Below are positions 1 through 64,000 of a stretch of DNA of 64,000 nt, piece after piece. The translations under genes and the position numbers were made by a program. Position 1 is the first letter of the stretch. Each line of letters opens with the position of its first letter. The notes under the pieces are model-generated. The model made no database searches. It saw only the letters and a list, made by a program, of their open reading frames with translations, and was not told where the DNA came from. This DNA is from an uncultured delta proteobacterium (GTDB lineage Bacteria > Desulfobacterota > Desulfobaccia > Desulfobaccales > 0-14-0-80-60-11): NCBI GenBank assembly GCA_963812015.1, contig CAWETI010000002.1:768001-832000 (forward strand), in the 5' to 3' direction.

Positions 1-247
1 CTCACTCCCTTCATCCCGGTGGGGATCGCCCTGAAGCCTGATGCGCTGCCTTTAAACATAATTAGACTCACCTTCGCTAGGTTTTATTAAGGCAGTGAGG
101 CAAAAATTTCCCGCCGGAGAGGCAAGAGATTGGAAATTCTCCAGATAAATTCCTCAAGCAAGTTCTCGGTCATGAAGCCCCGTCAGTTTTCCGGCCCACG
201 GTTCTGGCCTGGTCAGGGGGTCTCGTCATGTTGCCGCCCCCATGCCG

Positions 248-1405
248 TTATCCCAGGATCGCCTCGACAAAGGCCTCGGCGTCAAAAGGCCGCAGGTCTT
301 CCATGGCCTCCCCCACCCCGATGTATTTGAGGGGTATCCCGGTCTCGTGGACCACCGCCAGGGCCACGCCGCCCTTGGCGGTGCCGTCCATCTTGGTGAG
401 GATCAGCCCCGTCACCCCCACGGCCTCATGAAATAGCCGGGCCTGGTTCAGGGCGTTTTGTCCCGTGGTGGCGTCCAGGATGAGGAGCACCTCATGGGGC
501 GCCCCGGGTATTTTTTTGGCCGCGGTGCGGTGAATCTTTTTCAACTCCTCCATCAGGTTGACCTTGGTGTGGAGCCGCCCCGCGGTGTCCACGTACACCG
601 TATCAACGTCCCGGGCCAGGGCCGCGGCCAGGCCGTCGAAGACCACTGCGGCCGGGTCGGCCCCGGTCTTTTGTTTGACCACCGCCGCGCCGACGCGCTC
701 CCCCCAAATCTCCAACTGCTCCACCGCCGCGGCCCGGAAGGTGTCCCCGGCCACCAACAGGGTCGTCAATCCCTGGGTCCGGTCCCGGTGGGCCAGCTTG
801 GCGAGGGTGGTGGTTTTGCCCACGCCGTTGACCCCCACCAGCAGCACCACTCGGGGACGGGGGCTCAGCGCCTGGGGGGCGGGGCCAGTCAGCAGGGCGA
901 CCATCTCCGCCTTGAGCGCGGCCTTGAGCCTTTCTACGTCCCCCAACTCCCGGCGTTTCAATTTTTCCTGCAGGGCCTGGATCAGAAAGAGGCTGGTTTC
1001 CACCCCCAGATCGGCCGTAATCAACAATTCCTCGAGGTCTTCCAGGAGTTCGGCATCAACGACTTTCCGCCCCTTGAAGACCCGCTCCAAACCTCCGCTC
1101 AAGGCCTCCCGGGTCCGCTGTAAGCGTTCCCGCAGACGCCGAAACCGCTTCCGGCGAACCACTTCGCTCACTTCCCCGGGGAGCTCCAGATCCTCAGCCT
1201 CTTGCAACCCTTCCCCGGCGGCCTCCGCCGGGGAAGAATCCGGGGCCGAGGCCAGGGGAACCACTTCCTCCCCGGCAGTTTCTCCGACCTCGGCAGCAGA
1301 AACCTCCCCGGATGCCGTTTCCAGGTCGGCCTCTGGCGGGGAAAGAGACTCTGCCTCCTCCCCCTTTTCCTGTTCCTTGCCCTTGCGGCGAAACCAGCGG
1401 CGCAT
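248..1405 (-). CDS. ftsY: Signal recognition particle receptor FtsY
   Basis: Acidic N-terminus; SRP GTPase motifs GVNGVGKTTT, DTFRAAA, DTAGR, TKMDGTAKGG. ATG at 1405 (in-frame GTG at 1408 overlaps the glyS stop). Confidence 0.97.
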   Translation of the reverse strand: MRRWFRRKGKEQEKGEEAESLSPPEADLETASGEVSAAEVGETAGEEVVPLASAPDSSPAEAAGEGLQEAEDLELPGEVSEVVRRKRFRRLRERLQRTREALSGGLERVFKGRKVVDAELLEDLEELLITADLGVETSLFLIQALQEKLKRRELGDVERLKAALKAEMVALLTGPAPQALSPRPRVVLLVGVNGVGKTTTLAKLAHRDRTQGLTTLLVAGDTFRAAAVEQLEIWGERVGAAVVKQKTGADPAAVVFDGLAAALARDVDTVYVDTAGRLHTKVNLMEELKKIHRTAAKKIPGAPHEVLLILDATTGQNALNQARLFHEAVGVTGLILTKMDGTAKGGVALAVVHETGIPLKYIGVGEAMEDLRPFDAEAFVEAILG

Positions 1406-1407
1406 CA

Positions 1408-3477
1408 CTATGACGTCGTAATTTTAGAGAAATCGGCCATGAGGAGGAAGGTCCGGCTGATACGGACCAGCAGGGCCAGACGGTTACGGCGCAAATCGGC
1501 ATCCTCAGCCATTACCATGACCTTATCGAAAAAGGCGTCCACCGGACCTCTAAGGCCGGCCAAGGCCCGGCACACCCCGGGATAATCCCGCTGCTCCAGG
1601 GTCCGGGATACCTCCAACTCCATCAATGCCGTTGCCTCGAACAACAAATTTTCCTCGGGATATTCGAAGAGCAAGGGAGTCACTTCGGCAGCCTCGGTCC
1701 CCTGAGCGATATTGATGACCCTTTTAAAGGCCGTTGCCAGGGCCGGAAATTCCGGGCTCTGGCGGACCGCGGCCAGGGCCCTCACCTTGTCCGCCGCGTC
1801 CACCACGTCTCGGCAGCCCGCAGCCAGGACCGCGGTGATGGTCTCGTGATCAAAGCCTTCCACCAGGAGAAGATGATGGAACCGGGTCTGGAAGAAATCC
1901 AGCACCTCCAGGGCCGTTTCCTCCCTGGTCCGGCTGATCTTGCCCTGTAAAAGCTCGAGGGCGGCCGCCACGGTGGCCACCAAATCCAGGTGCAGGCCCT
2001 GGCTGCGCAAGATGCGGATGACGGCCAGGGCATGGCGTCTCAGACCGTAGGGGTCGGCGGTGCCCGTGGGGCTCAGGCCCACCCCGAAGCAGCCGCAGAT
2101 GGTGTCCAGACGGTCCGCCAGACCCACCAGGGCGCCCACCCGGTCCGGGGGCAGTTCATCATCGGCATGCCGGGGAAAGTAGTGGGTGAAGAGGGCCTCA
2201 GCCACCTCGGCGGGCTCGCCGGAGAGTTTGGCGTACTGGCGGCCCATCACCCCCTGGAGGCTGGGGAATTCCCCCACCATTTCGGTGACGATGTCGGCCT
2301 TGCACAACGTGGCGGCACGTTTAACCTGTTCCGTAAGTTCCGGGGCCAGTTGCCCGGCCAGCCGCGCCGCCAGTTCCCGGAAGCGCTCCATCTTCTCGTA
2401 GGAAGTGCCCAACAGGGAGTGAAACATCACGCCCTTCAAGGCCTCCACCCGATTTTCCAGGGGGGTCTTGGCATCCTCCTTATAAAAAAACATGGCGTCG
2501 CTGAGCCGGGCGCGGATCACCCGCTCATGGCCCTTACGGACCACATCCGGGTTCCGGGTCAGGGTGTTGTTCACCGCAATGAAATGGGGCAGCAGGCGGC
2601 CGTCGGCGCCTCTTAAGGAGAAGTACCGCTGATGCTCCCGCATGGAGGTGATGAGCACCTCGTCGGGGAGGGCCAGAAATCTGTCTTCGAAGTTCCCCAC
2701 CACCACTGAAGGATATTCCACCAGGAAGGTGTTCTCTTCCAGCAGCCCTGGGTTGGGCACCACTTCACCATGCACTCCGGCCGCGGCCCGGGCTAACTCC
2801 TGCTCCAGCAAGGCCCGGCGCGCGGCCGGGTCCACGATGACCCTGGCCGTCTTGAGGGTCGCCACATAGGCCTGGGCGTCCTTAACCTCAACGGCCCCGG
2901 GGGCCAGAAAGCGGTGGCCCCGGGTGGTCCCGCCGCTCACCACATCGCCCACCGCGAAGGTGATCACCGCCCCCCCGTAACGGGCCAAAATCCAGTGGAT
3001 GGGCCGGGCAAAGGTGATGGTCTCTGAACCCCAGCGCATGGATTTGGGGAAGCTCAATCCCAGGATAAACCCCGGCAGCAACTCCGGCAGGCGCTCGGTG
3101 GTGGGCCGCCCGGTGGTGGACTTGCTCACCGCCAGATAGACGCCCCGGGGGGTGTCCACTTCGATGAGGTCCGAGACCGCCACGCCTTGCTTCTTGGCAA
3201 AACCCAGGGCCGCGGGGGTGGGCTGGCCAGCCGCATCAAAGGCCACGGCTTTGGGGGGGCCAAGTTCCTCAGTTTTCGTATTAGCCTGAGCCGCCGCCAG
3301 GTCACGAGCCACCAGGGCCAGGCGACGGGGAGTCCCCCAGGTATCAATATCCCCCACCGCAATCAGTTCTTGCTTCATCAGCTCCCGGAACGAAGCAGCC
3401 ATCTCCTCCAGTGCCTTCGGGATAAAACGGGCCGGAATCTCTTCAGTGCCAATCTCCAATAACAATTCTTTCGCCAT
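1408..3477 (-). CDS. glyS: Glycine--tRNA ligase beta subunit
   Basis: LLLEIGTEEIPA start, TPRRL, KSMRWG, DPYGLRR, DALR-type C-terminus; downstream of glyQ. Confidence 0.97.
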   Translation of the reverse strand: MAKELLLEIGTEEIPARFIPKALEEMAASFRELMKQELIAVGDIDTWGTPRRLALVARDLAAAQANTKTEELGPPKAVAFDAAGQPTPAALGFAKKQGVAVSDLIEVDTPRGVYLAVSKSTTGRPTTERLPELLPGFILGLSFPKSMRWGSETITFARPIHWILARYGGAVITFAVGDVVSGGTTRGHRFLAPGAVEVKDAQAYVATLKTARVIVDPAARRALLEQELARAAAGVHGEVVPNPGLLEENTFLVEYPSVVVGNFEDRFLALPDEVLITSMREHQRYFSLRGADGRLLPHFIAVNNTLTRNPDVVRKGHERVIRARLSDAMFFYKEDAKTPLENRVEALKGVMFHSLLGTSYEKMERFRELAARLAGQLAPELTEQVKRAATLCKADIVTEMVGEFPSLQGVMGRQYAKLSGEPAEVAEALFTHYFPRHADDELPPDRVGALVGLADRLDTICGCFGVGLSPTGTADPYGLRRHALAVIRILRSQGLHLDLVATVAAALELLQGKISRTREETALEVLDFFQTRFHHLLLVEGFDHETITAVLAAGCRDVVDAADKVRALAAVRQSPEFPALATAFKRVINIAQGTEAAEVTPLLFEYPEENLLFEATALMELEVSRTLEQRDYPGVCRALAGLRGPVDAFFDKVMVMAEDADLRRNRLALLVRISRTFLLMADFSKITTS

Positions 3478-3507
3478 GGTGATCCTCGTGTGACTGCAGC
3501 GATAAAG

Positions 3508-4377
3508 TTACTTTTTCAGCAAGGGAAAGCCCATCTCTTCCCGTTGTTTCAGGTAGCCTTCGGCGCACAGGCGGGCCAGTTGTCGCACCCGGCCGATGAG
3601 GCTGCTGCGCTCCGCCACGCTGATGGCCCCCCGGGCATTCAGGAGGTTAAAGGTATGGGAGCATTTCAGGCAGTAATCGTAAGCCGGGAGCACCAGTTTC
3701 AGGCCGATGATGCGCAAGGCTTCCGCCTCATACATGTCGAAGAGGCGGAAGAGCATGTCCACGTCGGCCTGCTCGAAATTATAGATGGAGTGCTCCACTT
3801 CGCCCCGGTGGTGCACGTCCCCGTATGTCACGCCCTTGGTCCATTCCAGGTCATAGACGCTCTCCACCCCCTGGATATACATGGCGATGCGCTCCGGACC
3901 ATAGGTCAATTCCACGCTCACCGGGGCAAGGTCGATGGAGCCGGCCTGCTGAAAATAGGTGAACTGGGTGATTTCCATGCCGTCCAGCCAGACCTCCCAG
4001 CCCAGGCCCCAGGCCCCCAGGGTGGGGGATTCCCAGTCGTCTTCCACGAAGCGGATATCATGGTCCAGGGGATCGAGCCCCAGGGTTCTCAAGCTGTCGA
4101 GATAGAGTTCCTGGACATTTTTGGGAGAGGGCTTGAGGATCACCTGGTATTGGTAATAGTGCTGCAGGCGGTTGGGGTTCTCGCCGTAGCGCCCGTCGGT
4201 GGGCCGCCGGGAAGGCTCCACATAGGCCACGTTCCAGGGTTCCGGCCCCAGGACCCGGAGCAGGGTGGCGGGGTTGAAAGTGCCAGCCCCCACCTCGATG
4301 TCGTAAGGTTGTTGGATGACGCAGCCCCGCTCAGCCCAGAAGCGCTGCAGGGTCATCAACAGTTCCTGAAAAGTCAT
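3508..4377 (-). CDS. glyQ: Glycine--tRNA ligase alpha subunit
   Basis: MTFQELL..., [45 protein letters not shown]. Confidence 0.98.
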
Positions 4378-4646
4378 CCCGCCTCTCCTTTAAGAAAAAT
4401 ATCTGATTATATTAACCGGTTAGGTGCCACGTTGTCAAGGTCCGCCCCGGCCTCTCCCGCCGCCGCCGCTACTTTTCCGGCCCCTCCCATCGGGTTTTCC
4501 ACACCTTCAGTCGGCTGAGCCGGTTAATACGCAAGGTGGCCAGGGTGCGAACTAAAGGGGACACCGGGCAGCTCTTTTTACGATGGGACCTTTTTCCTCT
4601 CTTGACGCCGCTTTGATCCCAGGTTATATGAATCCTATCACCCTAC

Positions 4647-4721
<75 letters not shown>

Positions 4722-4730
4722 GTAATTTCA

Positions 4731-4762
4731 GGGGGTTACGGTTGAGGCCGTAGCCCCTTTTT
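4731..4762 (+). terminator. Intrinsic terminator after tRNA-Val
   Basis: GGGGTTACGG-TTGAGG-CCGTAGCCCC hairpin followed by a T run. Confidence 0.75.
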
Positions 4763-4842
4763 CTTGTCTGTGGCCATTTTGCTCCCATCTTCTCCAAAAA
4801 TCGCAGGTTTCGGCCCACAGGCTAGCTCCTGGTGTACTGGGG

Positions 4843-4918
4843 AGGATCTATTATTCACATTAGTTGAGATCCTACGTGGCGCTCAGGATGACAAAAGAGC
4901 CAGTTTTTCAACAGTCTG
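4843..4918. repeat. Degenerate REP/MITE-like remnant
   Basis: AGGATCT...AGATCCT...CGCTCAGGATGAC resembles the GTCATCCTGAGCG REP-like family; it is followed by TTTTTCAACAGTCTG, which resembles an IS terminal repeat. Confidence 0.45.
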
Positions 4919-5158
4919 ATAGAGAAGATGCAGGGGCGGAAAGGTGCGAGCCGATATGATAAGGAAGCACCTTATGGGGCGGAGAGAGGAGCAGGGATTT
5001 AGACCAAACCCATGACGGGCGGGAAAAGTTTTCTGACCGAATCTATCAGAACGGCATCAATTGATAACCGCAATAAAGGGCAGGAGAAAGTAAGTTTTGC
5101 GGGGAATACTAATCTTGAAATCGTCTTTTGCTCGGAGGCGCGGCGATGCTACCGGGTT

Positions 5159-6046
5159 TTACCGAAACCACGCCGGCAAAAACGCCGGTTCGGGGTAGGG
5201 GAGGGCCAGTTGGCTCAGGGACTCTTCGGTGTCCTGGCCCAGGAGGAGGCTCAGGAGAGAGAAGCCTTCCTTCTTGGGATAGACGGCTTCCACCTTGCCC
5301 TTGATGCCTCCCAGGCGCCCGGCCTTCTCGATGGCGTCGGGGAGGTTGCCGAACTCATCCACCAGGCCAATCTGCTTAGCTTCCTCGCCGGAATAGACCC
5401 GGCCTTCCGCCAGGGTTTTCAGCTTGGCCAGGGGAATCTTGCGGTTGCGGGCCACGTCGCTTAAGAACTGCTGGTAGATGTTGTCGAGCAGACCCTGGAG
5501 ATAGGCCTTGTCTTCGGGGCTCATGGGACGGAAGGGCGAGCCTGCGTCTTTGTAGCGCCCGGCCTTCAGGTTGAAGAAATCCAGCCCGAGCTTCTTGGTC
5601 AGGCCCTCCACGTTGGTGAACTGCATGATCACGCCGATACTGCCGGTGGCGGTGCCCCGGTTGGCCATGATGAGGTTGGCCCCGGAGGCGATGTAGTAGC
5701 CCCCGGAGGCGGCCACGGTCCCCAGGGAAGCCACGATCTTTTTCTTGGCGCGGACCTTCTCCACCTCCCGAAGGATCTCCTGGGCGGGCCCCACGGCGCC
5801 GCCCGGAGAGTTGATTCGGAGCACGATGGCCTTGATACTGCTATCGTCCCGGTAGCGGTCCAGTTGCTTGATGGTGGTTCGGGAGTCGGTGAGCAAGCCC
5901 TTGATCTCCACCACCCCCACCTGCTCCCGGGAGGTAAACAAACTGCCTTTCCCCAGGAGGGCCAGGACCACCCCGGAGAGCCCCAGAAAGAAGAGGACCA
6001 CCAGGGTGGTGATGAGGCAACCGGTCCACAGAGTCCGAGTTTGCAT
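5159..6046 (-). CDS. sppA: Signal peptide peptidase SppA (S49, short form)
   Basis: N-terminal TM helix, RINSPGG, AASGGYYIA, TGSIGV, KAGRYKD. Confidence 0.95.
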   Translation of the reverse strand: MQTRTLWTGCLITTLVVLFFLGLSGVVLALLGKGSLFTSREQVGVVEIKGLLTDSRTTIKQLDRYRDDSSIKAIVLRINSPGGAVGPAQEILREVEKVRAKKKIVASLGTVAASGGYYIASGANLIMANRGTATGSIGVIMQFTNVEGLTKKLGLDFFNLKAGRYKDAGSPFRPMSPEDKAYLQGLLDNIYQQFLSDVARNRKIPLAKLKTLAEGRVYSGEEAKQIGLVDEFGNLPDAIEKAGRLGGIKGKVEAVYPKKEGFSLLSLLLGQDTEESLSQLALPYPEPAFLPAWFR

Positions 6047-6052
6047 GGCGCC

Positions 6053-7867
6053 TTAGTTGTTGTCCTTGCCCTGTTTTTCTTCCAGGGTCTCCCGGAGGAT
6101 ATCCCCCAGGTTGGAGGTGGCTTCGGTGCGGGAATGGAGATAATCCCGGTAATGGGATTGCTCCTCGTCAGTCTCCAGTTTCCGAATGCTCAAGCCGATG
6201 CGGCGTTCCGTGGGCGAGGCGTGGATCACCTTGGCCCGGATCAGGTCCCCCACCTTGAGTTCCGCCATCTTCTGCTTATCACGGCTCTGCTCGGAAATGT
6301 GGATGAGGCCCTCAATGCCTTCCTCCACCTCCACGAAGAGGCCGAAATCGGTGATGTTGGTGATGGGGCCGGAGATTATGGAGCCCATGGGGAAACGCTG
6401 GTCGATGCTCTGCCACGGGTTGTCGGCCAGGTCCTTAATGCTCAGGGAGAAGCGCTCGTTGTCTTTATCGATATAGAGGACCTTGGCCTGGATCACCTGG
6501 CCCTTCTTGAAGATCTCGGAAGGGTGCTTGAAGCGTTTGGTCCAGGAGATGTCGGAGATGTGCACCAGGCCGTCGATGCCTTCGTCGATGCCGATGAAGA
6601 TGCCGAAGTCGGTGATATTCTTGATTTTGCCTTCGATCACCGAACCAACCGGGTATTTTTCCCCGATGACTTCCCAGGGATTGGGCTCCACCTGTTTCAG
6701 GCTCAAAGAGATGCGTTTCCGCTGGGGCTCCACTTCGAGGACGGTGGCTTCCACCACGTCGCCCACGCTCAGCACCTGGGAGGGATGGCGCACCTTCCGG
6801 GTCCAGGACATCTCGGAGATGTGGATGAGCCCTTCCACGCCCGGCTCCAGTTCCACGAAGGCCCCGTAGTCGGTGAGGCTGACCACTTTGCCGCTAACCC
6901 GGCTGCCCAGGGGGAATCTCTCCTCCACCACGCTCCAGGGGTCCGCGATGAGCTGCTTCAGACCCAGGGAGATGCGTTCTTTTTCCGGATCGAAGCTCAG
7001 GACCTTGACCGTAATGGTGTCCCCGACCTTGAAGAGGTCCGCCGGGTGGCGCACCCGGCCGTAGGAGAGGTCGGTGATGTGGAGCAGCCCGTCCAGGCCG
7101 CCCAGATCGACGAAGATCCCGTAATCGGTGATATTTTTGACCACCCCTTCCACGATTTTGCCCTCTTCCAGAGAGGACAGGAGGGTGGTTTTGGCTTCAT
7201 TTTTCTCTTTTTCCAGGAGCACACGCCGGGAAAGGACGACGTTGCGCCGTTTGCGGTTGAATTTCAACACCTTGAATAAATAGCGCTGGCCGATGAGATG
7301 GTCGGTATGCCGCATGGGCGCCAGGTCAACCTGGGAACCGGGCAGGAAGGCGATGATACCTCCCAGGTCCACGGAGAGGCCCCCCTTGACCTTGGCCACG
7401 ATGGTGCCCTCTACTTCCCCATCGTTGTTGTACGCCGAACTGACTTCTTCCCACACCTTGATCTTTGAGGCCTTGTTTTTGGAGAGCATGAGGGCGCCTT
7501 CTTCATCCTCCCGGCTCTCCATCAGGGCTTCGACTTCCTCACCCACCTGGGCGGTGACTTCTCCCTCGGGGGTGGTGAATTCGTGGATGGGGATCTGGCC
7601 TTCGGATTTGTAGCCGATGTCCACCATGACATAATCCTTGGTGATGGACACGATGTGGCCCTTGACGACTTCCCCTTCCTGGACCCGCCTCAAGCTCTCT
7701 TCATAGAGGTCGCTCATGGACTCCATATCCGGCATCTCGGCCATGGGTTCCTCCTGGGATTCCGGAGCTGGCGCCGAAGTCGCGACCTCTTCCTGCTGGG
7801 GCCGGTCTTCTGCAACTTCCTCCGGCCGAGTGTGGTTGGTCAGTTCATTTTTTTCCATACCGTCCAT
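6053..7867 (-). CDS. rpsA: 30S ribosomal protein S1
   Basis: Repeated S1 domains (VDIGYKSEG, GLLHITDLS, GLIHISEMSW, GLVHISDISW). Own SD AAGGGGG before ATG 7867; in frame with upstream cmk. Confidence 0.95.
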   Translation of the reverse strand: MDGMEKNELTNHTRPEEVAEDRPQQEEVATSAPAPESQEEPMAEMPDMESMSDLYEESLRRVQEGEVVKGHIVSITKDYVMVDIGYKSEGQIPIHEFTTPEGEVTAQVGEEVEALMESREDEEGALMLSKNKASKIKVWEEVSSAYNNDGEVEGTIVAKVKGGLSVDLGGIIAFLPGSQVDLAPMRHTDHLIGQRYLFKVLKFNRKRRNVVLSRRVLLEKEKNEAKTTLLSSLEEGKIVEGVVKNITDYGIFVDLGGLDGLLHITDLSYGRVRHPADLFKVGDTITVKVLSFDPEKERISLGLKQLIADPWSVVEERFPLGSRVSGKVVSLTDYGAFVELEPGVEGLIHISEMSWTRKVRHPSQVLSVGDVVEATVLEVEPQRKRISLSLKQVEPNPWEVIGEKYPVGSVIEGKIKNITDFGIFIGIDEGIDGLVHISDISWTKRFKHPSEIFKKGQVIQAKVLYIDKDNERFSLSIKDLADNPWQSIDQRFPMGSIISGPITNITDFGLFVEVEEGIEGLIHISEQSRDKQKMAELKVGDLIRAKVIHASPTERRIGLSIRKLETDEEQSHYRDYLHSRTEATSNLGDILRETLEEKQGKDNN

Positions 7868-8584
7868 GTTAGCCCCCTTTGACAAGTTTACTGGGTTTAT
7901 TTTCCAACCTGCCGGGCCAATGCTCCTGATCCCGGCCAGGCACTGCTGCACTACTGCTTCGATGCTCAAATCCGTGGTATCGATGACCCTGGCGTCCTCC
8001 GGGACGCGCAGCGGCGCTTCGGCCCGGGTTTCGTCCCGCAGGTCCCGGGCAGCGATGTCCGCCATGGTGTTGGTCAAAGATGGCGGCTCGCCCTCCCCCC
8101 GCCATTCCCGGCGCCGGCGTTCCGCCCGGGTGGCCAGGGCCGCAGAGAGATAAAATTTATGGGTGGCCCCGGGAAAGACCACAGTGCCCTGGTCCCGACC
8201 TTCGGCCACCACGCCGCCGTTTTTGGCCAGATGGCGCAGCCGGCTTTTGACCCACTGGCGCACCGCGGGGAGTGCCGCCACCCGGGAAGAGTCCTGGGTC
8301 ACCGCCGGGGACCTGAGGGCCTCGGTGACTTCGACGCCGTCGATCAGCAGGTGGAAGCCCCGAGAATCGGCCGTCACCTCCGGGCCAAAATCCGCCAGGA
8401 AATCCTCCAGGGTCTCGGGCCGGCCCAGGTCCAAACCCAGCTGCAGGGCCTGGTAGGCCACGGCCCGGTAGAGGGCGCCGCTGTCCAAGTAGAGGTAACC
8501 CAGGGATTGGGCCAAAAGGCGGCCCACCGTGCTCTTGCCGGCCCCGGCCGGACCGTCGATGGTGATGATTCCCCGGGGGCCCAC
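7868..8584 (-). CDS. cmk: Cytidylate kinase (no stop codon before rpsA)
   Basis: ITIDGPAGAGKST, YLDSGALYRA, VAEGRDQGTVVFP; the frame continues into rpsA. Confidence 0.93.
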
Positions 8585-9700
8585 TCAGTTGCCCGACCCC
8601 AGCACCTTTTCTAAAGCCTCGAGGAACCGCCGATTTTCCTCAGGCAGTCCCATATTGACGCGGATATAGTCGGGAAAACCGTAGGCATCCATGGCCCGGA
8701 TAATGACCCCCTGATGCAACATCGCCTGGTAGACTTCCTGACCTGGCCGGGGGACCCGGATGAGGACGAAATTGGTCTGGCTGGGCACCACGGTCAGGCC
8801 GAGGCGCGCCAGTTCCCGGAAGAGCAGGTCTTTGCCGGCGAGCACCACCTCCCGGGTTCGGGCCAGAAAGCCGGCGTCTTGCAAGGCCGCCCGGGCGGCC
8901 ACCTGGGCCAGACGGTTGACGTTGAACGGCATCCGGAGGCGGTTGAGGTAGTCCATCAGTTCGCTGGGGCCGAAGCCGTAGCCGATGCGGAGGCCCGCCA
9001 GCCCGTAGGCCTTGGAAAAGGTGCGCAGCCCCACCAGGGGCCGGTCTTCGGCCAGGTAGTCCAGGCAGGACGGCACTCGGGGGTCGTCGGCAAAATCGAT
9101 GTAGGCCTCATCCAGAACCACGGTGAGGTTGGCGGGGATGGCGGCCAGAAACTCCTCCCACTCCTCCTTGAAAAAGGCGGTGCCGGTGGGATTGTTGGGG
9201 TTGTTCAGGATGATCAGCCGGGTTTGGGGCGTGACCGCCTGGGCCACGGCCGTCAGGTCCACCCGCAGGTCCCGTAAGGGCACCGGCCGGAACATCCCGC
9301 CCACGGCTTGAGTCAGGAGGTCGTACATCAAGAAGGTGTGGGTGGTGCTCAGCACCTCGCCCCCCGGCGGCACCAGGGCCCGGACCAGCAGGTCCAGGAC
9401 TTCATCGGAGCCGTTCCCCAGGATTAGCTGCTGGGGGGCCAGACCGAGATGGCGGGCCAGGTCGTCCTTGAGGTAATAGGCGTGGCTGTCAGGATAGCGA
9501 TGCAAGGTCCCGAGGCTGTCCCGGATGGCGGCCAGGGCCAAGGGAGAAGGACCCAGGGGATTTTCATTGGAGGCCAGCTTGATGGCATCGGTGAGTCCCA
9601 GTTCTCTTTCCAGCTCTTCCAGAGGTTTGCCGGCCTGATAAGGCGTCAGTTGGGTGAGGTGAGGCGCAATGAGAGAGGTGAAGGGGACGCTGGCTGCCAT
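8585..9700 (-). CDS. hisC: Histidinol-phosphate aminotransferase
   Basis: KLASNENPLGPS, GNGSDE, NPNNPTG, DEAY, RTFSKAYGLAGLRIGY. Confidence 0.95.
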   Translation of the reverse strand: MAASVPFTSLIAPHLTQLTPYQAGKPLEELERELGLTDAIKLASNENPLGPSPLALAAIRDSLGTLHRYPDSHAYYLKDDLARHLGLAPQQLILGNGSDEVLDLLVRALVPPGGEVLSTTHTFLMYDLLTQAVGGMFRPVPLRDLRVDLTAVAQAVTPQTRLIILNNPNNPTGTAFFKEEWEEFLAAIPANLTVVLDEAYIDFADDPRVPSCLDYLAEDRPLVGLRTFSKAYGLAGLRIGYGFGPSELMDYLNRLRMPFNVNRLAQVAARAALQDAGFLARTREVVLAGKDLLFRELARLGLTVVPSQTNFVLIRVPRPGQEVYQAMLHQGVIIRAMDAYGFPDYIRVNMGLPEENRRFLEALEKVLGSGN

Positions 9701-10216
9701 ATAAAGTGATTACCAAGTGTTTCCGGAGCCCAGGGAGGCTTGGGTAAAGGGGAAAAGAGAAAAGAGGACTGCTGCAGCAGGTGCTAGGTTGATGGAAAAC
9801 TCAGACCAGATTCCCTTGCCGAGACTGCCCGGGTCTCGGGCGGGTATGCTCCTTTACCCTGTTATCTCTTTAATTCAAACCGGTTACTCTTGGACCAAAC
9901 TCCTTTGTCAACGTGAGGGTATCAGACTTATGAATTAACGTTACTTTTTTAACCCAAGTTGCTAAAAAAATCAAGCAATTTCGGCAAGGACGGCAAAGAA
10001 GGGTCCAAATTTGCCCCCTGGCGAAAATATCCCGAAGAATTTCACCCGGCTGGGGCCCGCCAGGGTCCTCCTGACCTTGATGAAATCGTTCCCATCGGCT
10101 TTCCTTCCAGGTAAACCCAAGCCCGGCTGGTTTTTCCCCCTGCGGGTCCTTCAGGCGTTGACCTCAGACGCCATAATTGTTAGGGTAGCTAAAGGCCGAC
10201 CCAGGCGGGAGTGACC

Positions 10217-10849
10217 ATGCTGAAAGCGAATCTCTATGTGGACCGAATCGACCTCGCCCCTTACCTGACCCCGGAGGAATGCCGGGGGCTGGGGGGGCCC
10301 GATTGCGCCCAGGTGGCGGCCCGGCTCAAGGATGGCAGCTTGAAGCCCGAAGACTGCCTGACTCTCACCCCCGCCAAACGCCAGGCCCTGGCGGTGGCGG
10401 TGCGGGCCCTGGAAGTCCTGCCGGTGGTGCAGTCCCTGGAACTGCCCCGGCCGGTGCCGCCGGACCTGTTCGAAATCAACGAGCCCGGGCCCGACTCGCC
10501 GGTTTTGGTCACCGGCAACAGCGAATTCACCCTGGCGGTGGTCACCGGGCTCCTGGCCCTCACGGTCAGCCCTTTTTACCTGCTGCTGGTGGACACCCGA
10601 GGGGATACGGTGGACATGTCCATGATCTACCGCAGCTTCACCCCTCAGCGCCTGGACCAGGGCCTGGAGGCCCACCGCCTGGCCGAGAAGGTCAGGCGTC
10701 GGCAGCTCATCATCCCCGGGGTGGTCGGTCCCCTGAAAGAGGAACTGGCCAGCTACACCGGCTGGGACATCCGGGTGGGGCCCATCTGCGTGGCGGAGTT
10801 GCCCCTGTTCCTGGGGGAGGCTGACTGGCAGCCCCCGGCAGGCTCCTGA
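10217..10849 (+). CDS. Small corrinoid Fe-S protein (AcsC/CdhE-like) fragment fusion: N-terminal Cys domain plus corrinoid-binding-like domain
   Basis: PDSPVLVTGN...LLLVDTRG...LIIPG...GWDIRVGP resembles the AcsC/HgcA cobalamin domain; N-terminal C-x7-C-x16-C. Confidence 0.7.
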   Translation: MLKANLYVDRIDLAPYLTPEECRGLGGPDCAQVAARLKDGSLKPEDCLTLTPAKRQALAVAVRALEVLPVVQSLELPRPVPPDLFEINEPGPDSPVLVTGNSEFTLAVVTGLLALTVSPFYLLLVDTRGDTVDMSMIYRSFTPQRLDQGLEAHRLAEKVRRRQLIIPGVVGPLKEELASYTGWDIRVGPICVAELPLFLGEADWQPPAGS

Positions 10850-10939
10850 CGGGGCCCGGGAATATTTTGGGTCCGCCGTTGCCCCGATTCGCCGGAAGAC
10901 TTACTATGAAACATAATTGGTTGTGCAGAGAGGCGGTAG

Positions 10940-11293
10940 ATGAAGACTATCCTGGTGGTGGATGACGATGAGGCGATCCGGACGCTTTTGCAGGAAGAGC
11001 TGGAGGACGAAGGCTATAAGATCCTGATCGCCACTGATGCCCGGGATGCCTTGAAAATAGTGGAAGCCGAACCCCTGGACCTGGTCATTTTAGACATTCG
11101 CATGCCCGGCATGGACGGCCTGGAGGCCCTGCCCCGCATCCTGGGCCTCAAGGAAGGCCTGCCGGTGATTCTGAATACCGCCTACAGCCAGTACCAGGAA
11201 AGCTTCATGAGTTGGGCGGCGGACGCCTACGTGGTGAAGTCTTCGGACCTCACCGAACTTAAAGCGAAAGTCAAAGAGCTCATCAATAAATAA
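10940..11293 (+). CDS. Single-domain response regulator (CheY-like)
   Basis: ILVVDDD, LVILDIRMPGMDG, conserved T and K of a receiver domain. Confidence 0.93.
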   Translation: MKTILVVDDDEAIRTLLQEELEDEGYKILIATDARDALKIVEAEPLDLVILDIRMPGMDGLEALPRILGLKEGLPVILNTAYSQYQESFMSWAADAYVVKSSDLTELKAKVKELINK

Positions 11294-12507
11294 TGGACAC
11301 GTTGAAAAAACTCACCACCATCATCATGGCCGGGGGCAAGGGCGAACGCCTCTTTCCCCTGACCCGGGACAAGGCCAAGCCGGTGATCACCTTCGGGAGC
11401 CTTTACCGGATCATCGATTTCACCCTGTCCAACTGCCTCAATTCGGGGGTCCGCCGCATCTACGTCCTCACCCAGTACGGCAGTTTTTCCCTGGACCAGC
11501 ACCTGCGCCAGGCCTGGGACATTATGCACCCCGACCTGGGGGAGTTCATCTTCTCCATGCCGCCCCAGCAGATCATGACGAACCGCTGGTACCGGGGCAC
11601 GGCCGACTCCATCTTCCAGAATCTCAACCTCCTGGAGGCCGAGCGTCCCCGGCATGTCTTGATCCTGTCCGGCGACCACGTCTACAAGATGAATTACCGG
11701 GAGATGCTGGACTTTCACCTGAGCCGGGGGGCGGACCTCACCGTGGCCGCAGTCATGGTGCCCCGGGTGGAGGGCAGCTCCTTCGGCATTCTCAAGGTAA
11801 ACGAAGCCGGCGAGGTGGAGAATTTCCTGGAAAAACCCCAGGACCCGCCGGGATTGCCCGACAACCCCGATTTCTCCCTGGTGTCCATGGGGGTCTACAT
11901 CTTCAACGCCGAGACCCTGGTGGGGGAGGTCATCAAGGACGCCAAGCACAAGACCAGCAGGCACGATTTCGGCGGGGACATCATCCCCCAGATGGTGGGG
12001 AGCAAAAAGGTCTATGCCTACAACTTCCAGGACCCGGCCACCGGTGCGCCCCGCTACTGGCGGGATATCGGTCTCTTGGACGCCTACTACAAAGCCCACC
12101 AGGACCTTTTGGGGGCCAGCCCCGTGTTTGAGCTGTTCGACCCCGACTGGCCGGTGCGGGGCCGCCCCCAACTCTATCCCCCCAGCAAGTACATCAGCTC
12201 CGGGTCGCCGGTGATCGTGGACGACTCCCTCATCGCCTCGGGCTGTATCATCGAGGGGACCGTGTCGGGCTCGATTCTCTCCCCCGGGGTCAGGGTGGGG
12301 CCGGACGCAGTGGTGGAAGACTCGGTCCTGTGGGATGGGGTGGTCATCGGCCCCCGGGCCAAGGTGAGGAAGGCGATTATCGAAGACAAGGTGCGGGTGC
12401 CGTCCGGCTTTTCCATCGGCTACGACCGCCAATGGGACGCGGCCCGCTTCCACCTCACCGAAAACGGCGTGGTGGTGGTGCCCAACAACGCCGTCCTGGA
12501 AGGCTGA
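11293..12507 (+). CDS. glgC: Glucose-1-phosphate adenylyltransferase
   Basis: MAGGKGERLFPLTRDKAKP, WYRGTAD, ILSGDHVYKM, FLEKP, SMGVYIF, YWRDIG, C-terminal left-handed beta-helix. Confidence 0.96.
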   Translation: MDTLKKLTTIIMAGGKGERLFPLTRDKAKPVITFGSLYRIIDFTLSNCLNSGVRRIYVLTQYGSFSLDQHLRQAWDIMHPDLGEFIFSMPPQQIMTNRWYRGTADSIFQNLNLLEAERPRHVLILSGDHVYKMNYREMLDFHLSRGADLTVAAVMVPRVEGSSFGILKVNEAGEVENFLEKPQDPPGLPDNPDFSLVSMGVYIFNAETLVGEVIKDAKHKTSRHDFGGDIIPQMVGSKKVYAYNFQDPATGAPRYWRDIGLLDAYYKAHQDLLGASPVFELFDPDWPVRGRPQLYPPSKYISSGSPVIVDDSLIASGCIIEGTVSGSILSPGVRVGPDAVVEDSVLWDGVVIGPRAKVRKAIIEDKVRVPSGFSIGYDRQWDAARFHLTENGVVVVPNNAVLEG

Positions 12508-12597
12508 GCCACCGTCTAAGTCCCAGCCAATTCCTTGATTTTTCTCTCTTTGCGTGCTTGAATTGTATAAAGTTTAAAATTCTCTCAGGGACGAGTC

Positions 12598-13155
12598 ATG
12601 GATGAAGACCTGATCTCGGTTATTGACGCTGCACTCCAACTGCGAAAGCGGAAGCAGACGATTTTCAAAATCCTTAAGCGTCTTGGAATCGAAACTCAAA
12701 AACGTCGGAGCGGCAAAAGGGGCCAGCTTGTGGCGTATATTACTCAGGACGAATTCCGACTCTTGAGCCATGAGTTGCCCTCCTCTGGTGACGAAGGTGA
12801 TACCGAGCGAAACCAAGGAAACCCCGCCACGGAAGCTACTTATGCAGAACAAGGAGTGTTCTATTTAGTTCAGCTTGAGCCCGATCATGATCCTATGCGG
12901 ATCAAGGTTGGATTTGCGTTGAGAATTTCTGAACGGCTTCGGACCTTGCGATGCTCAGCGCCTTTCACGAATGTCATAAAAACATGGCCTTGTAAGATGC
13001 TCTGGGAAAAGACCGCCATAGAGTGCGTGACCGATGGCTGTGAGCGGTTGCACACCGAAGTATTTCGTACCGACTCGATAGATACGGTTATTGGTAAATG
13101 CGATAAATTCTTCGGTTTGATGCCAAGGCTATCGGGTGAAAATGTGGATTCATAA
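12598..13155 (+). CDS. Hypothetical protein with C-terminal GIY-YIG/T5orf172-like domain
   Basis: GVFYLVQ...RIKVGFA...ERLRTLRCSAP pattern; visibly lower GC than neighbours. Confidence 0.55.
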   Translation: MDEDLISVIDAALQLRKRKQTIFKILKRLGIETQKRRSGKRGQLVAYITQDEFRLLSHELPSSGDEGDTERNQGNPATEATYAEQGVFYLVQLEPDHDPMRIKVGFALRISERLRTLRCSAPFTNVIKTWPCKMLWEKTAIECVTDGCERLHTEVFRTDSIDTVIGKCDKFFGLMPRLSGENVDS

Positions 13156-13271
13156 GCTATCAGCCGAATTTTTCCCCTCGTCCCCGATCTGAGCTTTGGA
13201 AAGCCCTTTTACCCGCCAAGTTAAACTTGGCAACGAGATGACAGTAACGCCATTATGGAGGCATAGTGCGC

Positions 13272-13925
13272 ATGAGTTCCATGGCCGCAGCCGCCAAAGG
13301 CTCCCTGACCCCCACCCGACTCTACCTGGTGCGCCACGGCCAGGTGGCCGAGGGCCATACCGACCGGTATCACGGCAACAACGATATCGGCCTGTCGCCC
13401 CTGGGAGTGCGGCAACTGGAAGAGTTGGCGGCGCAACTCCAAACCGTGGCCCTGGCGGGGGTCTATGCCTCAAACCTCAGCCGGGCCTGGACGGGGGCGG
13501 AAATCATCAGCCGGGGGCGTCAGGTGGCGGCCCAGGTCATCCCGGAGTTCCGGGAGATCCACTTCGGGGTCTGGGAAGGGTTGAGCTTCACGGAAATCGC
13601 CGCACGCTACCCCGCCGAACTCCAGGCCCGCTTCCGGGACCTGCCCAACTTCCGCATCCCGGAGGGTGAAAGCCTCATGGACGTCAGGGCCCGGGCCTTG
13701 CCCCGGCTCAATGACCTGATCCAGACCCACCACGGCCAGGCCTTCATCATCGTGGCCCACGCCGGGGTCAACCGGGTCATCCTCAGCGAGGCCCTGGGCC
13801 TGCCCCCGGACAACCTCTTCCGCCTGGACCAGAACTACGGCTGCCTCAACGTCATCGACTACTTTCCCGACATGGCCGTGGTGCGCCTGATCAACGGCGG
13901 CGTCAACGGTGTGACTGTCGGATAG
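13272..13925 (+). CDS. Histidine phosphatase (alpha-ribazole phosphatase CobC-like)
   Basis: LYLVRHG, REIHFGVWEG, PEGES, VAHAGVNR. Confidence 0.88.
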   Translation: MSSMAAAAKGSLTPTRLYLVRHGQVAEGHTDRYHGNNDIGLSPLGVRQLEELAAQLQTVALAGVYASNLSRAWTGAEIISRGRQVAAQVIPEFREIHFGVWEGLSFTEIAARYPAELQARFRDLPNFRIPEGESLMDVRARALPRLNDLIQTHHGQAFIIVAHAGVNRVILSEALGLPPDNLFRLDQNYGCLNVIDYFPDMAVVRLINGGVNGVTVG

Positions 13926-13961
13926 CGGGTCTTGGCCGCGTTATCCCCGGTCGGGGAATCC

Positions 13962-14783
13962 TCAATCCATCTGGAAAAATTTGGTTGAACTGCGGATAAT
14001 TGCGGTCAACACGCGGACCCCCTCCGACGACAGGACGGATTGCAGCACCCGGTAACTCAACTTGAGCAGGGCCAGGTCATCCGTCTGCAGGTAGGTCACG
14101 GCCCGGGCATCCACCTCGTAGGCCTGAAGAAAAGCCGGCTCCAACAGCAAGGTGCGGAATCGGTCGAGATCGTAGGCCAGGGTGGCAAAGAGGTCTTGCG
14201 CCTGCGCGTTGACCGCGCCAGATTCCTCCAGCCCGGCTTTGAGGAGGATTTCCAGCCATTCCCGGCGCCCCTGGTCATACTCGACAAATCCCTGATTGGC
14301 CTGCCAGGACTCCACCGTCCATTCGGTATCAGCAAGGAACCCCCGGCAATAATCAAGTTTGCGGCAAAAGTAATAGTCTTCGACGCCCCGGGGCGTGAGC
14401 CGGCTGCCCATGGTGATGGGAAAGAGGCGGCAGGCCGCCGGCCGATGGGCGTAAACCGTGCAGCCGCCGGCGCCCAGGAAGGGACAGCCGCCCGCCGCAG
14501 TGCGGTGAGGGTCGATGAAGACCAGGGGGAGATGGGACTCCTGGTCAATTTCCTGCCGGGTATAGCGCTGGAGCAATTTCCCGGACGTGATCCCCAGACA
14601 CTCTTTCAGACGCAGGAGGTCATACGGGCTCAAAATGATGGTGGGGGTGCGGCAACACTGGTTGAAGCAGGGCAAATCGGCATGGCACTGGAAGGTAAAG
14701 CGGCTGTCCAGGGCAAGGCCGTCCTGGTCTGATGGCACTAATGGCATATAGAGCGACACCGTTTCCGATCTATCGGGAGCCAT
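13962..14783 (-). CDS. YkgJ-family cysteine-cluster protein
   Basis: C-x4-CFNQCC, LSPYDLLRL, CPFL...CTVYAHRPAACRLFP. Confidence 0.85.
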   Translation of the reverse strand: MAPDRSETVSLYMPLVPSDQDGLALDSRFTFQCHADLPCFNQCCRTPTIILSPYDLLRLKECLGITSGKLLQRYTRQEIDQESHLPLVFIDPHRTAAGGCPFLGAGGCTVYAHRPAACRLFPITMGSRLTPRGVEDYYFCRKLDYCRGFLADTEWTVESWQANQGFVEYDQGRREWLEILLKAGLEESGAVNAQAQDLFATLAYDLDRFRTLLLEPAFLQAYEVDARAVTYLQTDDLALLKLSYRVLQSVLSSEGVRVLTAIIRSSTKFFQMD

Positions 14784-15208
14784 GGCGTATGATGCCTCCG
14801 GCGGGGGATTTTCAGGAACCTGCCTGATAGTTTGTCAACAACCCGGGGAAATAGCAAGGGGTCCGTTCGGGGGCTCTTCGGCACGGACTCGAACTGAGTG
14901 TAAAGAAGAAATTGCCTTGAGATGCCGTCAGGTGGAAAAGAACACCTCTTTATGGACACCATCTTACGGCCCAAGACCCTAGGCCGAGGCAGGGTGCGGG
15001 CGCGATATGCTGACCGCGACCGGAGGGGGTCCGCAGGTGAACCAATTCCCCATATTGGGTTTAGGCTATGTGTACCAGCCTATGTTCAGGACCTGTGGCA
15101 TATCCCCCAAAACACATCAAGCCCGCACCCCATGGCAGGGTGGTGCCCTGTCAGGGCGACCCAGACAGGGATGGGGATTGCAGGCGAACATTTCTGGCGG
15201 ATCGTCTG

Positions 15209-15267
15209 ATATGGGGATCATAGCTGCAACTTTTCCGGGTGAGGGGATAATTGCCTGGTTTGGCAAG
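15209..15267 (+). repeat. Cassette-site copy 1: core plus right arm
   Basis: ATAT-GGGGATC-ATAG-CTGCAACTTTTCCGGGTGAGGGGATAATTGCCTGGTTTGGCAAG; nearly identical to the right arm at 18241-18290. Confidence 0.8.
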
Positions 15268-15733
15268 GTATATGGCATTTAGCGTAGCTTTTCTTGATTG
15301 GTCGAGAGGGTCCTTAAGCTTTGAGGGGAATGAGATTCTCCCACGCTGCTCGACTCTGGCAGCTAGTAAAGTGCAGGAGGTCTCAGACTACAAACCGATG
15401 GGGTATTTGGCCACTGGCAGTTCGATAGACTCTGGGAAAAGATTGCTGCTTGACAAAAAATTGTGCTAACATAATCGGCTGGCTGCGCTTAAGAGGTAGT
15501 TATGCGAGATCTTAGCATTATTTTACCCCGCTTAAATAGGGGGTTTCCCTTCTATTCCCCGCTGTGCCGCACGCTGTCAGAGTGGTTGCCTGGAGGTCCA
15601 CCTTTGGGTCCGATGGGAAAATGGCAGCGGCTGACAGCCAGGGCGCTCTATCAACTATATCGATATAACTGGCCCGGGCGAGGAGACGTTTTGCACGCTC
15701 GGGCCAGGGTCCGAGGACCTGAGGCCGAGGGAA

Positions 15734-17398
15734 ATGGCCCTAAACCCGAGTAACCGCAAGAATGTCCCGGAAGCCCTTAGAATCGCCCTTAACCTGGCGA
15801 TGACCATCTTTGGTCTGGGCTTACTCTTTGCCCTTTTGGTGTGGCATTCTGGTCTATCGAGCCTCGACCTCTATGTCAACTCTTTCTACGTTCTCTATGT
15901 CAGGAATGAGCCGGTGGTATTTCTGCTGCTGTTCCTGGCTTTGTGGCTGGTGCGACCATATCTCTTGGGGGATGGGGTGCTGGCTGACTGGCCATCTCCC
16001 CTCAGCAGCGAAAGGCTGGCCAAAATTCCCTGGTTGTGGGTCATTGTCCCGGCGGCGGTACTCGTCGCCTGGCAGGGAGGCTCCCTGGTGTTGCACTGCT
16101 TTCCCTTGAGCAATGACGAATACCTGCCCCGTTTTCAGGCGCAAATCTTTGCGGCCGGCAAGATCAAGGCCTTTCTGCCCCCCGAGTTGAGAGAGTTCGG
16201 CAAGGCCCTGACGCCGATTTACGCAACTTTTGATCCCCAGGAAGGCACCTGGGTCAGCTCCTACCTGCCTATCTATGCCGGCCTACGGGCCGGGTTCCTG
16301 GCACTGGGAGTTGAGTCCTTGACCAGTCCAGCCCTGGCGGGGTTAAGCTTGGCGCTTATTGCTGGCGTGGCCCGCAGGCTCTGGCCCCAAGAGCCCCTGG
16401 CCCCCTTGGTAGCGGTCGTTCTCCTGGCCTCCTCCACCCAGTTTCTTATCACCTCCATGACCTCTTACGCCTATCCGGCGCATCTCTGCTTCAACCTGGC
16501 CTGGCTTTATTTCTATTGTCGCGGCGATGGGCTGGGAAATCTGGTGACTCCCTGGATCGGTTTTTTTGCCCTGGGTCTCCACAACCCATTTCCCCATGCC
16601 TTGTTTGTCACGCCATTCCTCCTGACCCTGGTTTTGCGGAGGAATTGGGGGCTCACCCTCTACTTCGGTTTGGTCTATGGCGCGGGTTGTATCCTGTGGT
16701 ATCTCTGGTGGACCCGCTTGGTTGTCCTTAACTTTTCCGACCTGAGCGCTATCCAGGTTCCCGGCCTTTATCAGTTGATAATCCAGCCCATGAATCTCTC
16801 CATGCTCTTTGCCTGGCAATCACTTGCCCTTACCGTCCTGACCTTCTTGTCTTTCATTTATTGGAAGGATCTTATGCCGTTTTTGAAGACTCTGGCCTTA
16901 GGCTGTCTGCTTACCCTCGGTTTTTTCTTTTTCGTTCCTGATCAGGTGTTGGGTTGGGGATATCGTTTCTTTTATGGGGTCCTGGGGAATCTTGTCTTGT
17001 TGGCAGTGGCCGGCTGGTTTTATCTCAAGGAAAGCCTGGGATTCAGAAAAGCCTGGGGGTTCTTCTTGCTCGGCACGGCTCTGGCGGTGCTGGTCCAGTT
17101 CCCCCTCCGGTGCCTGCAAGTGGAAAGCTTTATTAGGCCTTTTGCCAGATCGGCGCAATTTATTCAATCCCAGCCTTACTCCTTCGCCATCATTGATCAC
17201 ACGCAGGTGTGGTTTTCTCAGTTGCTGGTGCGTAATGACCCTTTTCTGCGCAATCATCCGAAGATCCTGTTCGCTCACTATTTAAACGAGGATCAATTGG
17301 CCAATTTAAGAACGCTGGGAACAGTCCATACCGTTAAGCCCGAAGAACTGGCCCACTTTGGCCTTCACCCCATCAAGCCTCGCCATGACTCCCCTTAA
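15734..17398 (+). CDS. Polytopic membrane protein, probable GT-C-fold glycosyltransferase
   Basis: 554 aa with many TM segments and an SNDE acidic motif in an early loop. Confidence 0.6.
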   Translation: MALNPSNRKNVPEALRIALNLAMTIFGLGLLFALLVWHSGLSSLDLYVNSFYVLYVRNEPVVFLLLFLALWLVRPYLLGDGVLADWPSPLSSERLAKIPWLWVIVPAAVLVAWQGGSLVLHCFPLSNDEYLPRFQAQIFAAGKIKAFLPPELREFGKALTPIYATFDPQEGTWVSSYLPIYAGLRAGFLALGVESLTSPALAGLSLALIAGVARRLWPQEPLAPLVAVVLLASSTQFLITSMTSYAYPAHLCFNLAWLYFYCRGDGLGNLVTPWIGFFALGLHNPFPHALFVTPFLLTLVLRRNWGLTLYFGLVYGAGCILWYLWWTRLVVLNFSDLSAIQVPGLYQLIIQPMNLSMLFAWQSLALTVLTFLSFIYWKDLMPFLKTLALGCLLTLGFFFFVPDQVLGWGYRFFYGVLGNLVLLAVAGWFYLKESLGFRKAWGFFLLGTALAVLVQFPLRCLQVESFIRPFARSAQFIQSQPYSFAIIDHTQVWFSQLLVRNDPFLRNHPKILFAHYLNEDQLANLRTLGTVHTVKPEELAHFGLHPIKPRHDSP

Positions 17399-17597
17399 GG
17401 CATTACTTGACTGAACAAGGATGAGTTTCAATAGATCCTGGAAGGTCTATCAACTAGAAAATCGACTAACCAAACCGGATATAAAAATCAAAGGGAATAT
17501 CCTGGCGAGTGCAAAATGAAGAGAAAACGCCTCCAGAAGGAAGTTTATTTACCTAACGGAGGCCCTCAAATTGATAACGACCGTAAATCATCATGTA

Positions 17598-17897
17598 TTA
17601 TTCGAGCAATTCAAATTCTTCGACGATATAACAATCATTCTTTCCAGGTTTTTCTTGGCGAACTCGCACCGCCGCCTGCCGTTCTTCTAAGGAATCGAGC
17701 TCTTGCTGATTGAAGCCCCCAGGAGCCGACCATTCGTAAATCCCATATTTGATTGCCGTGTCACTGAACACTTTAAAATAAATGCTCTTGTATTCTTTAA
17801 ATGCGAGGTCGAGATATTGTACATCCTGGGGCCCACCAAGGCAAAAGACGTTGATGGATTCGATGATGCCGATAAGGGAATCAATTGTCCATTTCAT
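17598..17897 (-). CDS. Hypothetical protein
   Basis: 99-aa AT-rich ORF starting ~30 nt beyond an IS1380-type right end. Confidence 0.4.
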   Translation of the reverse strand: MKWTIDSLIGIIESINVFCLGGPQDVQYLDLAFKEYKSIYFKVFSDTAIKYGIYEWSAPGGFNQQELDSLEERQAAVRVRQEKPGKNDCYIVEEFELLE

Positions 17898-17928
17898 ATG
17901 AAGCGGGAACTATAAAACAAAGGATCAA

Positions 17929-18165
17929 CCGAGATTATGCGGCTACCTTAGCCACTGCAGTAAAATATGGTTTTGAGGATACCTCTTCCCGGGTATAAAC
18001 CCGGAAAATTTCCTCTTTCCTATCCAAATTGTCTTTTTGAAGGCATGATAGCATAAATTTCGCTGAAAAGTAATTTGCCCGAAAATTTTAAGTATACCTA
18101 ACCCTTAGAAACCCAGATACTTCTTCAAGCCTGGCTCGGTAACCTCGAAGCGCTGGCAACTCTCC
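17929..18165 (-). mobile_element. IS1380-family right-end remnant
   Basis: Minus strand: AGTTGCCAGCGCTTCGAGG (transposase SCQxFE trace), AAATTTATGCTATCATGCC block, end CCGCATAATCTCGG; homologous to 24165-24518 and 58098-58372. Confidence 0.7.
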
Positions 18166-18191
18166 CAAGCGACTCTCGGGAAGTGTAAGTT

Positions 18192-18290
18192 CTGCTATTA
18201 AAGCGCTCATCAAGAGGGTCTGGAAGTATTTCACTATCCAGATCATAGCTGCAACTTTTCCGGGAGGGGATAATTGCCTGGTTTGGCAAG
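18192..18290 (+). repeat. Cassette-site copy 2: short one-core form (99 bp)
   Basis: CTGCTAT...CTCATCAAG...CTAT-CCAGATC-ATAG...CTTTT...GATAAT...TTTGGCAAG. Confidence 0.8.
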
Positions 18291-18324
18291 ATAGTTGGCA
18301 GAATCGTTTTATAGCCGAGCTCCT

Positions 18325-18405
18325 TCACTGCCCGGCGGTGGCGGGTGCATAGCGCTTCGGCCTTTCCCCTGGGCCACCATTATCAGGCGGTGCACTTCGC
18401 CTGCA
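18325..18405 (+). pseudogene. IS1380 transposase C-terminal trace
   Basis: Translates ARRWRVHSASAFPLGHHYQAV, matching the traces WHVHVTSAFRLAHRYRAVLA (~24240-24300) and VHATSAFPLANHLRAVLA (~58320-58370). Confidence 0.6.
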
Positions 18406-18524
18406 AAAACTTTCCCAGGTCGCGCCGGTTTATTAAATCTTTAGGGTTAACTAGAAAAGGGCCGGCGATGCAGAGGTCTAAAAAGATATTAGGCGTCAAA
18501 ACAATTTTCCAAGGGAGAGTAATC

Positions 18525-18983
18525 ATGACAGGCAAATTCAATCTCAGGTTCAGAGCGCTCTGGATAATTTTGGGAGCGTTGTTCCTGCTGACATCTCTGC
18601 ATCTGGCCCAAGCCAAAGAAGGGCCCTGGGAGCGCATGAAGGAAAAGATAAAAATAACAAAGGAATTACATGACTTGAAGCTTACGCCAGATAAAGAAGC
18701 GGCATTGCTGGCCGTGGACCAAAAGTATGCCAAGGAGCGCAAAGATCTCGTGGCCGCCTTGAAAAAATATCGTGAAGATTTAACAACCGCCTTAGGTGAG
18801 GCCAACCCGGATGAGGCGAAGATTAAAGACCTGGTAAAGGCTAGCAACGCTGCTCAGGATAAACTTTTAATCTCTTTAAAAATGGAACGGGACGAGGCTA
18901 TGGCCCTGATGACCCCAATTCAGCAAGGGCAGCTTATTATGGTCATGGGTAATTGGTTCCAGGAAATGATTAAAAAGTCATAA
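18525..18983 (+). CDS. Periplasmic Spy/CpxP-like (heavy-metal-sensor-like) protein
   Basis: Signal peptide ending AQA; LKLTPDK and MTPIQQ LTxxQ-like motifs; SD GGGAG. Confidence 0.7.
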   Translation: MTGKFNLRFRALWIILGALFLLTSLHLAQAKEGPWERMKEKIKITKELHDLKLTPDKEAALLAVDQKYAKERKDLVAALKKYREDLTTALGEANPDEAKIKDLVKASNAAQDKLLISLKMERDEAMALMTPIQQGQLIMVMGNWFQEMIKKS

Positions 18984-19239
18984 GACGCAAAAAAAGCCAA
19001 AAATAGCATCGTTATCGGGAAGGCTCAGCCTATTGGTTAAAAGTTCTGGATGCGGAGGGGTGCATCAAGGATGTTGGGGAAAAGGGAACCCTTGGTCTTG
19101 CTGTCTTGATGAGGTAGGCTTCCAGGGCCCAAACCAGGGGCAGTGACCAGCATAATAAACGGGACCCGCCATTAAATCAAATCTTGCGGGGAACCTGGCT
19201 CTCACTCCGGTTCCGATCTTTTACACAAGGAAGGATTTA

Positions 19240-19308
19240 ATGATGCCAAAATTAATTTATGTCGTACTGGCCGTGCTGAGCTATGTCATGCTCATTCTGC
19301 TGAGATGA
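19240..19308 (+). CDS. Putative 22-aa hydrophobic peptide MMPKLIYVVLAVLSYVMLILLR
   Basis: AAGGAAGGA SD upstream; single TM-like helix; below the ORF-track cutoff. Confidence 0.35.
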   Translation: MMPKLIYVVLAVLSYVMLILLR

Positions 19309-19500
19309 TGGGGGTAGTGTAAAATCGATTGCATGAATTTCTGAGGGTATAAGGAAAGACATATTTCCCATAGACTGGCGGTTGGCCAAAGCATACTATG
19401 GGTATACGCGGACGGCTTCCTTGACGTCAGGATCTCTGATAACTCCTTAAAAGCCAGGTGTACAGGGAAAGTGCAGCACCATGAAGGATCATAACGCTTC

Positions 19501-20466
19501 GTGAAGGTGTTCGGCATGTGGGGACGCAAAGGCCTGATCGTTGCGGGGTTTTTTGGTCTGCTTCTCGTGGGAGCTATCACGCTGGCTTTTTGGGCGTACG
19601 CACGCGATCCGCTCTTGTCCCTCCCCCCGCCAGAACACGGGTTGAAGGCAGAGCGGACGACTCTTTCTGCGCCCGATCACCGTCATTTTGAGCGCATCAC
19701 GCTGCACGGGAACACGCTTGGCAATATCGCCTTCACCCTCAGCCTGCCCGATCCGCTTCCCCCCCAAAAAATACCGGTCGTTCTGGTGATGGGCGGCCTT
19801 GTCACGGGTGAAGACAGCATCCGCTATATAAAGGACGCCGGAGATAACGCCATCGTTGGCTACGCCTGGCCGATACCGGTTCGCCTTCACGGAATTAGCG
19901 CCTTTATGCTGCAAGCGCCTGGTCTCTACCACAACGTTATGGCGATACCAGGACAGGTGGCCTCAGCCCTACATTGGCTGATTGAACAACCTTGGGCCGA
20001 TGCGGGACGTATTAGTCTGCTTGGCTTTTCCCAGGGAGCCTTGGCCGTCCCTTCCGTGCAGGACATCGCCGTGAATAATGGAACCCGCGTCGGCTGGACT
20101 ATCATCGCCTATGGCGGTGCGCCTCTCGGTGCGCTCCTCGCCGCTAACCCGCACATGAAACCGACCTGGCTGCGCGTAGCCATGGCACCTTTGGTGGATC
20201 TTGTGTTTCATTCCCTGGAACCCACCGTCCATCTTCCACGTCTATCCGGCAAATTTCTGGTGCTTGAAGGGCGGGACGACAATCTGATCCCCGAAGCGGC
20301 TCGCAACCTCTTGCGGGAGGCAGTACCGGAGCCGAAAACCGTCGTCACTTTTGAGGGCAATCACATGGGCGTAGGGCCGGACAAGATGGCTCTGCTCCAG
20401 AAAATTATTGAAACCAGCAAAAAGTGGCTGATCGAAAACGGCGCCATCAACCACGGCCCTGATTAA
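19501..20466 (+). CDS. Membrane-anchored alpha/beta hydrolase
   Basis: N-terminal TM, GFSQG nucleophile elbow, later Asp (GRDD) and His (GNH). Confidence 0.75.
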   Translation: MKVFGMWGRKGLIVAGFFGLLLVGAITLAFWAYARDPLLSLPPPEHGLKAERTTLSAPDHRHFERITLHGNTLGNIAFTLSLPDPLPPQKIPVVLVMGGLVTGEDSIRYIKDAGDNAIVGYAWPIPVRLHGISAFMLQAPGLYHNVMAIPGQVASALHWLIEQPWADAGRISLLGFSQGALAVPSVQDIAVNNGTRVGWTIIAYGGAPLGALLAANPHMKPTWLRVAMAPLVDLVFHSLEPTVHLPRLSGKFLVLEGRDDNLIPEAARNLLREAVPEPKTVVTFEGNHMGVGPDKMALLQKIIETSKKWLIENGAINHGPD

Positions 20467-20549
20467 GCCCCACTTTCCCCCTCCCTCGGGGATGCAAAGC
20501 GGGTCTCCTCCCAGTGCTCAATCACATAGCTATCTCAAAGTGTTGCTAA

Positions 20550-20768
20550 CTGCTATAAAAGGAAACTTATCAACTTCCGGAAAATTCAAACTATCCTGAT
20601 CATATCTTCACTTTTTGGCATGCAGAATCTCTTTAGTTCACCCCCAGTGTCCTGGCTTCCTCTTCCCGCCGGCAGCTGACATCATCCTCCCCACAAATGC
20701 CCTTGGAAGATATGCAGATCATATCCGTAGTTTTTGCCGGATAGTTGATAAGTGAAGGTTTTGGCGAG
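20550..20768 (+). repeat. Cassette-site copy 3: long two-core form (219 bp)
   Basis: CTGCTAT..AACTTATCA; cores CTAT-CCTGATC-ATAT (20591) and ATAT-GCAGATC-ATAT (20710); ATCCTCCCCACAA; GATAAGTG..TTGGCGAG. Confidence 0.85.
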
Positions 20769-20885
20769 TTATAGAAACTTTCGTATCATAGATTTTCGCT
20801 TTCCCTTTGGCAAACCATCTTTGGCTTGACTTGACCCCCATCCTAACTTAAAACTTGGTACAACTACTGGGCGCAGGTCAATACC

Positions 20886-21110
20886 GTGACGCACGCCTTC
20901 CATGAAACTGCCACCAGGGCGGGCCTGAAGTGCCGGCTGCATGATCTGAGGCATACCTACGCCTCACATAAGGCCATGGCCGGCGTTGACCTCTATACGC
21001 TCAAGGAGCTGCTCGGGCACAAGGACATAAAGGCCACGCAGATATATGCTCACCTGTCGGCCAAGCATCTCAAAAAGGCCGCCGGCGAGGGCGTGGCGGG
21101 AGGGGATTGA
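20886..21110 (+). pseudogene. Tyrosine recombinase C-terminal fragment
   Basis: HDLRHTYAS...LKELLGH...TQIYAH catalytic boxes; N-terminal part absent. Confidence 0.85.
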
Positions 21111-21138
21111 TGGAAAAATTAGTGGGAGGAAAAAAGCC

Positions 21139-21960
21139 ATGATTAATTTTCAGCCGGTTGATGTTTGTGGAAAAACCATAGACCACGTTTGGTTTCAACT
21201 TCTCAAGCAAGTTTTAATTTATGGACGCCCTTATAAGAAAGACGAAGGCTCTTTTGCTGGTGAGGAAATGCTTGAACTTGACAGGGTGAGCGGAACAATT
21301 TTTGAGCCTCTGCAATATAATGTGTCTGGAATTCGTAAGCCTCTGGCTGTAACTGTTCCTGGTGGGGTTGATGCCCCCACTACGGATGAGTACATTGAGA
21401 AGTATTTTGTGGAATATTTGATGGACTCAAACCTGCCCCAAACTGAGCATTATCGTTATTCAACCTTTATTACCGGAGGCCGTTATACTCTGCCCAAATT
21501 GGATTTTTTTATTCCAGACCGGCCTTCTTGGTATTCATTGGATGAGGTTATTGTGAGAGTGCCTAATCAAATTCAATGGTGCATTGACCACTATAAGACC
21601 AAGGGATTTCACAACAATCATTGCCTCATTCAGCTGGGCTATCCAGAATCAAACCTGGCCTATGATAAGCCGTTTGAAGATGAAACTGAACGTGGAACCA
21701 GCCCATGTTTGCGTCTTATCGACACCAAGATAGTGAAGGATTCAGACGGAGAGTTTTACCTTTGTTTTTATGTAACTTTCCGGTCTTGGAATTTGTGGGG
21801 TGGATGGCCAACCAATATTGGCGGTTTAGCCCTTCTCATGGAGTATATGGCCCACGAACTTGCAGTTAATCCTGGGCCATTGAGTTTCAATTCCAAAGCC
21901 ATGAACATTTATAAATTTCAACTCACTTCTTTAATGAATCGGGTGGGAACTGTGGAGTAG
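21139..21960 (+). CDS. Divergent thymidylate synthase (ThyA-fold, archaeal/delta type)
   Basis: SPCLRLID catalytic Cys, FRSWNLWGGWPTN; SD GGGAGG; low GC. Confidence 0.75.
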   Translation: MINFQPVDVCGKTIDHVWFQLLKQVLIYGRPYKKDEGSFAGEEMLELDRVSGTIFEPLQYNVSGIRKPLAVTVPGGVDAPTTDEYIEKYFVEYLMDSNLPQTEHYRYSTFITGGRYTLPKLDFFIPDRPSWYSLDEVIVRVPNQIQWCIDHYKTKGFHNNHCLIQLGYPESNLAYDKPFEDETERGTSPCLRLIDTKIVKDSDGEFYLCFYVTFRSWNLWGGWPTNIGGLALLMEYMAHELAVNPGPLSFNSKAMNIYKFQLTSLMNRVGTVE

Positions 21961-21992
21961 GGAGGGACAATAAACCGGCTTTTGCGCCCAAA

Positions 21993-22325
21993 ATGCGCCC
22001 AGGCAGCCTGAAGACCCCGCAGCAAGAAGTCTACTACCGGAAAGCTGCGAGGCTCTATAAGCACGGGGTCACAATTCCGCTGATTCTGGTGGGCGGCATC
22101 CGCTCCTATGGGGTGGCAAAGAAGTTAGTCCGGGATGGAAAGGCTGACTACATTTCCATGAGCCGCCCCCTCATTTGCGAGCCAGGGCTCGTCAAGCGCT
22201 GGCGGGAGGGTGACCGCCGCAAAGCGGAATGTGTTTCAGACAATGCATGCTTTGCACCTGCATTGGACGGTAGGGGCATTTACTGCGTGACGATGGCCAA
22301 GAAGCCGAGCAGGACCAGCCAATAG
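21993..22325 (+). pseudogene. C-terminal fragment of NADH:flavin oxidoreductase (Old Yellow Enzyme family)
   Basis: PLILVGGIRS, ADYISMSRPLICEP, CVSDNAC; no N-terminal part. Confidence 0.8.
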
Positions 22326-22393
22326 TGGGGCATTGACAGCGGTGGCAGAAGCTGCCGCATAATCTCGCATATCACTATCGAGGATATCATACC

Positions 22394-23020
22394 ATGGACC
22401 AAAACGATGGATTCATCCTGGAGGTTTTCTCCGATTACGTCTGACCCTGGTGCTACTTCATCACCGGGCGTGTTGAAAGGCTAAAGGAAGAGCACGAGAT
22501 AGAGATCAGGTGGATTGCCTTCCCCCTTCATCCGGAAACACCGGAAGAGGGCTTGAGCCTCGAGGAGCTTTTCAAGGGACGGGGAATAGATCTCCCTTCG
22601 TCCATGGAGCATCTGAAGAAAGTCGCTGCCGAGTTGGGACTTCCCTGGGGTATGCGCACGAGAACCTACAATAGCCGCCGGGCGCAAGAACTCGGGAAAT
22701 GGGCTGAGGCATTGGGCAAAGGGGTTGAGTTTCACATGGCTGTATTTCAGGCATACTTCGCTGATGGAAGGAACATCGCCGATATTTCGGTCTTGAAAGA
22801 GATCGCCGGGGCAATTGGCCTTGATGGCCGAATGGCGGAACAGGCCTTGACTGAGAGGACTTTCAAGGAAGCAGTAGACCGTGACTGGGATTATTCCCGC
22901 ACCTGCGGCATTACAGCAGTTCCAACTTTCATGGTTGATGGGCGGAAAGTGGTCGGCGCCCAGCCTTACCAGGCTCTTGAAGACCTTGTAAGAGCCGCGG
23001 GGGGGAATATGCGGAAATGA
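22394..23020 (+). CDS. DsbA/FrnE-like selenoprotein (UxxC)
   Basis: MDQNDGFILEVFSDYV-TGA(22442)-PWCYF continues in frame into the 22553 ORF (GITAVPTF...GAQP). Confidence 0.85.
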
Positions 23021-23242
23021 TGGGCGCAGTATAGTATCTCGGGTTCTCTCCGACAAGCTTCACTTGGATGTGGTCTTTAGCCATGTGCCCTTCGATGATG
23101 CTAAACATATTGTAGATAAGCTGAGGTTAGCTGCAATCCATACACAACCCGGTTTCGGCGCAGGAGATGGCCGCCTCTTGCCACCTCCGGCTCAGATAAC
23201 CTGGCTCACAAAAGAGGAAAACTTCTTAGAGAGATAGTCATC

Positions 23243-23788
23243 ATGAACGAGCTCCCTTTATCTAAGGCATACTGCTTCATTGAGCCAGGTCCGGTCGTGC
23301 TGGTGACGACCGCGAATGAGGAACGCGCTAACATCATGACGATGAGCTGGCACATGGTGATGGATTTTACCCCATTGATCGGCTGCATCATTGGCCCCTG
23401 GGATTACAGCTTCACGGCGTTGAGTACAACTAGAGAATGCGTGATCGCAATTCCTACGGTTGATCTTGCATCCAAGGTGGTCGAAATCGGCAACTGTTCG
23501 GGTGATGAGATCGATAAGTTTAATGCCTTTGGCCTGACCCCGATGCCAGCCCAAAAGGTCAAGCCGCCGCTCGTGGCCGAGTGTCTCGTCAATCTCGAAT
23601 GCCAGGTAGCAGATACCAGCATGGTTGATAAGTACAATCTCTTCATCCTGGAAGTGGTCAAGGCCTGGACCGATCCAGAGCGCGAGGAACGCCGGACGAT
23701 CCACCACAATGGGGATGGTACCTTCGTTGTCGATGGCAGGACCATCAATCTAAAGGAGAAGATGGTAAAATGGCAGGTTCACCTCTAA
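23243..23788 (+). CDS. Flavin reductase-like family protein
   Basis: EPGPVVLVTT, NIMTMSW, GNCSG..DKF, PPLVAEC..NLEC, HHNGDG. Confidence 0.85.
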   Translation: MNELPLSKAYCFIEPGPVVLVTTANEERANIMTMSWHMVMDFTPLIGCIIGPWDYSFTALSTTRECVIAIPTVDLASKVVEIGNCSGDEIDKFNAFGLTPMPAQKVKPPLVAECLVNLECQVADTSMVDKYNLFILEVVKAWTDPEREERRTIHHNGDGTFVVDGRTINLKEKMVKWQVHL

Positions 23789-23839
23789 CCAAGCAGGCTA
23801 TCGAGGACCAGATTCCGGATCATGGGACGTGCGATGTTG

Positions 23840-24058
23840 CTGCTATGACTATGAACTTATTACCGAACAAATAAACACTTAATCTCCAAAGCATATCGAC
23901 TCTTTTCGACCTGATGGCTCCATAGCTTTCCCGCCCATAATCGACCCTCTTTCAAACGTGAGCACTTGAAATCTTCCTCCCCACAAATGCCAGGACAAGA
24001 TATTCAGATCATATATGTAATTTTTGACTGCCTGATGATAAGTGAGAGGTTTGGCAAG
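23840..24058 (+). repeat. Cassette-site copy 4: long two-core form (219 bp)
   Basis: CTGCTATG..AACTTAT; cores ATCT-CCAAAGC-ATAT (23882) and ATAT-TCAGATC-ATAT (24000); TCTTCCTCCCCACAA; GATAAGTG..TTTGGCAAG. Confidence 0.85.
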
Positions 24059-24081
24059 TTATTCACCATATCATAGTTGAT

Positions 24082-24158
24082 AAAACCCGGATGGGTTGAG
24101 AGGCTGACGTCCGGAACTGTGAGGGCGTTGGGGTGAGATTCCCCCACGCTACTTGACT
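24082..24158 (+). ncRNA. Group II intron 3' remnant (domains V-VI)
   Basis: CCCGGATGGGTTGAGAGGCTGACGTCCGGAACTGTGAGGGCG-TTGGGGTGAGATTCCCCCA-CGCTACTTGAC matches the bacterial DV/DVI pattern; no RT ORF nearby. Confidence 0.7.
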
Positions 24159-24164
24159 CGAAAA

Positions 24165-24518
24165 TTCCTACAGTTGGAATTACTGATAAGTCGGCTGATA
24201 AAGACTGAGGTCAGAGTCTCTTATCATTATTCTGCAGTGGCATGTCCATGTGACCTCTGCCTTTCGCCTGGCTCACCGCTACAGGGCGGTGCTTGCCTGG
24301 GGTCCTTAGGCTTATCAGCCAGATGGCATCTGGTCGCCGAGGGATTTTTATGCCCGAACTCTGTGGAAAATTGACTTTTCGCTTAAATTTGCGCTATCAT
24401 GCCCTCTACGAGAAAATTTGGCTTCGAGAAGAGGACCGTTTGGGGGATTTTCCCCGGGCCAAGAGGCCCTAAAAACCATTTTTAGACTGCGGTGACCCAG
24501 ATTGCCGCATAATCTCGG
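24165..24518 (+). mobile_element. IS1380-family right-end remnant with outward promoter
   Basis: LISRLIK..RVSYH / WHVHVTSAFRLAHRYRAVLAWGP*; TTGACT-N18-TATCAT; end CCGCATAATCTCGG 5 nt before the autotransporter ORF ATG. Confidence 0.72.
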
Positions 24519-24523
24519 TTAAT

Positions 24524-27500
24524 ATGCCTGCGATGTCCTGGAAAGGTGTTCAGTCCTGTAAGATTGGGCGTATTATTTTTAGAGCTGTCACTTATCTGTT
24601 GATAATCACTCTCGGTGTCAGCTATTCATCTGCCCACGCCCAAACCCTGACTCCGGCTCTGGTTTTCTCCACCTATCTGGGAGGAACGGCTGGCTCCAAT
24701 CCGCTTACTTTCGCCCAAAACGTCGCTTGCGACGCACTGGGGAATATCTACGTGACCGGCGCCACCCAGGCCACGAACCTTCCCGTCCTGAACGCCTACC
24801 AACCGACCCCGGCGGCAGGCAGCACGGAGTCGGCGTTCGTGGCGAAGTACAATTCGGCCGGCCAGCTGCTTTGGTGCACCTACCTGGGTGGCAATAATCA
24901 AAGCATGGGCATTGGGGTGGCGGCCATGCCGGACGGCGGCGTGGCGGTCGTCGGCCTTACCACTTCGAATGCGTCGTTCCCCATCACTTCGAACGCTTTT
25001 CAGTCGAAGAACAACGGACAGTCGGATTACTTCGTGACCGTATTTAATGCGCAGGGCAAACTCGAATACTCGACGTACCTGGGTGGGAGCGGCGTGGAGG
25101 GCGCGGTGGGGGCAACAGGTTTTACCGACGATAGCAACCCCGGCAACTGTATTGCGGTGGATGCAAGCGGTCGGATCTATGTTGGCGGCATAACCACTTC
25201 CGGTGGCGGCAGCGGACAGACTAAATTCCCGCTGACGTCCAATGCCTATCAGAAAAATCTTGCCGGCTCGACCAACGCCTCCCTGAGCATCATCGACCCT
25301 AACCAGAGCGGCGGCGCCTCGTTGGTTTACTCCAGCTTTCTGGGCGGGGACCACGATAGCCAAGGGCACAGCGTCGCGGTGGACCCCTCCGGCCAGTACA
25401 TTGCCGTGGGCGGCTTTACCACCTCTTTGAACTTCCCCACCACCAGCAACGCCTACCGGAGTACTGCCCCGCCTGGTGGCTTTGGCCCCAATTCAAGCAA
25501 CGGCTTTATCACCGAATTCCAATCAACCCAGCCCGGTTCCCCGTCCTCCACATACAGCATGCGCTACTCCACCTACCTGGGGGCAAACTCGAGCACCGCC
25601 CGAGATGACGTCTACGGCATGACCATGACGCCATCGGGGCTCATCGTGGCCACGGGCCGGACGCAGTCGGCGGGCTTTCCCATGACCACGGGAGGCCCCA
25701 CCATCTTCAATTCCGCCCCCTATCTCCAGGAGGGAGTGTCTGGAGATGAGCCCTACGTCGTGAAGATCAACCCTGCCTTGAATGGCACCGCCTCCCTCGT
25801 CTACTCCACCTTCCTGGGAGGCGGATGTAAAAGCGGCAAGTGGGGCAGTTGGTCCACCAGCGTGGCCGTCGATGCCCGGGGCGCGGTCTATGTAGCCGGG
25901 GAGACCGGGCCCAACACCCAAGGCGCCCCATATGTGCCTTCCAACCTGACGGCGCCCCAGAAGTTTCCTTTCACCCCCAACGCCTTCCAAAAGGCGCCCC
26001 AGGGGAGCGAAGACGCCTTGCTCATGCAAATCAACCCAAGCGGCGACTCCCTGGGCTACTCTACCTACCTCGGCGGGACACTCAGTGACCGCACCTACGG
26101 ACTGGCCGTCGATCCCGACGGCAACGTCGTCATGACAGGTCTCACCTTTTCCAGCGATTTTCCGTTACAAAATGCGGCGCAAAACTATCCGGGCAACAAC
26201 GGGTATCAAAACGCCTTTGTGACCGAATTCTCGCCGTTATACACTCCTAATAATTTGATAACAGACTACGGCGCCACCTATACGGTGACCGGAGACATCA
26301 CCTATGATAATGACTATATTGGCCAGAACAGCACCGGCGCGCTGATCCAGGGGGATTTCACCAACACGGTGAACAATAATCTTGAATTAGGCCAAAACGC
26401 CGGGGCCAGCGGCAGCTATAACTTGAGCGGCGGCAGCCTGTCGGTGGCCGGAAATGAGTACGTCGGCTACTCCGGCACCGGCGCCTTCACCCAAACCGGC
26501 GGTACTCACACGGTGACCGGCATCCTGATGCTGGGGGCCAATGCCGGCAGCAGCGGCACCTACTCGCTGAGCGGCGGCAGCCTCACGGTGGGAGACTATG
26601 AAGCCGTGGGCTTCTGCGGCACCGGCTCCTTCACCCAGAGCGGCGGCACCCATACGGTGACCGCCCTGTATCTGGGCACCGAAGCCGGGGCCAGCGGTTC
26701 CTATACCCTGAGCGACTCCGGTAGCGGCAGCCTTCTCTCGGTGACCGGAAATGAGTTTATCGGCTACTCCGGCGCCGGCACCTTCACCCAGACGGGCGGC
26801 AGCAATACCGTGGGCAGTAACTTCTTTGTCGGCACCCAGGGCGGCACCGGCTCCTATAGCCTGAGCGGCGGCAGCCTCACGGTATCCGGCGACCTCTACC
26901 TGGGTAACAGCGCCGGGGCCAGCGGCAGCTATAACCTCAGCGGCGGCAGCCTATCGGTGGGAGGCAATGAATATGTCGGCAACTCCGGCACCGGCACCTT
27001 CACCCAGACCGGAGGCAGCCATACGGTGACCGGCACTTTGTCCATCGCTGATCAGTCAGGTAGCAGCGGCACCTACAACCTCCAGGGGGGCAGCTTGACC
27101 GCCCCAACCTTCCAGGTGAACTCGAGCGGCATCTTCAATTATAGCGGCGGCACCTTTACGGGTCGATTAGTCAATTACGGCACGGTAAACTTTAACGCCG
27201 ACTTCACCGCCAGCGACGGGCTGGCTAACTACTCTGCCACTCCTCTCAGCATCAACGCCGGCCGCACCGTCACCTTGAACGGCTCGGGACTGGACAACGA
27301 AGCGACCCTGGTAGTAAACGGCACCCTGGCAGGCATTGGCCCCCTGGTCAACAACACCACCGGTACGCTGAGCGGTACTGGCACCATCCAGGGGAACCTC
27401 ACCAACCAGGGTACGCTCTCACCCGGGAACTCCCCCGGCACCTTGACCATCAATGGCAACTACACCCAGACCGCCGCCGGCACCCTGTTGGAGCAGATCG

Positions 27501-28975
27501 CCTCGGCCAGCAGCTACAGCAAGCTGGCGGTCAGCGGCACCGCCAGCCTGGCCGGTGCCGTGGCTCCGGTGTTGTTGGGTGGCTATCGCCCGAAAGCCTT
27601 CACGGTGTTCCCCGATATTATCACCACCACTGGCGGACTGACAGGAACATTCAGCAGCGTGACTCAGCCTGCGGGCCCCACCTTGATCTGGCAACCCTAC
27701 TATGACAACTCCAGCTTCGGCCTGACGGTCCAGCGGGATTATGCCAACCAGTGGTTGGGGCTCAATTCGAACCAGCAGCAGGTTGGCCTTATGCTCAATA
27801 GCGTGGCAGCCACCACTACCGGCGACTTGGGCGCCGTCCTGACCGCCATCGATGCCCTGCCGGCCAATTCTGACGTGCAAAATGCCTACAAGCAGATTTC
27901 CCCGGAGAAGGCCGGGGCCCTGGCTAACTTGGGTTTTGTCGCCGCCACCTTCCAGATGCGCAATCTGGCCACCCGGACCACTAACCTCCGGTTGGTTCAG
28001 GGGGAGAGCGGTGGGGGCGGCGGTCTCGCCTCCGGGGGCCTTAGTTGCAACTACTCCAAGCTGGATGGTGTGATGCTGGCTTATAACGGCGCCTCCCTCT
28101 CCAATCTCTTCAGCGCCCGCAAGGAGTTGCAGGCCCCGGAGGGCCACTGGGGGCTCTATATGGACGGAGGAGCTGCCTTCGGCAGCCAGACCTCTTCGCT
28201 CAATCAGACGGGTTATAATTTTACCCTGGGCGGCTTTACTGCCGGAGCCGATTACCGGCTGCGGGACAATCTCCTGGTGGGCCTGGCCACGGGCTACAGT
28301 AACACCAGTGCCGGTTTCTACGGCTCCGGGGGCAGTGTTAACACGAATACCATACCCTTTAACGCCTATGCGGCCTATTTCCCCGGATCCCTCTATGCCT
28401 ATGGTTCCCTGGGCTATGCCCTCAACCTCTTTGACCTGAAACGGGGCATAAGTTTTGGCGATATTTCCCGCACCGCCTCAAGTTCCTCTACCGGGAACCA
28501 GTTCAACCTCTATGGCGAGACAGGGTATGACGTCAGAATGAGCCGGTTTATCCTGACCCCTTCCGCCACCTTAGCTTATTCCGCCCTGTGGCTGGGTGGA
28601 TTTACGGAACAGGACGCCGGGTCCCTCAATTTGAAGATAGCCTCCCAGACCGCGGATTCTCTGCAAACCGGCATAGGTGGCCGGCTGACTGTCCCTCTCC
28701 AGGCGGGCTCGGTTAAGGTCGTGCCCCAGGGCTATGCCTTCTATCAGCACGAGTTCGCCAACGGCAGCCGGAACCTGAACGCCAGCCTGAGCCAGGGGAG
28801 CAGCACCTTCAATTTCCAGACCGACGCGACCAAGCGGAACTATGCCTTGGTGGGAGCCAGCATCACTGCAGGGCTCAGGAAAAACCTCTACGCCCAGGTC
28901 AACTTCAACGCCGAAGTGGGCCGCACCGGCTCCACCGGCCAAGCCATCAACGCCGGCTTACGCTGGGAATTTTAG
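24524..28975 (+). CDS. Autotransporter with SBBP beta-propeller repeats and Gly/Ser/Thr-rich passenger repeats
   Basis: Signal peptide (AHA); repeated YSTYLGG...AVD..G.VYVTG; repeated GSYNLSGGSL/GTGTFTQTGG; SPGNSPG; beta-barrel ending LRWEF. Confidence 0.9.
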   Translation: MPAMSWKGVQSCKIGRIIFRAVTYLLIITLGVSYSSAHAQTLTPALVFSTYLGGTAGSNPLTFAQNVACDALGNIYVTGATQATNLPVLNAYQPTPAAGSTESAFVAKYNSAGQLLWCTYLGGNNQSMGIGVAAMPDGGVAVVGLTTSNASFPITSNAFQSKNNGQSDYFVTVFNAQGKLEYSTYLGGSGVEGAVGATGFTDDSNPGNCIAVDASGRIYVGGITTSGGGSGQTKFPLTSNAYQKNLAGSTNASLSIIDPNQSGGASLVYSSFLGGDHDSQGHSVAVDPSGQYIAVGGFTTSLNFPTTSNAYRSTAPPGGFGPNSSNGFITEFQSTQPGSPSSTYSMRYSTYLGANSSTARDDVYGMTMTPSGLIVATGRTQSAGFPMTTGGPTIFNSAPYLQEGVSGDEPYVVKINPALNGTASLVYSTFLGGGCKSGKWGSWSTSVAVDARGAVYVAGETGPNTQGAPYVPSNLTAPQKFPFTPNAFQKAPQGSEDALLMQINPSGDSLGYSTYLGGTLSDRTYGLAVDPDGNVVMTGLTFSSDFPLQNAAQNYPGNNGYQNAFVTEFSPLYTPNNLITDYGATYTVTGDITYDNDYIGQNSTGALIQGDFTNTVNNNLELGQNAGASGSYNLSGGSLSVAGNEYVGYSGTGAFTQTGGTHTVTGILMLGANAGSSGTYSLSGGSLTVGDYEAVGFCGTGSFTQSGGTHTVTALYLGTEAGASGSYTLSDSGSGSLLSVTGNEFIGYSGAGTFTQTGGSNTVGSNFFVGTQGGTGSYSLSGGSLTVSGDLYLGNSAGASGSYNLSGGSLSVGGNEYVGNSGTGTFTQTGGSHTVTGTLSIADQSGSSGTYNLQGGSLTAPTFQVNSSGIFNYSGGTFTGRLVNYGTVNFNADFTASDGLANYSATPLSINAGRTVTLNGSGLDNEATLVVNGTLAGIGPLVNNTTGTLSGTGTIQGNLTNQGTLSPGNSPGTLTINGNYTQTAAGTLLEQIASASSYSKLAVSGTASLAGAVAPVLLGGYRPKAFTVFPDIITTTGGLTGTFSSVTQPAGPTLIWQPYYDNSSFGLTVQRDYANQWLGLNSNQQQVGLMLNSVAATTTGDLGAVLTAIDALPANSDVQNAYKQISPEKAGALANLGFVAATFQMRNLATRTTNLRLVQGESGGGGGLASGGLSCNYSKLDGVMLAYNGASLSNLFSARKELQAPEGHWGLYMDGGAAFGSQTSSLNQTGYNFTLGGFTAGADYRLRDNLLVGLATGYSNTSAGFYGSGGSVNTNTIPFNAYAAYFPGSLYAYGSLGYALNLFDLKRGISFGDISRTASSSSTGNQFNLYGETGYDVRMSRFILTPSATLAYSALWLGGFTEQDAGSLNLKIASQTADSLQTGIGGRLTVPLQAGSVKVVPQGYAFYQHEFANGSRNLNASLSQGSSTFNFQTDATKRNYALVGASITAGLRKNLYAQVNFNAEVGRTGSTGQAINAGLRWEF

Positions 28976-29010
28976 GTCCGGGATAGCGTCGCAAGATAAA
29001 TTGGCTGACT

Positions 29011-29043
29011 AAAGGCCCTTTGGCTCCGGCCAAGGGGCCTTTT
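29011..29043 (+). terminator. Intrinsic terminator (potentially bidirectional)
   Basis: AAAGGCCCTTTGG-CTCCGG-CCAAGGGGCCTTTT. Confidence 0.7.
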
Positions 29044-29092
29044 GCCTGAGATAGTCCCAATTGTTAAACTCCGCTGTGTAGGTACAACTTCC

Positions 29093-29266
29093 ATGATCAA
29101 GCTCCTCCGTACTCAAAGCAGCTTACGATTGCTCATTTGTCTACTGTTGGCGGGAGCAACCTTGTTGCCTTATATCCAAGTCAAGGACCATGGCTTCAAC
29201 ACTTTTGATGACGACGTGTACGTCACTGAGAATCCCATGGTCCGGGCCGGGCTTATCTGGTATTAA
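29093..29266 (+). pseudogene. N-terminal fragment of a TMTC-like/TPR membrane protein
   Basis: LLICLLLAGATLLPY..VKDHGFNTFDDDVYVTENPMVRAGL, then stop. Confidence 0.6.
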
Positions 29267-29473
29267 TACATTCACATCCCCACCATAACCAGAATGTCTC
29301 CATTTAACCTCCCAGAGTCAATACCTGTATATCTCCATCATCCATTTCCGATTAAGATGGCTTCAACCCGATTTTTGGCCGGGGATAAGCCAAAGGGGCA
29401 GGCTCACCCAACGGGACGAGGACGAAAAATCACGGTCTAAGGGCGGAGTATCGTGAAATAGAATAGCAAGTCA

Positions 29474-29573
29474 CTGCTATGGTCCGACACTTATCACGGC
29501 TCCAAAAACTTCCTATATCCGGAACATATCCGCAATTTTTCCGGGCGAGGGGATAATTGTCGTAGCTGGCAAG
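29474..29573 (+). repeat. Cassette-site copy 5: short one-core form (100 bp)
   Basis: CTGCTATG..ACTTATCA..CCAAAAACTT..ATAT-CCGGAAC-ATAT-CCGCAATTTTT..GATAAT..TGGCAAG. Confidence 0.88.
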
Positions 29574-29677
29574 TAACTCGCTATAAGCTGGAAATAAAAA
29601 AGGCAGGGCCATGGTGACCTGCCCCCATTTCGATCCACTACTCTAAATAATTCGTGGATCAGTTTTTGGGGGGCAGG

Positions 29678-30535
29678 TCACTTTTTGATCACCAACACCG
29701 GACAGGTAGCCTGACCGATGACTCGCTCCGTTACCGAGCCCATGAGAAGTTTTTTTACCCCGGTTCGGCCGTGGCTGCCCATGATGATTATATTCACCTT
29801 ATATCGAAGGGCCTCTTGGACGATGGCGTCATCGGGTTGCATTCCCTGGGGCACCAGACCCTGGACTGGCATCCCCTGCTGGTTGGCGGCGCTTAAGAGC
29901 CGATGCATGATTTCTTTGGCCTGAACTATTTCTCCCTCCCCCCGAGCTACGGAAATAGCATACAGTTCAGCCTGCGTTTCCCGGGCAAGCGCCAGCGCCT
30001 CCCCCCAGGCCGCATCACTGAAAGGGGAGCCGTCGCTGGCCACCAGGAGGGTTCGAAAGGCCATCGTGGCGTTTTGGGGCACCACCAGGACATTAAAGGG
30101 GCTGTAGCCAATGACCTGGGCGGTGGTGCTGCCCATAAACAGCTGGGACAGGCCCGCGTGGCCGAAGCGTCCCATGACGATCAGGTCCGGCTGGATGACC
30201 TCGGCCTCTTCCAGAATGGTGGCATGGGGCCAGCGGCCATAGCGCACCCGAGTCTCTACTGAGACCCCGGCCTTGGCCGAGGCAGCTTTAATCGTCTCCA
30301 GGTAGGAAGAGACTTCTCTCGCCAGCATGGCCCTGGCATCGGGCGCCACGGCCTCAACCTCCGCTCTAACCCTCAGGACATTGACCACGTAAACCTTTTG
30401 CCCGCAGACTTGGGCCAGGGCCAGAGTGGCCTTGATCGCCCCCTGGCTACGCGGGGAGCCATCGGTGCAGAGCAGGAGTTTCTGCCAGCTCGAGGGGCAA
30501 ATAAACGGCTGGGAAGGCCGAGAAAGGTTCACCAT
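29678..30535 (-). CDS. Tandem universal stress protein
   Basis: Two USP domains: TDGS...DLIVMGRFG...MGSTT and SDGS...IMGSHGRTG...MGSVTERV..CPVLV. Confidence 0.93.
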   Translation of the reverse strand: MVNLSRPSQPFICPSSWQKLLLCTDGSPRSQGAIKATLALAQVCGQKVYVVNVLRVRAEVEAVAPDARAMLAREVSSYLETIKAASAKAGVSVETRVRYGRWPHATILEEAEVIQPDLIVMGRFGHAGLSQLFMGSTTAQVIGYSPFNVLVVPQNATMAFRTLLVASDGSPFSDAAWGEALALARETQAELYAISVARGEGEIVQAKEIMHRLLSAANQQGMPVQGLVPQGMQPDDAIVQEALRYKVNIIIMGSHGRTGVKKLLMGSVTERVIGQATCPVLVIKK

Positions 30536-30602
30536 ACTCTATTTTCCTCCATACAAAATACAAAAAAGGCAAAGATCAGGCCCCAAAACAATCCAGGTCT
30601 CA

Positions 30603-31568
30603 TTAAAAATGGTCGAATGGTATCCCCAACAGAAGCCTAACATGGTCCTCCACGCAATCTTCCAGCACCTCTAAGTTGTACCCACCTTCCAGCACTGTGA
30701 TAAGCCGACCTGAGGCTGTCTCCTGTGCCAAGTCCAAGATCAACTGCGCCATGTCCCGGTATCCCTGCCTTGTCACCCTCATTTCGGATAGTGGATCTTT
30801 CTCATGGGCGTCAAACCCCGCAGAGATAAAGACGAGCTGGGGCGCAAACTGCCGCAGCCGGGGCAGTGCCTCGCTCCTCAGGACCTCCAGGTACCCGGAA
30901 TCGCCACTCCGGATCGGAAGAGGTAGGTTCAGGGTAAAACCCTTACCCGCACCTTTGCCCTCTTCTTGGCGGTAGCCGGTGCCCGGGTAGCAATACCGCG
31001 GGTCTCCGTGCAGCGACACGAAAAACACCCGGGGGTCTTCCTCGAACAAGTGCTGGGTGCCGTTGCCGTGATGGACATCCCAATCGATGATGGCCACCCG
31101 CTTCAGACCGTATTTCTCCAGGGCGTATACCGCACCGATGGCCACGTTATTGAAGAAGCAGAACCCCATGGCCCGATTCCTTTCGGCATGGTGCCCTGGG
31201 GGCCTCACGGCACAGAAGGCGTTGTCCACCTGGCCGCCCATCACCGCGTCCACGGCCAACATCACTCCACCAACGGCCAGCAAGGCAGTCTCATACGAGT
31301 CTTTGCTGATGCCGCAGTCCTGCTCCATAAAGATTTGTTTGCCCTGTTCACAGGCCTCTTTAAACTGCTGGATATAGACTCGGTCGTGGAGCCGTTCCAC
31401 CCAGTCCAGCGGGGCGTAGTCGGGTCTGAGGCGTACCAATAGCTCAAGCACGTCGTCCATATCCAGATCGCTCTGGATTGCCTTCAGCCGGGCGAGACGT
31501 TCCGGATGCCCTGAGCCTGGATCATGCAATAGGTAGCGCAGGGCAAAAACGTAGCCAGTACGACGCAT
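30603..31568 (-). CDS. Histone deacetylase-family amidohydrolase
   Basis: HPERLARL, RPPGHHA, GFCFFNN, DWDVHHGNGTQ, SAGFDAH, LEGGY; ATG 31568 with SD. Confidence 0.94.
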   Translation of the reverse strand: MRRTGYVFALRYLLHDPGSGHPERLARLKAIQSDLDMDDVLELLVRLRPDYAPLDWVERLHDRVYIQQFKEACEQGKQIFMEQDCGISKDSYETALLAVGGVMLAVDAVMGGQVDNAFCAVRPPGHHAERNRAMGFCFFNNVAIGAVYALEKYGLKRVAIIDWDVHHGNGTQHLFEEDPRVFFVSLHGDPRYCYPGTGYRQEEGKGAGKGFTLNLPLPIRSGDSGYLEVLRSEALPRLRQFAPQLVFISAGFDAHEKDPLSEMRVTRQGYRDMAQLILDLAQETASGRLITVLEGGYNLEVLEDCVEDHVRLLLGIPFDHF

Positions 31569-31837
31569 AGCTATCTCCTGGTTTCCTTGCGTGTCAATAA
31601 TTAAGGCCCGTTTCAGCATAACCCGAAGAGCCAGGTCAGGCAAACCATAGGTATGGCCGAGGATTCTGCAATATTATTCTATCTCTCGCAGCACGAGTGG
31701 GAGCCAAGTCAAGCCAGAGATCGTGGCGTAGTCGTGGCATCACAATGGTAGGATGACCATCACCTCGGCTGGGCTATCGACAGTAGCATACTTCAAGACT
31801 ATTCATGGTTTCGGGTGAGCTGAAGGCTCATGAATGA

Positions 31838-32055
31838 CTGCTATGGCTGAGAACCTATCAAGACCCTAAAAACTTCCCATATCCAGAGCATATCAACACC
31901 TTTTACCCTGAGGGATTTCTGCCATTCTCGCCGGTAACCTGGCATTCCCCCAGCACCGACATCTGAAATAATCCTCTCCACAAAGGCCCCCGGAAGATAT
32001 CGAGATCATATCTGCAGTTTTTACTGGCTCGTGGATAAGTGAGGAGTGTGGCAAG
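31838..32055 (+). repeat. Cassette-site copy 6: long two-core form (218 bp)
   Basis: Cores ATAT-CCAGAGC-ATAT (31879) and ATAT-CGAGATC-ATAT (31997); ends GATAAGTG..GTGGCAAG directly at the IS110 left end. Confidence 0.87.
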
Positions 32056-32150
32056 TAACTATGATGCAAAGGAGAGCTCTGCCCGTCCTATCAGTTGGTG
32101 GTATCCTGGGATTCCAGACCAGTCTAACCACATCAAGATAGGAGGCTGCG

Positions 32151-33209
32151 ATGAGACGACCCAAGGGGCAGGTGAAAGGCGGAGAAGATTTATTTGTCGG
32201 GATCGACCTACATAAGAACAGGTGGCACATAACCGTTCGGACTTTTGACGTAGAGGTGTTCAGCGCCAGCATTCCAGGGACCTGGGAGTCTTTGCCCCGA
32301 GTTTTAGCTCGCTATCCCGGCCATCCCCTGCAGGCGGTCTATGAAGCCGGATATTTTGGATTTCGGCTTCATGACCGCCTGGTGGATCATGGCATCCCCT
32401 GCCTGGTTACTCCCCCCAGTCTGCTTCCCCAAGAATACGGCAACCGGGTCAAAACCGATCGGCGGGACAGCAGTAAGCTGGCGCATCTGTTGGCCAAAGG
32501 GATGCTGAAGCGGGTGTGGGTGCCCAGTGAAGAGGAACTTTATCACCGCCAGGTCATCCGTCGCCGCCGGCAGTTAGTCAGGGATCGGGTGCGGACCCAG
32601 AGTCGCATCAAGGCAGAGCTGAGGTTTTACGGAATTCGCCTAGAAGAACCACGAGGCAGATGGACCCAACTATACTGCGAGACTCTGCGGAGTATCAGGT
32701 TTGGGAACCGCTGGATGCAGGAGAGCTTCAACCGCCTGCTGGAGCAGTATAAATTTTTAAGTGCGCAGATCGATAAACAGACCCAACTGCTGCGGGAATT
32801 ATCCGAGACTGCTCTGTACCAGGAGCGAGTGGAGATTTTACAGAGCATCCCCGGTATCGGGATAATCTCTGCGATGGAACTGCTGCTGGAACTGCAGGAC
32901 GTGTCCCGTTTTCGACGGGCGGAACAACTGGCGGCTTACGTGGGTTTAACCCCGTCCCAATACTCCAGTGCGGATAAGGTGCGCATGGGCCGTATCACCG
33001 GCATCGGCAAGAATACCCTCCGGGCCATATTGGTGGAAGCCTCATGGAAACTGATCACCAAGGATCAGGTGATGCGCCAAAAGTACGAAAGGATCAAGAT
33101 CCGTTCGGGAGGGAAGCGTGCCATTGTCGCCATTGCCCGCACCCTGCTGCTGCGCATGAGGCGCATGTCGCTTGATGGTCAGGCATACGCCTTTCAACTG
33201 GCAGCTTAA
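32151..33209 (+). CDS. IS110 transposase/recombinase
   Basis: VGIDLHK, YEAG, KTDRRDS (DEDD domain); SIPGIG, AYVGLTP...SS. Confidence 0.95.
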   Translation: MRRPKGQVKGGEDLFVGIDLHKNRWHITVRTFDVEVFSASIPGTWESLPRVLARYPGHPLQAVYEAGYFGFRLHDRLVDHGIPCLVTPPSLLPQEYGNRVKTDRRDSSKLAHLLAKGMLKRVWVPSEEELYHRQVIRRRRQLVRDRVRTQSRIKAELRFYGIRLEEPRGRWTQLYCETLRSIRFGNRWMQESFNRLLEQYKFLSAQIDKQTQLLRELSETALYQERVEILQSIPGIGIISAMELLLELQDVSRFRRAEQLAAYVGLTPSQYSSADKVRMGRITGIGKNTLRAILVEASWKLITKDQVMRQKYERIKIRSGGKRAIVAIARTLLLRMRRMSLDGQAYAFQLAA

Positions 33210-33242
33210 GCATGCAAGTCCAACAAAAACCGGTTTAGGGTA

Positions 33243-33372
33243 TGGCGACTGATAACTGTGAGTGCCTTCCAATCGGCAACCACGTTGGCAAGTATGTCAG
33301 CCCTGATTGAATACCCCGGATTACTTACTTGCGGTCCCACCTGAGAGGGGAACCACGAATAGGAGACTGGCT
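33243..33372 (+). ncRNA. Putative bridge/seek RNA of the IS110 element
   Basis: Two stem-bounded internal loops carrying CTGATAACT/TTGGCAAGT (target-like) and TACTTACT/ATAGGAG (donor-junction-like). Confidence 0.7.
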
Positions 33373-33503
33373 TGGATTCTAACCGGATACTGCACCACCT
33401 CGGCTCTCTTGACTTTGCACATAGGAGTTAACAGAAGCAGTCACATGGTCTTCTGAACCTCTTCTGAGGGCATGAAGGGCTGGTTTATAGGAAGGGAATT
33501 CTT

Positions 33504-34004
33504 TCAAGGGGCGATCTTAGGGGCGGGGCAGGGAGCAGGGAGACCCCAATCCTGTAATTTGGCGAGGATGCAGGCCAGCAGCAGGGGCAGTATTGCTTGC
33601 AAGAGCTCAGAGAGCTCCAGGCCGGTTTCGATGATGTGGGGCTGGATACCGATGAGGCAGATTTCCCGGGGGGCGACGTCGAGGAGTTGGGCCGCGGCCA
33701 GCACGTCTATCAGGCCCAGATGATGCAGGGAATCTTTGCTGGTGAACAAGGCCGGAATCTCCTGATTTTCCAGGACGCCGATGCAGCCGGGCTCCTTGCG
33801 GAAATTTACCGCGTCGACAAAAATGACCCGGTCCCGGCCCTCGATGTAAGGGAGCAGGTCCAGACCGGCGGTGCCCCCATCCACGATTTCGAGGCCGGGG
33901 GGCATCAGGTAACGCGCCTCCAGGGCCCGAATGGCGTGGATACCTATGCCTTCGTCCCGGAGCAGGAGGTTGCCGAGACCTATTAAGGTTAGTTTTATTT
34001 CCAA
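33504..34004 (-). CDS. hybD: Hydrogenase maturation protease
   Basis: IGLGNLLLRDEGIG, DGGTAG, FVDAV, SLHH, GIQP. Confidence 0.88.
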   Translation of the reverse strand: MEIKLTLIGLGNLLLRDEGIGIHAIRALEARYLMPPGLEIVDGGTAGLDLLPYIEGRDRVIFVDAVNFRKEPGCIGVLENQEIPALFTSKDSLHHLGLIDVLAAAQLLDVAPREICLIGIQPHIIETGLELSELLQAILPLLLACILAKLQDWGLPAPCPAPKIAP

Positions 34005-34098
34005 ATGATCGGCCTCACGTCAAGCCGCCAAGGCGCCCAGTTAAAAAGGCGCGAGGCGCATTTGCATAAGCGCATCGGGATGAGCGTGCCTCCCAAAG

Positions 34099-34126
34099 AA
34101 GGGGCGGACCGCATGGTCCGCCCCTT
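34099..34126 (-). terminator. Strong hairpin between large-subunit and protease genes
   Basis: Perfect AAGGGGCGGACC-GCAT-GGTCCGCCCCTT. Confidence 0.6.
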
Positions 34127-34129
34127 GAA

Positions 34130-35830
34130 TTACAGAGCTTTGACCTCAACCATGGACTGGCCTTTGGGGTCCACCAAATGGATGGCGCAGGCCAGGCAGG
34201 GGTCAAAGGAGTGGACGGTGCGGACCACCTCCAGGGGTCGGTTGGGGTCGGCCACCGGGTTGCCCACCAGGGAGGCCTCGTAGGGGCCCAGAGCGTCGTT
34301 CTGGTTGCGGGGCCCGGAGTTCCAGGTGGAGGGCACCACGCACTGGTAGTTCTTGATCTTATTATCTTCGATGATCACCCAATGGGACAGGACGCCCCTA
34401 GGCGCCTCATGGAAGCCGAAGCCCCGGCTTTCGCCCGGCTTCATGGGGTATTTGTTGCAGATGGCGAGATCGCCCCTGGCGATGTTGTCCACCAAGGCCT
34501 GCCACTGGGTGTTGAGCTCATCATAAAGCACGGCGCAGCGGATGGCCCGGGCGGCGTGGCGGCCGATGGTGGAGTGGAGCGCCTCGAGCCCCACCTTGGC
34601 GCCAGCCAGCTTGCTAACGGTATCCAGGGCCAGAGTGGCGTACTTCTTGGTGGGCTCGTGGCCGGCGACGAACATGCAGAGGACGTTGGCCAGGGGGCCC
34701 ACCTGGGCCGGCTTGTCATAGAAGGACGGGGCCTTGACCCAGGAGTACTTGCCGTTGTCCTTGAAGCCGGTGTAATTGGGATCAGTGGATTCGTCATAGG
34801 GATGCTTGGTCCAATCACCCTTGTACCAGGAGTGCTTAATGGACTCCTTGACGCCCTCCCGGAAGTAGTCGTCGTGGTAGGAGGTGATGGGTTTGAAGCT
34901 CTTGAGGTCGGCGTTGGCGATGTAGCCGCCGGGCATGTTGAAGACCGTGCCCTTGGTGTCCATGGGCATGTCGGGCACCGACAGGTAATTGGTGACGCCG
35001 GCGCCGTACTTGGTCCAGTCGGCGTACATGGCGCCCACGGCGCAAACGTCCGGCAGGTAAACGTTCTTGACGAAGCCGCCCACTTCGTCGATGAGGGTCT
35101 TGATGTAATAGAGCCGCTCCATGTTGAGGGCGGAGGGGGAGTCCAGATTGATGGCGGTGGAGACGCCGCCGGGCACCAGGTTGGCGACGTGGGGCGTCTT
35201 GCTGCCCAGGATGGAGACGATCATGTTGGCCTTACGCTGGTAGTCCAGGGCCTGGAGGTAGTGGGCCACGGCCATAAGGTTGACCTCCGGGGGCAGCTTC
35301 ATGGCGGGATGGCCCCAATAGCCGTTGGCGAAGATGCCGAGCTGGCCCGAGGCCACAATGGCCTTGAGCTTGTCCTGGACGGCCTTCATCTCCTGGTAAC
35401 TGTTCCGGGGCCAGGAGGACAGACTGTCGGCCAGTTGGGCCGCTTTCTTCGGGTCGGCCTTGAGGGCGGAGGTGATGTCCACCCAGTCCAGGGCCGAGAG
35501 ATGGTAAAAATGCACCATATGGTCATGCACGGCGTGGGCGGCGATGATCAGGTTGCGAACGTACTGGGCGTTGAGGGGCACTTCCATCTTCAGGGCGTTC
35601 TCTATCGCCCGCACCGAAGCCAGGGCGTGGACCGTGGTGCAGACGCCGCAGATGCGCTGGGTGAAGGTGGGAGCATCCCGAGGGTCGCGGCCCTGGAGGA
35701 TGACCTCGATGCCGCGCCACATCTGGCCCGAGGACCAGGCGTTGGTGACTTTGCCGCCATCAACTTCACATTCTATGCGTAGATGCCCTTCGATCCTGGT
35801 TATGGGGTCGACGACAATTCTTTTAGCCAT
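34130..35830 (-). CDS. hybC: [NiFe]-hydrogenase large subunit (Hyb/group 1 type; Cys form, not NiFeSe)
   Basis: DPITRIEGH, RICGVC, DPCLACAIH with a cleavable C-terminal tail. Confidence 0.95.
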   Translation of the reverse strand: MAKRIVVDPITRIEGHLRIECEVDGGKVTNAWSSGQMWRGIEVILQGRDPRDAPTFTQRICGVCTTVHALASVRAIENALKMEVPLNAQYVRNLIIAAHAVHDHMVHFYHLSALDWVDITSALKADPKKAAQLADSLSSWPRNSYQEMKAVQDKLKAIVASGQLGIFANGYWGHPAMKLPPEVNLMAVAHYLQALDYQRKANMIVSILGSKTPHVANLVPGGVSTAINLDSPSALNMERLYYIKTLIDEVGGFVKNVYLPDVCAVGAMYADWTKYGAGVTNYLSVPDMPMDTKGTVFNMPGGYIANADLKSFKPITSYHDDYFREGVKESIKHSWYKGDWTKHPYDESTDPNYTGFKDNGKYSWVKAPSFYDKPAQVGPLANVLCMFVAGHEPTKKYATLALDTVSKLAGAKVGLEALHSTIGRHAARAIRCAVLYDELNTQWQALVDNIARGDLAICNKYPMKPGESRGFGFHEAPRGVLSHWVIIEDNKIKNYQCVVPSTWNSGPRNQNDALGPYEASLVGNPVADPNRPLEVVRTVHSFDPCLACAIHLVDPKGQSMVEVKAL

Positions 35831-35854
35831 ATTCACATTCTCCTTGACGCAAGG

Positions 35855-37000
35855 TTAGGCGTGCTCAGCCTCGGGCAGCACCGGGAATTTTTTGACGAAA
35901 TAGAGGTAGGCCATGAGTTCGATGGCCACGATTCCCAGGGTGATCAAAATTTCCGGGACGGCCGGGAAATAGTGCCACCCGGGCCCGGGGTTAAAGCCGA
36001 TGAGAAAGGTGTCGAACCGATAGAGGGAGCCTGCCAGGAGCAGGGAGCAGGACCCCAGGAACAGGAAGCGGAGGTCGCTCCTGAGCGAGGGGCTGACCGC
36101 GATCAGGACGGGCACCAGGTAAAAGAGATTCTCCAGGATGAACATGAAGCTCAGGAAGCCGCTGGTGAAGACCGGGGCGCCCCGGAACAGGAGGTCGACA
36201 AAACGGAGCACCAGGTAAGCTGCCACAACCCAGGCCATGACCCCGGTAAGCTTGGAGAGCATGGGAGTCTCAAAGGGTCGCTTGAAGGCGACCGAGGAGA
36301 GGATGGATTCGAAGGCCGTCACCCCAAAGCCCATGGCAATCGCCGAAAGCAGGAAGAACAGGGGCAGAAGGCTGGTCTGCCAGAGGGGCGAAAGCTTGTA
36401 GCCGGCAAGGACCATCAGGGTCCCCAGGGAAGACTGGTGCATGGTGGGCAGCAGGATGCCCACCGCGGCGATGACCGGCAGCCAGCGCTCCAAGCGCCGG
36501 CGGGTCTCCACGGCTTTGGCGTTGCCGGGGTAGCCCTCCAGAATGGTGGGCAGGAGTTCGATCCACAGGACCACCACGTAGGCGGCGATGCAGAGGGCTA
36601 CTTCCACCAGGACGGAGCTGAAGTTGGCCTGCCAGGGTAGGAAGAGCTTATAGCCGTTCCAATAGCGCCCGATGTCGAGGAAGATGGCCAGGCCCGCCAA
36701 ACTGTAACCGAAGACGCTGGTGAGTACGGCGGAGCGCACTACGGGGTGATACTCCCAGCGGTTAAAGACATAGATCAGGATGGCCGTGGCGTAGCCGCCG
36801 CAACCCAGGGCCGTGCCCACCAGGACATCGTATGTGATCCAGAGGCCCCAGGGATAGCCGTCGCTCAGGTTGGTGACTGCGCCCAGGCCGGCCATGAAGC
36901 GGTAGAGGATGAGGATGACCGCCACCACGGCCAGGGCCGCCAGGACCAGGAAGGGCTTGGTTACGATTTTGGGATGCAGATTAAGGGATTCGTCAGCCAT
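35855..37000 (-). CDS. hybB: Hydrogenase membrane subunit (NrfD/HybB family)
   Basis: TNLSDGYPWGLWI, LPTMHQSSLG, multiple TM helices. Confidence 0.92.
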   Translation of the reverse strand: MADESLNLHPKIVTKPFLVLAALAVVAVILILYRFMAGLGAVTNLSDGYPWGLWITYDVLVGTALGCGGYATAILIYVFNRWEYHPVVRSAVLTSVFGYSLAGLAIFLDIGRYWNGYKLFLPWQANFSSVLVEVALCIAAYVVVLWIELLPTILEGYPGNAKAVETRRRLERWLPVIAAVGILLPTMHQSSLGTLMVLAGYKLSPLWQTSLLPLFFLLSAIAMGFGVTAFESILSSVAFKRPFETPMLSKLTGVMAWVVAAYLVLRFVDLLFRGAPVFTSGFLSFMFILENLFYLVPVLIAVSPSLRSDLRFLFLGSCSLLLAGSLYRFDTFLIGFNPGPGWHYFPAVPEILITLGIVAIELMAYLYFVKKFPVLPEAEHA

Positions 37001-37012
37001 AGTGCCCTCCGT

Positions 37013-37978
37013 TCAAGGTAAATCCTGGTTGGTGGTATTTTTGTAGATCAGGTAAAAGAGGCCGCCGAGCAGGACGTAGGGGACGATCATGCCCTTATAG
37101 AGGGTATGATAGAGGGTCTCGGACTGGCTGGCGGTGGATGTAGGTGGCAACTGTGGTAGGTCCAATTTGTTGAAGGGGACGTTGGCCAACATGAGGACCT
37201 GGGTGCCGCCGCCTTCCCGGGCGCCATAGATGTGATTGATATACGGCGTCACCTTACGCTGGGTTTTGTCGGGCGAATCCACCAAGCGTAAGGGGTAATC
37301 GGCCATCTGCCCCGTGGTCAAAGACAACCGCCGTTTGGCTTCCTTCAGGAGATCCTGAACGTTGCCGTAGATCGAGGCGCCGGTGGGGCAGAACTCGCAG
37401 CAGGCCGAATAGCTGCCCTGGGCGATGCGATGGGAGCAAAGCTGGCACTTTTTGATCTGGGGAAAGGCTTTGTCCCACTCAAACTTGGGCACATTGTATG
37501 GGCAGGCTACCTGGCAGTATCGACAACCGATACAGACGTCCTTGTTATACGTAACGGCTCCGGTGTTGAGATCTTTGCTGAGGGCTCCCACCGGGCAGGC
37601 GGAGGTGCAGGAAGGATCGACGCAGTGCATGCAGAAGCGCCGGACGAAGGAGTAGCCGTTAATCGTCCGGTCTTTGACTTGGCCGGTGCCGTTGGTGTAA
37701 AGTTTAACGATGTTGTAGGTCTTGGCGGACAGGTCTATGGGATCGTCCCAGACGTTGTTGGGGTGGTAGTGGTCAGGGGGCAGATGGTTGTATTCTTTAC
37801 AGGCCGCCATGCAAGCCTTGCAGCCAATGCAGAGCGTGGCGTCGTAAAGAATACCCACGGCCTCGGGGAGGCGGGGTATGGGCTCTCGGGCTGCGGCCGG
37901 TACCGGGCTGAGACTGGACGCCAGCACCAGGCTCCCACTCGCGGAAACCTTGAGGAAATCTCGTCGGCTGAGTCCCAT
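37013..37978 (-). CDS. hybA: Hydrogenase 4Fe-4S subunit HybA
   Basis: Tat signal SRRDFLK; four ferredoxin Cys motifs; C-terminal TM. Confidence 0.92.
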   Translation of the reverse strand: MGLSRRDFLKVSASGSLVLASSLSPVPAAAREPIPRLPEAVGILYDATLCIGCKACMAACKEYNHLPPDHYHPNNVWDDPIDLSAKTYNIVKLYTNGTGQVKDRTINGYSFVRRFCMHCVDPSCTSACPVGALSKDLNTGAVTYNKDVCIGCRYCQVACPYNVPKFEWDKAFPQIKKCQLCSHRIAQGSYSACCEFCPTGASIYGNVQDLLKEAKRRLSLTTGQMADYPLRLVDSPDKTQRKVTPYINHIYGAREGGGTQVLMLANVPFNKLDLPQLPPTSTASQSETLYHTLYKGMIVPYVLLGGLFYLIYKNTTNQDLP

Positions 37979-37981
37979 AGT

Positions 37982-39178
37982 TTAGTCCTTCTTGGTCTCG
38001 GCGCCGGGGTCCGATTTTTCTTTGCCCAGCTTCATGGCGGCAACCGCGCCGGCGCCCACAGCCAGGCCGGCCAAACCGGCCGCCAGGCCCACGGCCGCGG
38101 TAGTAACGCCATGCCCCTCGGGGGCCTGAATGGGCGCAAAGGCGGTGGGCGGAGTCAGGCGCAGCTCCCCGCCCCCTACCCGGACTTTACCCTCCTCCAA
38201 GGGTAAACCCGCCGGGGTGAAATACGCCAGGCTGGCCTGTTCAGGTATGGGCTTGGTAAAGCCCACGCCCTTCTCGGAGCAGCCGAAGCAGGGGCAGCCG
38301 GTGCCCACCGGCCAGCTCCGGGGACCGACGTCGCCGAAGAGTTGCTCGGGGCAGTTGTTATAGGTCTCAGGCCCCTTGCACCCCAGTTTGTAGAGACACC
38401 AACCCCGACGATGGCCGTCGTCGCCGAACTCCAGGGCAAAGCGACCGGCGTCGAAATGCGCCCGCCGCTCGCAGCCCTCGTGGATGAGGCGGCGATAGGC
38501 AAATTTGGGCCGGGCCTTATCGTCCAGCTCGGGCAGTTTTTTGAAGGTCAGGACATAGAGCACGGTGGACAGGAAGTTATAAGGGTTGGGCGGGCAGCCC
38601 GGGATATTGATCACGGTAAATTTGCCGCCCAGGGCCTCGGCGGTGGACACGGCGCCGGTGGGGTTGGGAGAGGCCGAGGGGATGCCGCCCCAAGAGGCAC
38701 AGGAGCCGATGGCGATCACGGCCATGGCCTGGGGGGCGGTCTCTCTCAAGATGTCCAGCACCGGCCGGCCGCCGATCTGGCAGTAGATACCGCCGTCCTT
38801 GGTGGGAATAGAGCCGTCCGTCACCAGGATGAACTTACCCTGGTTTTCCGCAATGGATTTCGCCCTGGCTTCTTCCGCCAGGTGGCCCGAAGGCGTGCTC
38901 AGCGTTTCGTGATAATCGAGGGAGATGAGATCGAGGATCAGCTGCTCCACCGTGGGGTGGGTGGAGCGTAGCAGGGTTTCAGTACAGCCGGTGCACTCCT
39001 GGCCGGAGAGCCAAATGACCGGCGGACGCTTGAGGTTGGCAACTGCTTCGGCGATTTTGGCTCCCATGCCCAGGGGCAGCCCCATGCCCACCGCCGCAAT
39101 GGTGCAGAACTTCAAAAAATCTCGCCGCGATACCATTCCTAAATGCCTGGGGACCAGATCTGATTCGTGATCCTTCAT
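37982..39178 (-). CDS. hybO: [NiFe]-hydrogenase small subunit
   Basis: Tat SRRDFLKFC; ECTGC, GSCASWGG, PGCPPNP, CLYKLGCKGP; C-terminal TM. Confidence 0.93.
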   Translation of the reverse strand: MKDHESDLVPRHLGMVSRRDFLKFCTIAAVGMGLPLGMGAKIAEAVANLKRPPVIWLSGQECTGCTETLLRSTHPTVEQLILDLISLDYHETLSTPSGHLAEEARAKSIAENQGKFILVTDGSIPTKDGGIYCQIGGRPVLDILRETAPQAMAVIAIGSCASWGGIPSASPNPTGAVSTAEALGGKFTVINIPGCPPNPYNFLSTVLYVLTFKKLPELDDKARPKFAYRRLIHEGCERRAHFDAGRFALEFGDDGHRRGWCLYKLGCKGPETYNNCPEQLFGDVGPRSWPVGTGCPCFGCSEKGVGFTKPIPEQASLAYFTPAGLPLEEGKVRVGGGELRLTPPTAFAPIQAPEGHGVTTAAVGLAAGLAGLAVGAGAVAAMKLGKEKSDPGAETKKD

Positions 39179-39509
39179 AGATCCTCCATTGTAATAGGTG
39201 AGGTCGGGAGTTTTTCCCTCCTTGACGCCTTGTTAGCGCGGATGCACCGGTTGAACCTTATGAATTTTTCTCTCCTAAGATCCTCCTCAAGTTGAGGTTG
39301 GTCATACCTTAAAACCCACGGGCAAACAAATTTCAACGATCTGTGCTTGGCGCTTCCGGTGGTCTACAGATTTTGGCAGTTGCCAGATACCCCGCCCTAC
39401 AGAAAGCGGCGCTCGTCTGACTTAGGCCCAAGGTTGGAATCTGCCGTTCTGAGAAGGGCAGGGAATGGCGGCGAGGTTAAAGAAGGGAATGAAACGGGGA
39501 AAACCGTAC

Positions 39510-39699
39510 TTAGATTTCTTTACTCCCAGGCGCCCCTGCGGTTCTCAGTCGGGCTGATGGCGAGAGCCTTACCAAGGCCTCTCGGTAAACCTGGGTTCAG
39601 GATCTGCCGGAACCGGGGAAGAGCAAACGTAGCACCTGGGAATCACCTCCTTTGTTGAGGATGGGAAGCATTATAAAACCGAGTGCCAAACAAATGCAA
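39510..39699 (-). promoter_or_regulatory. Leader module A: sigma70 promoter, SD, 12-codon ORF, TGA and SECIS-like hairpin
   Basis: TTGCAT-N18-TATAAT; AAGGAGGTG; GTG 39635; TGA 39599-39597; CGAGAGGCCTT-GGT-AAGGCTCTCG. Confidence 0.6.
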
Positions 39700-39845
39700 T
39701 AGTTATTTCACAAAGGGTTATAGGCTTCCCCCTGCCATCGGGTTTTGGGACAGTTATGCAACCAGCCTGAGGGTGGCTGTTCAAATGCCTTCCTTTTCAC
39801 GGGGAGGGAGGAACCAGGTTGGCTGATGAGCAGACAAGAAAATTG

Positions 39846-40044
39846 TTGAATGGCATATCCTATCACCCTACAATGAAGCGAACTTTAGAAAAGGAGGTGG
39901 TTCCGGGTGTATCGGCCGTTTATTCCCATTAAGGTGAAATCCTGAAGCTCAGGCGACCGCAGAGCCTTGGTAAGGCTCTTGCTAGTATCCAGACTGGTAA
40001 GGGGTGGGGCGGATCACCTGGGATCGAGGTTTCCTTCGGATTAG
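39846..40044 (+). promoter_or_regulatory. Leader module B: sigma70 promoter, SD, 12-codon ORF, TGA and SECIS-like hairpin
   Basis: TTGAAT-N17-TACAAT; AAGGAGGTG; GTG 39907; TGA 39943-39945; GCAGAGCCTT-GGT-AAGGCTCTTGC. Confidence 0.6.
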
Positions 40045-40403
40045 CTGCACAAGTCCGGCGTTTCCTTCTGTAAGGTAAGACCTCCCCAAGTTACTATCCC
40101 TGTTAATCCCATCCAACCTGTGGTCTCTAATTCAATAACTACCTGATTAATTTTGATATTTCTGCGTTGCGGCGCGCTTGCCTAGTGCTGCGCCACGATG
40201 GAAGAAGACTGCCCGCAATGGTCGGCCCATCGCCCAGATGGACAAAACCTTCGTGGTTTCCTTGAACGGGCCATCGACATGGTCCATTTCCGGGATCAGC
40301 AGGTCACGTCTTCCCTTGCTTTGGCTTGTTAAGGTGAGGCTACACTAAACCACAAAGGAGTATTAATGGCAGTGATTGTCAGACAACCAAGCAAGGAGAA
40401 GGA

Positions 40404-40670
40404 ATGAAACAACATCAGGATTATCCCGGCAGACGAGACTTTATTAAAACTGCGGCCATGACGGTGGTCGGGGCGGCGTTGCCCTTGAACCTGGCCCAGG
40501 CGCAGAAGTTTGCCGTGGATCATTTGCAGGTCTGGTCCTGCGGGGGCCTGGCCGAAGCCATGATGCCCGCCAATCAACTCTATGAGCAGAAAACCGGGGT
40601 CAAAATCAGTTATACGGGGGCCTTTGCCGCGGCCTTGGGGAAGTCCCTCCTGGGCAGCGCCCAGACCGAG
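40404..40670 (+). pseudogene. Truncated Tat-exported ModA-like substrate-binding protein
   Basis: GRRDFIK Tat motif; LQVWSCGGLAEA...YTGAFAAALGKSLL; apparent similarity ends near 40670. Confidence 0.7.
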
Positions 40671-40683
40671 GGGCCGCGACCAC

Positions 40684-40965
40684 ATTTCCGCCATGGAAGT
40701 GGGGGGGTGGTTTGAAGGTGCAATTTATTTTATTGTGGGGTGCGGCAGGCGGCGTAATTCGCCATCGGCCATATCCCTGGCGTGGTTAATTTTTCATTGC
40801 GTCCAACCTGGCAAGGTGGTCTTTTAATGAGCTGGCCTTGCCTGAGTCCGGAGCGACTCCGCAGCCCGGGTGGCTGTCAAGCTTGGCTATCAGAACGTTT
40901 ACCGTGATCCCCACGGCTTTCCGGAATGGCAGAAAAGAGGGTTGCCGGAGGCCAAAGGCTCCTGA
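40684..40965 (+). pseudogene. Decayed rhodanese with two in-frame TGA codons at active-site Cys positions
   Basis: FAIGHIPGVVN (frameshifted), then KVVF-TAA-TGA-AGLA-TGA-VRSDSAARVAVKLGYQNVYRDPHGFPEWQKRGLP. Confidence 0.72.
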
Positions 40966-40999
40966 TCACAAGGGGAGAAAATGCTGAGGAGGAATAACG

Positions 41000-41752
41000 A
41001 TGTTCGGATATCGGAGAAAATTCAATTGGACCATGGCAGCAGTATTATTATTTCTACTTTGTCTGCTTGTGCCTGCACCAGCGCCGGCGCAAATGCCACA
41101 GACAGTTGCGCCGAAGGAACCTGCCGGGGTCGGCGTAGAGATTTCCACGGAGGAATTGAAGCAGATTCTGGCCAACAAATCCGAACCCGTGGTTGACGTG
41201 CGCACATCCAAAGAGTATGCCATCGCCCATATCCCCGGCAGCATCCATATCTATGAAAAGGATATGGATAAACTGATGCAGCTCCTCCCCGACAAGAAGG
41301 CGGGCATGGTAATTTACTGCAATGGGCCGTATTGCCACAAAGTCAAGCGAGTGGCCGAACAACTGTTCACGAAGGGCTACACTAACATCAAACGCTACCA
41401 GATGGGCATGCCGGTTTGGAGGGCGTACGGCAATTCCGTGCAGACGGATATGGCAGGTTGTAAATACATCTTTCCAAAGGACAAAACCGCCGTATGGGTT
41501 GATGCCCGCCCCAAGGAGGAATTCGCCAAAGGGACTGTCCCCGGGGCGGTGAACGTCCAGGCGGGAGAGGTTAAGGTGGCGAATGAAGATGGGCGTCTGC
41601 CTTACACCGACAAGGGGACGCGGATCGTGGTCTTTGCCGACAATCCGGAGATGGCCCGGAAAGTCGCGGAGGAGATCGCCCACACGGCTTTCTGGAACTG
41701 CAGCTACTTCGGGGGCCCATTCGCAGACCTGAGGCAGGCCGGCCTGTGGTAA
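41000..41752 (+). CDS. Exported tandem rhodanese-domain protein
   Basis: Signal peptide; VDVRTSKEYAIAHIPG, IYCNGPYC; second domain VDARP..GTVPGA lacks the Cys. Confidence 0.88.
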   Translation: MFGYRRKFNWTMAAVLLFLLCLLVPAPAPAQMPQTVAPKEPAGVGVEISTEELKQILANKSEPVVDVRTSKEYAIAHIPGSIHIYEKDMDKLMQLLPDKKAGMVIYCNGPYCHKVKRVAEQLFTKGYTNIKRYQMGMPVWRAYGNSVQTDMAGCKYIFPKDKTAVWVDARPKEEFAKGTVPGAVNVQAGEVKVANEDGRLPYTDKGTRIVVFADNPEMARKVAEEIAHTAFWNCSYFGGPFADLRQAGLW

Positions 41753-42782
41753 AGGGACGTACAACGCACTCCCCACGCAGCCGACATGGCGCTATCTATC
41801 CCATCATTCCAGGGAGGCAGCCGTATCGATGTTTTTAATATTCGTTTTAAATCCATGCTCGATAGACACAATTCAGAATGCGATTGGCCCGGTCTGCCTG
41901 AAGGTTTATGCTTTCCGCCTCCTTGAAGCAATTTCTTGATTTTTCGGGCTGGGCCATTCCGCACCCAATATTGCCTTATACCGAAACTAATCTGATTTTT
42001 ATTTCTGACAGAGTCGACATTTTGCCTACAAGCTACAGTGTCGATCACTGCTATATTTCCGCACTTCTCCTCCCGGCATTTGGCTTGCTGATATGCTCAC
42101 CATATATTGACCTCTGACCCAACCTCGCTCTCTATCTCCCTCAACCTAATAACCCATGGGTCGAAGCGTTTAGGGGCTCCAGAAGCATGTACACGCTTTT
42201 TAGGGGCATTTTAAGAGGCAGGATGTTTGTCTTCTATAGATCCCAGGGCCAGCTAAATTTTGCGCTTGAAAATTATGGGGTGGGTCCCTTGAGCAGGGGG
42301 GATTGGCGCCATCCCGATCCGGTCTGGAGCCAAGTTTTTTGATGTCGTGATGAGATCATCATGGGCCCCCGGGGAGGTCTCCCCTCATCACCAGGTTTCA
42401 GAGTACCAACAGCTCCATGGGGTGTCTGAAAGTCGGCCACCAATTCCCCCCCAAAAAAGATTTTTGGGTTTGAAATTTCTGGGAGGTGGGGGTATAGGGG
42501 GGGGTCTTTTTCTCACAGCCACCCCCAATTATCACGAAAAACATTTTTGGGGATTTTGTCCGTGCCACCCTTTAGAAGACAATGGGGGCTATGGGACCCA
42601 ATCCCGGGGTTTGCCTCTCGAGGCAGAAAATCCTCCAGAATGGCTGCGGCGCCGGGTGAGGGGAACCGCACCGAGCAGTTTGTGCATGGTGCACGCCGGG
42701 GGGCGGGCAAGGTTATGGTACCCCATTTGGTACCCATGAACAATAATGGGGTTAGCCTTATTAGTTAACCCCTTGTTTTCCT

Positions 42783-42827
42783 TGGAGCCGGCACGGGGGG
42801 TCGAACCCCGGGCCTGCTGATTACGAA
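42783..42827 (-). mobile_element. 3' half of tRNA-Thr(CGT): att site of an integrative element
   Basis: Minus strand TTCGTAATCAGCAGGCCCGGGGTTCGACCCCCCGTGCCGGCTCCA; the 5' half is absent and homology stops in the anticodon loop. Confidence 0.8.
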
Positions 42828-42972
42828 ACGGGAGAAGGCAAAATCAGGATAAGCAAAAAAGACAGTAACTTATCAAATTTACTCTGAAAGTTGGTGTATA
42901 ACCAATATAAAGGAAAACACCATTTAGGGAGACTATCAATGGATACATGGTAAATATTTGGTAAACGATTTT

Positions 42973-43006
42973 AGCCCCGGTGCTCGCCTAAACCGGGGCT
43001 TTTTTT
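42973..43006 (+). terminator. Intrinsic terminator
   Basis: AGCCCCGGT...ACCGGGGCT followed by a T run. Confidence 0.65.
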
Positions 43007-43529
43007 ATAAGGGGCCGCTGCTTTCGCTATTCATTTAATATCGCAAGATTCTGGAAGCTGCGGATAATGGCAAGTTATATTGCAATGCCACTATGCCAAA
43101 AAAAGGCAGGGCCACCACGGGCCCTGCCTGGAGTATATGCGGGCGAAGAGTTAGTCTAAATCAGGCTTATTTTTCGGAATCTCAGCAGTCCCAAACCCAG
43201 CAGTCATTTAAACAATCATTAACAAGCCGGGGAAGACCTGGTGATCAAGAAAAGGAGCAGATTATGCGGCATAGAATTATCATCAGTCTATAAGAGGGCA
43301 AAAATGATGACGCACAGGGAAAACGGGGTGGCAGCTTCGGCGTTGGTTAAATAGACCCAACCTTCATTCAACTGGGGCGACAAAGGCCCTCGAATCTTTG
43401 GCCAATCGTGCTGGTATTTCAACAGATACGGCGAGCGTTGAAAGATGCTAAGCCCTGGAGCGTGTCTTTCTGCTCGTCGGTTACCCCACATTTTCACTTT
43501 GGCCCTTTGGGGACAAAGATAGCACCAGG

Positions 43530-43688
43530 TTAAAGTTTTTTTCTGCCTGCCAAATTAATCGCCCCTCTATGGCAATTTCCTCTGGCCACCTGAGACCCGC
43601 CATTAGACTTATCAGTTAATTTGGCGGCAAGAATCATCCCTGCAATAAATATTACAATGCTACCAAGGCCCAATAAGGTCCACATCAT
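43530..43688 (-). CDS. Small single-TM protein (52 aa)
   Basis: MMWTLLGLGSIVIFIAGMILAAK...; SD GGGAGA; sigma54-like site upstream. Confidence 0.5.
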   Translation of the reverse strand: MMWTLLGLGSIVIFIAGMILAAKLTDKSNGGSQVARGNCHRGAINLAGRKKL

Positions 43689-43742
43689 ATTCTCCCTATT
43701 CTCAGGTCAACGTTTCCTGTCCATTATTTTTTATGGGATAGA

Positions 43743-43759
43743 AGCAATGACTATGCCAG
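43743..43759 (-). promoter_or_regulatory. Sigma54 -24/-12 promoter
   Basis: Minus strand CTGGCAT-AGTCA-TTGCT. Confidence 0.6.
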
Positions 43760-44084
43760 AGCAGGGAGTGATCAGGTTAACTATTGATAATTATTAACTT
43801 ATAATCTTAAAAGGGGCATTCCTGGTCTGTAGTGAACCACCCAAGCGACCTTAGATTTAGCAAATAAGTTCAATTGGCATGTCTTTAATGTACGATTATG
43901 TATGGTGATCTATGGCCTTAATTACAAATAAGTCACAAAACTATTCACCGCTTCTCCTTGATCAATGCCGTTAACTGGTCAGGACTGTCCCCCCTTGAAC
44001 CTAGTGCTATCCGGTAGACAACGCTTGGATTTAAAATAAAAAGCCCTGGGTATTGGCAGAGTTGATCAGAAAAATATTTAGTTA

Positions 44085-44303
44085 CTGCTATGACTGGGAA
44101 CTTATCAAGCCTCCAAAAACTTTCCATATCCAGAGGATATCCATCCTTCTTGACCTGGAAAAACTCCATATGTTCCCGCCGGTAATCTGGGGTTCCCTTA
44201 TCACCGACGGCTGAAATCTTCCTCCCCACAAGTGCCCGCACAAGATAAGGAGTTCATATCCGCAATTTTTCATGCCTCGTCGATAAGTGCCGAGTTTGGC
44301 AAG
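44085..44303 (+). repeat. Cassette-site copy 7: long two-core form (219 bp)
   Basis: Cores ATAT-CCAGAGG-ATAT (44126) and ATAA-GGAGTTC-ATAT (44245); TCTTCCTCCCCACAA; GATAAGTG..TTTGGCAAG. Confidence 0.88.
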
Positions 44304-44467
44304 ATATCTGCAATTTTTGCTTCCCATTCCGGGGGGGAAATTTTATGGTAACGCACGCCCTGGGAATAATCTTTTTAATCCTATAAGGATAAGGGCAAGA
44401 GGGGGGCACGGCTCGGTGCCCAGCGGAGCAGAAGACATTTAGCTGCACCTATCCAGTGGATCAGTCA

Positions 44468-45981
44468 ATGCGGGTTCTCTTAATTAACAGCAATCTGAAG
44501 GATGATATATTAGCAGCCCCCCTATCGGCCTGTGCTATGTGGCCAGCGCAGCTGCGGAGGCCGGTCATGAAGTGCTGGTCTTAGATCTCTGCTTTAAGCG
44601 GCGGATCAGACAGGAACTGAAAAGAGCCATCATCGGCTTCTCGCCGCAGATAATCGGCGTTTCATTGAGGAATCTTGACAACGCCAACATGCTCCGTCCA
44701 GTTGTTTACCTCCCATCGGCGCTTGAGATTGTTCAGGTGATTCGAGAATTAACCGCCGCTCCCTTAGTGCTGGGAGGCTCGGGAGCCAGTCTTGATCCCC
44801 AAGGGGTCTTGGAATTTCTGCACGGGGATTACATTATCGTTTCAGATGGGGAGAAGAGTTTTGTGGAACTTCTTAAAGCCCTGAGCCGGGATGAATCTCC
44901 TGCCGATATACCGGGAGTGGGAATGTGGTATCAGGGTAAGTTCCATGTAACTCCGCCCCAATTAACCTGCTTCCCCTTGGGAAATCCACGCCTCGGGAGA
45001 TGGGTTGACCTCACTCCCTATGAAAAGATGGGGAGTAGTTATACAGTTCAGACCAAGAGGGGCTGCAGGATGCGGTGCATCTATTGCACCTATAATCAAG
45101 TGCTGGAAGGAAACCGTCTCCGGTTACGTTCTCCGGTGGAGGTGGTGGATGAGATAGAGGAGGCGTTTTATAAATTTAAGCCGGAAACCTTTGAATTCGT
45201 GGACTCAGTCTTTAATGACCCTTTGGGCCATTGCCAGGAAATTTTAGAAGAAATCGTCCGGCGCCCCTGGAAAGCCCGTTTTACCACCATGGGGGTAAGC
45301 CCCAAGCATCTGGATACCCAACTGCTTCACCTCATGCAGCGGGCTGGGTTCAGTTCTTTTATGATCACACCCGAATCGGCCTCCGAGGCCATGCTCACCA
45401 ATTATCAGAAGGGCTTCGGTATAGAGGATTTGCATAGGGCTGCCGAGGCCATTAACAAGTTTTCTTTTCCCGTGTTCTGGTATTTTCTCGTCGGCGGCCC
45501 GGGCGAGACCACTCGCACCCTTCAGGAAACCCTGGAATTCATTGGGCGCCATTTGATCCGGAAGGAAAGTCCTCCTTATAACCTGGCCCATATCTTTTTA
45601 GGGGTGAGAATCTATCCAGGCACCAAGCTCTGGCGTATAGCCCTGGAGGAGGGCTTTATCCACGATCGAAGCGACCCACTCAGGCCTCTCTGGTATCTGT
45701 CCCGGGAACTTGACCTGGATGTGACGATGCGTCAATTGTATGAGGCCGCCTGCCGCTGGCCCGAGATTGCCTTGGGGGATGTGGAAAAGTTTTTCCCGCT
45801 CACAAAGATATTGGGGGTCAGCGGGAAAGTCTTCTCCTTACCCAAGCCCTACTGGCAACATTTACCCTCGGTCAATCGCATTCTCATCAAGTTAGGTCTA
45901 CTCTCCCTGTTCCAGCCCACTGGCATTCCAGCCCGGCTGCGTGAGTCCTTGGCACTCCAAAGGCTGCCCTTTAAGCAATAG
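44468..45981 (+). CDS. Cobalamin-binding radical SAM protein (one base missing in a C6 run at 44517-44522)
   Basis: MRVLLINSN..AP then PIGLCYVAS after the shift; QTKRGCRMRCIYC; FVDSVFN; GGPGET. Confidence 0.88.
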
Positions 45982-46071
45982 GCCGGCCTCGCCGCCTGCA
46001 GCAGATAAGGAGTAGACATTCATCATAGGAGTGTCAGATATCAGGAAAGGCCGAATACAGAACAACCGAGT

Positions 46072-47049
46072 CTATAGCCACCCCATCTTCTTATACCAGG
46101 CAGCGGTGGTGGCCAAGCCGGTCAACAGGTCGATAGCCGGTTGGAAGCCGATTTCGGCCTTGGCCCTTTCATTACTGCACAGCCAGTTGGACTGCCGAAT
46201 ATCGCGCAGCTTGTCCAGACTCAGCAAGGTGGGTATGCGGGTGAACTGGGAGGCCAGGGAGCCCCCGAGAGCCACCAAGCGCATCACACCCCAGGGGACG
46301 CGAAGGGTCCCGAACCGCTGCTCCAGCGCCCGGCCCAGATATTCGCCTACCGTCTGCCAGTCGTAGTGCCCTTCGCCGCAGATATAATACACCCGCCCAG
46401 GGGCCTGCTCCGACCGCATGGCCAGCAAGATCCCCGTCACCAGATCGTGCACATGCACCAGGCTTACCTTTTGGGCGCTCAGGCCCGGAATGACGTGGAG
46501 GCCCCGGCGCACACTCTTGAAAAGCATAAAGGTGCCCCGGTCCCGAGGGCCATAGACTGCGGGCGGGCGGATGACGATGGCGGGGCGCGTCCGGCCGAAT
46601 TCCAGGACGGCCCTCTCGGCCGCCAGCTTGGATTCACCGTAAGCCGATACGGGATGCGGTTCTAGGTCTTCGGTCAGTGGGTAGCCGGGACTGGGACCGG
46701 CCGCGGCCAGGCTGGAAACGAACAGCACTTTCTGATCCTCAGGCCCATACTCCTGACAGGCCTGGAGCAGATTGCAGGTTGCCTCCAGATTCCCGCGGAA
46801 GTATCCAGTTCGCCGGGCCGCCCGGGTAGCCCCGGCCACGTGGAACACCACGTCCACGTCCACCACGGCTGGGGCCAAAGAGGCGGGGGCATGGAAATCG
46901 CCGGAGACCAGAGTTAGGTGTTGGCTGCTGAGCCAGGTGAGGTTGCTGTGGGGACGAACCAGGCACTTGACCTGCGCCCCTTCGGCCAGCAACCGGTCCA
47001 CCAGGTTGCTGCCGATGAAGCCGCTGGCCCCTGTTACCAAAGCACGCAT
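46072..47049 (-). CDS. NAD-dependent epimerase/dehydratase (extended SDR; ceramide reductase CerR-like)
   Basis: TGASGFIG, VSSLAA, YGESK, RPPAVYGPRD. Confidence 0.88.
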   Translation of the reverse strand: MRALVTGASGFIGSNLVDRLLAEGAQVKCLVRPHSNLTWLSSQHLTLVSGDFHAPASLAPAVVDVDVVFHVAGATRAARRTGYFRGNLEATCNLLQACQEYGPEDQKVLFVSSLAAAGPSPGYPLTEDLEPHPVSAYGESKLAAERAVLEFGRTRPAIVIRPPAVYGPRDRGTFMLFKSVRRGLHVIPGLSAQKVSLVHVHDLVTGILLAMRSEQAPGRVYYICGEGHYDWQTVGEYLGRALEQRFGTLRVPWGVMRLVALGGSLASQFTRIPTLLSLDKLRDIRQSNWLCSNERAKAEIGFQPAIDLLTGLATTAAWYKKMGWL

Positions 47050-47081
47050 GAGAAAATCCTATCGAAGGGGAGGCTGGCCGC

Positions 47082-47816
47082 TCACCGGCCCCAGGCCACT
47101 GAAAGCCAGGCTTCTTTTAGGCGGACCGAGACCGCCGGACAGGTTTCTCGGCCCCCCGGAAAAGTCCCGTCCGGGTCTGGATTTCCCAGGCATCCGTGCC
47201 AGAGATAGCCGTGCTCTCCTGGGCCGGCAAATTGGACCTCCACCTGCCGGGGGCTCAGAAAGTGAAAACCACAGCCCCAAGCCTTCACCACCGCCTCTTT
47301 AACCGACCACAATAGGGCTGCGGCCTCTTCCCGGTTCCCCGCGGTCAGGGTAACCGCTGCCTGCCACTCCGATTCCATGAAGACCCGCTGGTGCGGATAG
47401 GACCCGGCGAATTCCCCGGGGGCGGCTGCATCCAATCCGAGACCCCTCTCAGACCTGCCTACAGCCGCCCACAGCCGTCCGGCGCTCCAACTAAAGGAAA
47501 GGGCCGGGCCGACGACAGCGGCGTCCAGCCAAATCTGGGGCTTGCCCAGGGGGTCCCGCCTCAGGGTCAAGTCCGGCAGCTTCCGCTCCAGCAAGTGCTG
47601 CGCCAGAAAGCGGGCCAGGGACTCCTTTGCCGCCTGCCGGTGACAGCGGCCTTCCCATCCCGGCGCGCAGGAGCGCAAAGCCGCGGGCGTTGAAGCCACC
47701 AGGGCCGGTTCGCCCCGGGGAGAAAAAAATACCGGCGCCACCAGCGTGGGTCTTTGGTTTGGACCGGCACTGAGGCCTCCGGCCTGGGCCGGGATTCTGT
47801 TCTGAAGCGGTCTCAT
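47082..47816 (-). CDS. 4'-phosphopantetheinyl transferase
   Basis: RDPLGKP, LSFS, GLGLD, LWSVKEAVVKA; ATGA overlap with the PKS stop. Confidence 0.85.
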   Translation of the reverse strand: MRPLQNRIPAQAGGLSAGPNQRPTLVAPVFFSPRGEPALVASTPAALRSCAPGWEGRCHRQAAKESLARFLAQHLLERKLPDLTLRRDPLGKPQIWLDAAVVGPALSFSWSAGRLWAAVGRSERGLGLDAAAPGEFAGSYPHQRVFMESEWQAAVTLTAGNREEAAALLWSVKEAVVKAWGCGFHFLSPRQVEVQFAGPGEHGYLWHGCLGNPDPDGTFPGGRETCPAVSVRLKEAWLSVAWGR

Positions 47817-50800
47817 TCCGAAAAGGAGTGCAGCCTGAGCCCCCGCACCTTCATGAGGGGCTGGCCGTCGGCGTCCAGGGCCTGGGCATCCCAGGTAAAT
47901 CCATTGGAGTCCTCGTCCTGCAAGCGGGCCTCCAGGATCACCCGCTCTTGATTCCGGCAACGGCGGGTGAAGGACATGGCCTCGATACGCACCGGGATGA
48001 AGGTGCGCTCATCCTCCTCATTCCGCATGACAATGTAAAAATTGGTCATCTGCATGAGGGCCTCCATCACGTAAGGGGAATACTGGAGACTGGGAGCCTG
48101 CAGGTGGGAAAAATCCATCTCGGTCCGGTACGCAGCCGCGCCCCGCACTAGGCCCGGCCCGGAGCCGTCCAAATGCTCTATTACCCGATATCTCCCCTGC
48201 ATAGCGGTCCGTTGGTCATACCAACCGATAATTTTCTCCAACTCCTCCGTCCTGGTGTCCAGGTCCTCGAGCTTCAGTGGAAATCCCGGCAGATTGGGCC
48301 AGGCAGGCGGCGCCGCCCCGCTTAAAACCACTTGGGCCCGATAGTTGATGTCCTTCTTGTCCAGCACTTTCCCGGTGGGGGAGAGGAGGGGGGACTCCAT
48401 GGTGAGTTGGCACACCACCTCACCTCCAGGCTCCCGGAGGCGGTGGCAAGTGATGATGGAATTGATCGCTACCTCCGGCGGCACTTCGATGGCCTCCAGA
48501 AACTCCACCTCCCTGACCTCCCTGACCTCCAGGTAAGGGTAAAGCAGGCGGGCGGCCTCCATGAAGGTTTCCAGGGCCATGATGGCGGACACCAAGGGGT
48601 GTTTCAGAAACTTGAAAGGCTTATGGTCGGCGATCCACAGGTCCCGCTCCCGGGAGAACACCCGGGAAGCCTGCAGCACGCCCGCCTGGAGATCCAGATA
48701 GGAGATGGCGTCAATTAGGGGGAATTGTTCCGGCGCAAAGACCATGGCGCCGTCCTGGAGGCCCGGTGGGGCTGGTTTCGGGTCGGCGGTATCCAGCCGG
48801 AGATGCTTGATCTCTGGGAGCCGGGACATAAACATGACCCACACGTCCTGGGGACCGGTCAAAAAAAGCTCCCGGCAAAAGAGTTCCTTTAGTTCCTGGG
48901 GTTCCAGATATCCGACCCCCATCTTCTCCAGCAGGCGACGGAGGTCCGGGTTATCGGCCATGCCGCCGCCGCTGATAGGCGGCAGGCTCAGGGCCTTGCA
49001 CAGGATAGCCGGGTGTTGCGCCTTAATCTGACTCAACAGGGCCGACATCATCCGGTTGGCGGCGGTGTAATTGGTCTGGCCGCGGTTCCCCTGGATGGCC
49101 GCAACCGAAGACAGGGCCACCACGAACCGCAACCCGGCTTCGGAAGCGGCGTTGAACAGGTTCCAGGCGCCTTTGAATTTGACATCCAGGACTGCGGCCA
49201 CCTCCTCGGGATTAAGGTGGGCCAGCAGCTTGTCCCGCAACACCCCGGCCCCATGGACCAGGCCATCGATTCGGCCGTAACGCCGGATAATTTCGTTGAC
49301 TGTCTCCTGCACCTGGTCCGGATACGTCACATCACAGGAGAGATAAGCCACCTCCATGCCGGCGGCCCGCAACTCTTCCAGGCTCTGCATAACCTGCCGG
49401 GCCTGAAACAGGCGGGCCAACTCCTGCTGCAGAGCCTCCTGGGAAATATCTGGTCTTTGCTGCATGATCTGCCAGCGCAAGGCCTTTTCCGAGGGTTCCT
49501 CAGCCAGCAGCAGTTTGCTGATTTCTTCGTCCAGGTCGATGGCGGTCCGTCCCAGTAAGACTACCTGGGGATTGAAAGTCGCCAAACATTCCACCAGATG
49601 GGTGGTGATGCCGTAGCCGCCCCCGGAGAACACCAATACGTCACCACGGTTCAATGCCAGCGTGGGTTCGCTCATTCCTTCCACCAGGACCACCCGCCCT
49701 GCGGTGGTCATGACCTGCCCCTGGCGGTACCAGGTATCGATGACCGGCTGCTGCGGGTCCAGCGCCTGGCGCAAGGCCGGCAGCAGTTTGGTCTCCCGGT
49801 CCAGCCGCACCGTGCGGAAGAGCAAGTCGGGGTACTCCAGGGCGGCGCTCAGGAAGAGTCCCAAAAGGCCCTGGGATAACAAGTGTTCCTCTCCGGCCTC
49901 GTCCGGGGAACGATGCAAGGCCAGGGCAAATTTTTTCCGAGACGCGGCCCCCAGGGATTGCAGCAGCGGGAAGCAACCTGCGAGCAAACAGGGCAGGTCA
50001 TCCATTCCCTGGAGCCTGCAGGTGAAGCTATCATCCAGGAGTATTACCAATCCGGCCAGGGAGGGGTCTGCGCTCAGCTTGAGGGCCGCCTGGCGAGCCC
50101 CTTCCGGCTGGCGCAGGTCAAACCCCGTGCCTTCGGGCCCGGCCTCCAGAAAAGCCAGGGACTGGACGGCGCACCCCCACTCCCGGCGGAATAGTTCGCT
50201 GACCTCTTCCAGCCACGCCGAACTGCCGCCGGGGTAAAGGATAGCCACTGTATCCGACGACGTCAGTTCAAGCGGCTGGGGGCTGAAATCGGGCAAAGGC
50301 ACCGGCCCAAAGACCACCCGCTTGAGGGGCTTCACCTGGCCCAAAGGCGCGTCCACGGCTGCTCCGGAGGCTGCCGGGGCCGCCTGGGCCCCGGCCGGCG
50401 GCGTTTCCCTGCCTTCACCTCGGGCCACCACCTCGGAGATGCGGGAAGCCAGCTCCCGGACGGTGCGGACATCCAGAAAGTCCTCCAGTCGAATTTCGAT
50501 GCCAAAACGGCTCTCCGCGGCGTCTATGATCACGGGAAAACGGCTGGAGCGAATGGCCAGGTCGGATCGCAGGTCCATATCCGGCTCAATCTCATCCCTC
50601 TCGTACCCGGTGGCCTCCATGATGAGGCCGATCACCTCTTCGAGATAGTCGGCGCCCGCTTCCGGTAAGGCCCGGGGTGGCGAGGGAGAAGGTTCAACGG
50701 CTGGCAATGGGGCTGCCGCCAGCGTCGTCGCCGGGTTATTGGATGGAACCACCGGGGGGGTCCAAGCAGCCTGCCGTGATTGCAAGAGCTGCTCCAGGTT

Positions 50801-53800
50801 TTCTTCAGAGAAATTGGGGGCATATTCCCGGCGGATAGCGGCCAATAGGGACGGTTTTAAGAATCGTCCAAAGGACTCCAGGACAAAGGCGCTGACCTCC
50901 CGCTGAATGATTCTTTCCAACGGGTCAACAGGGCCAAAAGAGGCCATTGCCGCCGGTTTCACTACCGTTGTCGCCGGTGCGGCGGGCCACTGTGCCGTCC
51001 GGACCCCAGGGAGAGAAATGAACTTGAGCGGGCCCGTGACTTTGAGATGACCCCGGGCAAACAACTGGCCCATAGCCGACTGCAAGGTCGTCTTCTCCGC
51101 ATCCGGGAGGCAGGTGGCAATACAATCGGGTGATTCCAAGATTTGGGTGACGAGGTTGCTCATGGTGTCTCCCGGCCCCACTTCCATGAAAACCCTGATG
51201 CCGTAATCTTGCCGAAGGGTGCGGACGTTGCTCATCCATTGCACCGGGGACTCCAGGTGCGCCATGATGATCTTCTTGATTTCCACCGGATCCGCCGGAA
51301 AAGACGTCTTAGTCGTGTTGGAAATCACCGGGATGCGGGGGGCGTGGAAGGGAATGTGGCTAAGGAACTCTTCCATTTCATCATGGATGACCCGCATGAG
51401 GGGAGAATGAAAGGCCATGCTAACCTTGAGCTGGGTGGCCCGGTACCCCTCGGCCTTGATCTCCTCCCGCAAGGCCTGGATCGTGGCGGTATCGCCGCCT
51501 ACCACCACTTGGCTGGGGGAGTTGTAATTAGTGATGTAGGCCTGTTCCAGCCCCTTGATCTTCGCTTGCACCAATTCCAGAGGGGCGTCGGTGGCGATCA
51601 TGATGCCGGGGTCCAGGTTCAGCTCGCAAGCTTTGTCCATGCAGCTCGCCCGCATGTTCACCAGGCGGAAGCCGTCCTCAAAGGAAAAGACTCCTGACGT
51701 GGCCAAGGCCGTGAGCTCTCCCAGGCTGTGGCCCGCCATGGCCCTGGGCTCGATCCCCAGGGACCGGAGATACTGCATAATGGCAAATTCGAGGCAAAAG
51801 GTGGCGGGCTGTTGCCAGCGGGTTTTCTGCAAGTCCTCCTCCCGGTCCTGGAACAGCAGGTCCAGCAGGTCGAACTCGGCTAGGGCCGCCGCCCGGTCCA
51901 GCCAGTGGCGGATCACCGGGAAGGTTTCGTAAAGCTCGTAGCCCATACCGGCGTATTGGGCTCCCTGCCCGGGGAAGACCAGGGCGAGGGGTTGGGGCGC
52001 GACGCCCTCCTCCCCCAGAAAGAAGCCCTTGCGCCCCAGGACCCGCAGCATCTTCTCCGAAAGGGGGACTTCCGGCGCCAGGGGCTGCAATTCCTGAACC
52101 CGGCTGCGAGCCTCCGCCTCAGAGGTGGCCACCACCGCCAGGCGGTATGCCTGCCCGGCCACCTCGGTCCGGCCACAGAACACCCCTTCCGGCAGGTCCT
52201 GGTTGCCGCCGGCGGTCGCCGCCGGGGGCGCCTCGCCGGGGAGCGATACCAGCACGGCGTCATTCCCTTTCCTGGATTCCTCCAGGTGCATGACATAGTT
52301 GGAGCCGCCAAATCCGAAGGAGTTAACCTGGAGTCGCCGGGGACGGTCATTGGCGGATTTCCACTCCGAAGGTTCGGTTGGCACCACGAGGCCCGAACCC
52401 TCGATGGCCATTTCAGGATCAGGGGTCCGGTAGTTGAGGGTGGCTGGGAAGACTCCCGTTTGCATGGCCTTGACGCCTCGGATGAGGCTGTTGAGGCCGG
52501 AGGCCCCTAGGGTGTGGCCGATCTGGGACTTAAAAGAGGTGCACATGGTGCGGCCGTTGCCCCGATAAAAGGTCTGCAGGGCCTTCACCTCCTCCACGTC
52601 CCCTTGAAAGGTCGAGGTGGCGTGGCACTCCACCAGATCCACGGCCTCCGGCCCATAAGGCGCGTCCCGGAAGGAGGCCCGGATGGCGATCTCCTGGGTC
52701 TCCCGGGAAGACTCCACCAGCCCCAAATGATTGTTACTGGCGCCGGTGCCGGTGAGATAGGCGTGCACCCGGGCCCCCCGGCGACTGGCGACCCGCTCCG
52801 ACTCGATGACAATCATGGCGCCGCCTTCGCCGAGCACCATGCCGTCCCGCTTGAGGTCAAAGGGCCGGCTGCTTTCCGCCGGTGGATAATCCTCGCCGGA
52901 CATTCCCGCCAGGGCCCCCAGGGCGGAAAATTCCTGGAAGTGGATGGGGGTTAGAGCCTCTTCGCCGCCTCCCACGATGGCCGCATCGATGATGCCGTTG
53001 CGGATCAACTGCATGGCGCTGTAGAGCGCCACCAGGGAAGTGGCGCAGGCCGCTGACACTGCGAAGCTGGGGCCCATGAAGCCGTATTTGTTGGAGATAT
53101 AGCCGCCGGCGGTACAATTGAGCCGCCCCAGCAGGGTGGTGTCGTCAATGGCCAGGCGCCCGGAGATAACCTCCCGGGTGAGAGCCTCCTGGCCTTCCGG
53201 GGTCAGAGGCACCACTCGCTGGATGGAGTTCAGGATTCCCCCCCAGGCTCCCCGCACCAGGATGTCCATCAAGGTCCCCGCGGCCTCGCCGGAGTTTTGG
53301 GAGATCAACACGGCAATACGATCTCTGGGGATGTCGGCGGCGAGGATTCCCGAATCCTGGATGGCCTGGCTCGCCAGCCACAGGGTGACCTTGGTGGCGT
53401 GAGTCATGGTGCGGAAGTCCTGGGGTGGAATGTTTAGATCTTTGCGGGAGATGTCCAGATTCTGAAAGGCTCCCACTTTGCAATAGATTTTTTCCGGCAT
53501 CCGGGGACGCGGGTGGTAGAAGAGCCGGTAGTCCCACCGTTCCGGGGGCACATAAGTGATGCCGGATTTCATGGCCAGGCTGGCGGCCCAGACCTCAGCC
53601 GGAGAGTTCCCCAAGGCGTTGACCACACTCATGCCGGTGATGGCGATGCGTTCTCGCCCGGGCTCCCGGAAGGCGGTGCCCCGGGGCGGCCGCCCCGGCA
53701 TCGCCGCGGCAGCCCCCCGGACCGGGCCGATCTCGGGCTGCGTCAGGTGGAGCGGCCCTTCGGCCAGATCCTGATGGAGCTTTGCGACCGACTTAACCCC

Positions 53801-55798
53801 CGTGATCGCCCCAGCGCAGGCGCCGCTCATAAACTGGCCCTTATCCAGGCAGGTGGCCGGGGACAGCGGCGGCCCCTGGGGCCCTGCGGTGCCCCTGGCC
53901 GCCACAAGCAGGCTTCCGGCCGTCAGGGTCTCCATCTCCCGGCGAAAGGAGGCCTCCTCCTGGCGACCGCCCTGGAAATCCCGCTCCAGGGCCGCCAGGC
54001 GATCCATCGCCGGAGTTTTCAGCGACCGTACCCGCAACCCGGTGGCTTCGCCGCTCACCACGGTGCTCCCGGGGGTGGCTTCCAGGATCAGCCTTTGATA
54101 GAGGGCGGTCAAGGCCCCGGTGCTAACTATCTCCTCGGTCGCCAAGTAGGCAGTCCCCACTTGAATGGCGTCGGCTCCCAGCATGACAGCCATAAAGGCC
54201 GTCTCCCGCTGATAGATGCCCCCCGCCAGAACAATCCGGCGCCCTTCAAGGAGGTGCGGTTCGCGGTGCTTCAATTCCAGGGCGATTTGGGCCAGGGTGA
54301 GAGTAGTATGTTGCCCCACGTGGCCGCCGGCTTCATTGCCCTCCAGGATGAGATAGCGTACCCCGACACTGCAAGCCAGACGCAAGAGGTCTTCATTGGG
54401 GGCGAGATACATCACCTCGAGGCCCCGATGCCGCAAGTCCTGGGCAAAAGATGGTTCCCCTGCGGCGATTACTGTAAATCGGGGGCGTTTACGGGTGATC
54501 CATTCCAACTGGGCGTCCCGGTGGGGATTTTCTGCCAGGGCGATGATATTCACAGCGTAGGGCCGGTCCTCCATGACCTCCGACAACCGTTGCAGCTTCC
54601 CGGTCAGGGCATCCTGATCCATGAGGCCCAAGGCCACCGTGGGCAGCCCCCCGGCGTCCGCCACCGCCCGCGCGAATTCCGGGACGTCGGTGATCCAGGA
54701 CATAGCCCCCTGAATAATGGGGTAACGGGTGCCCATTTCCCGGGCCACGGGGGTCTGGGCCAGGAGGTCCGCCTGTTCCCGGGCCCGGGCGCACTGTGCG
54801 GCCACGTCGGCCAGAAAGCCATCCAGGGCCTCCTGGGTGCCGGAGCCATAACGCGCCGCAAAGGAGGCGGCAAAGGCCGCCTCTATTCCCAGGGGGATGA
54901 GCTCTTCCCGGCGAAAACTGCTCTCCTGGGGCGCCTGGGCCGCCCGGACGGCCTCCCGGGCAAAGGTCCGGCTTTCCTCCTCGGTCACCGTCTCCGTTCC
55001 GGTGGGCACCGCCTCAAGTAGCCGCTTGACCGCCTGGGAATTTCCCTTGTTGAAGACTCGAAAAGGTGCGTTAAGATTAAGCCCCACCAACTGGGTATGA
55101 TCGGGACGCAATTTCGCCAGACCCTGCCGGGAGGATTCTCCCAGCCCGGCTAGGTCGGTCAGCCAATGGAGGCTCTCCAGCACGATTCCCTTGGCGCCGG
55201 TAGTGAGAAAAGCCGCGGCCGCTTCCGGGGTGGCCACGCCTCCCCAAATTACCAGCCCCAGCGCCGACTCCCGATGACGGAGACGGTCGCACAGAGCGGC
55301 GTACAAGGTAAAGGTGGATTCACTGCTCACCAAGCCACCCGCCTCACTGCCCTTGAGCACCACCTGGGGCAGGTCGGCATGCTGATCCAGCACTTCCAGG
55401 ATAAGAGACACATCGCTGAGGATAGGAAAGATATCCACGCCAGGGCTTAAAGCGGTCAAGCGTTTCAAAGCGGGGTGCGCAGAATCGTCCAGCAACAGGG
55501 GATGGAACTCCACCCAAAGGCCCTTTATGGCCAGAGATTCCAGCAACTCCGGAAGCGCCTGATCCCAAATCGCCTCAGGAGCCACCTTGAAGTGGACGGC
55601 CTCTCCCTGGGCGCCGATCCGGTTAAGGACCGGGGCCGCGGCCGTAAGAGGCAGGTGTGACAGATCAACCAGGCCGATAGTACCGGAATTCACCGCCATC
55701 TTGGCCACTGCCGGAGAGAACTCCTCCGGTCGCCAGACCGTGGCAATTATCGGACGAGTGTTCGCAACCACCCTGATTCTTCCGCAAGACTCACCCAT
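47813..55798 (-). CDS. Iterative type I PKS/FAS (Pfa-like): ER0-ER-KS-AT-ACP-KR-DH
   Basis: FabK/NMO-type PIIQGAM..EAGGH; KS SAACATS/HATST/KSQIGH; AT GHSLG/AFHS; ACP DLAIRSS; KR GGGYGIT/YTAAN; DH DHKPF..HP. Confidence 0.92.
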   Translation of the reverse strand: MGESCGRIRVVANTRPIIATVWRPEEFSPAVAKMAVNSGTIGLVDLSHLPLTAAAPVLNRIGAQGEAVHFKVAPEAIWDQALPELLESLAIKGLWVEFHPLLLDDSAHPALKRLTALSPGVDIFPILSDVSLILEVLDQHADLPQVVLKGSEAGGLVSSESTFTLYAALCDRLRHRESALGLVIWGGVATPEAAAAFLTTGAKGIVLESLHWLTDLAGLGESSRQGLAKLRPDHTQLVGLNLNAPFRVFNKGNSQAVKRLLEAVPTGTETVTEEESRTFAREAVRAAQAPQESSFRREELIPLGIEAAFAASFAARYGSGTQEALDGFLADVAAQCARAREQADLLAQTPVAREMGTRYPIIQGAMSWITDVPEFARAVADAGGLPTVALGLMDQDALTGKLQRLSEVMEDRPYAVNIIALAENPHRDAQLEWITRKRPRFTVIAAGEPSFAQDLRHRGLEVMYLAPNEDLLRLACSVGVRYLILEGNEAGGHVGQHTTLTLAQIALELKHREPHLLEGRRIVLAGGIYQRETAFMAVMLGADAIQVGTAYLATEEIVSTGALTALYQRLILEATPGSTVVSGEATGLRVRSLKTPAMDRLAALERDFQGGRQEEASFRREMETLTAGSLLVAARGTAGPQGPPLSPATCLDKGQFMSGACAGAITGVKSVAKLHQDLAEGPLHLTQPEIGPVRGAAAAMPGRPPRGTAFREPGRERIAITGMSVVNALGNSPAEVWAASLAMKSGITYVPPERWDYRLFYHPRPRMPEKIYCKVGAFQNLDISRKDLNIPPQDFRTMTHATKVTLWLASQAIQDSGILAADIPRDRIAVLISQNSGEAAGTLMDILVRGAWGGILNSIQRVVPLTPEGQEALTREVISGRLAIDDTTLLGRLNCTAGGYISNKYGFMGPSFAVSAACATSLVALYSAMQLIRNGIIDAAIVGGGEEALTPIHFQEFSALGALAGMSGEDYPPAESSRPFDLKRDGMVLGEGGAMIVIESERVASRRGARVHAYLTGTGASNNHLGLVESSRETQEIAIRASFRDAPYGPEAVDLVECHATSTFQGDVEEVKALQTFYRGNGRTMCTSFKSQIGHTLGASGLNSLIRGVKAMQTGVFPATLNYRTPDPEMAIEGSGLVVPTEPSEWKSANDRPRRLQVNSFGFGGSNYVMHLEESRKGNDAVLVSLPGEAPPAATAGGNQDLPEGVFCGRTEVAGQAYRLAVVATSEAEARSRVQELQPLAPEVPLSEKMLRVLGRKGFFLGEEGVAPQPLALVFPGQGAQYAGMGYELYETFPVIRHWLDRAAALAEFDLLDLLFQDREEDLQKTRWQQPATFCLEFAIMQYLRSLGIEPRAMAGHSLGELTALATSGVFSFEDGFRLVNMRASCMDKACELNLDPGIMIATDAPLELVQAKIKGLEQAYITNYNSPSQVVVGGDTATIQALREEIKAEGYRATQLKVSMAFHSPLMRVIHDEMEEFLSHIPFHAPRIPVISNTTKTSFPADPVEIKKIIMAHLESPVQWMSNVRTLRQDYGIRVFMEVGPGDTMSNLVTQILESPDCIATCLPDAEKTTLQSAMGQLFARGHLKVTGPLKFISLPGVRTAQWPAAPATTVVKPAAMASFGPVDPLERIIQREVSAFVLESFGRFLKPSLLAAIRREYAPNFSEENLEQLLQSRQAAWTPPVVPSNNPATTLAAAPLPAVEPSPSPPRALPEAGADYLEEVIGLIMEATGYERDEIEPDMDLRSDLAIRSSRFPVIIDAAESRFGIEIRLEDFLDVRTVRELASRISEVVARGEGRETPPAGAQAAPAASGAAVDAPLGQVKPLKRVVFGPVPLPDFSPQPLELTSSDTVAILYPGGSSAWLEEVSELFRREWGCAVQSLAFLEAGPEGTGFDLRQPEGARQAALKLSADPSLAGLVILLDDSFTCRLQGMDDLPCLLAGCFPLLQSLGAASRKKFALALHRSPDEAGEEHLLSQGLLGLFLSAALEYPDLLFRTVRLDRETKLLPALRQALDPQQPVIDTWYRQGQVMTTAGRVVLVEGMSEPTLALNRGDVLVFSGGGYGITTHLVECLATFNPQVVLLGRTAIDLDEEISKLLLAEEPSEKALRWQIMQQRPDISQEALQQELARLFQARQVMQSLEELRAAGMEVAYLSCDVTYPDQVQETVNEIIRRYGRIDGLVHGAGVLRDKLLAHLNPEEVAAVLDVKFKGAWNLFNAASEAGLRFVVALSSVAAIQGNRGQTNYTAANRMMSALLSQIKAQHPAILCKALSLPPISGGGMADNPDLRRLLEKMGVGYLEPQELKELFCRELFLTGPQDVWVMFMSRLPEIKHLRLDTADPKPAPPGLQDGAMVFAPEQFPLIDAISYLDLQAGVLQASRVFSRERDLWIADHKPFKFLKHPLVSAIMALETFMEAARLLYPYLEVREVREVEFLEAIEVPPEVAINSIITCHRLREPGGEVVCQLTMESPLLSPTGKVLDKKDINYRAQVVLSGAAPPAWPNLPGFPLKLEDLDTRTEELEKIIGWYDQRTAMQGRYRVIEHLDGSGPGLVRGAAAYRTEMDFSHLQAPSLQYSPYVMEALMQMTNFYIVMRNEEDERTFIPVRIEAMSFTRRCRNQERVILEARLQDEDSNGFTWDAQALDADGQPLMKVRGLRLHSFSE

Positions 55799-55954
55799 TG
55801 ATCATCTGCTCCTCATAATGGAGAGAGAAATAGACCGTTTCGGCCTTAGGTCAAGACATCGCCAGATCGTGCGCAGGTTGGCCCCCTGCGTTGACGTATC
55901 CTCTCCTTGGTCTCGTCGTCCAGAACCTGCAATGAGAGATGCAATCACCCAATA

Positions 55955-57094
55955 CTATGGCGTCAATTCTTTCCGGTATATCCTAAATCTCTTATTCACT
56001 TTGGCGCCCCCATCCATATACCACTGGTTGATCAGGTCATTGTCTTCAAGATTCCAGCCTAACTCAATATACTGGTATCCCTTATATTTAGGATTTTCAA
56101 TAATCGTCCGGAAAAGGTAGTCGAAGGCTAATAGGGGTAGCCCCATTTGGCGGTACTTTTTTCTAATCCCAAAAATCAACCCCCGATGCCCATTGATTTC
56201 CCGCCGGTAGAGGAGAAACTTGAGCCATCCCAGCATTCCTATTTTACCATTGAGCCGTTTTAACAAGGGATTGATATCCGGAATGACGACTCCCACCCCG
56301 ATCGGCTCCTGGCCATCTAGCATAAAAAAACCCAAGTCAGGATCCATGATGCGCGCCAAGCTGTGGCCGATCTCTTCCCACTCGGCATCGGTCATGGGGA
56401 CAAACCCCCAGTTGTCAAACCAGGCTTCGTGATAGATCTCCTTCACATACTTCAATTCGTTGTGGAAATCTTCTCGAACTCGGATAGGCCGTATTTGGAT
56501 GTTGGCCTTTTTGGAGATGCGCCGGGCAAGACGCCCCACCCAGGGTGGCGGTTGCCAGTGGCGATCCACCCAAAACGACAGCAGGTCCTTTTCTTTGCTG
56601 TAACCGCAGGATTCCACCAATCCTGGATAGTAGGGGGGATTATACGTCATCATTACCACCGGGCGTTGTTGGTAGCCCTCCACCAGCAAGCCTGCCTCAT
56701 AGTTGCTGGAAGGATTTAAGGGGCCCCGCACAAAAGTCATTCCCTGACCCCGGAGCCATTCTTCCACCGCGCCCATGAGGGCTGCCGCGGCTTCTAAGTC
56801 TTTAGAGCACTCGAAAAATCCCCATATTCCCATGCGCTCATCGTGGAACCGGTTGTAATTATGGTCCACGATGCCAGCGATGCGGCCCACCGTCTCGGTA
56901 CCCCGCTGGGCCAGAAACAGCCTTTGCTCGGCAAATCGCCAGAAGGGATGCGTTTTAAGGTCAATTAGCTTAGCCACCTCCTTTTTCAAAGGGGGGACCC
57001 AGTTGGGGTCATGGGCGTAAATCTTCCATGGCAGTTCTAAAAAGGCCTTCATCTCCGAAGGTCGCGTGACGGTAATCAATTTCACCGGTGCCAT
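55955..57094 (-). CDS. YghO-type GNAT protein (bacterial ceramide synthase bCerS-like)
   Basis: LPWKIYAHDPNWVPPL, HPF, VGRIAG, GFFEC, RGPLNPS, YNPPYY, NWGFVPMT, ELGWNLEDN. Confidence 0.8.
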   Translation of the reverse strand: MAPVKLITVTRPSEMKAFLELPWKIYAHDPNWVPPLKKEVAKLIDLKTHPFWRFAEQRLFLAQRGTETVGRIAGIVDHNYNRFHDERMGIWGFFECSKDLEAAAALMGAVEEWLRGQGMTFVRGPLNPSSNYEAGLLVEGYQQRPVVMMTYNPPYYPGLVESCGYSKEKDLLSFWVDRHWQPPPWVGRLARRISKKANIQIRPIRVREDFHNELKYVKEIYHEAWFDNWGFVPMTDAEWEEIGHSLARIMDPDLGFFMLDGQEPIGVGVVIPDINPLLKRLNGKIGMLGWLKFLLYRREINGHRGLIFGIRKKYRQMGLPLLAFDYLFRTIIENPKYKGYQYIELGWNLEDNDLINQWYMDGGAKVNKRFRIYRKELTP

Positions 57095-57164
57095 GAAAAT
57101 TCCTTTATTATGGATTTACCGCACAGAAGCGATTCATGAGCACGCGGAAATGGTAGCCCGCGGC

Positions 57165-57365
57165 GGCCATGGACATACCATCTCCGGGCATGATAGGAAA
57201 CCATGGCGCCCATCTTGATCAGGCGCTTAATCAGCCAATCCATGGATCGTTTAACTACTTCGCCCCAGACATAGAACTGCCGGATCATGTTGAGGAGGTG
57301 GTAAGCCAGAAGCCCCATCTTCAACCGGGCTTGGTTGGCCTCGAAGCTCTGGCAACTGGTCTTAT
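57165..57365 (-). pseudogene. IS1380 transposase C-terminal fragment
   Basis: TSCQSFEANQARLKMGLLAYHLLNMIRQF...RLIKMGAMVSYHARRWYVH. Confidence 0.75.
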
Positions 57366-57924
57366 AGTTATGCTTATTTCAGGCAATTCTTGCGGCATAA
57401 TCAAGGATATGAATACTCTCCTCACCTACCTACCAACCATCAAAAATAATCAGGGATTAGGCCTGACACTTGGCACAAAAACTTTAAATGTCGCCAGGGT
57501 CTTAGATAACGCTATGATATCCATGTCAACCTGGATTATGCAGCAAAAATTGAGAGAAAATAGTATAATATATTGATATAATTAGATATATTAGTAAATT
57601 AGGGGTGTTCCAAGATGCTCGTCAATGCTGAAAGCCAGAATGGATTGATTCAGCCGGATTTAAACCAAAATATCATAACAGATTTTCAAGGGCAAAGATC
57701 ACTTCAGGCGTTAATTTTCTTCTGGTGCGAGAGATTGATGACCTTTCAGGATCATTAACCAAAGGAAAGATTGCCTGGAAGACTTTGGGCCACATATTCG
57801 AAGCATTCCTTAGTCCAGATGGTGCATGAATGGAGGCCCGCCTGGTTTCCATCTTTGTCAAGGAGGCGGTGGCTCTTGCACTTGGACCTCGCCAAAGAGA
57901 GAGAAAGGTAAACAAGAAATAAGA

Positions 57925-58068
57925 TTACCGACTTCTCTTTTGATCTCTCGAAATAATCTCAATTATAAACAAAATGCCAATCAATACACTTAATATTGAT
58001 CCCGCAAGAATCGCGATTGGCAATTCTTTCCAACCTATTTCCATAATATTTTCTTCGGTCGTGGTCAT
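57925..58068 (-). CDS. Small single-TM protein
   Basis: 47-aa ORF with hydrophobic helix and basic tail, starting 30 nt beyond an IS1380 right end. Confidence 0.45.
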   Translation of the reverse strand: MTTTEENIMEIGWKELPIAILAGSILSVLIGILFIIEIISRDQKRSR

Positions 58069-58097
58069 GGTTTGTTCCTTGTGGACAAGGCAATCCT

Positions 58098-58372
58098 CCG
58101 AGATTTTGCAGCAACCCGGGCCACCGAATTCCAAAAACGGTTTTGGCGACCTCTCTTTCCGGGTTTAACCCCGGAAAGCTTCTTCTTTTACAGCCAAATT
58201 ATCTCGTGGGAGGCATGATAGCACAAATTTCGCTGAAAGAGTAATTTCCCCAAAAATCTGAGCAGACCAAACCCTTAGAATCAAAATGCTTCACTGCTGT
58301 GGAGCTTAAGGAGTCCATGCCAGCACCGCCCGTAAATGGTTAGCCAGTGGAAAAGCTGAGGTCGCATGCACA
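58098..58372 (-). mobile_element. IS1380-family right-end remnant
   Basis: VHATSAFPLANHLRAVLAWTP*, AAATTTGTGCTATCATGCC block, end CTGCAAAATCTCGG. Confidence 0.72.
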
Positions 58373-58406
58373 TTAGACCTCCGGGCTGGATCAGAGGTGT
58401 CGATAG

Positions 58407-58463
58407 CTGCTATGATCCGAAACTTATCACAGAGCCAAAAACTTCCCCATATCCAGAAGATAT
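58407..58463 (+). repeat. Cassette-site copy 8: left arm plus core
   Basis: CTGCTATGATCCGAAACTTATCACAGAGCCAAAAACTTCCCC-ATAT-CCAGAAG-ATAT. Confidence 0.85.
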
Positions 58464-58914
58464 GTGCTCTTTGGTGGCCGGCCCCGCCGCTGTCTCTGTC
58501 TCTTTTTCGGCTTCCGTTCTCCCTACGCCCCTTGGGGGCTAAAGGTTTCACGGTTATCGGGCCCAGAGCGCAGGCGTACCCTCAGGGTCAACGGCCCTGG
58601 GGGATGGGTTCGTCTCCCTCGGTCAGTCGCGGCCATGTGGGAATCGGCGCCTCCTGCACCGATGGCCCGGCCACCCATCGACTCCGAATCCCCGACACAA
58701 GCCGGCAGGGAGTGTTCACGACCTGGCTAAAGGCCTGGTTGAAGCAATGAGAGCCCCCCCTGAGGCGATCATCCTATCCCTGGACCCGTCCCGCCGGCCA
58801 CTGGTGCACCGCAGGTCCGGCCTTGCCCCTACCTACGACGGCCCCTTTACCCCTCCTCATTCCTGTGAACTCTGCCCAGGGTACGGCAAACTTGGCCCAC
58901 CGTCTCCTCCTGTC

Positions 58915-60076
58915 CGGGGCCACCTCCGGCGATCTGAACACGGTCCTGGACGCCATCGATGGCTTACCGGCCAACCCCAATGTCCGGGACGCCTTCAAGC
59001 AGATCTCCCCGGATAAGGCCGGGGCCCTGTCCACCCTGGCCTTTGCCGGGGCAGCCTCCCAGATGCGCAACCAGGCCCAGCGGATCACCGATCTGAGCTT
59101 CGGTGGCCGGGAGGCCGGAGTCCTGGGTGGGCTCCCCGGGTCCTTTGACCTCAATTACTCACGGACGGGGGGGCTGATGTTGGCCTATAACTCCGCCAGC
59201 CTGGCCGGGCTGATCACGGAAAAGCCCAAGGCAGCCCCCGAGAGCCGCTGGGGTCTCTACCTTGACCCGTCCCTCATCTTGGGGTCTCAGCAATCCTCGG
59301 TGAACCAGACGGGATTTAACTTCACCATGGCGGGCTTCACTGCCGGGGCCGACTACCGGGTTCGGGACAACCTCCTGGTGGGCCTGGCTACGGGCTACAG
59401 CCACACCAATTCCAGTTTCTTCGGCTCCGGGGGCGGGGTCCAGACCAACACGTGGCCCCTGACGGCCTACGCAGCCTACCTGCCCCAGTCCTTTTACGCT
59501 TACGGCTCCCTGGGCTATGCCCTGAACCTCTTCAACCTGCAGCGGCAGATCGGCTTTGGGGGCCTCAACCGCACCGCCACCAGCTCCACTACGGGCAATC
59601 AGCTCAACGCTTACGGGGAGGCGGGGTACGACCTGAAGGCCAGTTCCCTGGTAATAACCCCCGTGGTTTCCCTGGCCTACTCCGGCCTCTGGGTGGACAG
59701 CCTGACGGAGAACGGCGCCGGGGCCCTGAACCTCAAGGTCTCTCCTCAAAACGCCACCTCTCTGCAAACGGGGGTAGGCGCTAAGGTGGCCGCGCCTTTG
59801 AAGAGGGGCCCGGTGACGGTGGTGTCTCAGGCCTACGCCACCTACCAGCACGAGTTCGCCAACGACAGCCGGGGCCTCAACGCCAGCCTCAGCCAGAGCG
59901 GTAGCACCTTCAATTTTCAGACGGACGCCGCCCCCAAGAACTATGCCTTGGTGGGGGCCAACGTGACCATCTTGACCGACAAAAACTTCCGGGTTGAACT
60001 CAACTACAATACCGAAGTGGGCCGATCCAACTACACCGCCCATTCCGCCTACGCCGGGGTGCGCTGGGAATTTTAA
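58915..60076 (+). pseudogene. 5'-truncated autotransporter (linker plus beta-barrel only), paralogue of 24524-28975
   Basis: TSGDLNTVLDAIDGLPAN..KQISPDKAGAL..VRWEF closely matches the earlier gene; no signal peptide or passenger. Confidence 0.8.
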
Positions 60077-60087
60077 TGTGCAGACAC

Positions 60088-60143
60088 CTGCCCTGATCCG
60101 AAACTTATCACTGAGCCAAAAACCTTCCATATCCAGAACACAG
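60088..60143 (+). repeat. Cassette-site copy 9: left arm plus partial core
   Basis: TGATCCGAAACTTATCACTGAGCCAAAAACCTTCC-ATAT-CCAGAAC; near-identical direct repeat of copy 8. Confidence 0.83.
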
Positions 60144-60456
60144 CAAAACGAAAAGCAGGAGGGCGCCGAGGTATCCGTAACGGCCTAATGCCGTTAAGAA
60201 TATGCTTCTCCCCCCCATCCCGCTGGCCTGGGTTTCATTAGGTTGCCCGGCAAGGTTGCCTCTGTTCACTTCTTCGGCGGGAACTTATTGAAAATAAAAA
60301 AAACCCGATAAAATAGTGGGGATATTTTTATCGGGGCCTAGGCAGGTATCTGACGAGAGCGATGGCCGGCACCCCGTTTTCCGCCCATGAGGGAGGATTG
60401 CGGATTGGGAGTTAATCGCTGACGTATCGGAAGCGGCGGGGAAATCGAGGGCGTCG

Positions 60457-61290
60457 ATGAGCAAAGTCTGGCTGGATACGGTGCTGGAAGAACTGCGGCG
60501 GGTCCGGGGATTGGACCTGAGCGATTACCGCCGGCCCACCCTGGAGCGCCGCCTGGCCGCCCGGATGGCCAATCTACGCCTAAACGACCCCGGGGAGTAT
60601 CTGCAGCGGCTGCGGTCCGACCCCTCTGAGTGCGACCGGCTCATTGAGACCATCGATATCAAGGTCTCGTCATTTTTCCGGGACCCCCTGGTCTTTGAAT
60701 TCTTAGCCCACCGGGTCCTGCCCTTGATAATGGAGCGCCACCGGCGGCAGCACACCCGCCAGATTCGCGTCTGGAGCGCCGGATGCGCCGCCGGGGAAGA
60801 ACCCTATTCCGTGGCCATCCTCCTGGCCCAAGCTTTGGAGGACGAGGACTTTCCGTGGCTTCCTTATATCTGCGCCACGGATATCAGTCCCGAGGCCCTG
60901 GCCGCGGCCCAAACCCGCAGCTATCGCCGGGAGAGCTTGGAGACCACCCAACTGGGAATCCTGGACCGCTTCTTCCGGCCCACGGCAGACGGCTTCGAAG
61001 TCATCCCGGAGATTCGCCGGATGGTCCAGTTCTCCCGGGATGACCTGACCTCCCGGCACAGTCTCGCCCCGGCGGACAGCGTCTTCGGGTCCTTCGACCT
61101 GGTGCTCTGCCGCAATGTGCTCATTTACTTCACCCTGGACCTGCAAAAAAGGGTCCAGGATAAACTGTACGGCGCTTTGAACCCCGGGGGGTACCTGGTC
61201 CTGGGGATGTCCGAATCCCTGCCGCCGAAGACGGCGTCCCGGTTAATCGCGGTTGACCAGCCGTGCCGGATCTTTCAAAAGTCCGGTTAA
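60457..61290 (+). CDS. cheR: CheR-type methyltransferase
   Basis: SSFFRD, RVWSAGCAAGEEPYSVA, ATDIS, DLVLCRNVLIYF, GGYLVLG. Confidence 0.92.
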   Translation: MSKVWLDTVLEELRRVRGLDLSDYRRPTLERRLAARMANLRLNDPGEYLQRLRSDPSECDRLIETIDIKVSSFFRDPLVFEFLAHRVLPLIMERHRRQHTRQIRVWSAGCAAGEEPYSVAILLAQALEDEDFPWLPYICATDISPEALAAAQTRSYRRESLETTQLGILDRFFRPTADGFEVIPEIRRMVQFSRDDLTSRHSLAPADSVFGSFDLVLCRNVLIYFTLDLQKRVQDKLYGALNPGGYLVLGMSESLPPKTASRLIAVDQPCRIFQKSG

Positions 61291-61336
61291 GGGGCATCTC
61301 CGTCTTAGGCGGATGAAGCCGCAAGGAGTCTTGACC

Positions 61337-64000
61337 ATGAACCTGCTGAACCGGATTACCATCAGGAGCCGGGTGTGGGGCGCTGCGGCCCTGCTGCTGC
61401 TGCTTTTCCTGGCCTTCGGGCTGTTCTCCCTCCACGAAATGCGCGCCTTGGACCACTTCACCTGGGAGCTGTACAACCACCCCTTCCAGGTCTCCAATGC
61501 GGCCCTGCGGGCCGGCACAGGGGTGAGCCAGATGCAGAGCAGCATGCGCCAAGCCATTCTGGCCCGCTCTGAGTCCGAGTTAGCCATGGCCGTCCAGGAG
61601 GTTCGGGAGGCCGAGCGGGCGACCCATGACAACCTCAATGTGGTCCGGGACAAGATCCTGGGGGCCGAGGGACAGGCGCTGGAACGGAAAACCCGGGAAC
61701 AGTTGGATGCCTGGGGCAAGGTCAGAAATGAGGTGCTGGCACTAATCCGGAGGGGAGATAAAGCCGCGGCCATCGCCTTGACCCTGGGCCAGGAAGATGA
61801 ACTTTTTGAACGCCTGGTACAAGCTCTGCTGAACCTGCGGAATTACGCCCGCAACAAAGCCGGCGATTTTATGGAAAACGCCCGGGAGCAGCAGCAGCAA
61901 ATTTATCAGCGCACCATCATATTCTTGGCCATTGCGGCGCTGCTGGCTTTTCTCATCGGCGTTTTCCTGATCAGGAGCGCCCTGGCCGATCTGGCGGCCC
62001 TCCGGAGGACCATGACGGCCATCACCCGCACCGGCCGCCTGGAAAAATCCATGGTGACAGGGGCCAACGAAATCGCCGACATGGCCGCGCACTTCAACGG
62101 CTTGGTGGACCGGCTGCAATCCCAGTTCTGGCTGAAAGACGGCCTGGCCGCCCTGAACAGAAAGCTGGCCGGGGATCTGCCCGCCGGCGATTTGTCCGCC
62201 GGCGGCCTCAACTTTATCTCCCGGTATGTGGGGGCCTGCGCCGGGGCATTTTATGCCTATGATCAACCGGCCTCCCGTTGGGAGCTGAAAGCCCCTTATG
62301 CCCTGGGGGAGGGCACCTATCTGGCCCCGCAGTTCAAGGAGGGGGAAGGGATTGTGGGCCAGGTGGCGGCAGAGAGGAAGCCCATCTTTCTGGAAGGCAT
62401 CACCCGGGAAGAAGCCGTGGCCGCCAGCGCCACCGTCAGCGAACCTCCCCGAAGCCTTTACGCCGTTCCCCTGTTGTATCAAGGGGAATTAGCCGGCGTT
62501 ATGGAAGTGGCTTCTTTCACCGGGATTGACGCCAGCCAACGGGAATTTCTCAATGCTGCGGCCCACATCCTGGCCATGTCCCTGTATGCCGCAGTCCAGA
62601 AAGACCGCATCCGGGGGCTGCTGAAAGCCTCCCAGGAGGCCAACGAAGAGCTCGCGGGGATGAACGAGGAACTCCAGGCCCAGTCGGAGGAGTTGCAAGC
62701 CCAGACCGAGGAACTGCGGGCCCAGACCGAGGAGTTGGAAAGACAGCGCCTCCGGGTGGAGGAGGCGGACCGCCTCAAGTCCGAGTTTCTCTCCAACATG
62801 AGCCACGAACTGCGCACCCCCCTGAACAGCGTCCTGGCCTTGACCCAGTTGATGATGGCCCGGGGCACGGGGAAGGATGCGGCCCAAGAGGCGGAATATT
62901 TGCAGGTCATCGAGCGCAACGGCCGGCACCTGCTGCACCTGATCAACGACATCCTGGATATTGCCCGCATCGAATCCGGCCGGGTGCAGTTGACCCTGAC
63001 GGAGATCGATCCCCGCGCAACCTGCGACCGGGCCCTGGAGACGGTGCGGCCCCTGGTGGCTGAACGTGGCCTGGAACTCAAGGCCGATTACGGCGACCTG
63101 CCCCGGATATCCACCGACGAAGACAAGCTCCAGCAGATCCTCATCAACCTGCTGTCCAACGCGGTGAAGTTCACCGACCAGGGACAGATCGACCTTGCGG
63201 TGGATACGGCGGGAGACCGGGTGCGCTTTGTCGTCCGGGATACCGGCGTGGGCATCGCTCCGGAGGTCCTGCCCTATATCTTTGACAAGTTTCGGCAAGC
63301 GGACGGTTCCTCCACCCGCCGGTTCGAAGGCACCGGCTTGGGCCTGGCCATTTGCCAGTCCCTGGCCAAAATTCTGGGCGGGGAAATCGCGGTGGCCAGC
63401 GAGCTGGGCCGGGGCAGCACCTTTACCCTGTGCCTACCGCGGCGTTGCCCGGAACCCCAGGAGGTCGCCGACGCGGCGCTGGTTACCCGGTCGTCTCCTG
63501 ACACCGCCCCGGTCCAGCCACCGCCGGCACCGTCCGCGGCCCGGGGGGAACCGCCCCTAATCATGGTGGTGGAGGACAATCCGGTGGCGGAGCTGCAGAT
63601 CCGCACCGTCTTGGAGGAACAGGGGTACGCGGTCCAGGTGGCCCCAGGCGGCGCCGAGGCCCTGGCAGGTCTTTCCCAGGTCAGGCCGGACGCCATCATT
63701 CTGGATCTGATGATGCCGGAGGTGGACGGGTTCCAGGTCCTGGAGCAGATCCGGGCCATTCCTGCCACCGCCGCCATCCCGGTGCTGTTGCTGACGGCCA
63801 AGGGGCTCACCCGGGAAGACCAGGCCCGCCTGGCGCCCCACCATATCCGGCAGCTCGTCTTGAAGGGGAGCCTGAGCCGGGAGGAGTTGGCGGCCTGCGT
63901 CCGCCGGCTTCTCAGGATTCCGGCCCCGCCCGTTCTCCCACCGCAGGCAACCGCCCCGCGGCCCCCGGTTGCCCGGCGGCCGGGCCGCCCCATCCTGGTG
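61337..64000 (+). CDS. Hybrid sensor histidine kinase (TM, periplasmic domain, HAMP, GAF, HisKA, HATPase, REC); runs off the window end
   Basis: SD AAGGAG, ATG 61337; KSEFLSNMSHELRTPLN, NLLSNAVKFT, DTGVGI, GTGLGLAI, VVEDN..LDLMMP. Absent from the ORF track because it has no stop in the window. Confidence 0.92.
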   Translation, partial: MNLLNRITIRSRVWGAAALLLLLFLAFGLFSLHEMRALDHFTWELYNHPFQVSNAALRAGTGVSQMQSSMRQAILARSESELAMAVQEVREAERATHDNLNVVRDKILGAEGQALERKTREQLDAWGKVRNEVLALIRRGDKAAAIALTLGQEDELFERLVQALLNLRNYARNKAGDFMENAREQQQQIYQRTIIFLAIAALLAFLIGVFLIRSALADLAALRRTMTAITRTGRLEKSMVTGANEIADMAAHFNGLVDRLQSQFWLKDGLAALNRKLAGDLPAGDLSAGGLNFISRYVGACAGAFYAYDQPASRWELKAPYALGEGTYLAPQFKEGEGIVGQVAAERKPIFLEGITREEAVAASATVSEPPRSLYAVPLLYQGELAGVMEVASFTGIDASQREFLNAAAHILAMSLYAAVQKDRIRGLLKASQEANEELAGMNEELQAQSEELQAQTEELRAQTEELERQRLRVEEADRLKSEFLSNMSHELRTPLNSVLALTQLMMARGTGKDAAQEAEYLQVIERNGRHLLHLINDILDIARIESGRVQLTLTEIDPRATCDRALETVRPLVAERGLELKADYGDLPRISTDEDKLQQILINLLSNAVKFTDQGQIDLAVDTAGDRVRFVVRDTGVGIAPEVLPYIFDKFRQADGSSTRRFEGTGLGLAICQSLAKILGGEIAVASELGRGSTFTLCLPRRCPEPQEVADAALVTRSSPDTAPVQPPPAPSAARGEPPLIMVVEDNPVAELQIRTVLEEQGYAVQVAPGGAEALAGLSQVRPDAIILDLMMPEVDGFQVLEQIRAIPATAAIPVLLLTAKGLTREDQARLAPHHIRQLVLKGSLSREELAACVRRLLRIPAPPVLPPQATAPRPPVARRPGRPILV

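Follow-up and report, generated by a model that had tools for sequence, protein, structure and literature searches.

Organization of the locus

The window, that is, the whole stretch of 64,000 nucleotides that was analysed, contains a run of four genes on the minus strand, faced by a convergent gene on the plus strand. All five were found at the positions given in the initial annotation, in the order GNAT, PKS, PPTase and SDR with the radical SAM gene convergent to them, and the block is flanked by repeats:

55955-57094, minus strand: YghO1 (P0001), tandem-GNAT N-acyltransferase of the YghO/bCerS family, 379 aa, gene 1 of the operon
47813-55798, minus strand: iterative type I PKS/FAS-like synthase, 2661 aa, recognised by its Pfam domains
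47082-47960, minus strand: 4'-phosphopantetheinyl transferase (PPTase), 292 aa, PF01648 ACPS
46072-47049, minus strand: CerR-like extended SDR with an NAD-dependent epimerase/dehydratase fold, 325 aa, PF01370, final gene of the operon
44468-45981 (main ORF 44539-45981), plus strand: B12-binding radical SAM gene, convergent neighbour, 480 aa, Radical_SAM and B12-binding domains, placed in the module by neither synteny nor orthologues
44063-44313, plus strand: copy of a repeat family of about 250 nt, which borders the block on the left and lies upstream of the radical SAM gene (families D5, D8, D9, D10, D12)
58397-58447, plus strand: partial repeat copy (5' module), right flank of the block (family D9)

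The repeats had been called cassette sites. Alignment of nine copies confirmed that they belong to a nine-copy family, one member of which immediately precedes a transposase gene of the IS110 family. The integron framing finds no support; no integron integrase family was detected among the 39 window ORFs scanned. The window was also correctly described as lacking an AOS-family gene: its sole PF00155 gene (8585-9700) encodes HisC.

The acyltransferase YghO1

Profile scans returned no Pfam or NCBIfam match for YghO1, and its GNAT nature therefore had to be established by other means, namely its identity to YghO and a structural model. YghO1 aligns with YghO of E. coli K-12 over its full length (31% identity, 379 aligned positions, E 7e-61). 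Its AlphaFold model (pLDDT 92.5, pTM 0.91) found tandem GNATs as its best PDB matches in Foldseek (2wpw, 5kf1 and 7q3a; E about 1e-12, TM 0.54-0.61), which predicts a GNAT (acyl-CoA N-acyltransferase) fold, and PF00583 is carried by 19-47% of the members in its Atlas neighbours. With E. coli YghO as the reference sequence, YghO1 is a putative member of the YghO/bCerS family, and its description as YghO-like is borne out. YghO is named in PMC9386255 as the orthologue of Caulobacter CC_1154, which is CerS; in the legend to Figure 9 of that paper, 'aca', the N-acyltransferase gene of dihydroceramide synthesis, is represented by yghO (ECD_02850) and CC_1154, and 'epi' by ECD_02852 and CC_1164. In a natural E. 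coli strain, yghO is adjoined by spt, ACP, oxidoreductase and acyl-AMP ligase genes.

In a quick IQ-TREE phylogeny of 51 rows, rooted on the E. coli clade, the PKS-linked YghO proteins formed a clade of 18 rows (SH-aLRT 96) which, together with an SDR-only sister (21 rows in all, SH-aLRT 100), was nested within a grade of the AOS+SDR type. This grade consists of YghO-like proteins from SDR-Spt-YghO triads, and a second tree agrees. YghO1 is thus placed among YghO-like proteins encoded beside Spt-like and CerR-like genes, while the PKS-linked type constitutes a distinct subclade that is not interleaved with the triad proteins and shares 38-44% identity with them.

More than 5000 homologues of YghO1 were found at E <= 0.001, and a member of the YghO family is present in 127 of the 401 sampled genomes of the phylum. 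Of the genomes from the window's own family, 12 were sampled, and every one has some YghO-like gene; four of them carry the PKS-linked type (51-56% identity to P0001), and adjacency to the PKS was confirmed in all three of these for which the locus was fetched (G397, G373 and G325; the fourth is G244).

The synthase, the PPTase and the reductase

The PKS shows the domain order ER'-ER-KS-AT-ACP-KR-DH and has no thioesterase. Its Pfam and NCBIfam content comprises an NMO/FabK-type ER, a KS, an AT, one PP-binding domain, a KR and a PS-DH, with Pfam domains at residues 355-605, 716-1123, 1274-1566, 1721-1787, 2133-2261 and 2525-2660. The N-terminal 350 residues gave no family match; we read them as a possible second, degenerate ER. 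The AT is malonyl-type by reading of its motif, and the reducing set (ER, KR and DH) is full. NCBIfam scores remain under the cut-offs, both for PfaA (439 versus 1010 bits, TIGR02813) and for PKS_plus_SDR (527 versus 1740), and no PfaB/PfaC partners with a FabA-type DH occur among the window ORFs scanned. With this score and a single PP-binding domain, the protein differs from PfaA-type PUFA synthases.

The PPTase (PF01648 ACPS, 46.7 bits) has a listed TTG start that overlaps the end of the PKS gene by 148 nt, the start codon being uncertain. A PPTase match follows the PKS in 38 of 80 related loci, many of which stop short of that point.

The SDR is an extended SDR of the Epimerase type (PF01370, 131.5 bits) with its Rossmann motif at residues 5-13. 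It shares 32% identity (E 2e-40) with the oxidoreductase encoded in the spt cluster of E. coli and 31-40% with the SDRs of 14 SDR-Spt-YghO triads, and it has no close paralogue, the next-best SDR of its own genome scoring 74 bits. Its proposed CerR-like character is supported in the sense that its closest relatives are reductases adjoining spt genes, and homology suggests an SDR of the CC_1164/ECD_02852 type found in spt clusters. Orthologues occupy the equivalent position in two relatives (62% identity in L025, 54% in L026). In a FastTree phylogeny of 43 SDR rows, built without these two orthologues, the window SDR fell in a basal polytomy and the outgroups were not cleanly separated; the upstream-type SDRs of PKS modules, which are the commoner type, were nested within the triad SDRs (support 97).

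Conservation of the module and its links to Spt-like genes

The neighbourhood of YghO1 is conserved, the GNAT and the SDR travelling with the PKS in other genomes. Among the 80 related loci, 71 were informative, meaning that at least 1.5 kb of DNA was available downstream of YghO1, and the PKS follows YghO1 directly in 69 of these. An SDR lies inside the locus in 39 of the 80. Carriers of the module are mostly Thermodesulfobacteriota, and some are MAGs of Nitrospirota and Planctomycetota.

In other genomes, the module is joined to, or lies a few kb from, Spt-like AOS genes, including FAAL-ACP-AOS fusions. Known producers often, but not always, have an Spt gene in the same cluster; Spt is absent from the window and shares the cluster in relatives L018, L027, L075, L081, L083 and L093. 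In the closest relatives (L018 and L027), an Spt-efflux-YghO2 cluster is divergent from YghO1-PKS-PPT at a distance of about 1.4 kb, whereas L075, L083 and L093 show the order SDR-Spt-YghO-YghO1-PKS-PPT on a single strand. Eight further genomes have an ORF of 1117-1212 aa near the module, and all four of those scanned consist of AMP-binding, ACP and AOS parts. PAP2_3 transferase genes adjoin the AOS gene in L160, L165, L166, L168 and L169, and ABC exporters are also found nearby.

At the genome level, 24 of the 25 carriers searched have an AOS-family match. In 17 of these 24, the best match is 43-100% identical to the Spt-like protein described below; in the other seven it lies inside an open frame of 1120-1218 aa, three of which were confirmed as FAAL-ACP-AOS by Pfam. 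A search of the genome from which the window derives, which had been suggested, found an Spt-like gene on another contig (C3), in a cluster of the composition Spt-MacB/ABC-OEP-HlyD-YghO2. It forms an operon with a YghO paralogue (YghO2, 33% identical), and its product scores best with the NCBIfam model SerpalmtaseCFB (433 bits, cut-off 640), below every NCBIfam cut-off for Spt.

Proposed pathway and alternatives

The combination of a PKS with relatives of two ceramide-finishing enzymes points to an undescribed route to sphingolipid-like membrane lipids in anaerobes. We put the chances at about even that the operon (57094 to 46072) forms a module in its own right within a ceramide-type, sphingolipid-like pathway of bacteria. 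In the proposed sequence of reactions, the PPTase would activate the single ACP of the PKS, which would then use malonyl units to build, iteratively, a straight acyl chain in mostly reduced form. As the PKS has no thioesterase, the chain would stay on the ACP until YghO1 released it by acylating a long-chain base at its amino group. The base would come from an Spt-like oxoamine synthase, here encoded on another contig, and the CerR-like SDR would reduce the product at its 3-keto group. On this inference the acceptor would be a sphingoid base, and the N-acyl chain is probably the one built by the PKS: a FAAL-ACP-AOS fusion activates an acyl group for itself, so that the chain of the PKS would be free for N-acylation.

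The amide linkage of a PKS-made chain to a long-chain base or other amine, as first envisaged, is in keeping with the YghO-like GNAT, the CerR-like SDR, the synteny of the PKS and the AOS links; the methylation or cyclisation of that chain has no support from the radical SAM gene. A bolder reading, to which we give somewhat less than even odds, is a widespread, undescribed PKS-dependent sphingolipid branch in which a dedicated paralogue of ceramide synthase takes the chain from the ACP of the PKS and links it by an amide bond to a sphingoid base. No description of such a bacterial ceramide branch was found in the literature searched. Several observations count against the ceramide-type pathway. 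The window has no AOS gene, the Spt-like protein of the genome stays under the NCBIfam cut-offs for Spt, and the window SDR falls in a basal polytomy of its tree. bCerS is reported to take acyl-CoA and not acyl-ACP, which disfavours a PKS-bound donor. One carrier genome that is 92% complete (G109) gave no AOS match at E 1e-30. At loci of the L075 type, the Spt triad already contains a second YghO-like gene, so that, unless their acceptors differ, a pair of N-acyltransferases would be in competition for a single amine.

The PKS-bound chain could instead be the substrate of the Spt-like AOS, the PKS thereby making a (possibly very long) long-chain base that YghO1 would then N-acylate with ordinary acyl-CoA or acyl-ACP, the SDR reducing the ketone. 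There is a precedent in Pseudomonas fluorescens MYb115, where, according to PMC12134224, the iterative PKS SgaA and the AOS SgaB make C24-C28 sphinganines. Condensation by an AOS would also free the chain from a PKS without a thioesterase, and AOS genes do lie near the module in many genomes. The PKS, however, has YghO1 as its neighbour (69/71) and not an AOS (6/80 within 10 kb), and in eight genomes the AOS near the module sits in a long ORF which, in all four cases scanned, also contains an acyl-AMP ligase and an ACP; such an AOS would have an acyl supply of its own. Moreover, of 22 loci sampled in the 38-44% identity band, 14 have the SDR-Spt-YghO triad but no PKS. We therefore regard this route as unlikely.

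A product other than a sphingolipid is also conceivable: YghO1 would move the PKS chain onto an amino acid or other small amine, yielding an N-acyl amino acid or lipoamino acid, the SDR would modify the chain or head group, and the links to Spt-like genes would reflect shared envelope-lipid islands rather than a single pathway. This reading draws on two findings that weigh against the ceramide-type pathway, namely that 74 of 80 loci have no AOS gene within 10 kb and that 6 of 14 sampled YghO genes of the same clade have unrelated neighbours in place of a PKS. In addition, tandem GNATs in the PDB acylate diverse amines, and the four genes of the operon would on their own be a complete make-and-release unit. 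Nevertheless, proteins of Spt triads are the nearest relatives of YghO1 and of the SDR alike, the module recurs together with AOS genes in layouts unrelated to one another (triad, divergent cluster and FAAL-ACP-AOS) as well as with PAP2_3 genes, and nearly all carrier genomes (24/25) have an AOS-family match. A non-sphingoid amino-lipid accordingly appears improbable to us.

The initial annotation had further made the B12 radical SAM enzyme a pathway partner that methylates or cyclises the PKS chain. Its best NCBIfam model, TIGR04072, is named 'lipid biosynthesis B12-binding/radical SAM protein', but the score (277.3 bits) falls short of the cut-off of 360. The gene is frameshifted near codon 18 relative to an 87%-identical orthologue: the start first read (44468) is an ATG in another frame than the main ORF (GTG at 44539), and the two frames would be joined only if the six-C run at 44517-44522 were one C longer. 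A contig of a close strain (run X3) does have the additional C and retains the adjacency to the module. B12 radical SAM genes of other subfamilies recur beside YghO-like genes, directly upstream of YghO1 in 6 of 80 loci and also in L111, L112, L168 and L169; their products are only 26-29% identical to that of the window. Within 10 kb of YghO1, no match above 26% identity to the window's protein was found in the 80 loci. Around its orthologues in G416 (87%) and G417 (57-59%), the 16-20 kb fetched contain neither a PKS nor a YghO gene, and G415, the closest relative by YghO1, has no match above 32%. Participation of this enzyme is therefore very unlikely, and a methylated or cyclised chain receives no support from a gene that is unconserved beside the module and frameshifted here.

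Finally, that the PKS is a type I fatty acid synthase for bulk membrane fatty acids is scarcely credible: the full reducing set and malonyl-type AT would suit it, and a core FAS role was proposed for the pfa-like Type S cluster of D. autotrophicum (Shulse and Allen 2011, PMC3098273), which may be comparable, but the genome has a FabZ/FabA-family dehydratase (125.9 bits), the PKS-linked YghO type occurs in just 4 of the 12 genomes sampled from the window's own family, and the partners of the PKS are a reductase and an N-acyltransferase rather than glycerolipid acyltransferases.

Bacterial sphingolipids are now thought to be far commoner than was once believed, and the chains and enzymes of anaerobes are little known. 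If the PKS-dependent ceramide branch is real, it would explain what an orphan PKS cluster that is very common in sulfate reducers and syntrophs does, with a relative of ceramide synthase serving as the release enzyme of a PKS. The ceramides expected from it would have unusual N-acyl chains and might account for some of the unassigned sphingolipids that have been reported from anoxic waters and sediments, and the genes would provide markers for unusual ceramides that are used as environmental biomarkers.

Comparison with known systems

The Pfa 'secondary lipid' synthases (PfaA/PfaD), as described in PMC3098273, share with the present PKS the order KS-AT-ACP-KR-DH and an ER of the FabK type; PfaA is among its best NCBIfam models, and a dedicated PPTase adjoins the synthase. 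The PKS differs in its single ACP, its score below the PfaA cut-off and the fusion of the ER to its N-terminus, and it is not accompanied by PfaB/PfaC genes (no KS-CLF, no FabA-type DH). It is also coupled to a YghO-like acyltransferase, which is not mentioned in the accessible text of the Shulse and Allen survey.

SgaAB(C) of Pseudomonas fluorescens MYb115 (PMC12134224) was the sole bacterial link between a PKS and sphingolipids found in the literature searched. In both systems, an iterative PKS would serve a sphingolipid-type product, and the pathway would include a reductase and a PLP-dependent AOS. As SgaAB(C) is described, the PKS is paired with an AOS and no bCerS-type N-acyltransferase appears, whereas here it is paired with an N-acyltransferase and adjoins no AOS. 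The reductase is KDSR-like there and CerR-like here, the present PKS has an N-terminal ER of the FabK/PfaD type, and the hosts described are aerobic Pseudomonas and Burkholderia, as opposed to mostly Thermodesulfobacteriota.

The closest counterpart is the pathway of Spt, bCerS (CerS CC_1154; YghO) and CerR (CC_1164) in Caulobacter crescentus and in the spt-yghO cluster of E. coli. The operon encodes a full-length homologue of YghO and a homologue of the spt-cluster SDR, both nearest to proteins of SDR-Spt-YghO triads of the same phylum, and the module directly adjoins such a triad in some genomes. In contrast to this pathway, the operon has no AOS, AcpR or AasR gene, and a PKS of 2661 aa and a PPTase take the place of Spt beside the acyltransferase. 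Caulobacter CerR is reported to be periplasmic (PMC11087976), whereas the window SDR has no visible signal peptide. The acyltransferase itself belongs to the PKS-linked subclade set apart from the triad proteins, and its acyl donor would be a PKS-bound chain instead of acyl-CoA.

The PKS operon

In this 3.96-Mb genome, of which the window covers C2:768001-832000, ORF calls and Pfam matches bore out the gene order read initially, namely a minus-strand run of GNAT, PKS, PPTase and SDR genes with a convergent B12 radical SAM gene. The four minus-strand ORFs are closely spaced between 46072 and 57094:

55955-57094, minus strand: acyltransferase YghO1 (P0001), 379 aa, without Pfam or NCBIfam match
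47813-55798, minus strand: PKS, 2661 aa, with Pfam domains NMO/FabK-type ER (residues 355-605), KS (716-1123), AT (1274-1566), one ACP (1721-1787), KR (2133-2261) and PS-DH (2525-2660)
47082-47960, minus strand: PPTase, 292 aa, ACPS family
46072-47049, minus strand: extended SDR, 325 aa, Epimerase family
44539-45981, plus strand: B12-binding radical SAM gene, converging on the SDR gene

The PKS is of the iterative type, with a complete reducing set, one ACP, no release domain and a dedicated PPTase. No thioesterase was found in it by the Pfam domain scan, and in the NCBIfam search it fell under the cut-off of PfaA and of all other PKS models. Its residues 1-350 have no family match; on visual inspection of the sequence, they resemble a degenerate second ER. 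The GC content of the acyltransferase gene is 0.514 versus 0.629 for the PKS gene. A separate origin of the acyltransferase gene was considered and rejected, as the offset recurs in all 14 relatives checked (L018-L096). Predicted promoters (4 versus 5.8 in shuffled sequence) and terminators (18 versus 17.1) showed no excess over expectation in 43800-58800.

Relationship to ceramide synthesis proteins

YghO1 belongs to a family of more than 5000 homologues (5247 of 8000 scored candidates at E <= 0.001) which, if named at all, are called 'acyl-CoA N-acyltransferase'. YghO of E. coli K-12 aligns with it end to end (31% identity, E 7e-61). No PDB chain was found at E <= 1 with the sequence as query. 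The AlphaFold model, built with 44 family members as input, has a pLDDT of 92.5 and a pTM of 0.91, and its top PDB structural matches are tandem GNAT N-acyltransferases. With regard to function, PMC9386255 describes the completion of dihydroceramide synthesis by 'aca', which comprises CC_1154 and yghO (ECD_02850), and 'epi', which comprises CC_1164 and ECD_02852; CC_1154 is designated CerS and CC_1164 CerR in PMC11324152. The proposal that the GNAT is bCerS-like is thus supported by full-length homology to YghO, which PMC9386255 pairs with CC_1154. The CerR-like nature of the SDR is likewise supported, by homology to the oxidoreductase of the E. coli spt cluster (32% identity, E 2e-40), against which the second-best SDR of the genome scores only 74 bits. 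Both assignments were made against the E. coli proteins, the link to Caulobacter coming from the literature.

In the natural E. coli strain FDN-24, yghO is accompanied by spt, an ACP gene, a 304-aa oxidoreductase gene and an acyl-AMP ligase gene; second copies of lptF and lptG are also present at this site. In K-12, the place that the spt genes of FDN-24 occupy next to yghO is taken by an IS5 element, and the rest of the ceramide-type cluster therefore appears to have been lost from K-12.

Conservation of the module

Scanning of species-representative genomes gave 206 matched stretches, 194 of which encode relatives of YghO1. We compared the best 80 of these 194 (54-82% identity) with 10-kb flanks, neighbours being typed by tblastn with proteins of the window's genome; loci of related genomes are non-independent observations. 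Of these 80 loci, 71 have at least 1.5 kb of DNA downstream, and in 69 of them the acyltransferase gene is followed by a PKS gene in the same orientation; the exceptions are L040 and L059, the latter with 1.7 kb downstream only. An SDR gene of the window's type was found in 39 loci of the 80. In 37 it immediately precedes the acyltransferase gene, and in L025 and L026 it follows the PPTase gene, as in the window; the sequences of L018 and L027 stop within it. The PPTase gene follows the PKS gene in 38 of the 80 loci, many of which stop short of that point. The co-occurrence of GNAT and SDR with the PKS expected from the window alone is thus found in other genomes. By title, the hosts include the Thermodesulfobacteriota Desulfobacca, Desulfobulbaceae, Syntrophobacteraceae, Smithella, Desulfosarcina, Desulfotignum and Desulfobacula, as well as Geobacteraceae, Nitrospirota and Sedimentisphaerales/Phycisphaerae MAGs.

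Across an even sample of the phylum, a YghO-like gene was found in 127 of 401 genomes, and 60 of the 148 matched places were fetched with about 9.4 kb on each side. Neighbours of these genes, likewise typed by tblastn, are grouped below by identity to YghO1.

Neighbourhoods of fetched YghO-like genes by identity to YghO1 (triad: SDR + Spt-like oxoamine synthase (AOS) + YghO, the canonical ceramide gene set)
45-59% identity: 14 loci fetched of 20 full-length matches; 8 adjoin a PKS gene; the 6 that do not have regulators, B12 radical SAM/DUF4070 genes, glycosyltransferases or an acyl-CoA ligase as neighbours
38-44% identity: 22 loci; 14 triads; 5 with SDR only; 3 with none of these
28-37% identity: 24 loci; 3 triads, clustering with E. 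coli YghO; 5 Spt-MacB-ABC-OEP-HlyD-YghO-589-aa clusters; 16 with none of these

In trees built by fast methods (FastTree, 89 rows; IQ-TREE quick mode, 51 rows), the PKS-linked acyltransferases form a single clade (SH-aLRT 96), to which the SDR-only group is sister (SH-aLRT 100 for the two together). With the E. coli clade as root, these two groups sit inside a grade of triad proteins. The SDR tree is weaker than the acyltransferase tree: the window's SDR falls in a basal polytomy there, and the upstream-type SDRs, which are commoner in PKS modules, nest among triad SDRs (support 97). Within the window's family, all 12 sampled genomes carry a YghO-like gene and four carry the PKS-linked type, with PKS adjacency confirmed in three of the four.

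Links to Spt-like genes

The initial annotation saw no AOS-family gene in the window, and this holds: the genome has four such genes, every one on another contig, C3, and they encode BioF, two 422-aa proteins and one 432-aa protein. A genome search for spt thus yields an Spt-like gene for the 432-aa protein, but its score to its best model, serine palmitoyltransferase, is 433 bits, under the cut-off of 640. This gene heads an operon that makes up a second lipid cluster at C3:1276896-1286061 (L017), in which it is followed by genes for a MacB-type permease, an ABC ATPase, an outer-membrane factor, an HlyD adaptor, a YghO paralogue (33% identity to YghO1, E 1e-56), a 589-aa protein and a DUF4070 ORF. 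The cluster is kept in the window's family (L148-L150, L152, L153). The 589-aa protein has no Pfam match; PMT_2-like membrane glycosyltransferases occur among its Atlas neighbours in 15-32% of members, a hint, to be taken as a lead only, that it is PMT_2-like itself. An epimerase gene near the cluster was rejected as its CerR, with an E-value of 7e-4 to the E. coli reductase.

In the closest relatives, L018 and L027, the same cluster is divergent from YghO1-PKS-PPTase at a distance of about 1.4 kb, so that two gene sets found on separate contigs in the window's genome lie side by side in these relatives. L075, L083 and L093 have SDR-Spt-YghO-YghO1-PKS-PPTase on one strand, and YghO1 is adjoined by Spt and SDR in L081. 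When 25 YghO1-carrying genomes were searched with the Spt-like protein, 24 gave an AOS-family match, G109 (92% complete) being the one without a match to this query. The best match has 62-100% identity in ten carriers, the window's own genome included, 43-46% in seven, and 35-37% in a further seven, where it lies within an open frame of 1120-1218 aa.

ORFs of 1117-1212 aa occur in eight of 12 extended regions, and all four that were scanned (L160:3387-6740; L161:5022-8660; L163:5114-8548; L165:4175-7552) encode fusions of acyl-AMP ligase, ACP and AOS. The genomes with such a fusion gene beside the PKS module are of Desulfobulbales type or belong to the Sedimentisphaerales. In L163, the PPTase gene is followed by those for an ABC ATPase and an ABC-2 permease and then by convergent radical SAM/SPASM and fusion genes, the end of the latter being 3.3 kb past the PPTase gene. 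The other four regions have stand-alone AOS genes, three of them adjoined by genes of PAP2_3, a Pfam family which we take to include inositol-phosphorylceramide synthase. These regions further contain DUF4833, extra KS genes, SDRs, B12 radical SAM genes and a protein of the sulfatase family. The module is repeatedly joined with genes for AOS, exporters and head groups.

The radical SAM gene

The radical SAM gene is present, but the ATG at 44468 from which it had been read is in another frame than its main ORF (44539-45981). Within 44468-44545, the two frames are parted by six consecutive C (44517-44522). The gene is frameshifted in this assembly, since an orthologue at 87% identity reads through the break uninterrupted and one contig of an independent metagenome run, X3, has one more C; six C are also found in the run likely to contain the source sample. 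Either the gene is truly defective, or the C run holds a homopolymer error, or translation begins at the later GTG.

The best model for the protein is TIGR04072, below that model's cut-off. In the 80 loci, the 10 kb to either side of YghO1 gave no match above 26% identity; the genome nearest by YghO1 has none above 32%. Two relatives have orthologues, at 87% and 57-59% identity, and the 16-20 kb fetched around them lack a PKS or YghO gene. Since the gene is not conserved beside YghO1 and its orthologues occur elsewhere without the PKS, we removed it from the pathway in which it had been placed, and treat it as a neighbour, possibly accessory, outside the module.

Other B12 radical SAM subfamilies recur next to YghO-like genes; with 26-29% identity to the window's protein, they were rejected as its orthologues. 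The YghO-like genes that they adjoin are of several clades, and many of these radical SAM genes have a DUF4070 C-terminal domain; they are located upstream of YghO1 in L019-L024 and next to YghO-like genes in L111, L112, L168 and L169. This recurrence hints at a shared radical SAM tailoring step in YghO lipid clusters.

Repeats flanking the block

The 'cassette sites' described on either side of the block are real repeats; they belong to a nine-copy family whose unit is about 250 nt long and has two conserved modules. No integrase was seen among the window ORFs scanned. The copies are:

15209-15277
18241-18300
20540-20772
23962-24068
29452-29583
31816-32059
44063-44313
58397-58447
60078-60128

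The 3' module terminates in TGGCAAG-N4-CTGCA, which reads like a putative sigma-54 promoter directed toward the downstream plus-strand gene. Directly downstream of the 31.8-kb copy is an IS110-family transposase gene (32151-33209), and the 44.1-kb copy is a point where contigs from metagenomes end. The repeats have no Rfam match, the window's only match at gathering threshold being a tRNA (4647-4718). The window also holds two autotransporter genes (24524-28975 and 58823-60076), which share 71-75% DNA identity in their 3' (beta-domain) parts; the larger has a Gly/Ser-rich repeat array with a period of 69-75 nt at 26.3-27.2 kb.

Proposed role and comparison with known systems

We favour a pathway in which YghO1 would release the PKS chain by N-acylation of a long-chain base that an AOS supplies, and the SDR would reduce the 3-keto group of the product. 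The PKS chain is probably the N-acyl chain, because the adjacency of PKS and YghO1 is strict and because many nearby AOS come with a ligase and an ACP of their own. The same two observations weigh against use of the PKS chain as substrate of the AOS, an alternative kept alive by the precedent of SgaAB, a PKS and an AOS from Pseudomonas (PMC12134224). A non-sphingoid acceptor for the PKS chain is also possible, and the lack of an AOS gene within 10 kb in 74 of the 80 loci counts in its favour. Bulk FAS is an unlikely role for the PKS, as the genome has a FabZ/FabA-family gene and the PKS-linked YghO type is patchy in the window's family.

In the literature covered, which leaves out most subscription journals, the SgaAB work was the only link between a bacterial PKS and sphingolipids, and no title or abstract among the matches reported a PKS together with bCerS- and CerR-type genes, in sulfate reducers or otherwise. 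The fusion proteins join the equivalents of AasR, AcpR and Spt, whereas Rhodobacteria use these three as separate proteins. Bacterial ceramide synthesis is itself known; we rate as new the predicted PKS module with its putative specialised ceramide-synthase paralogue.
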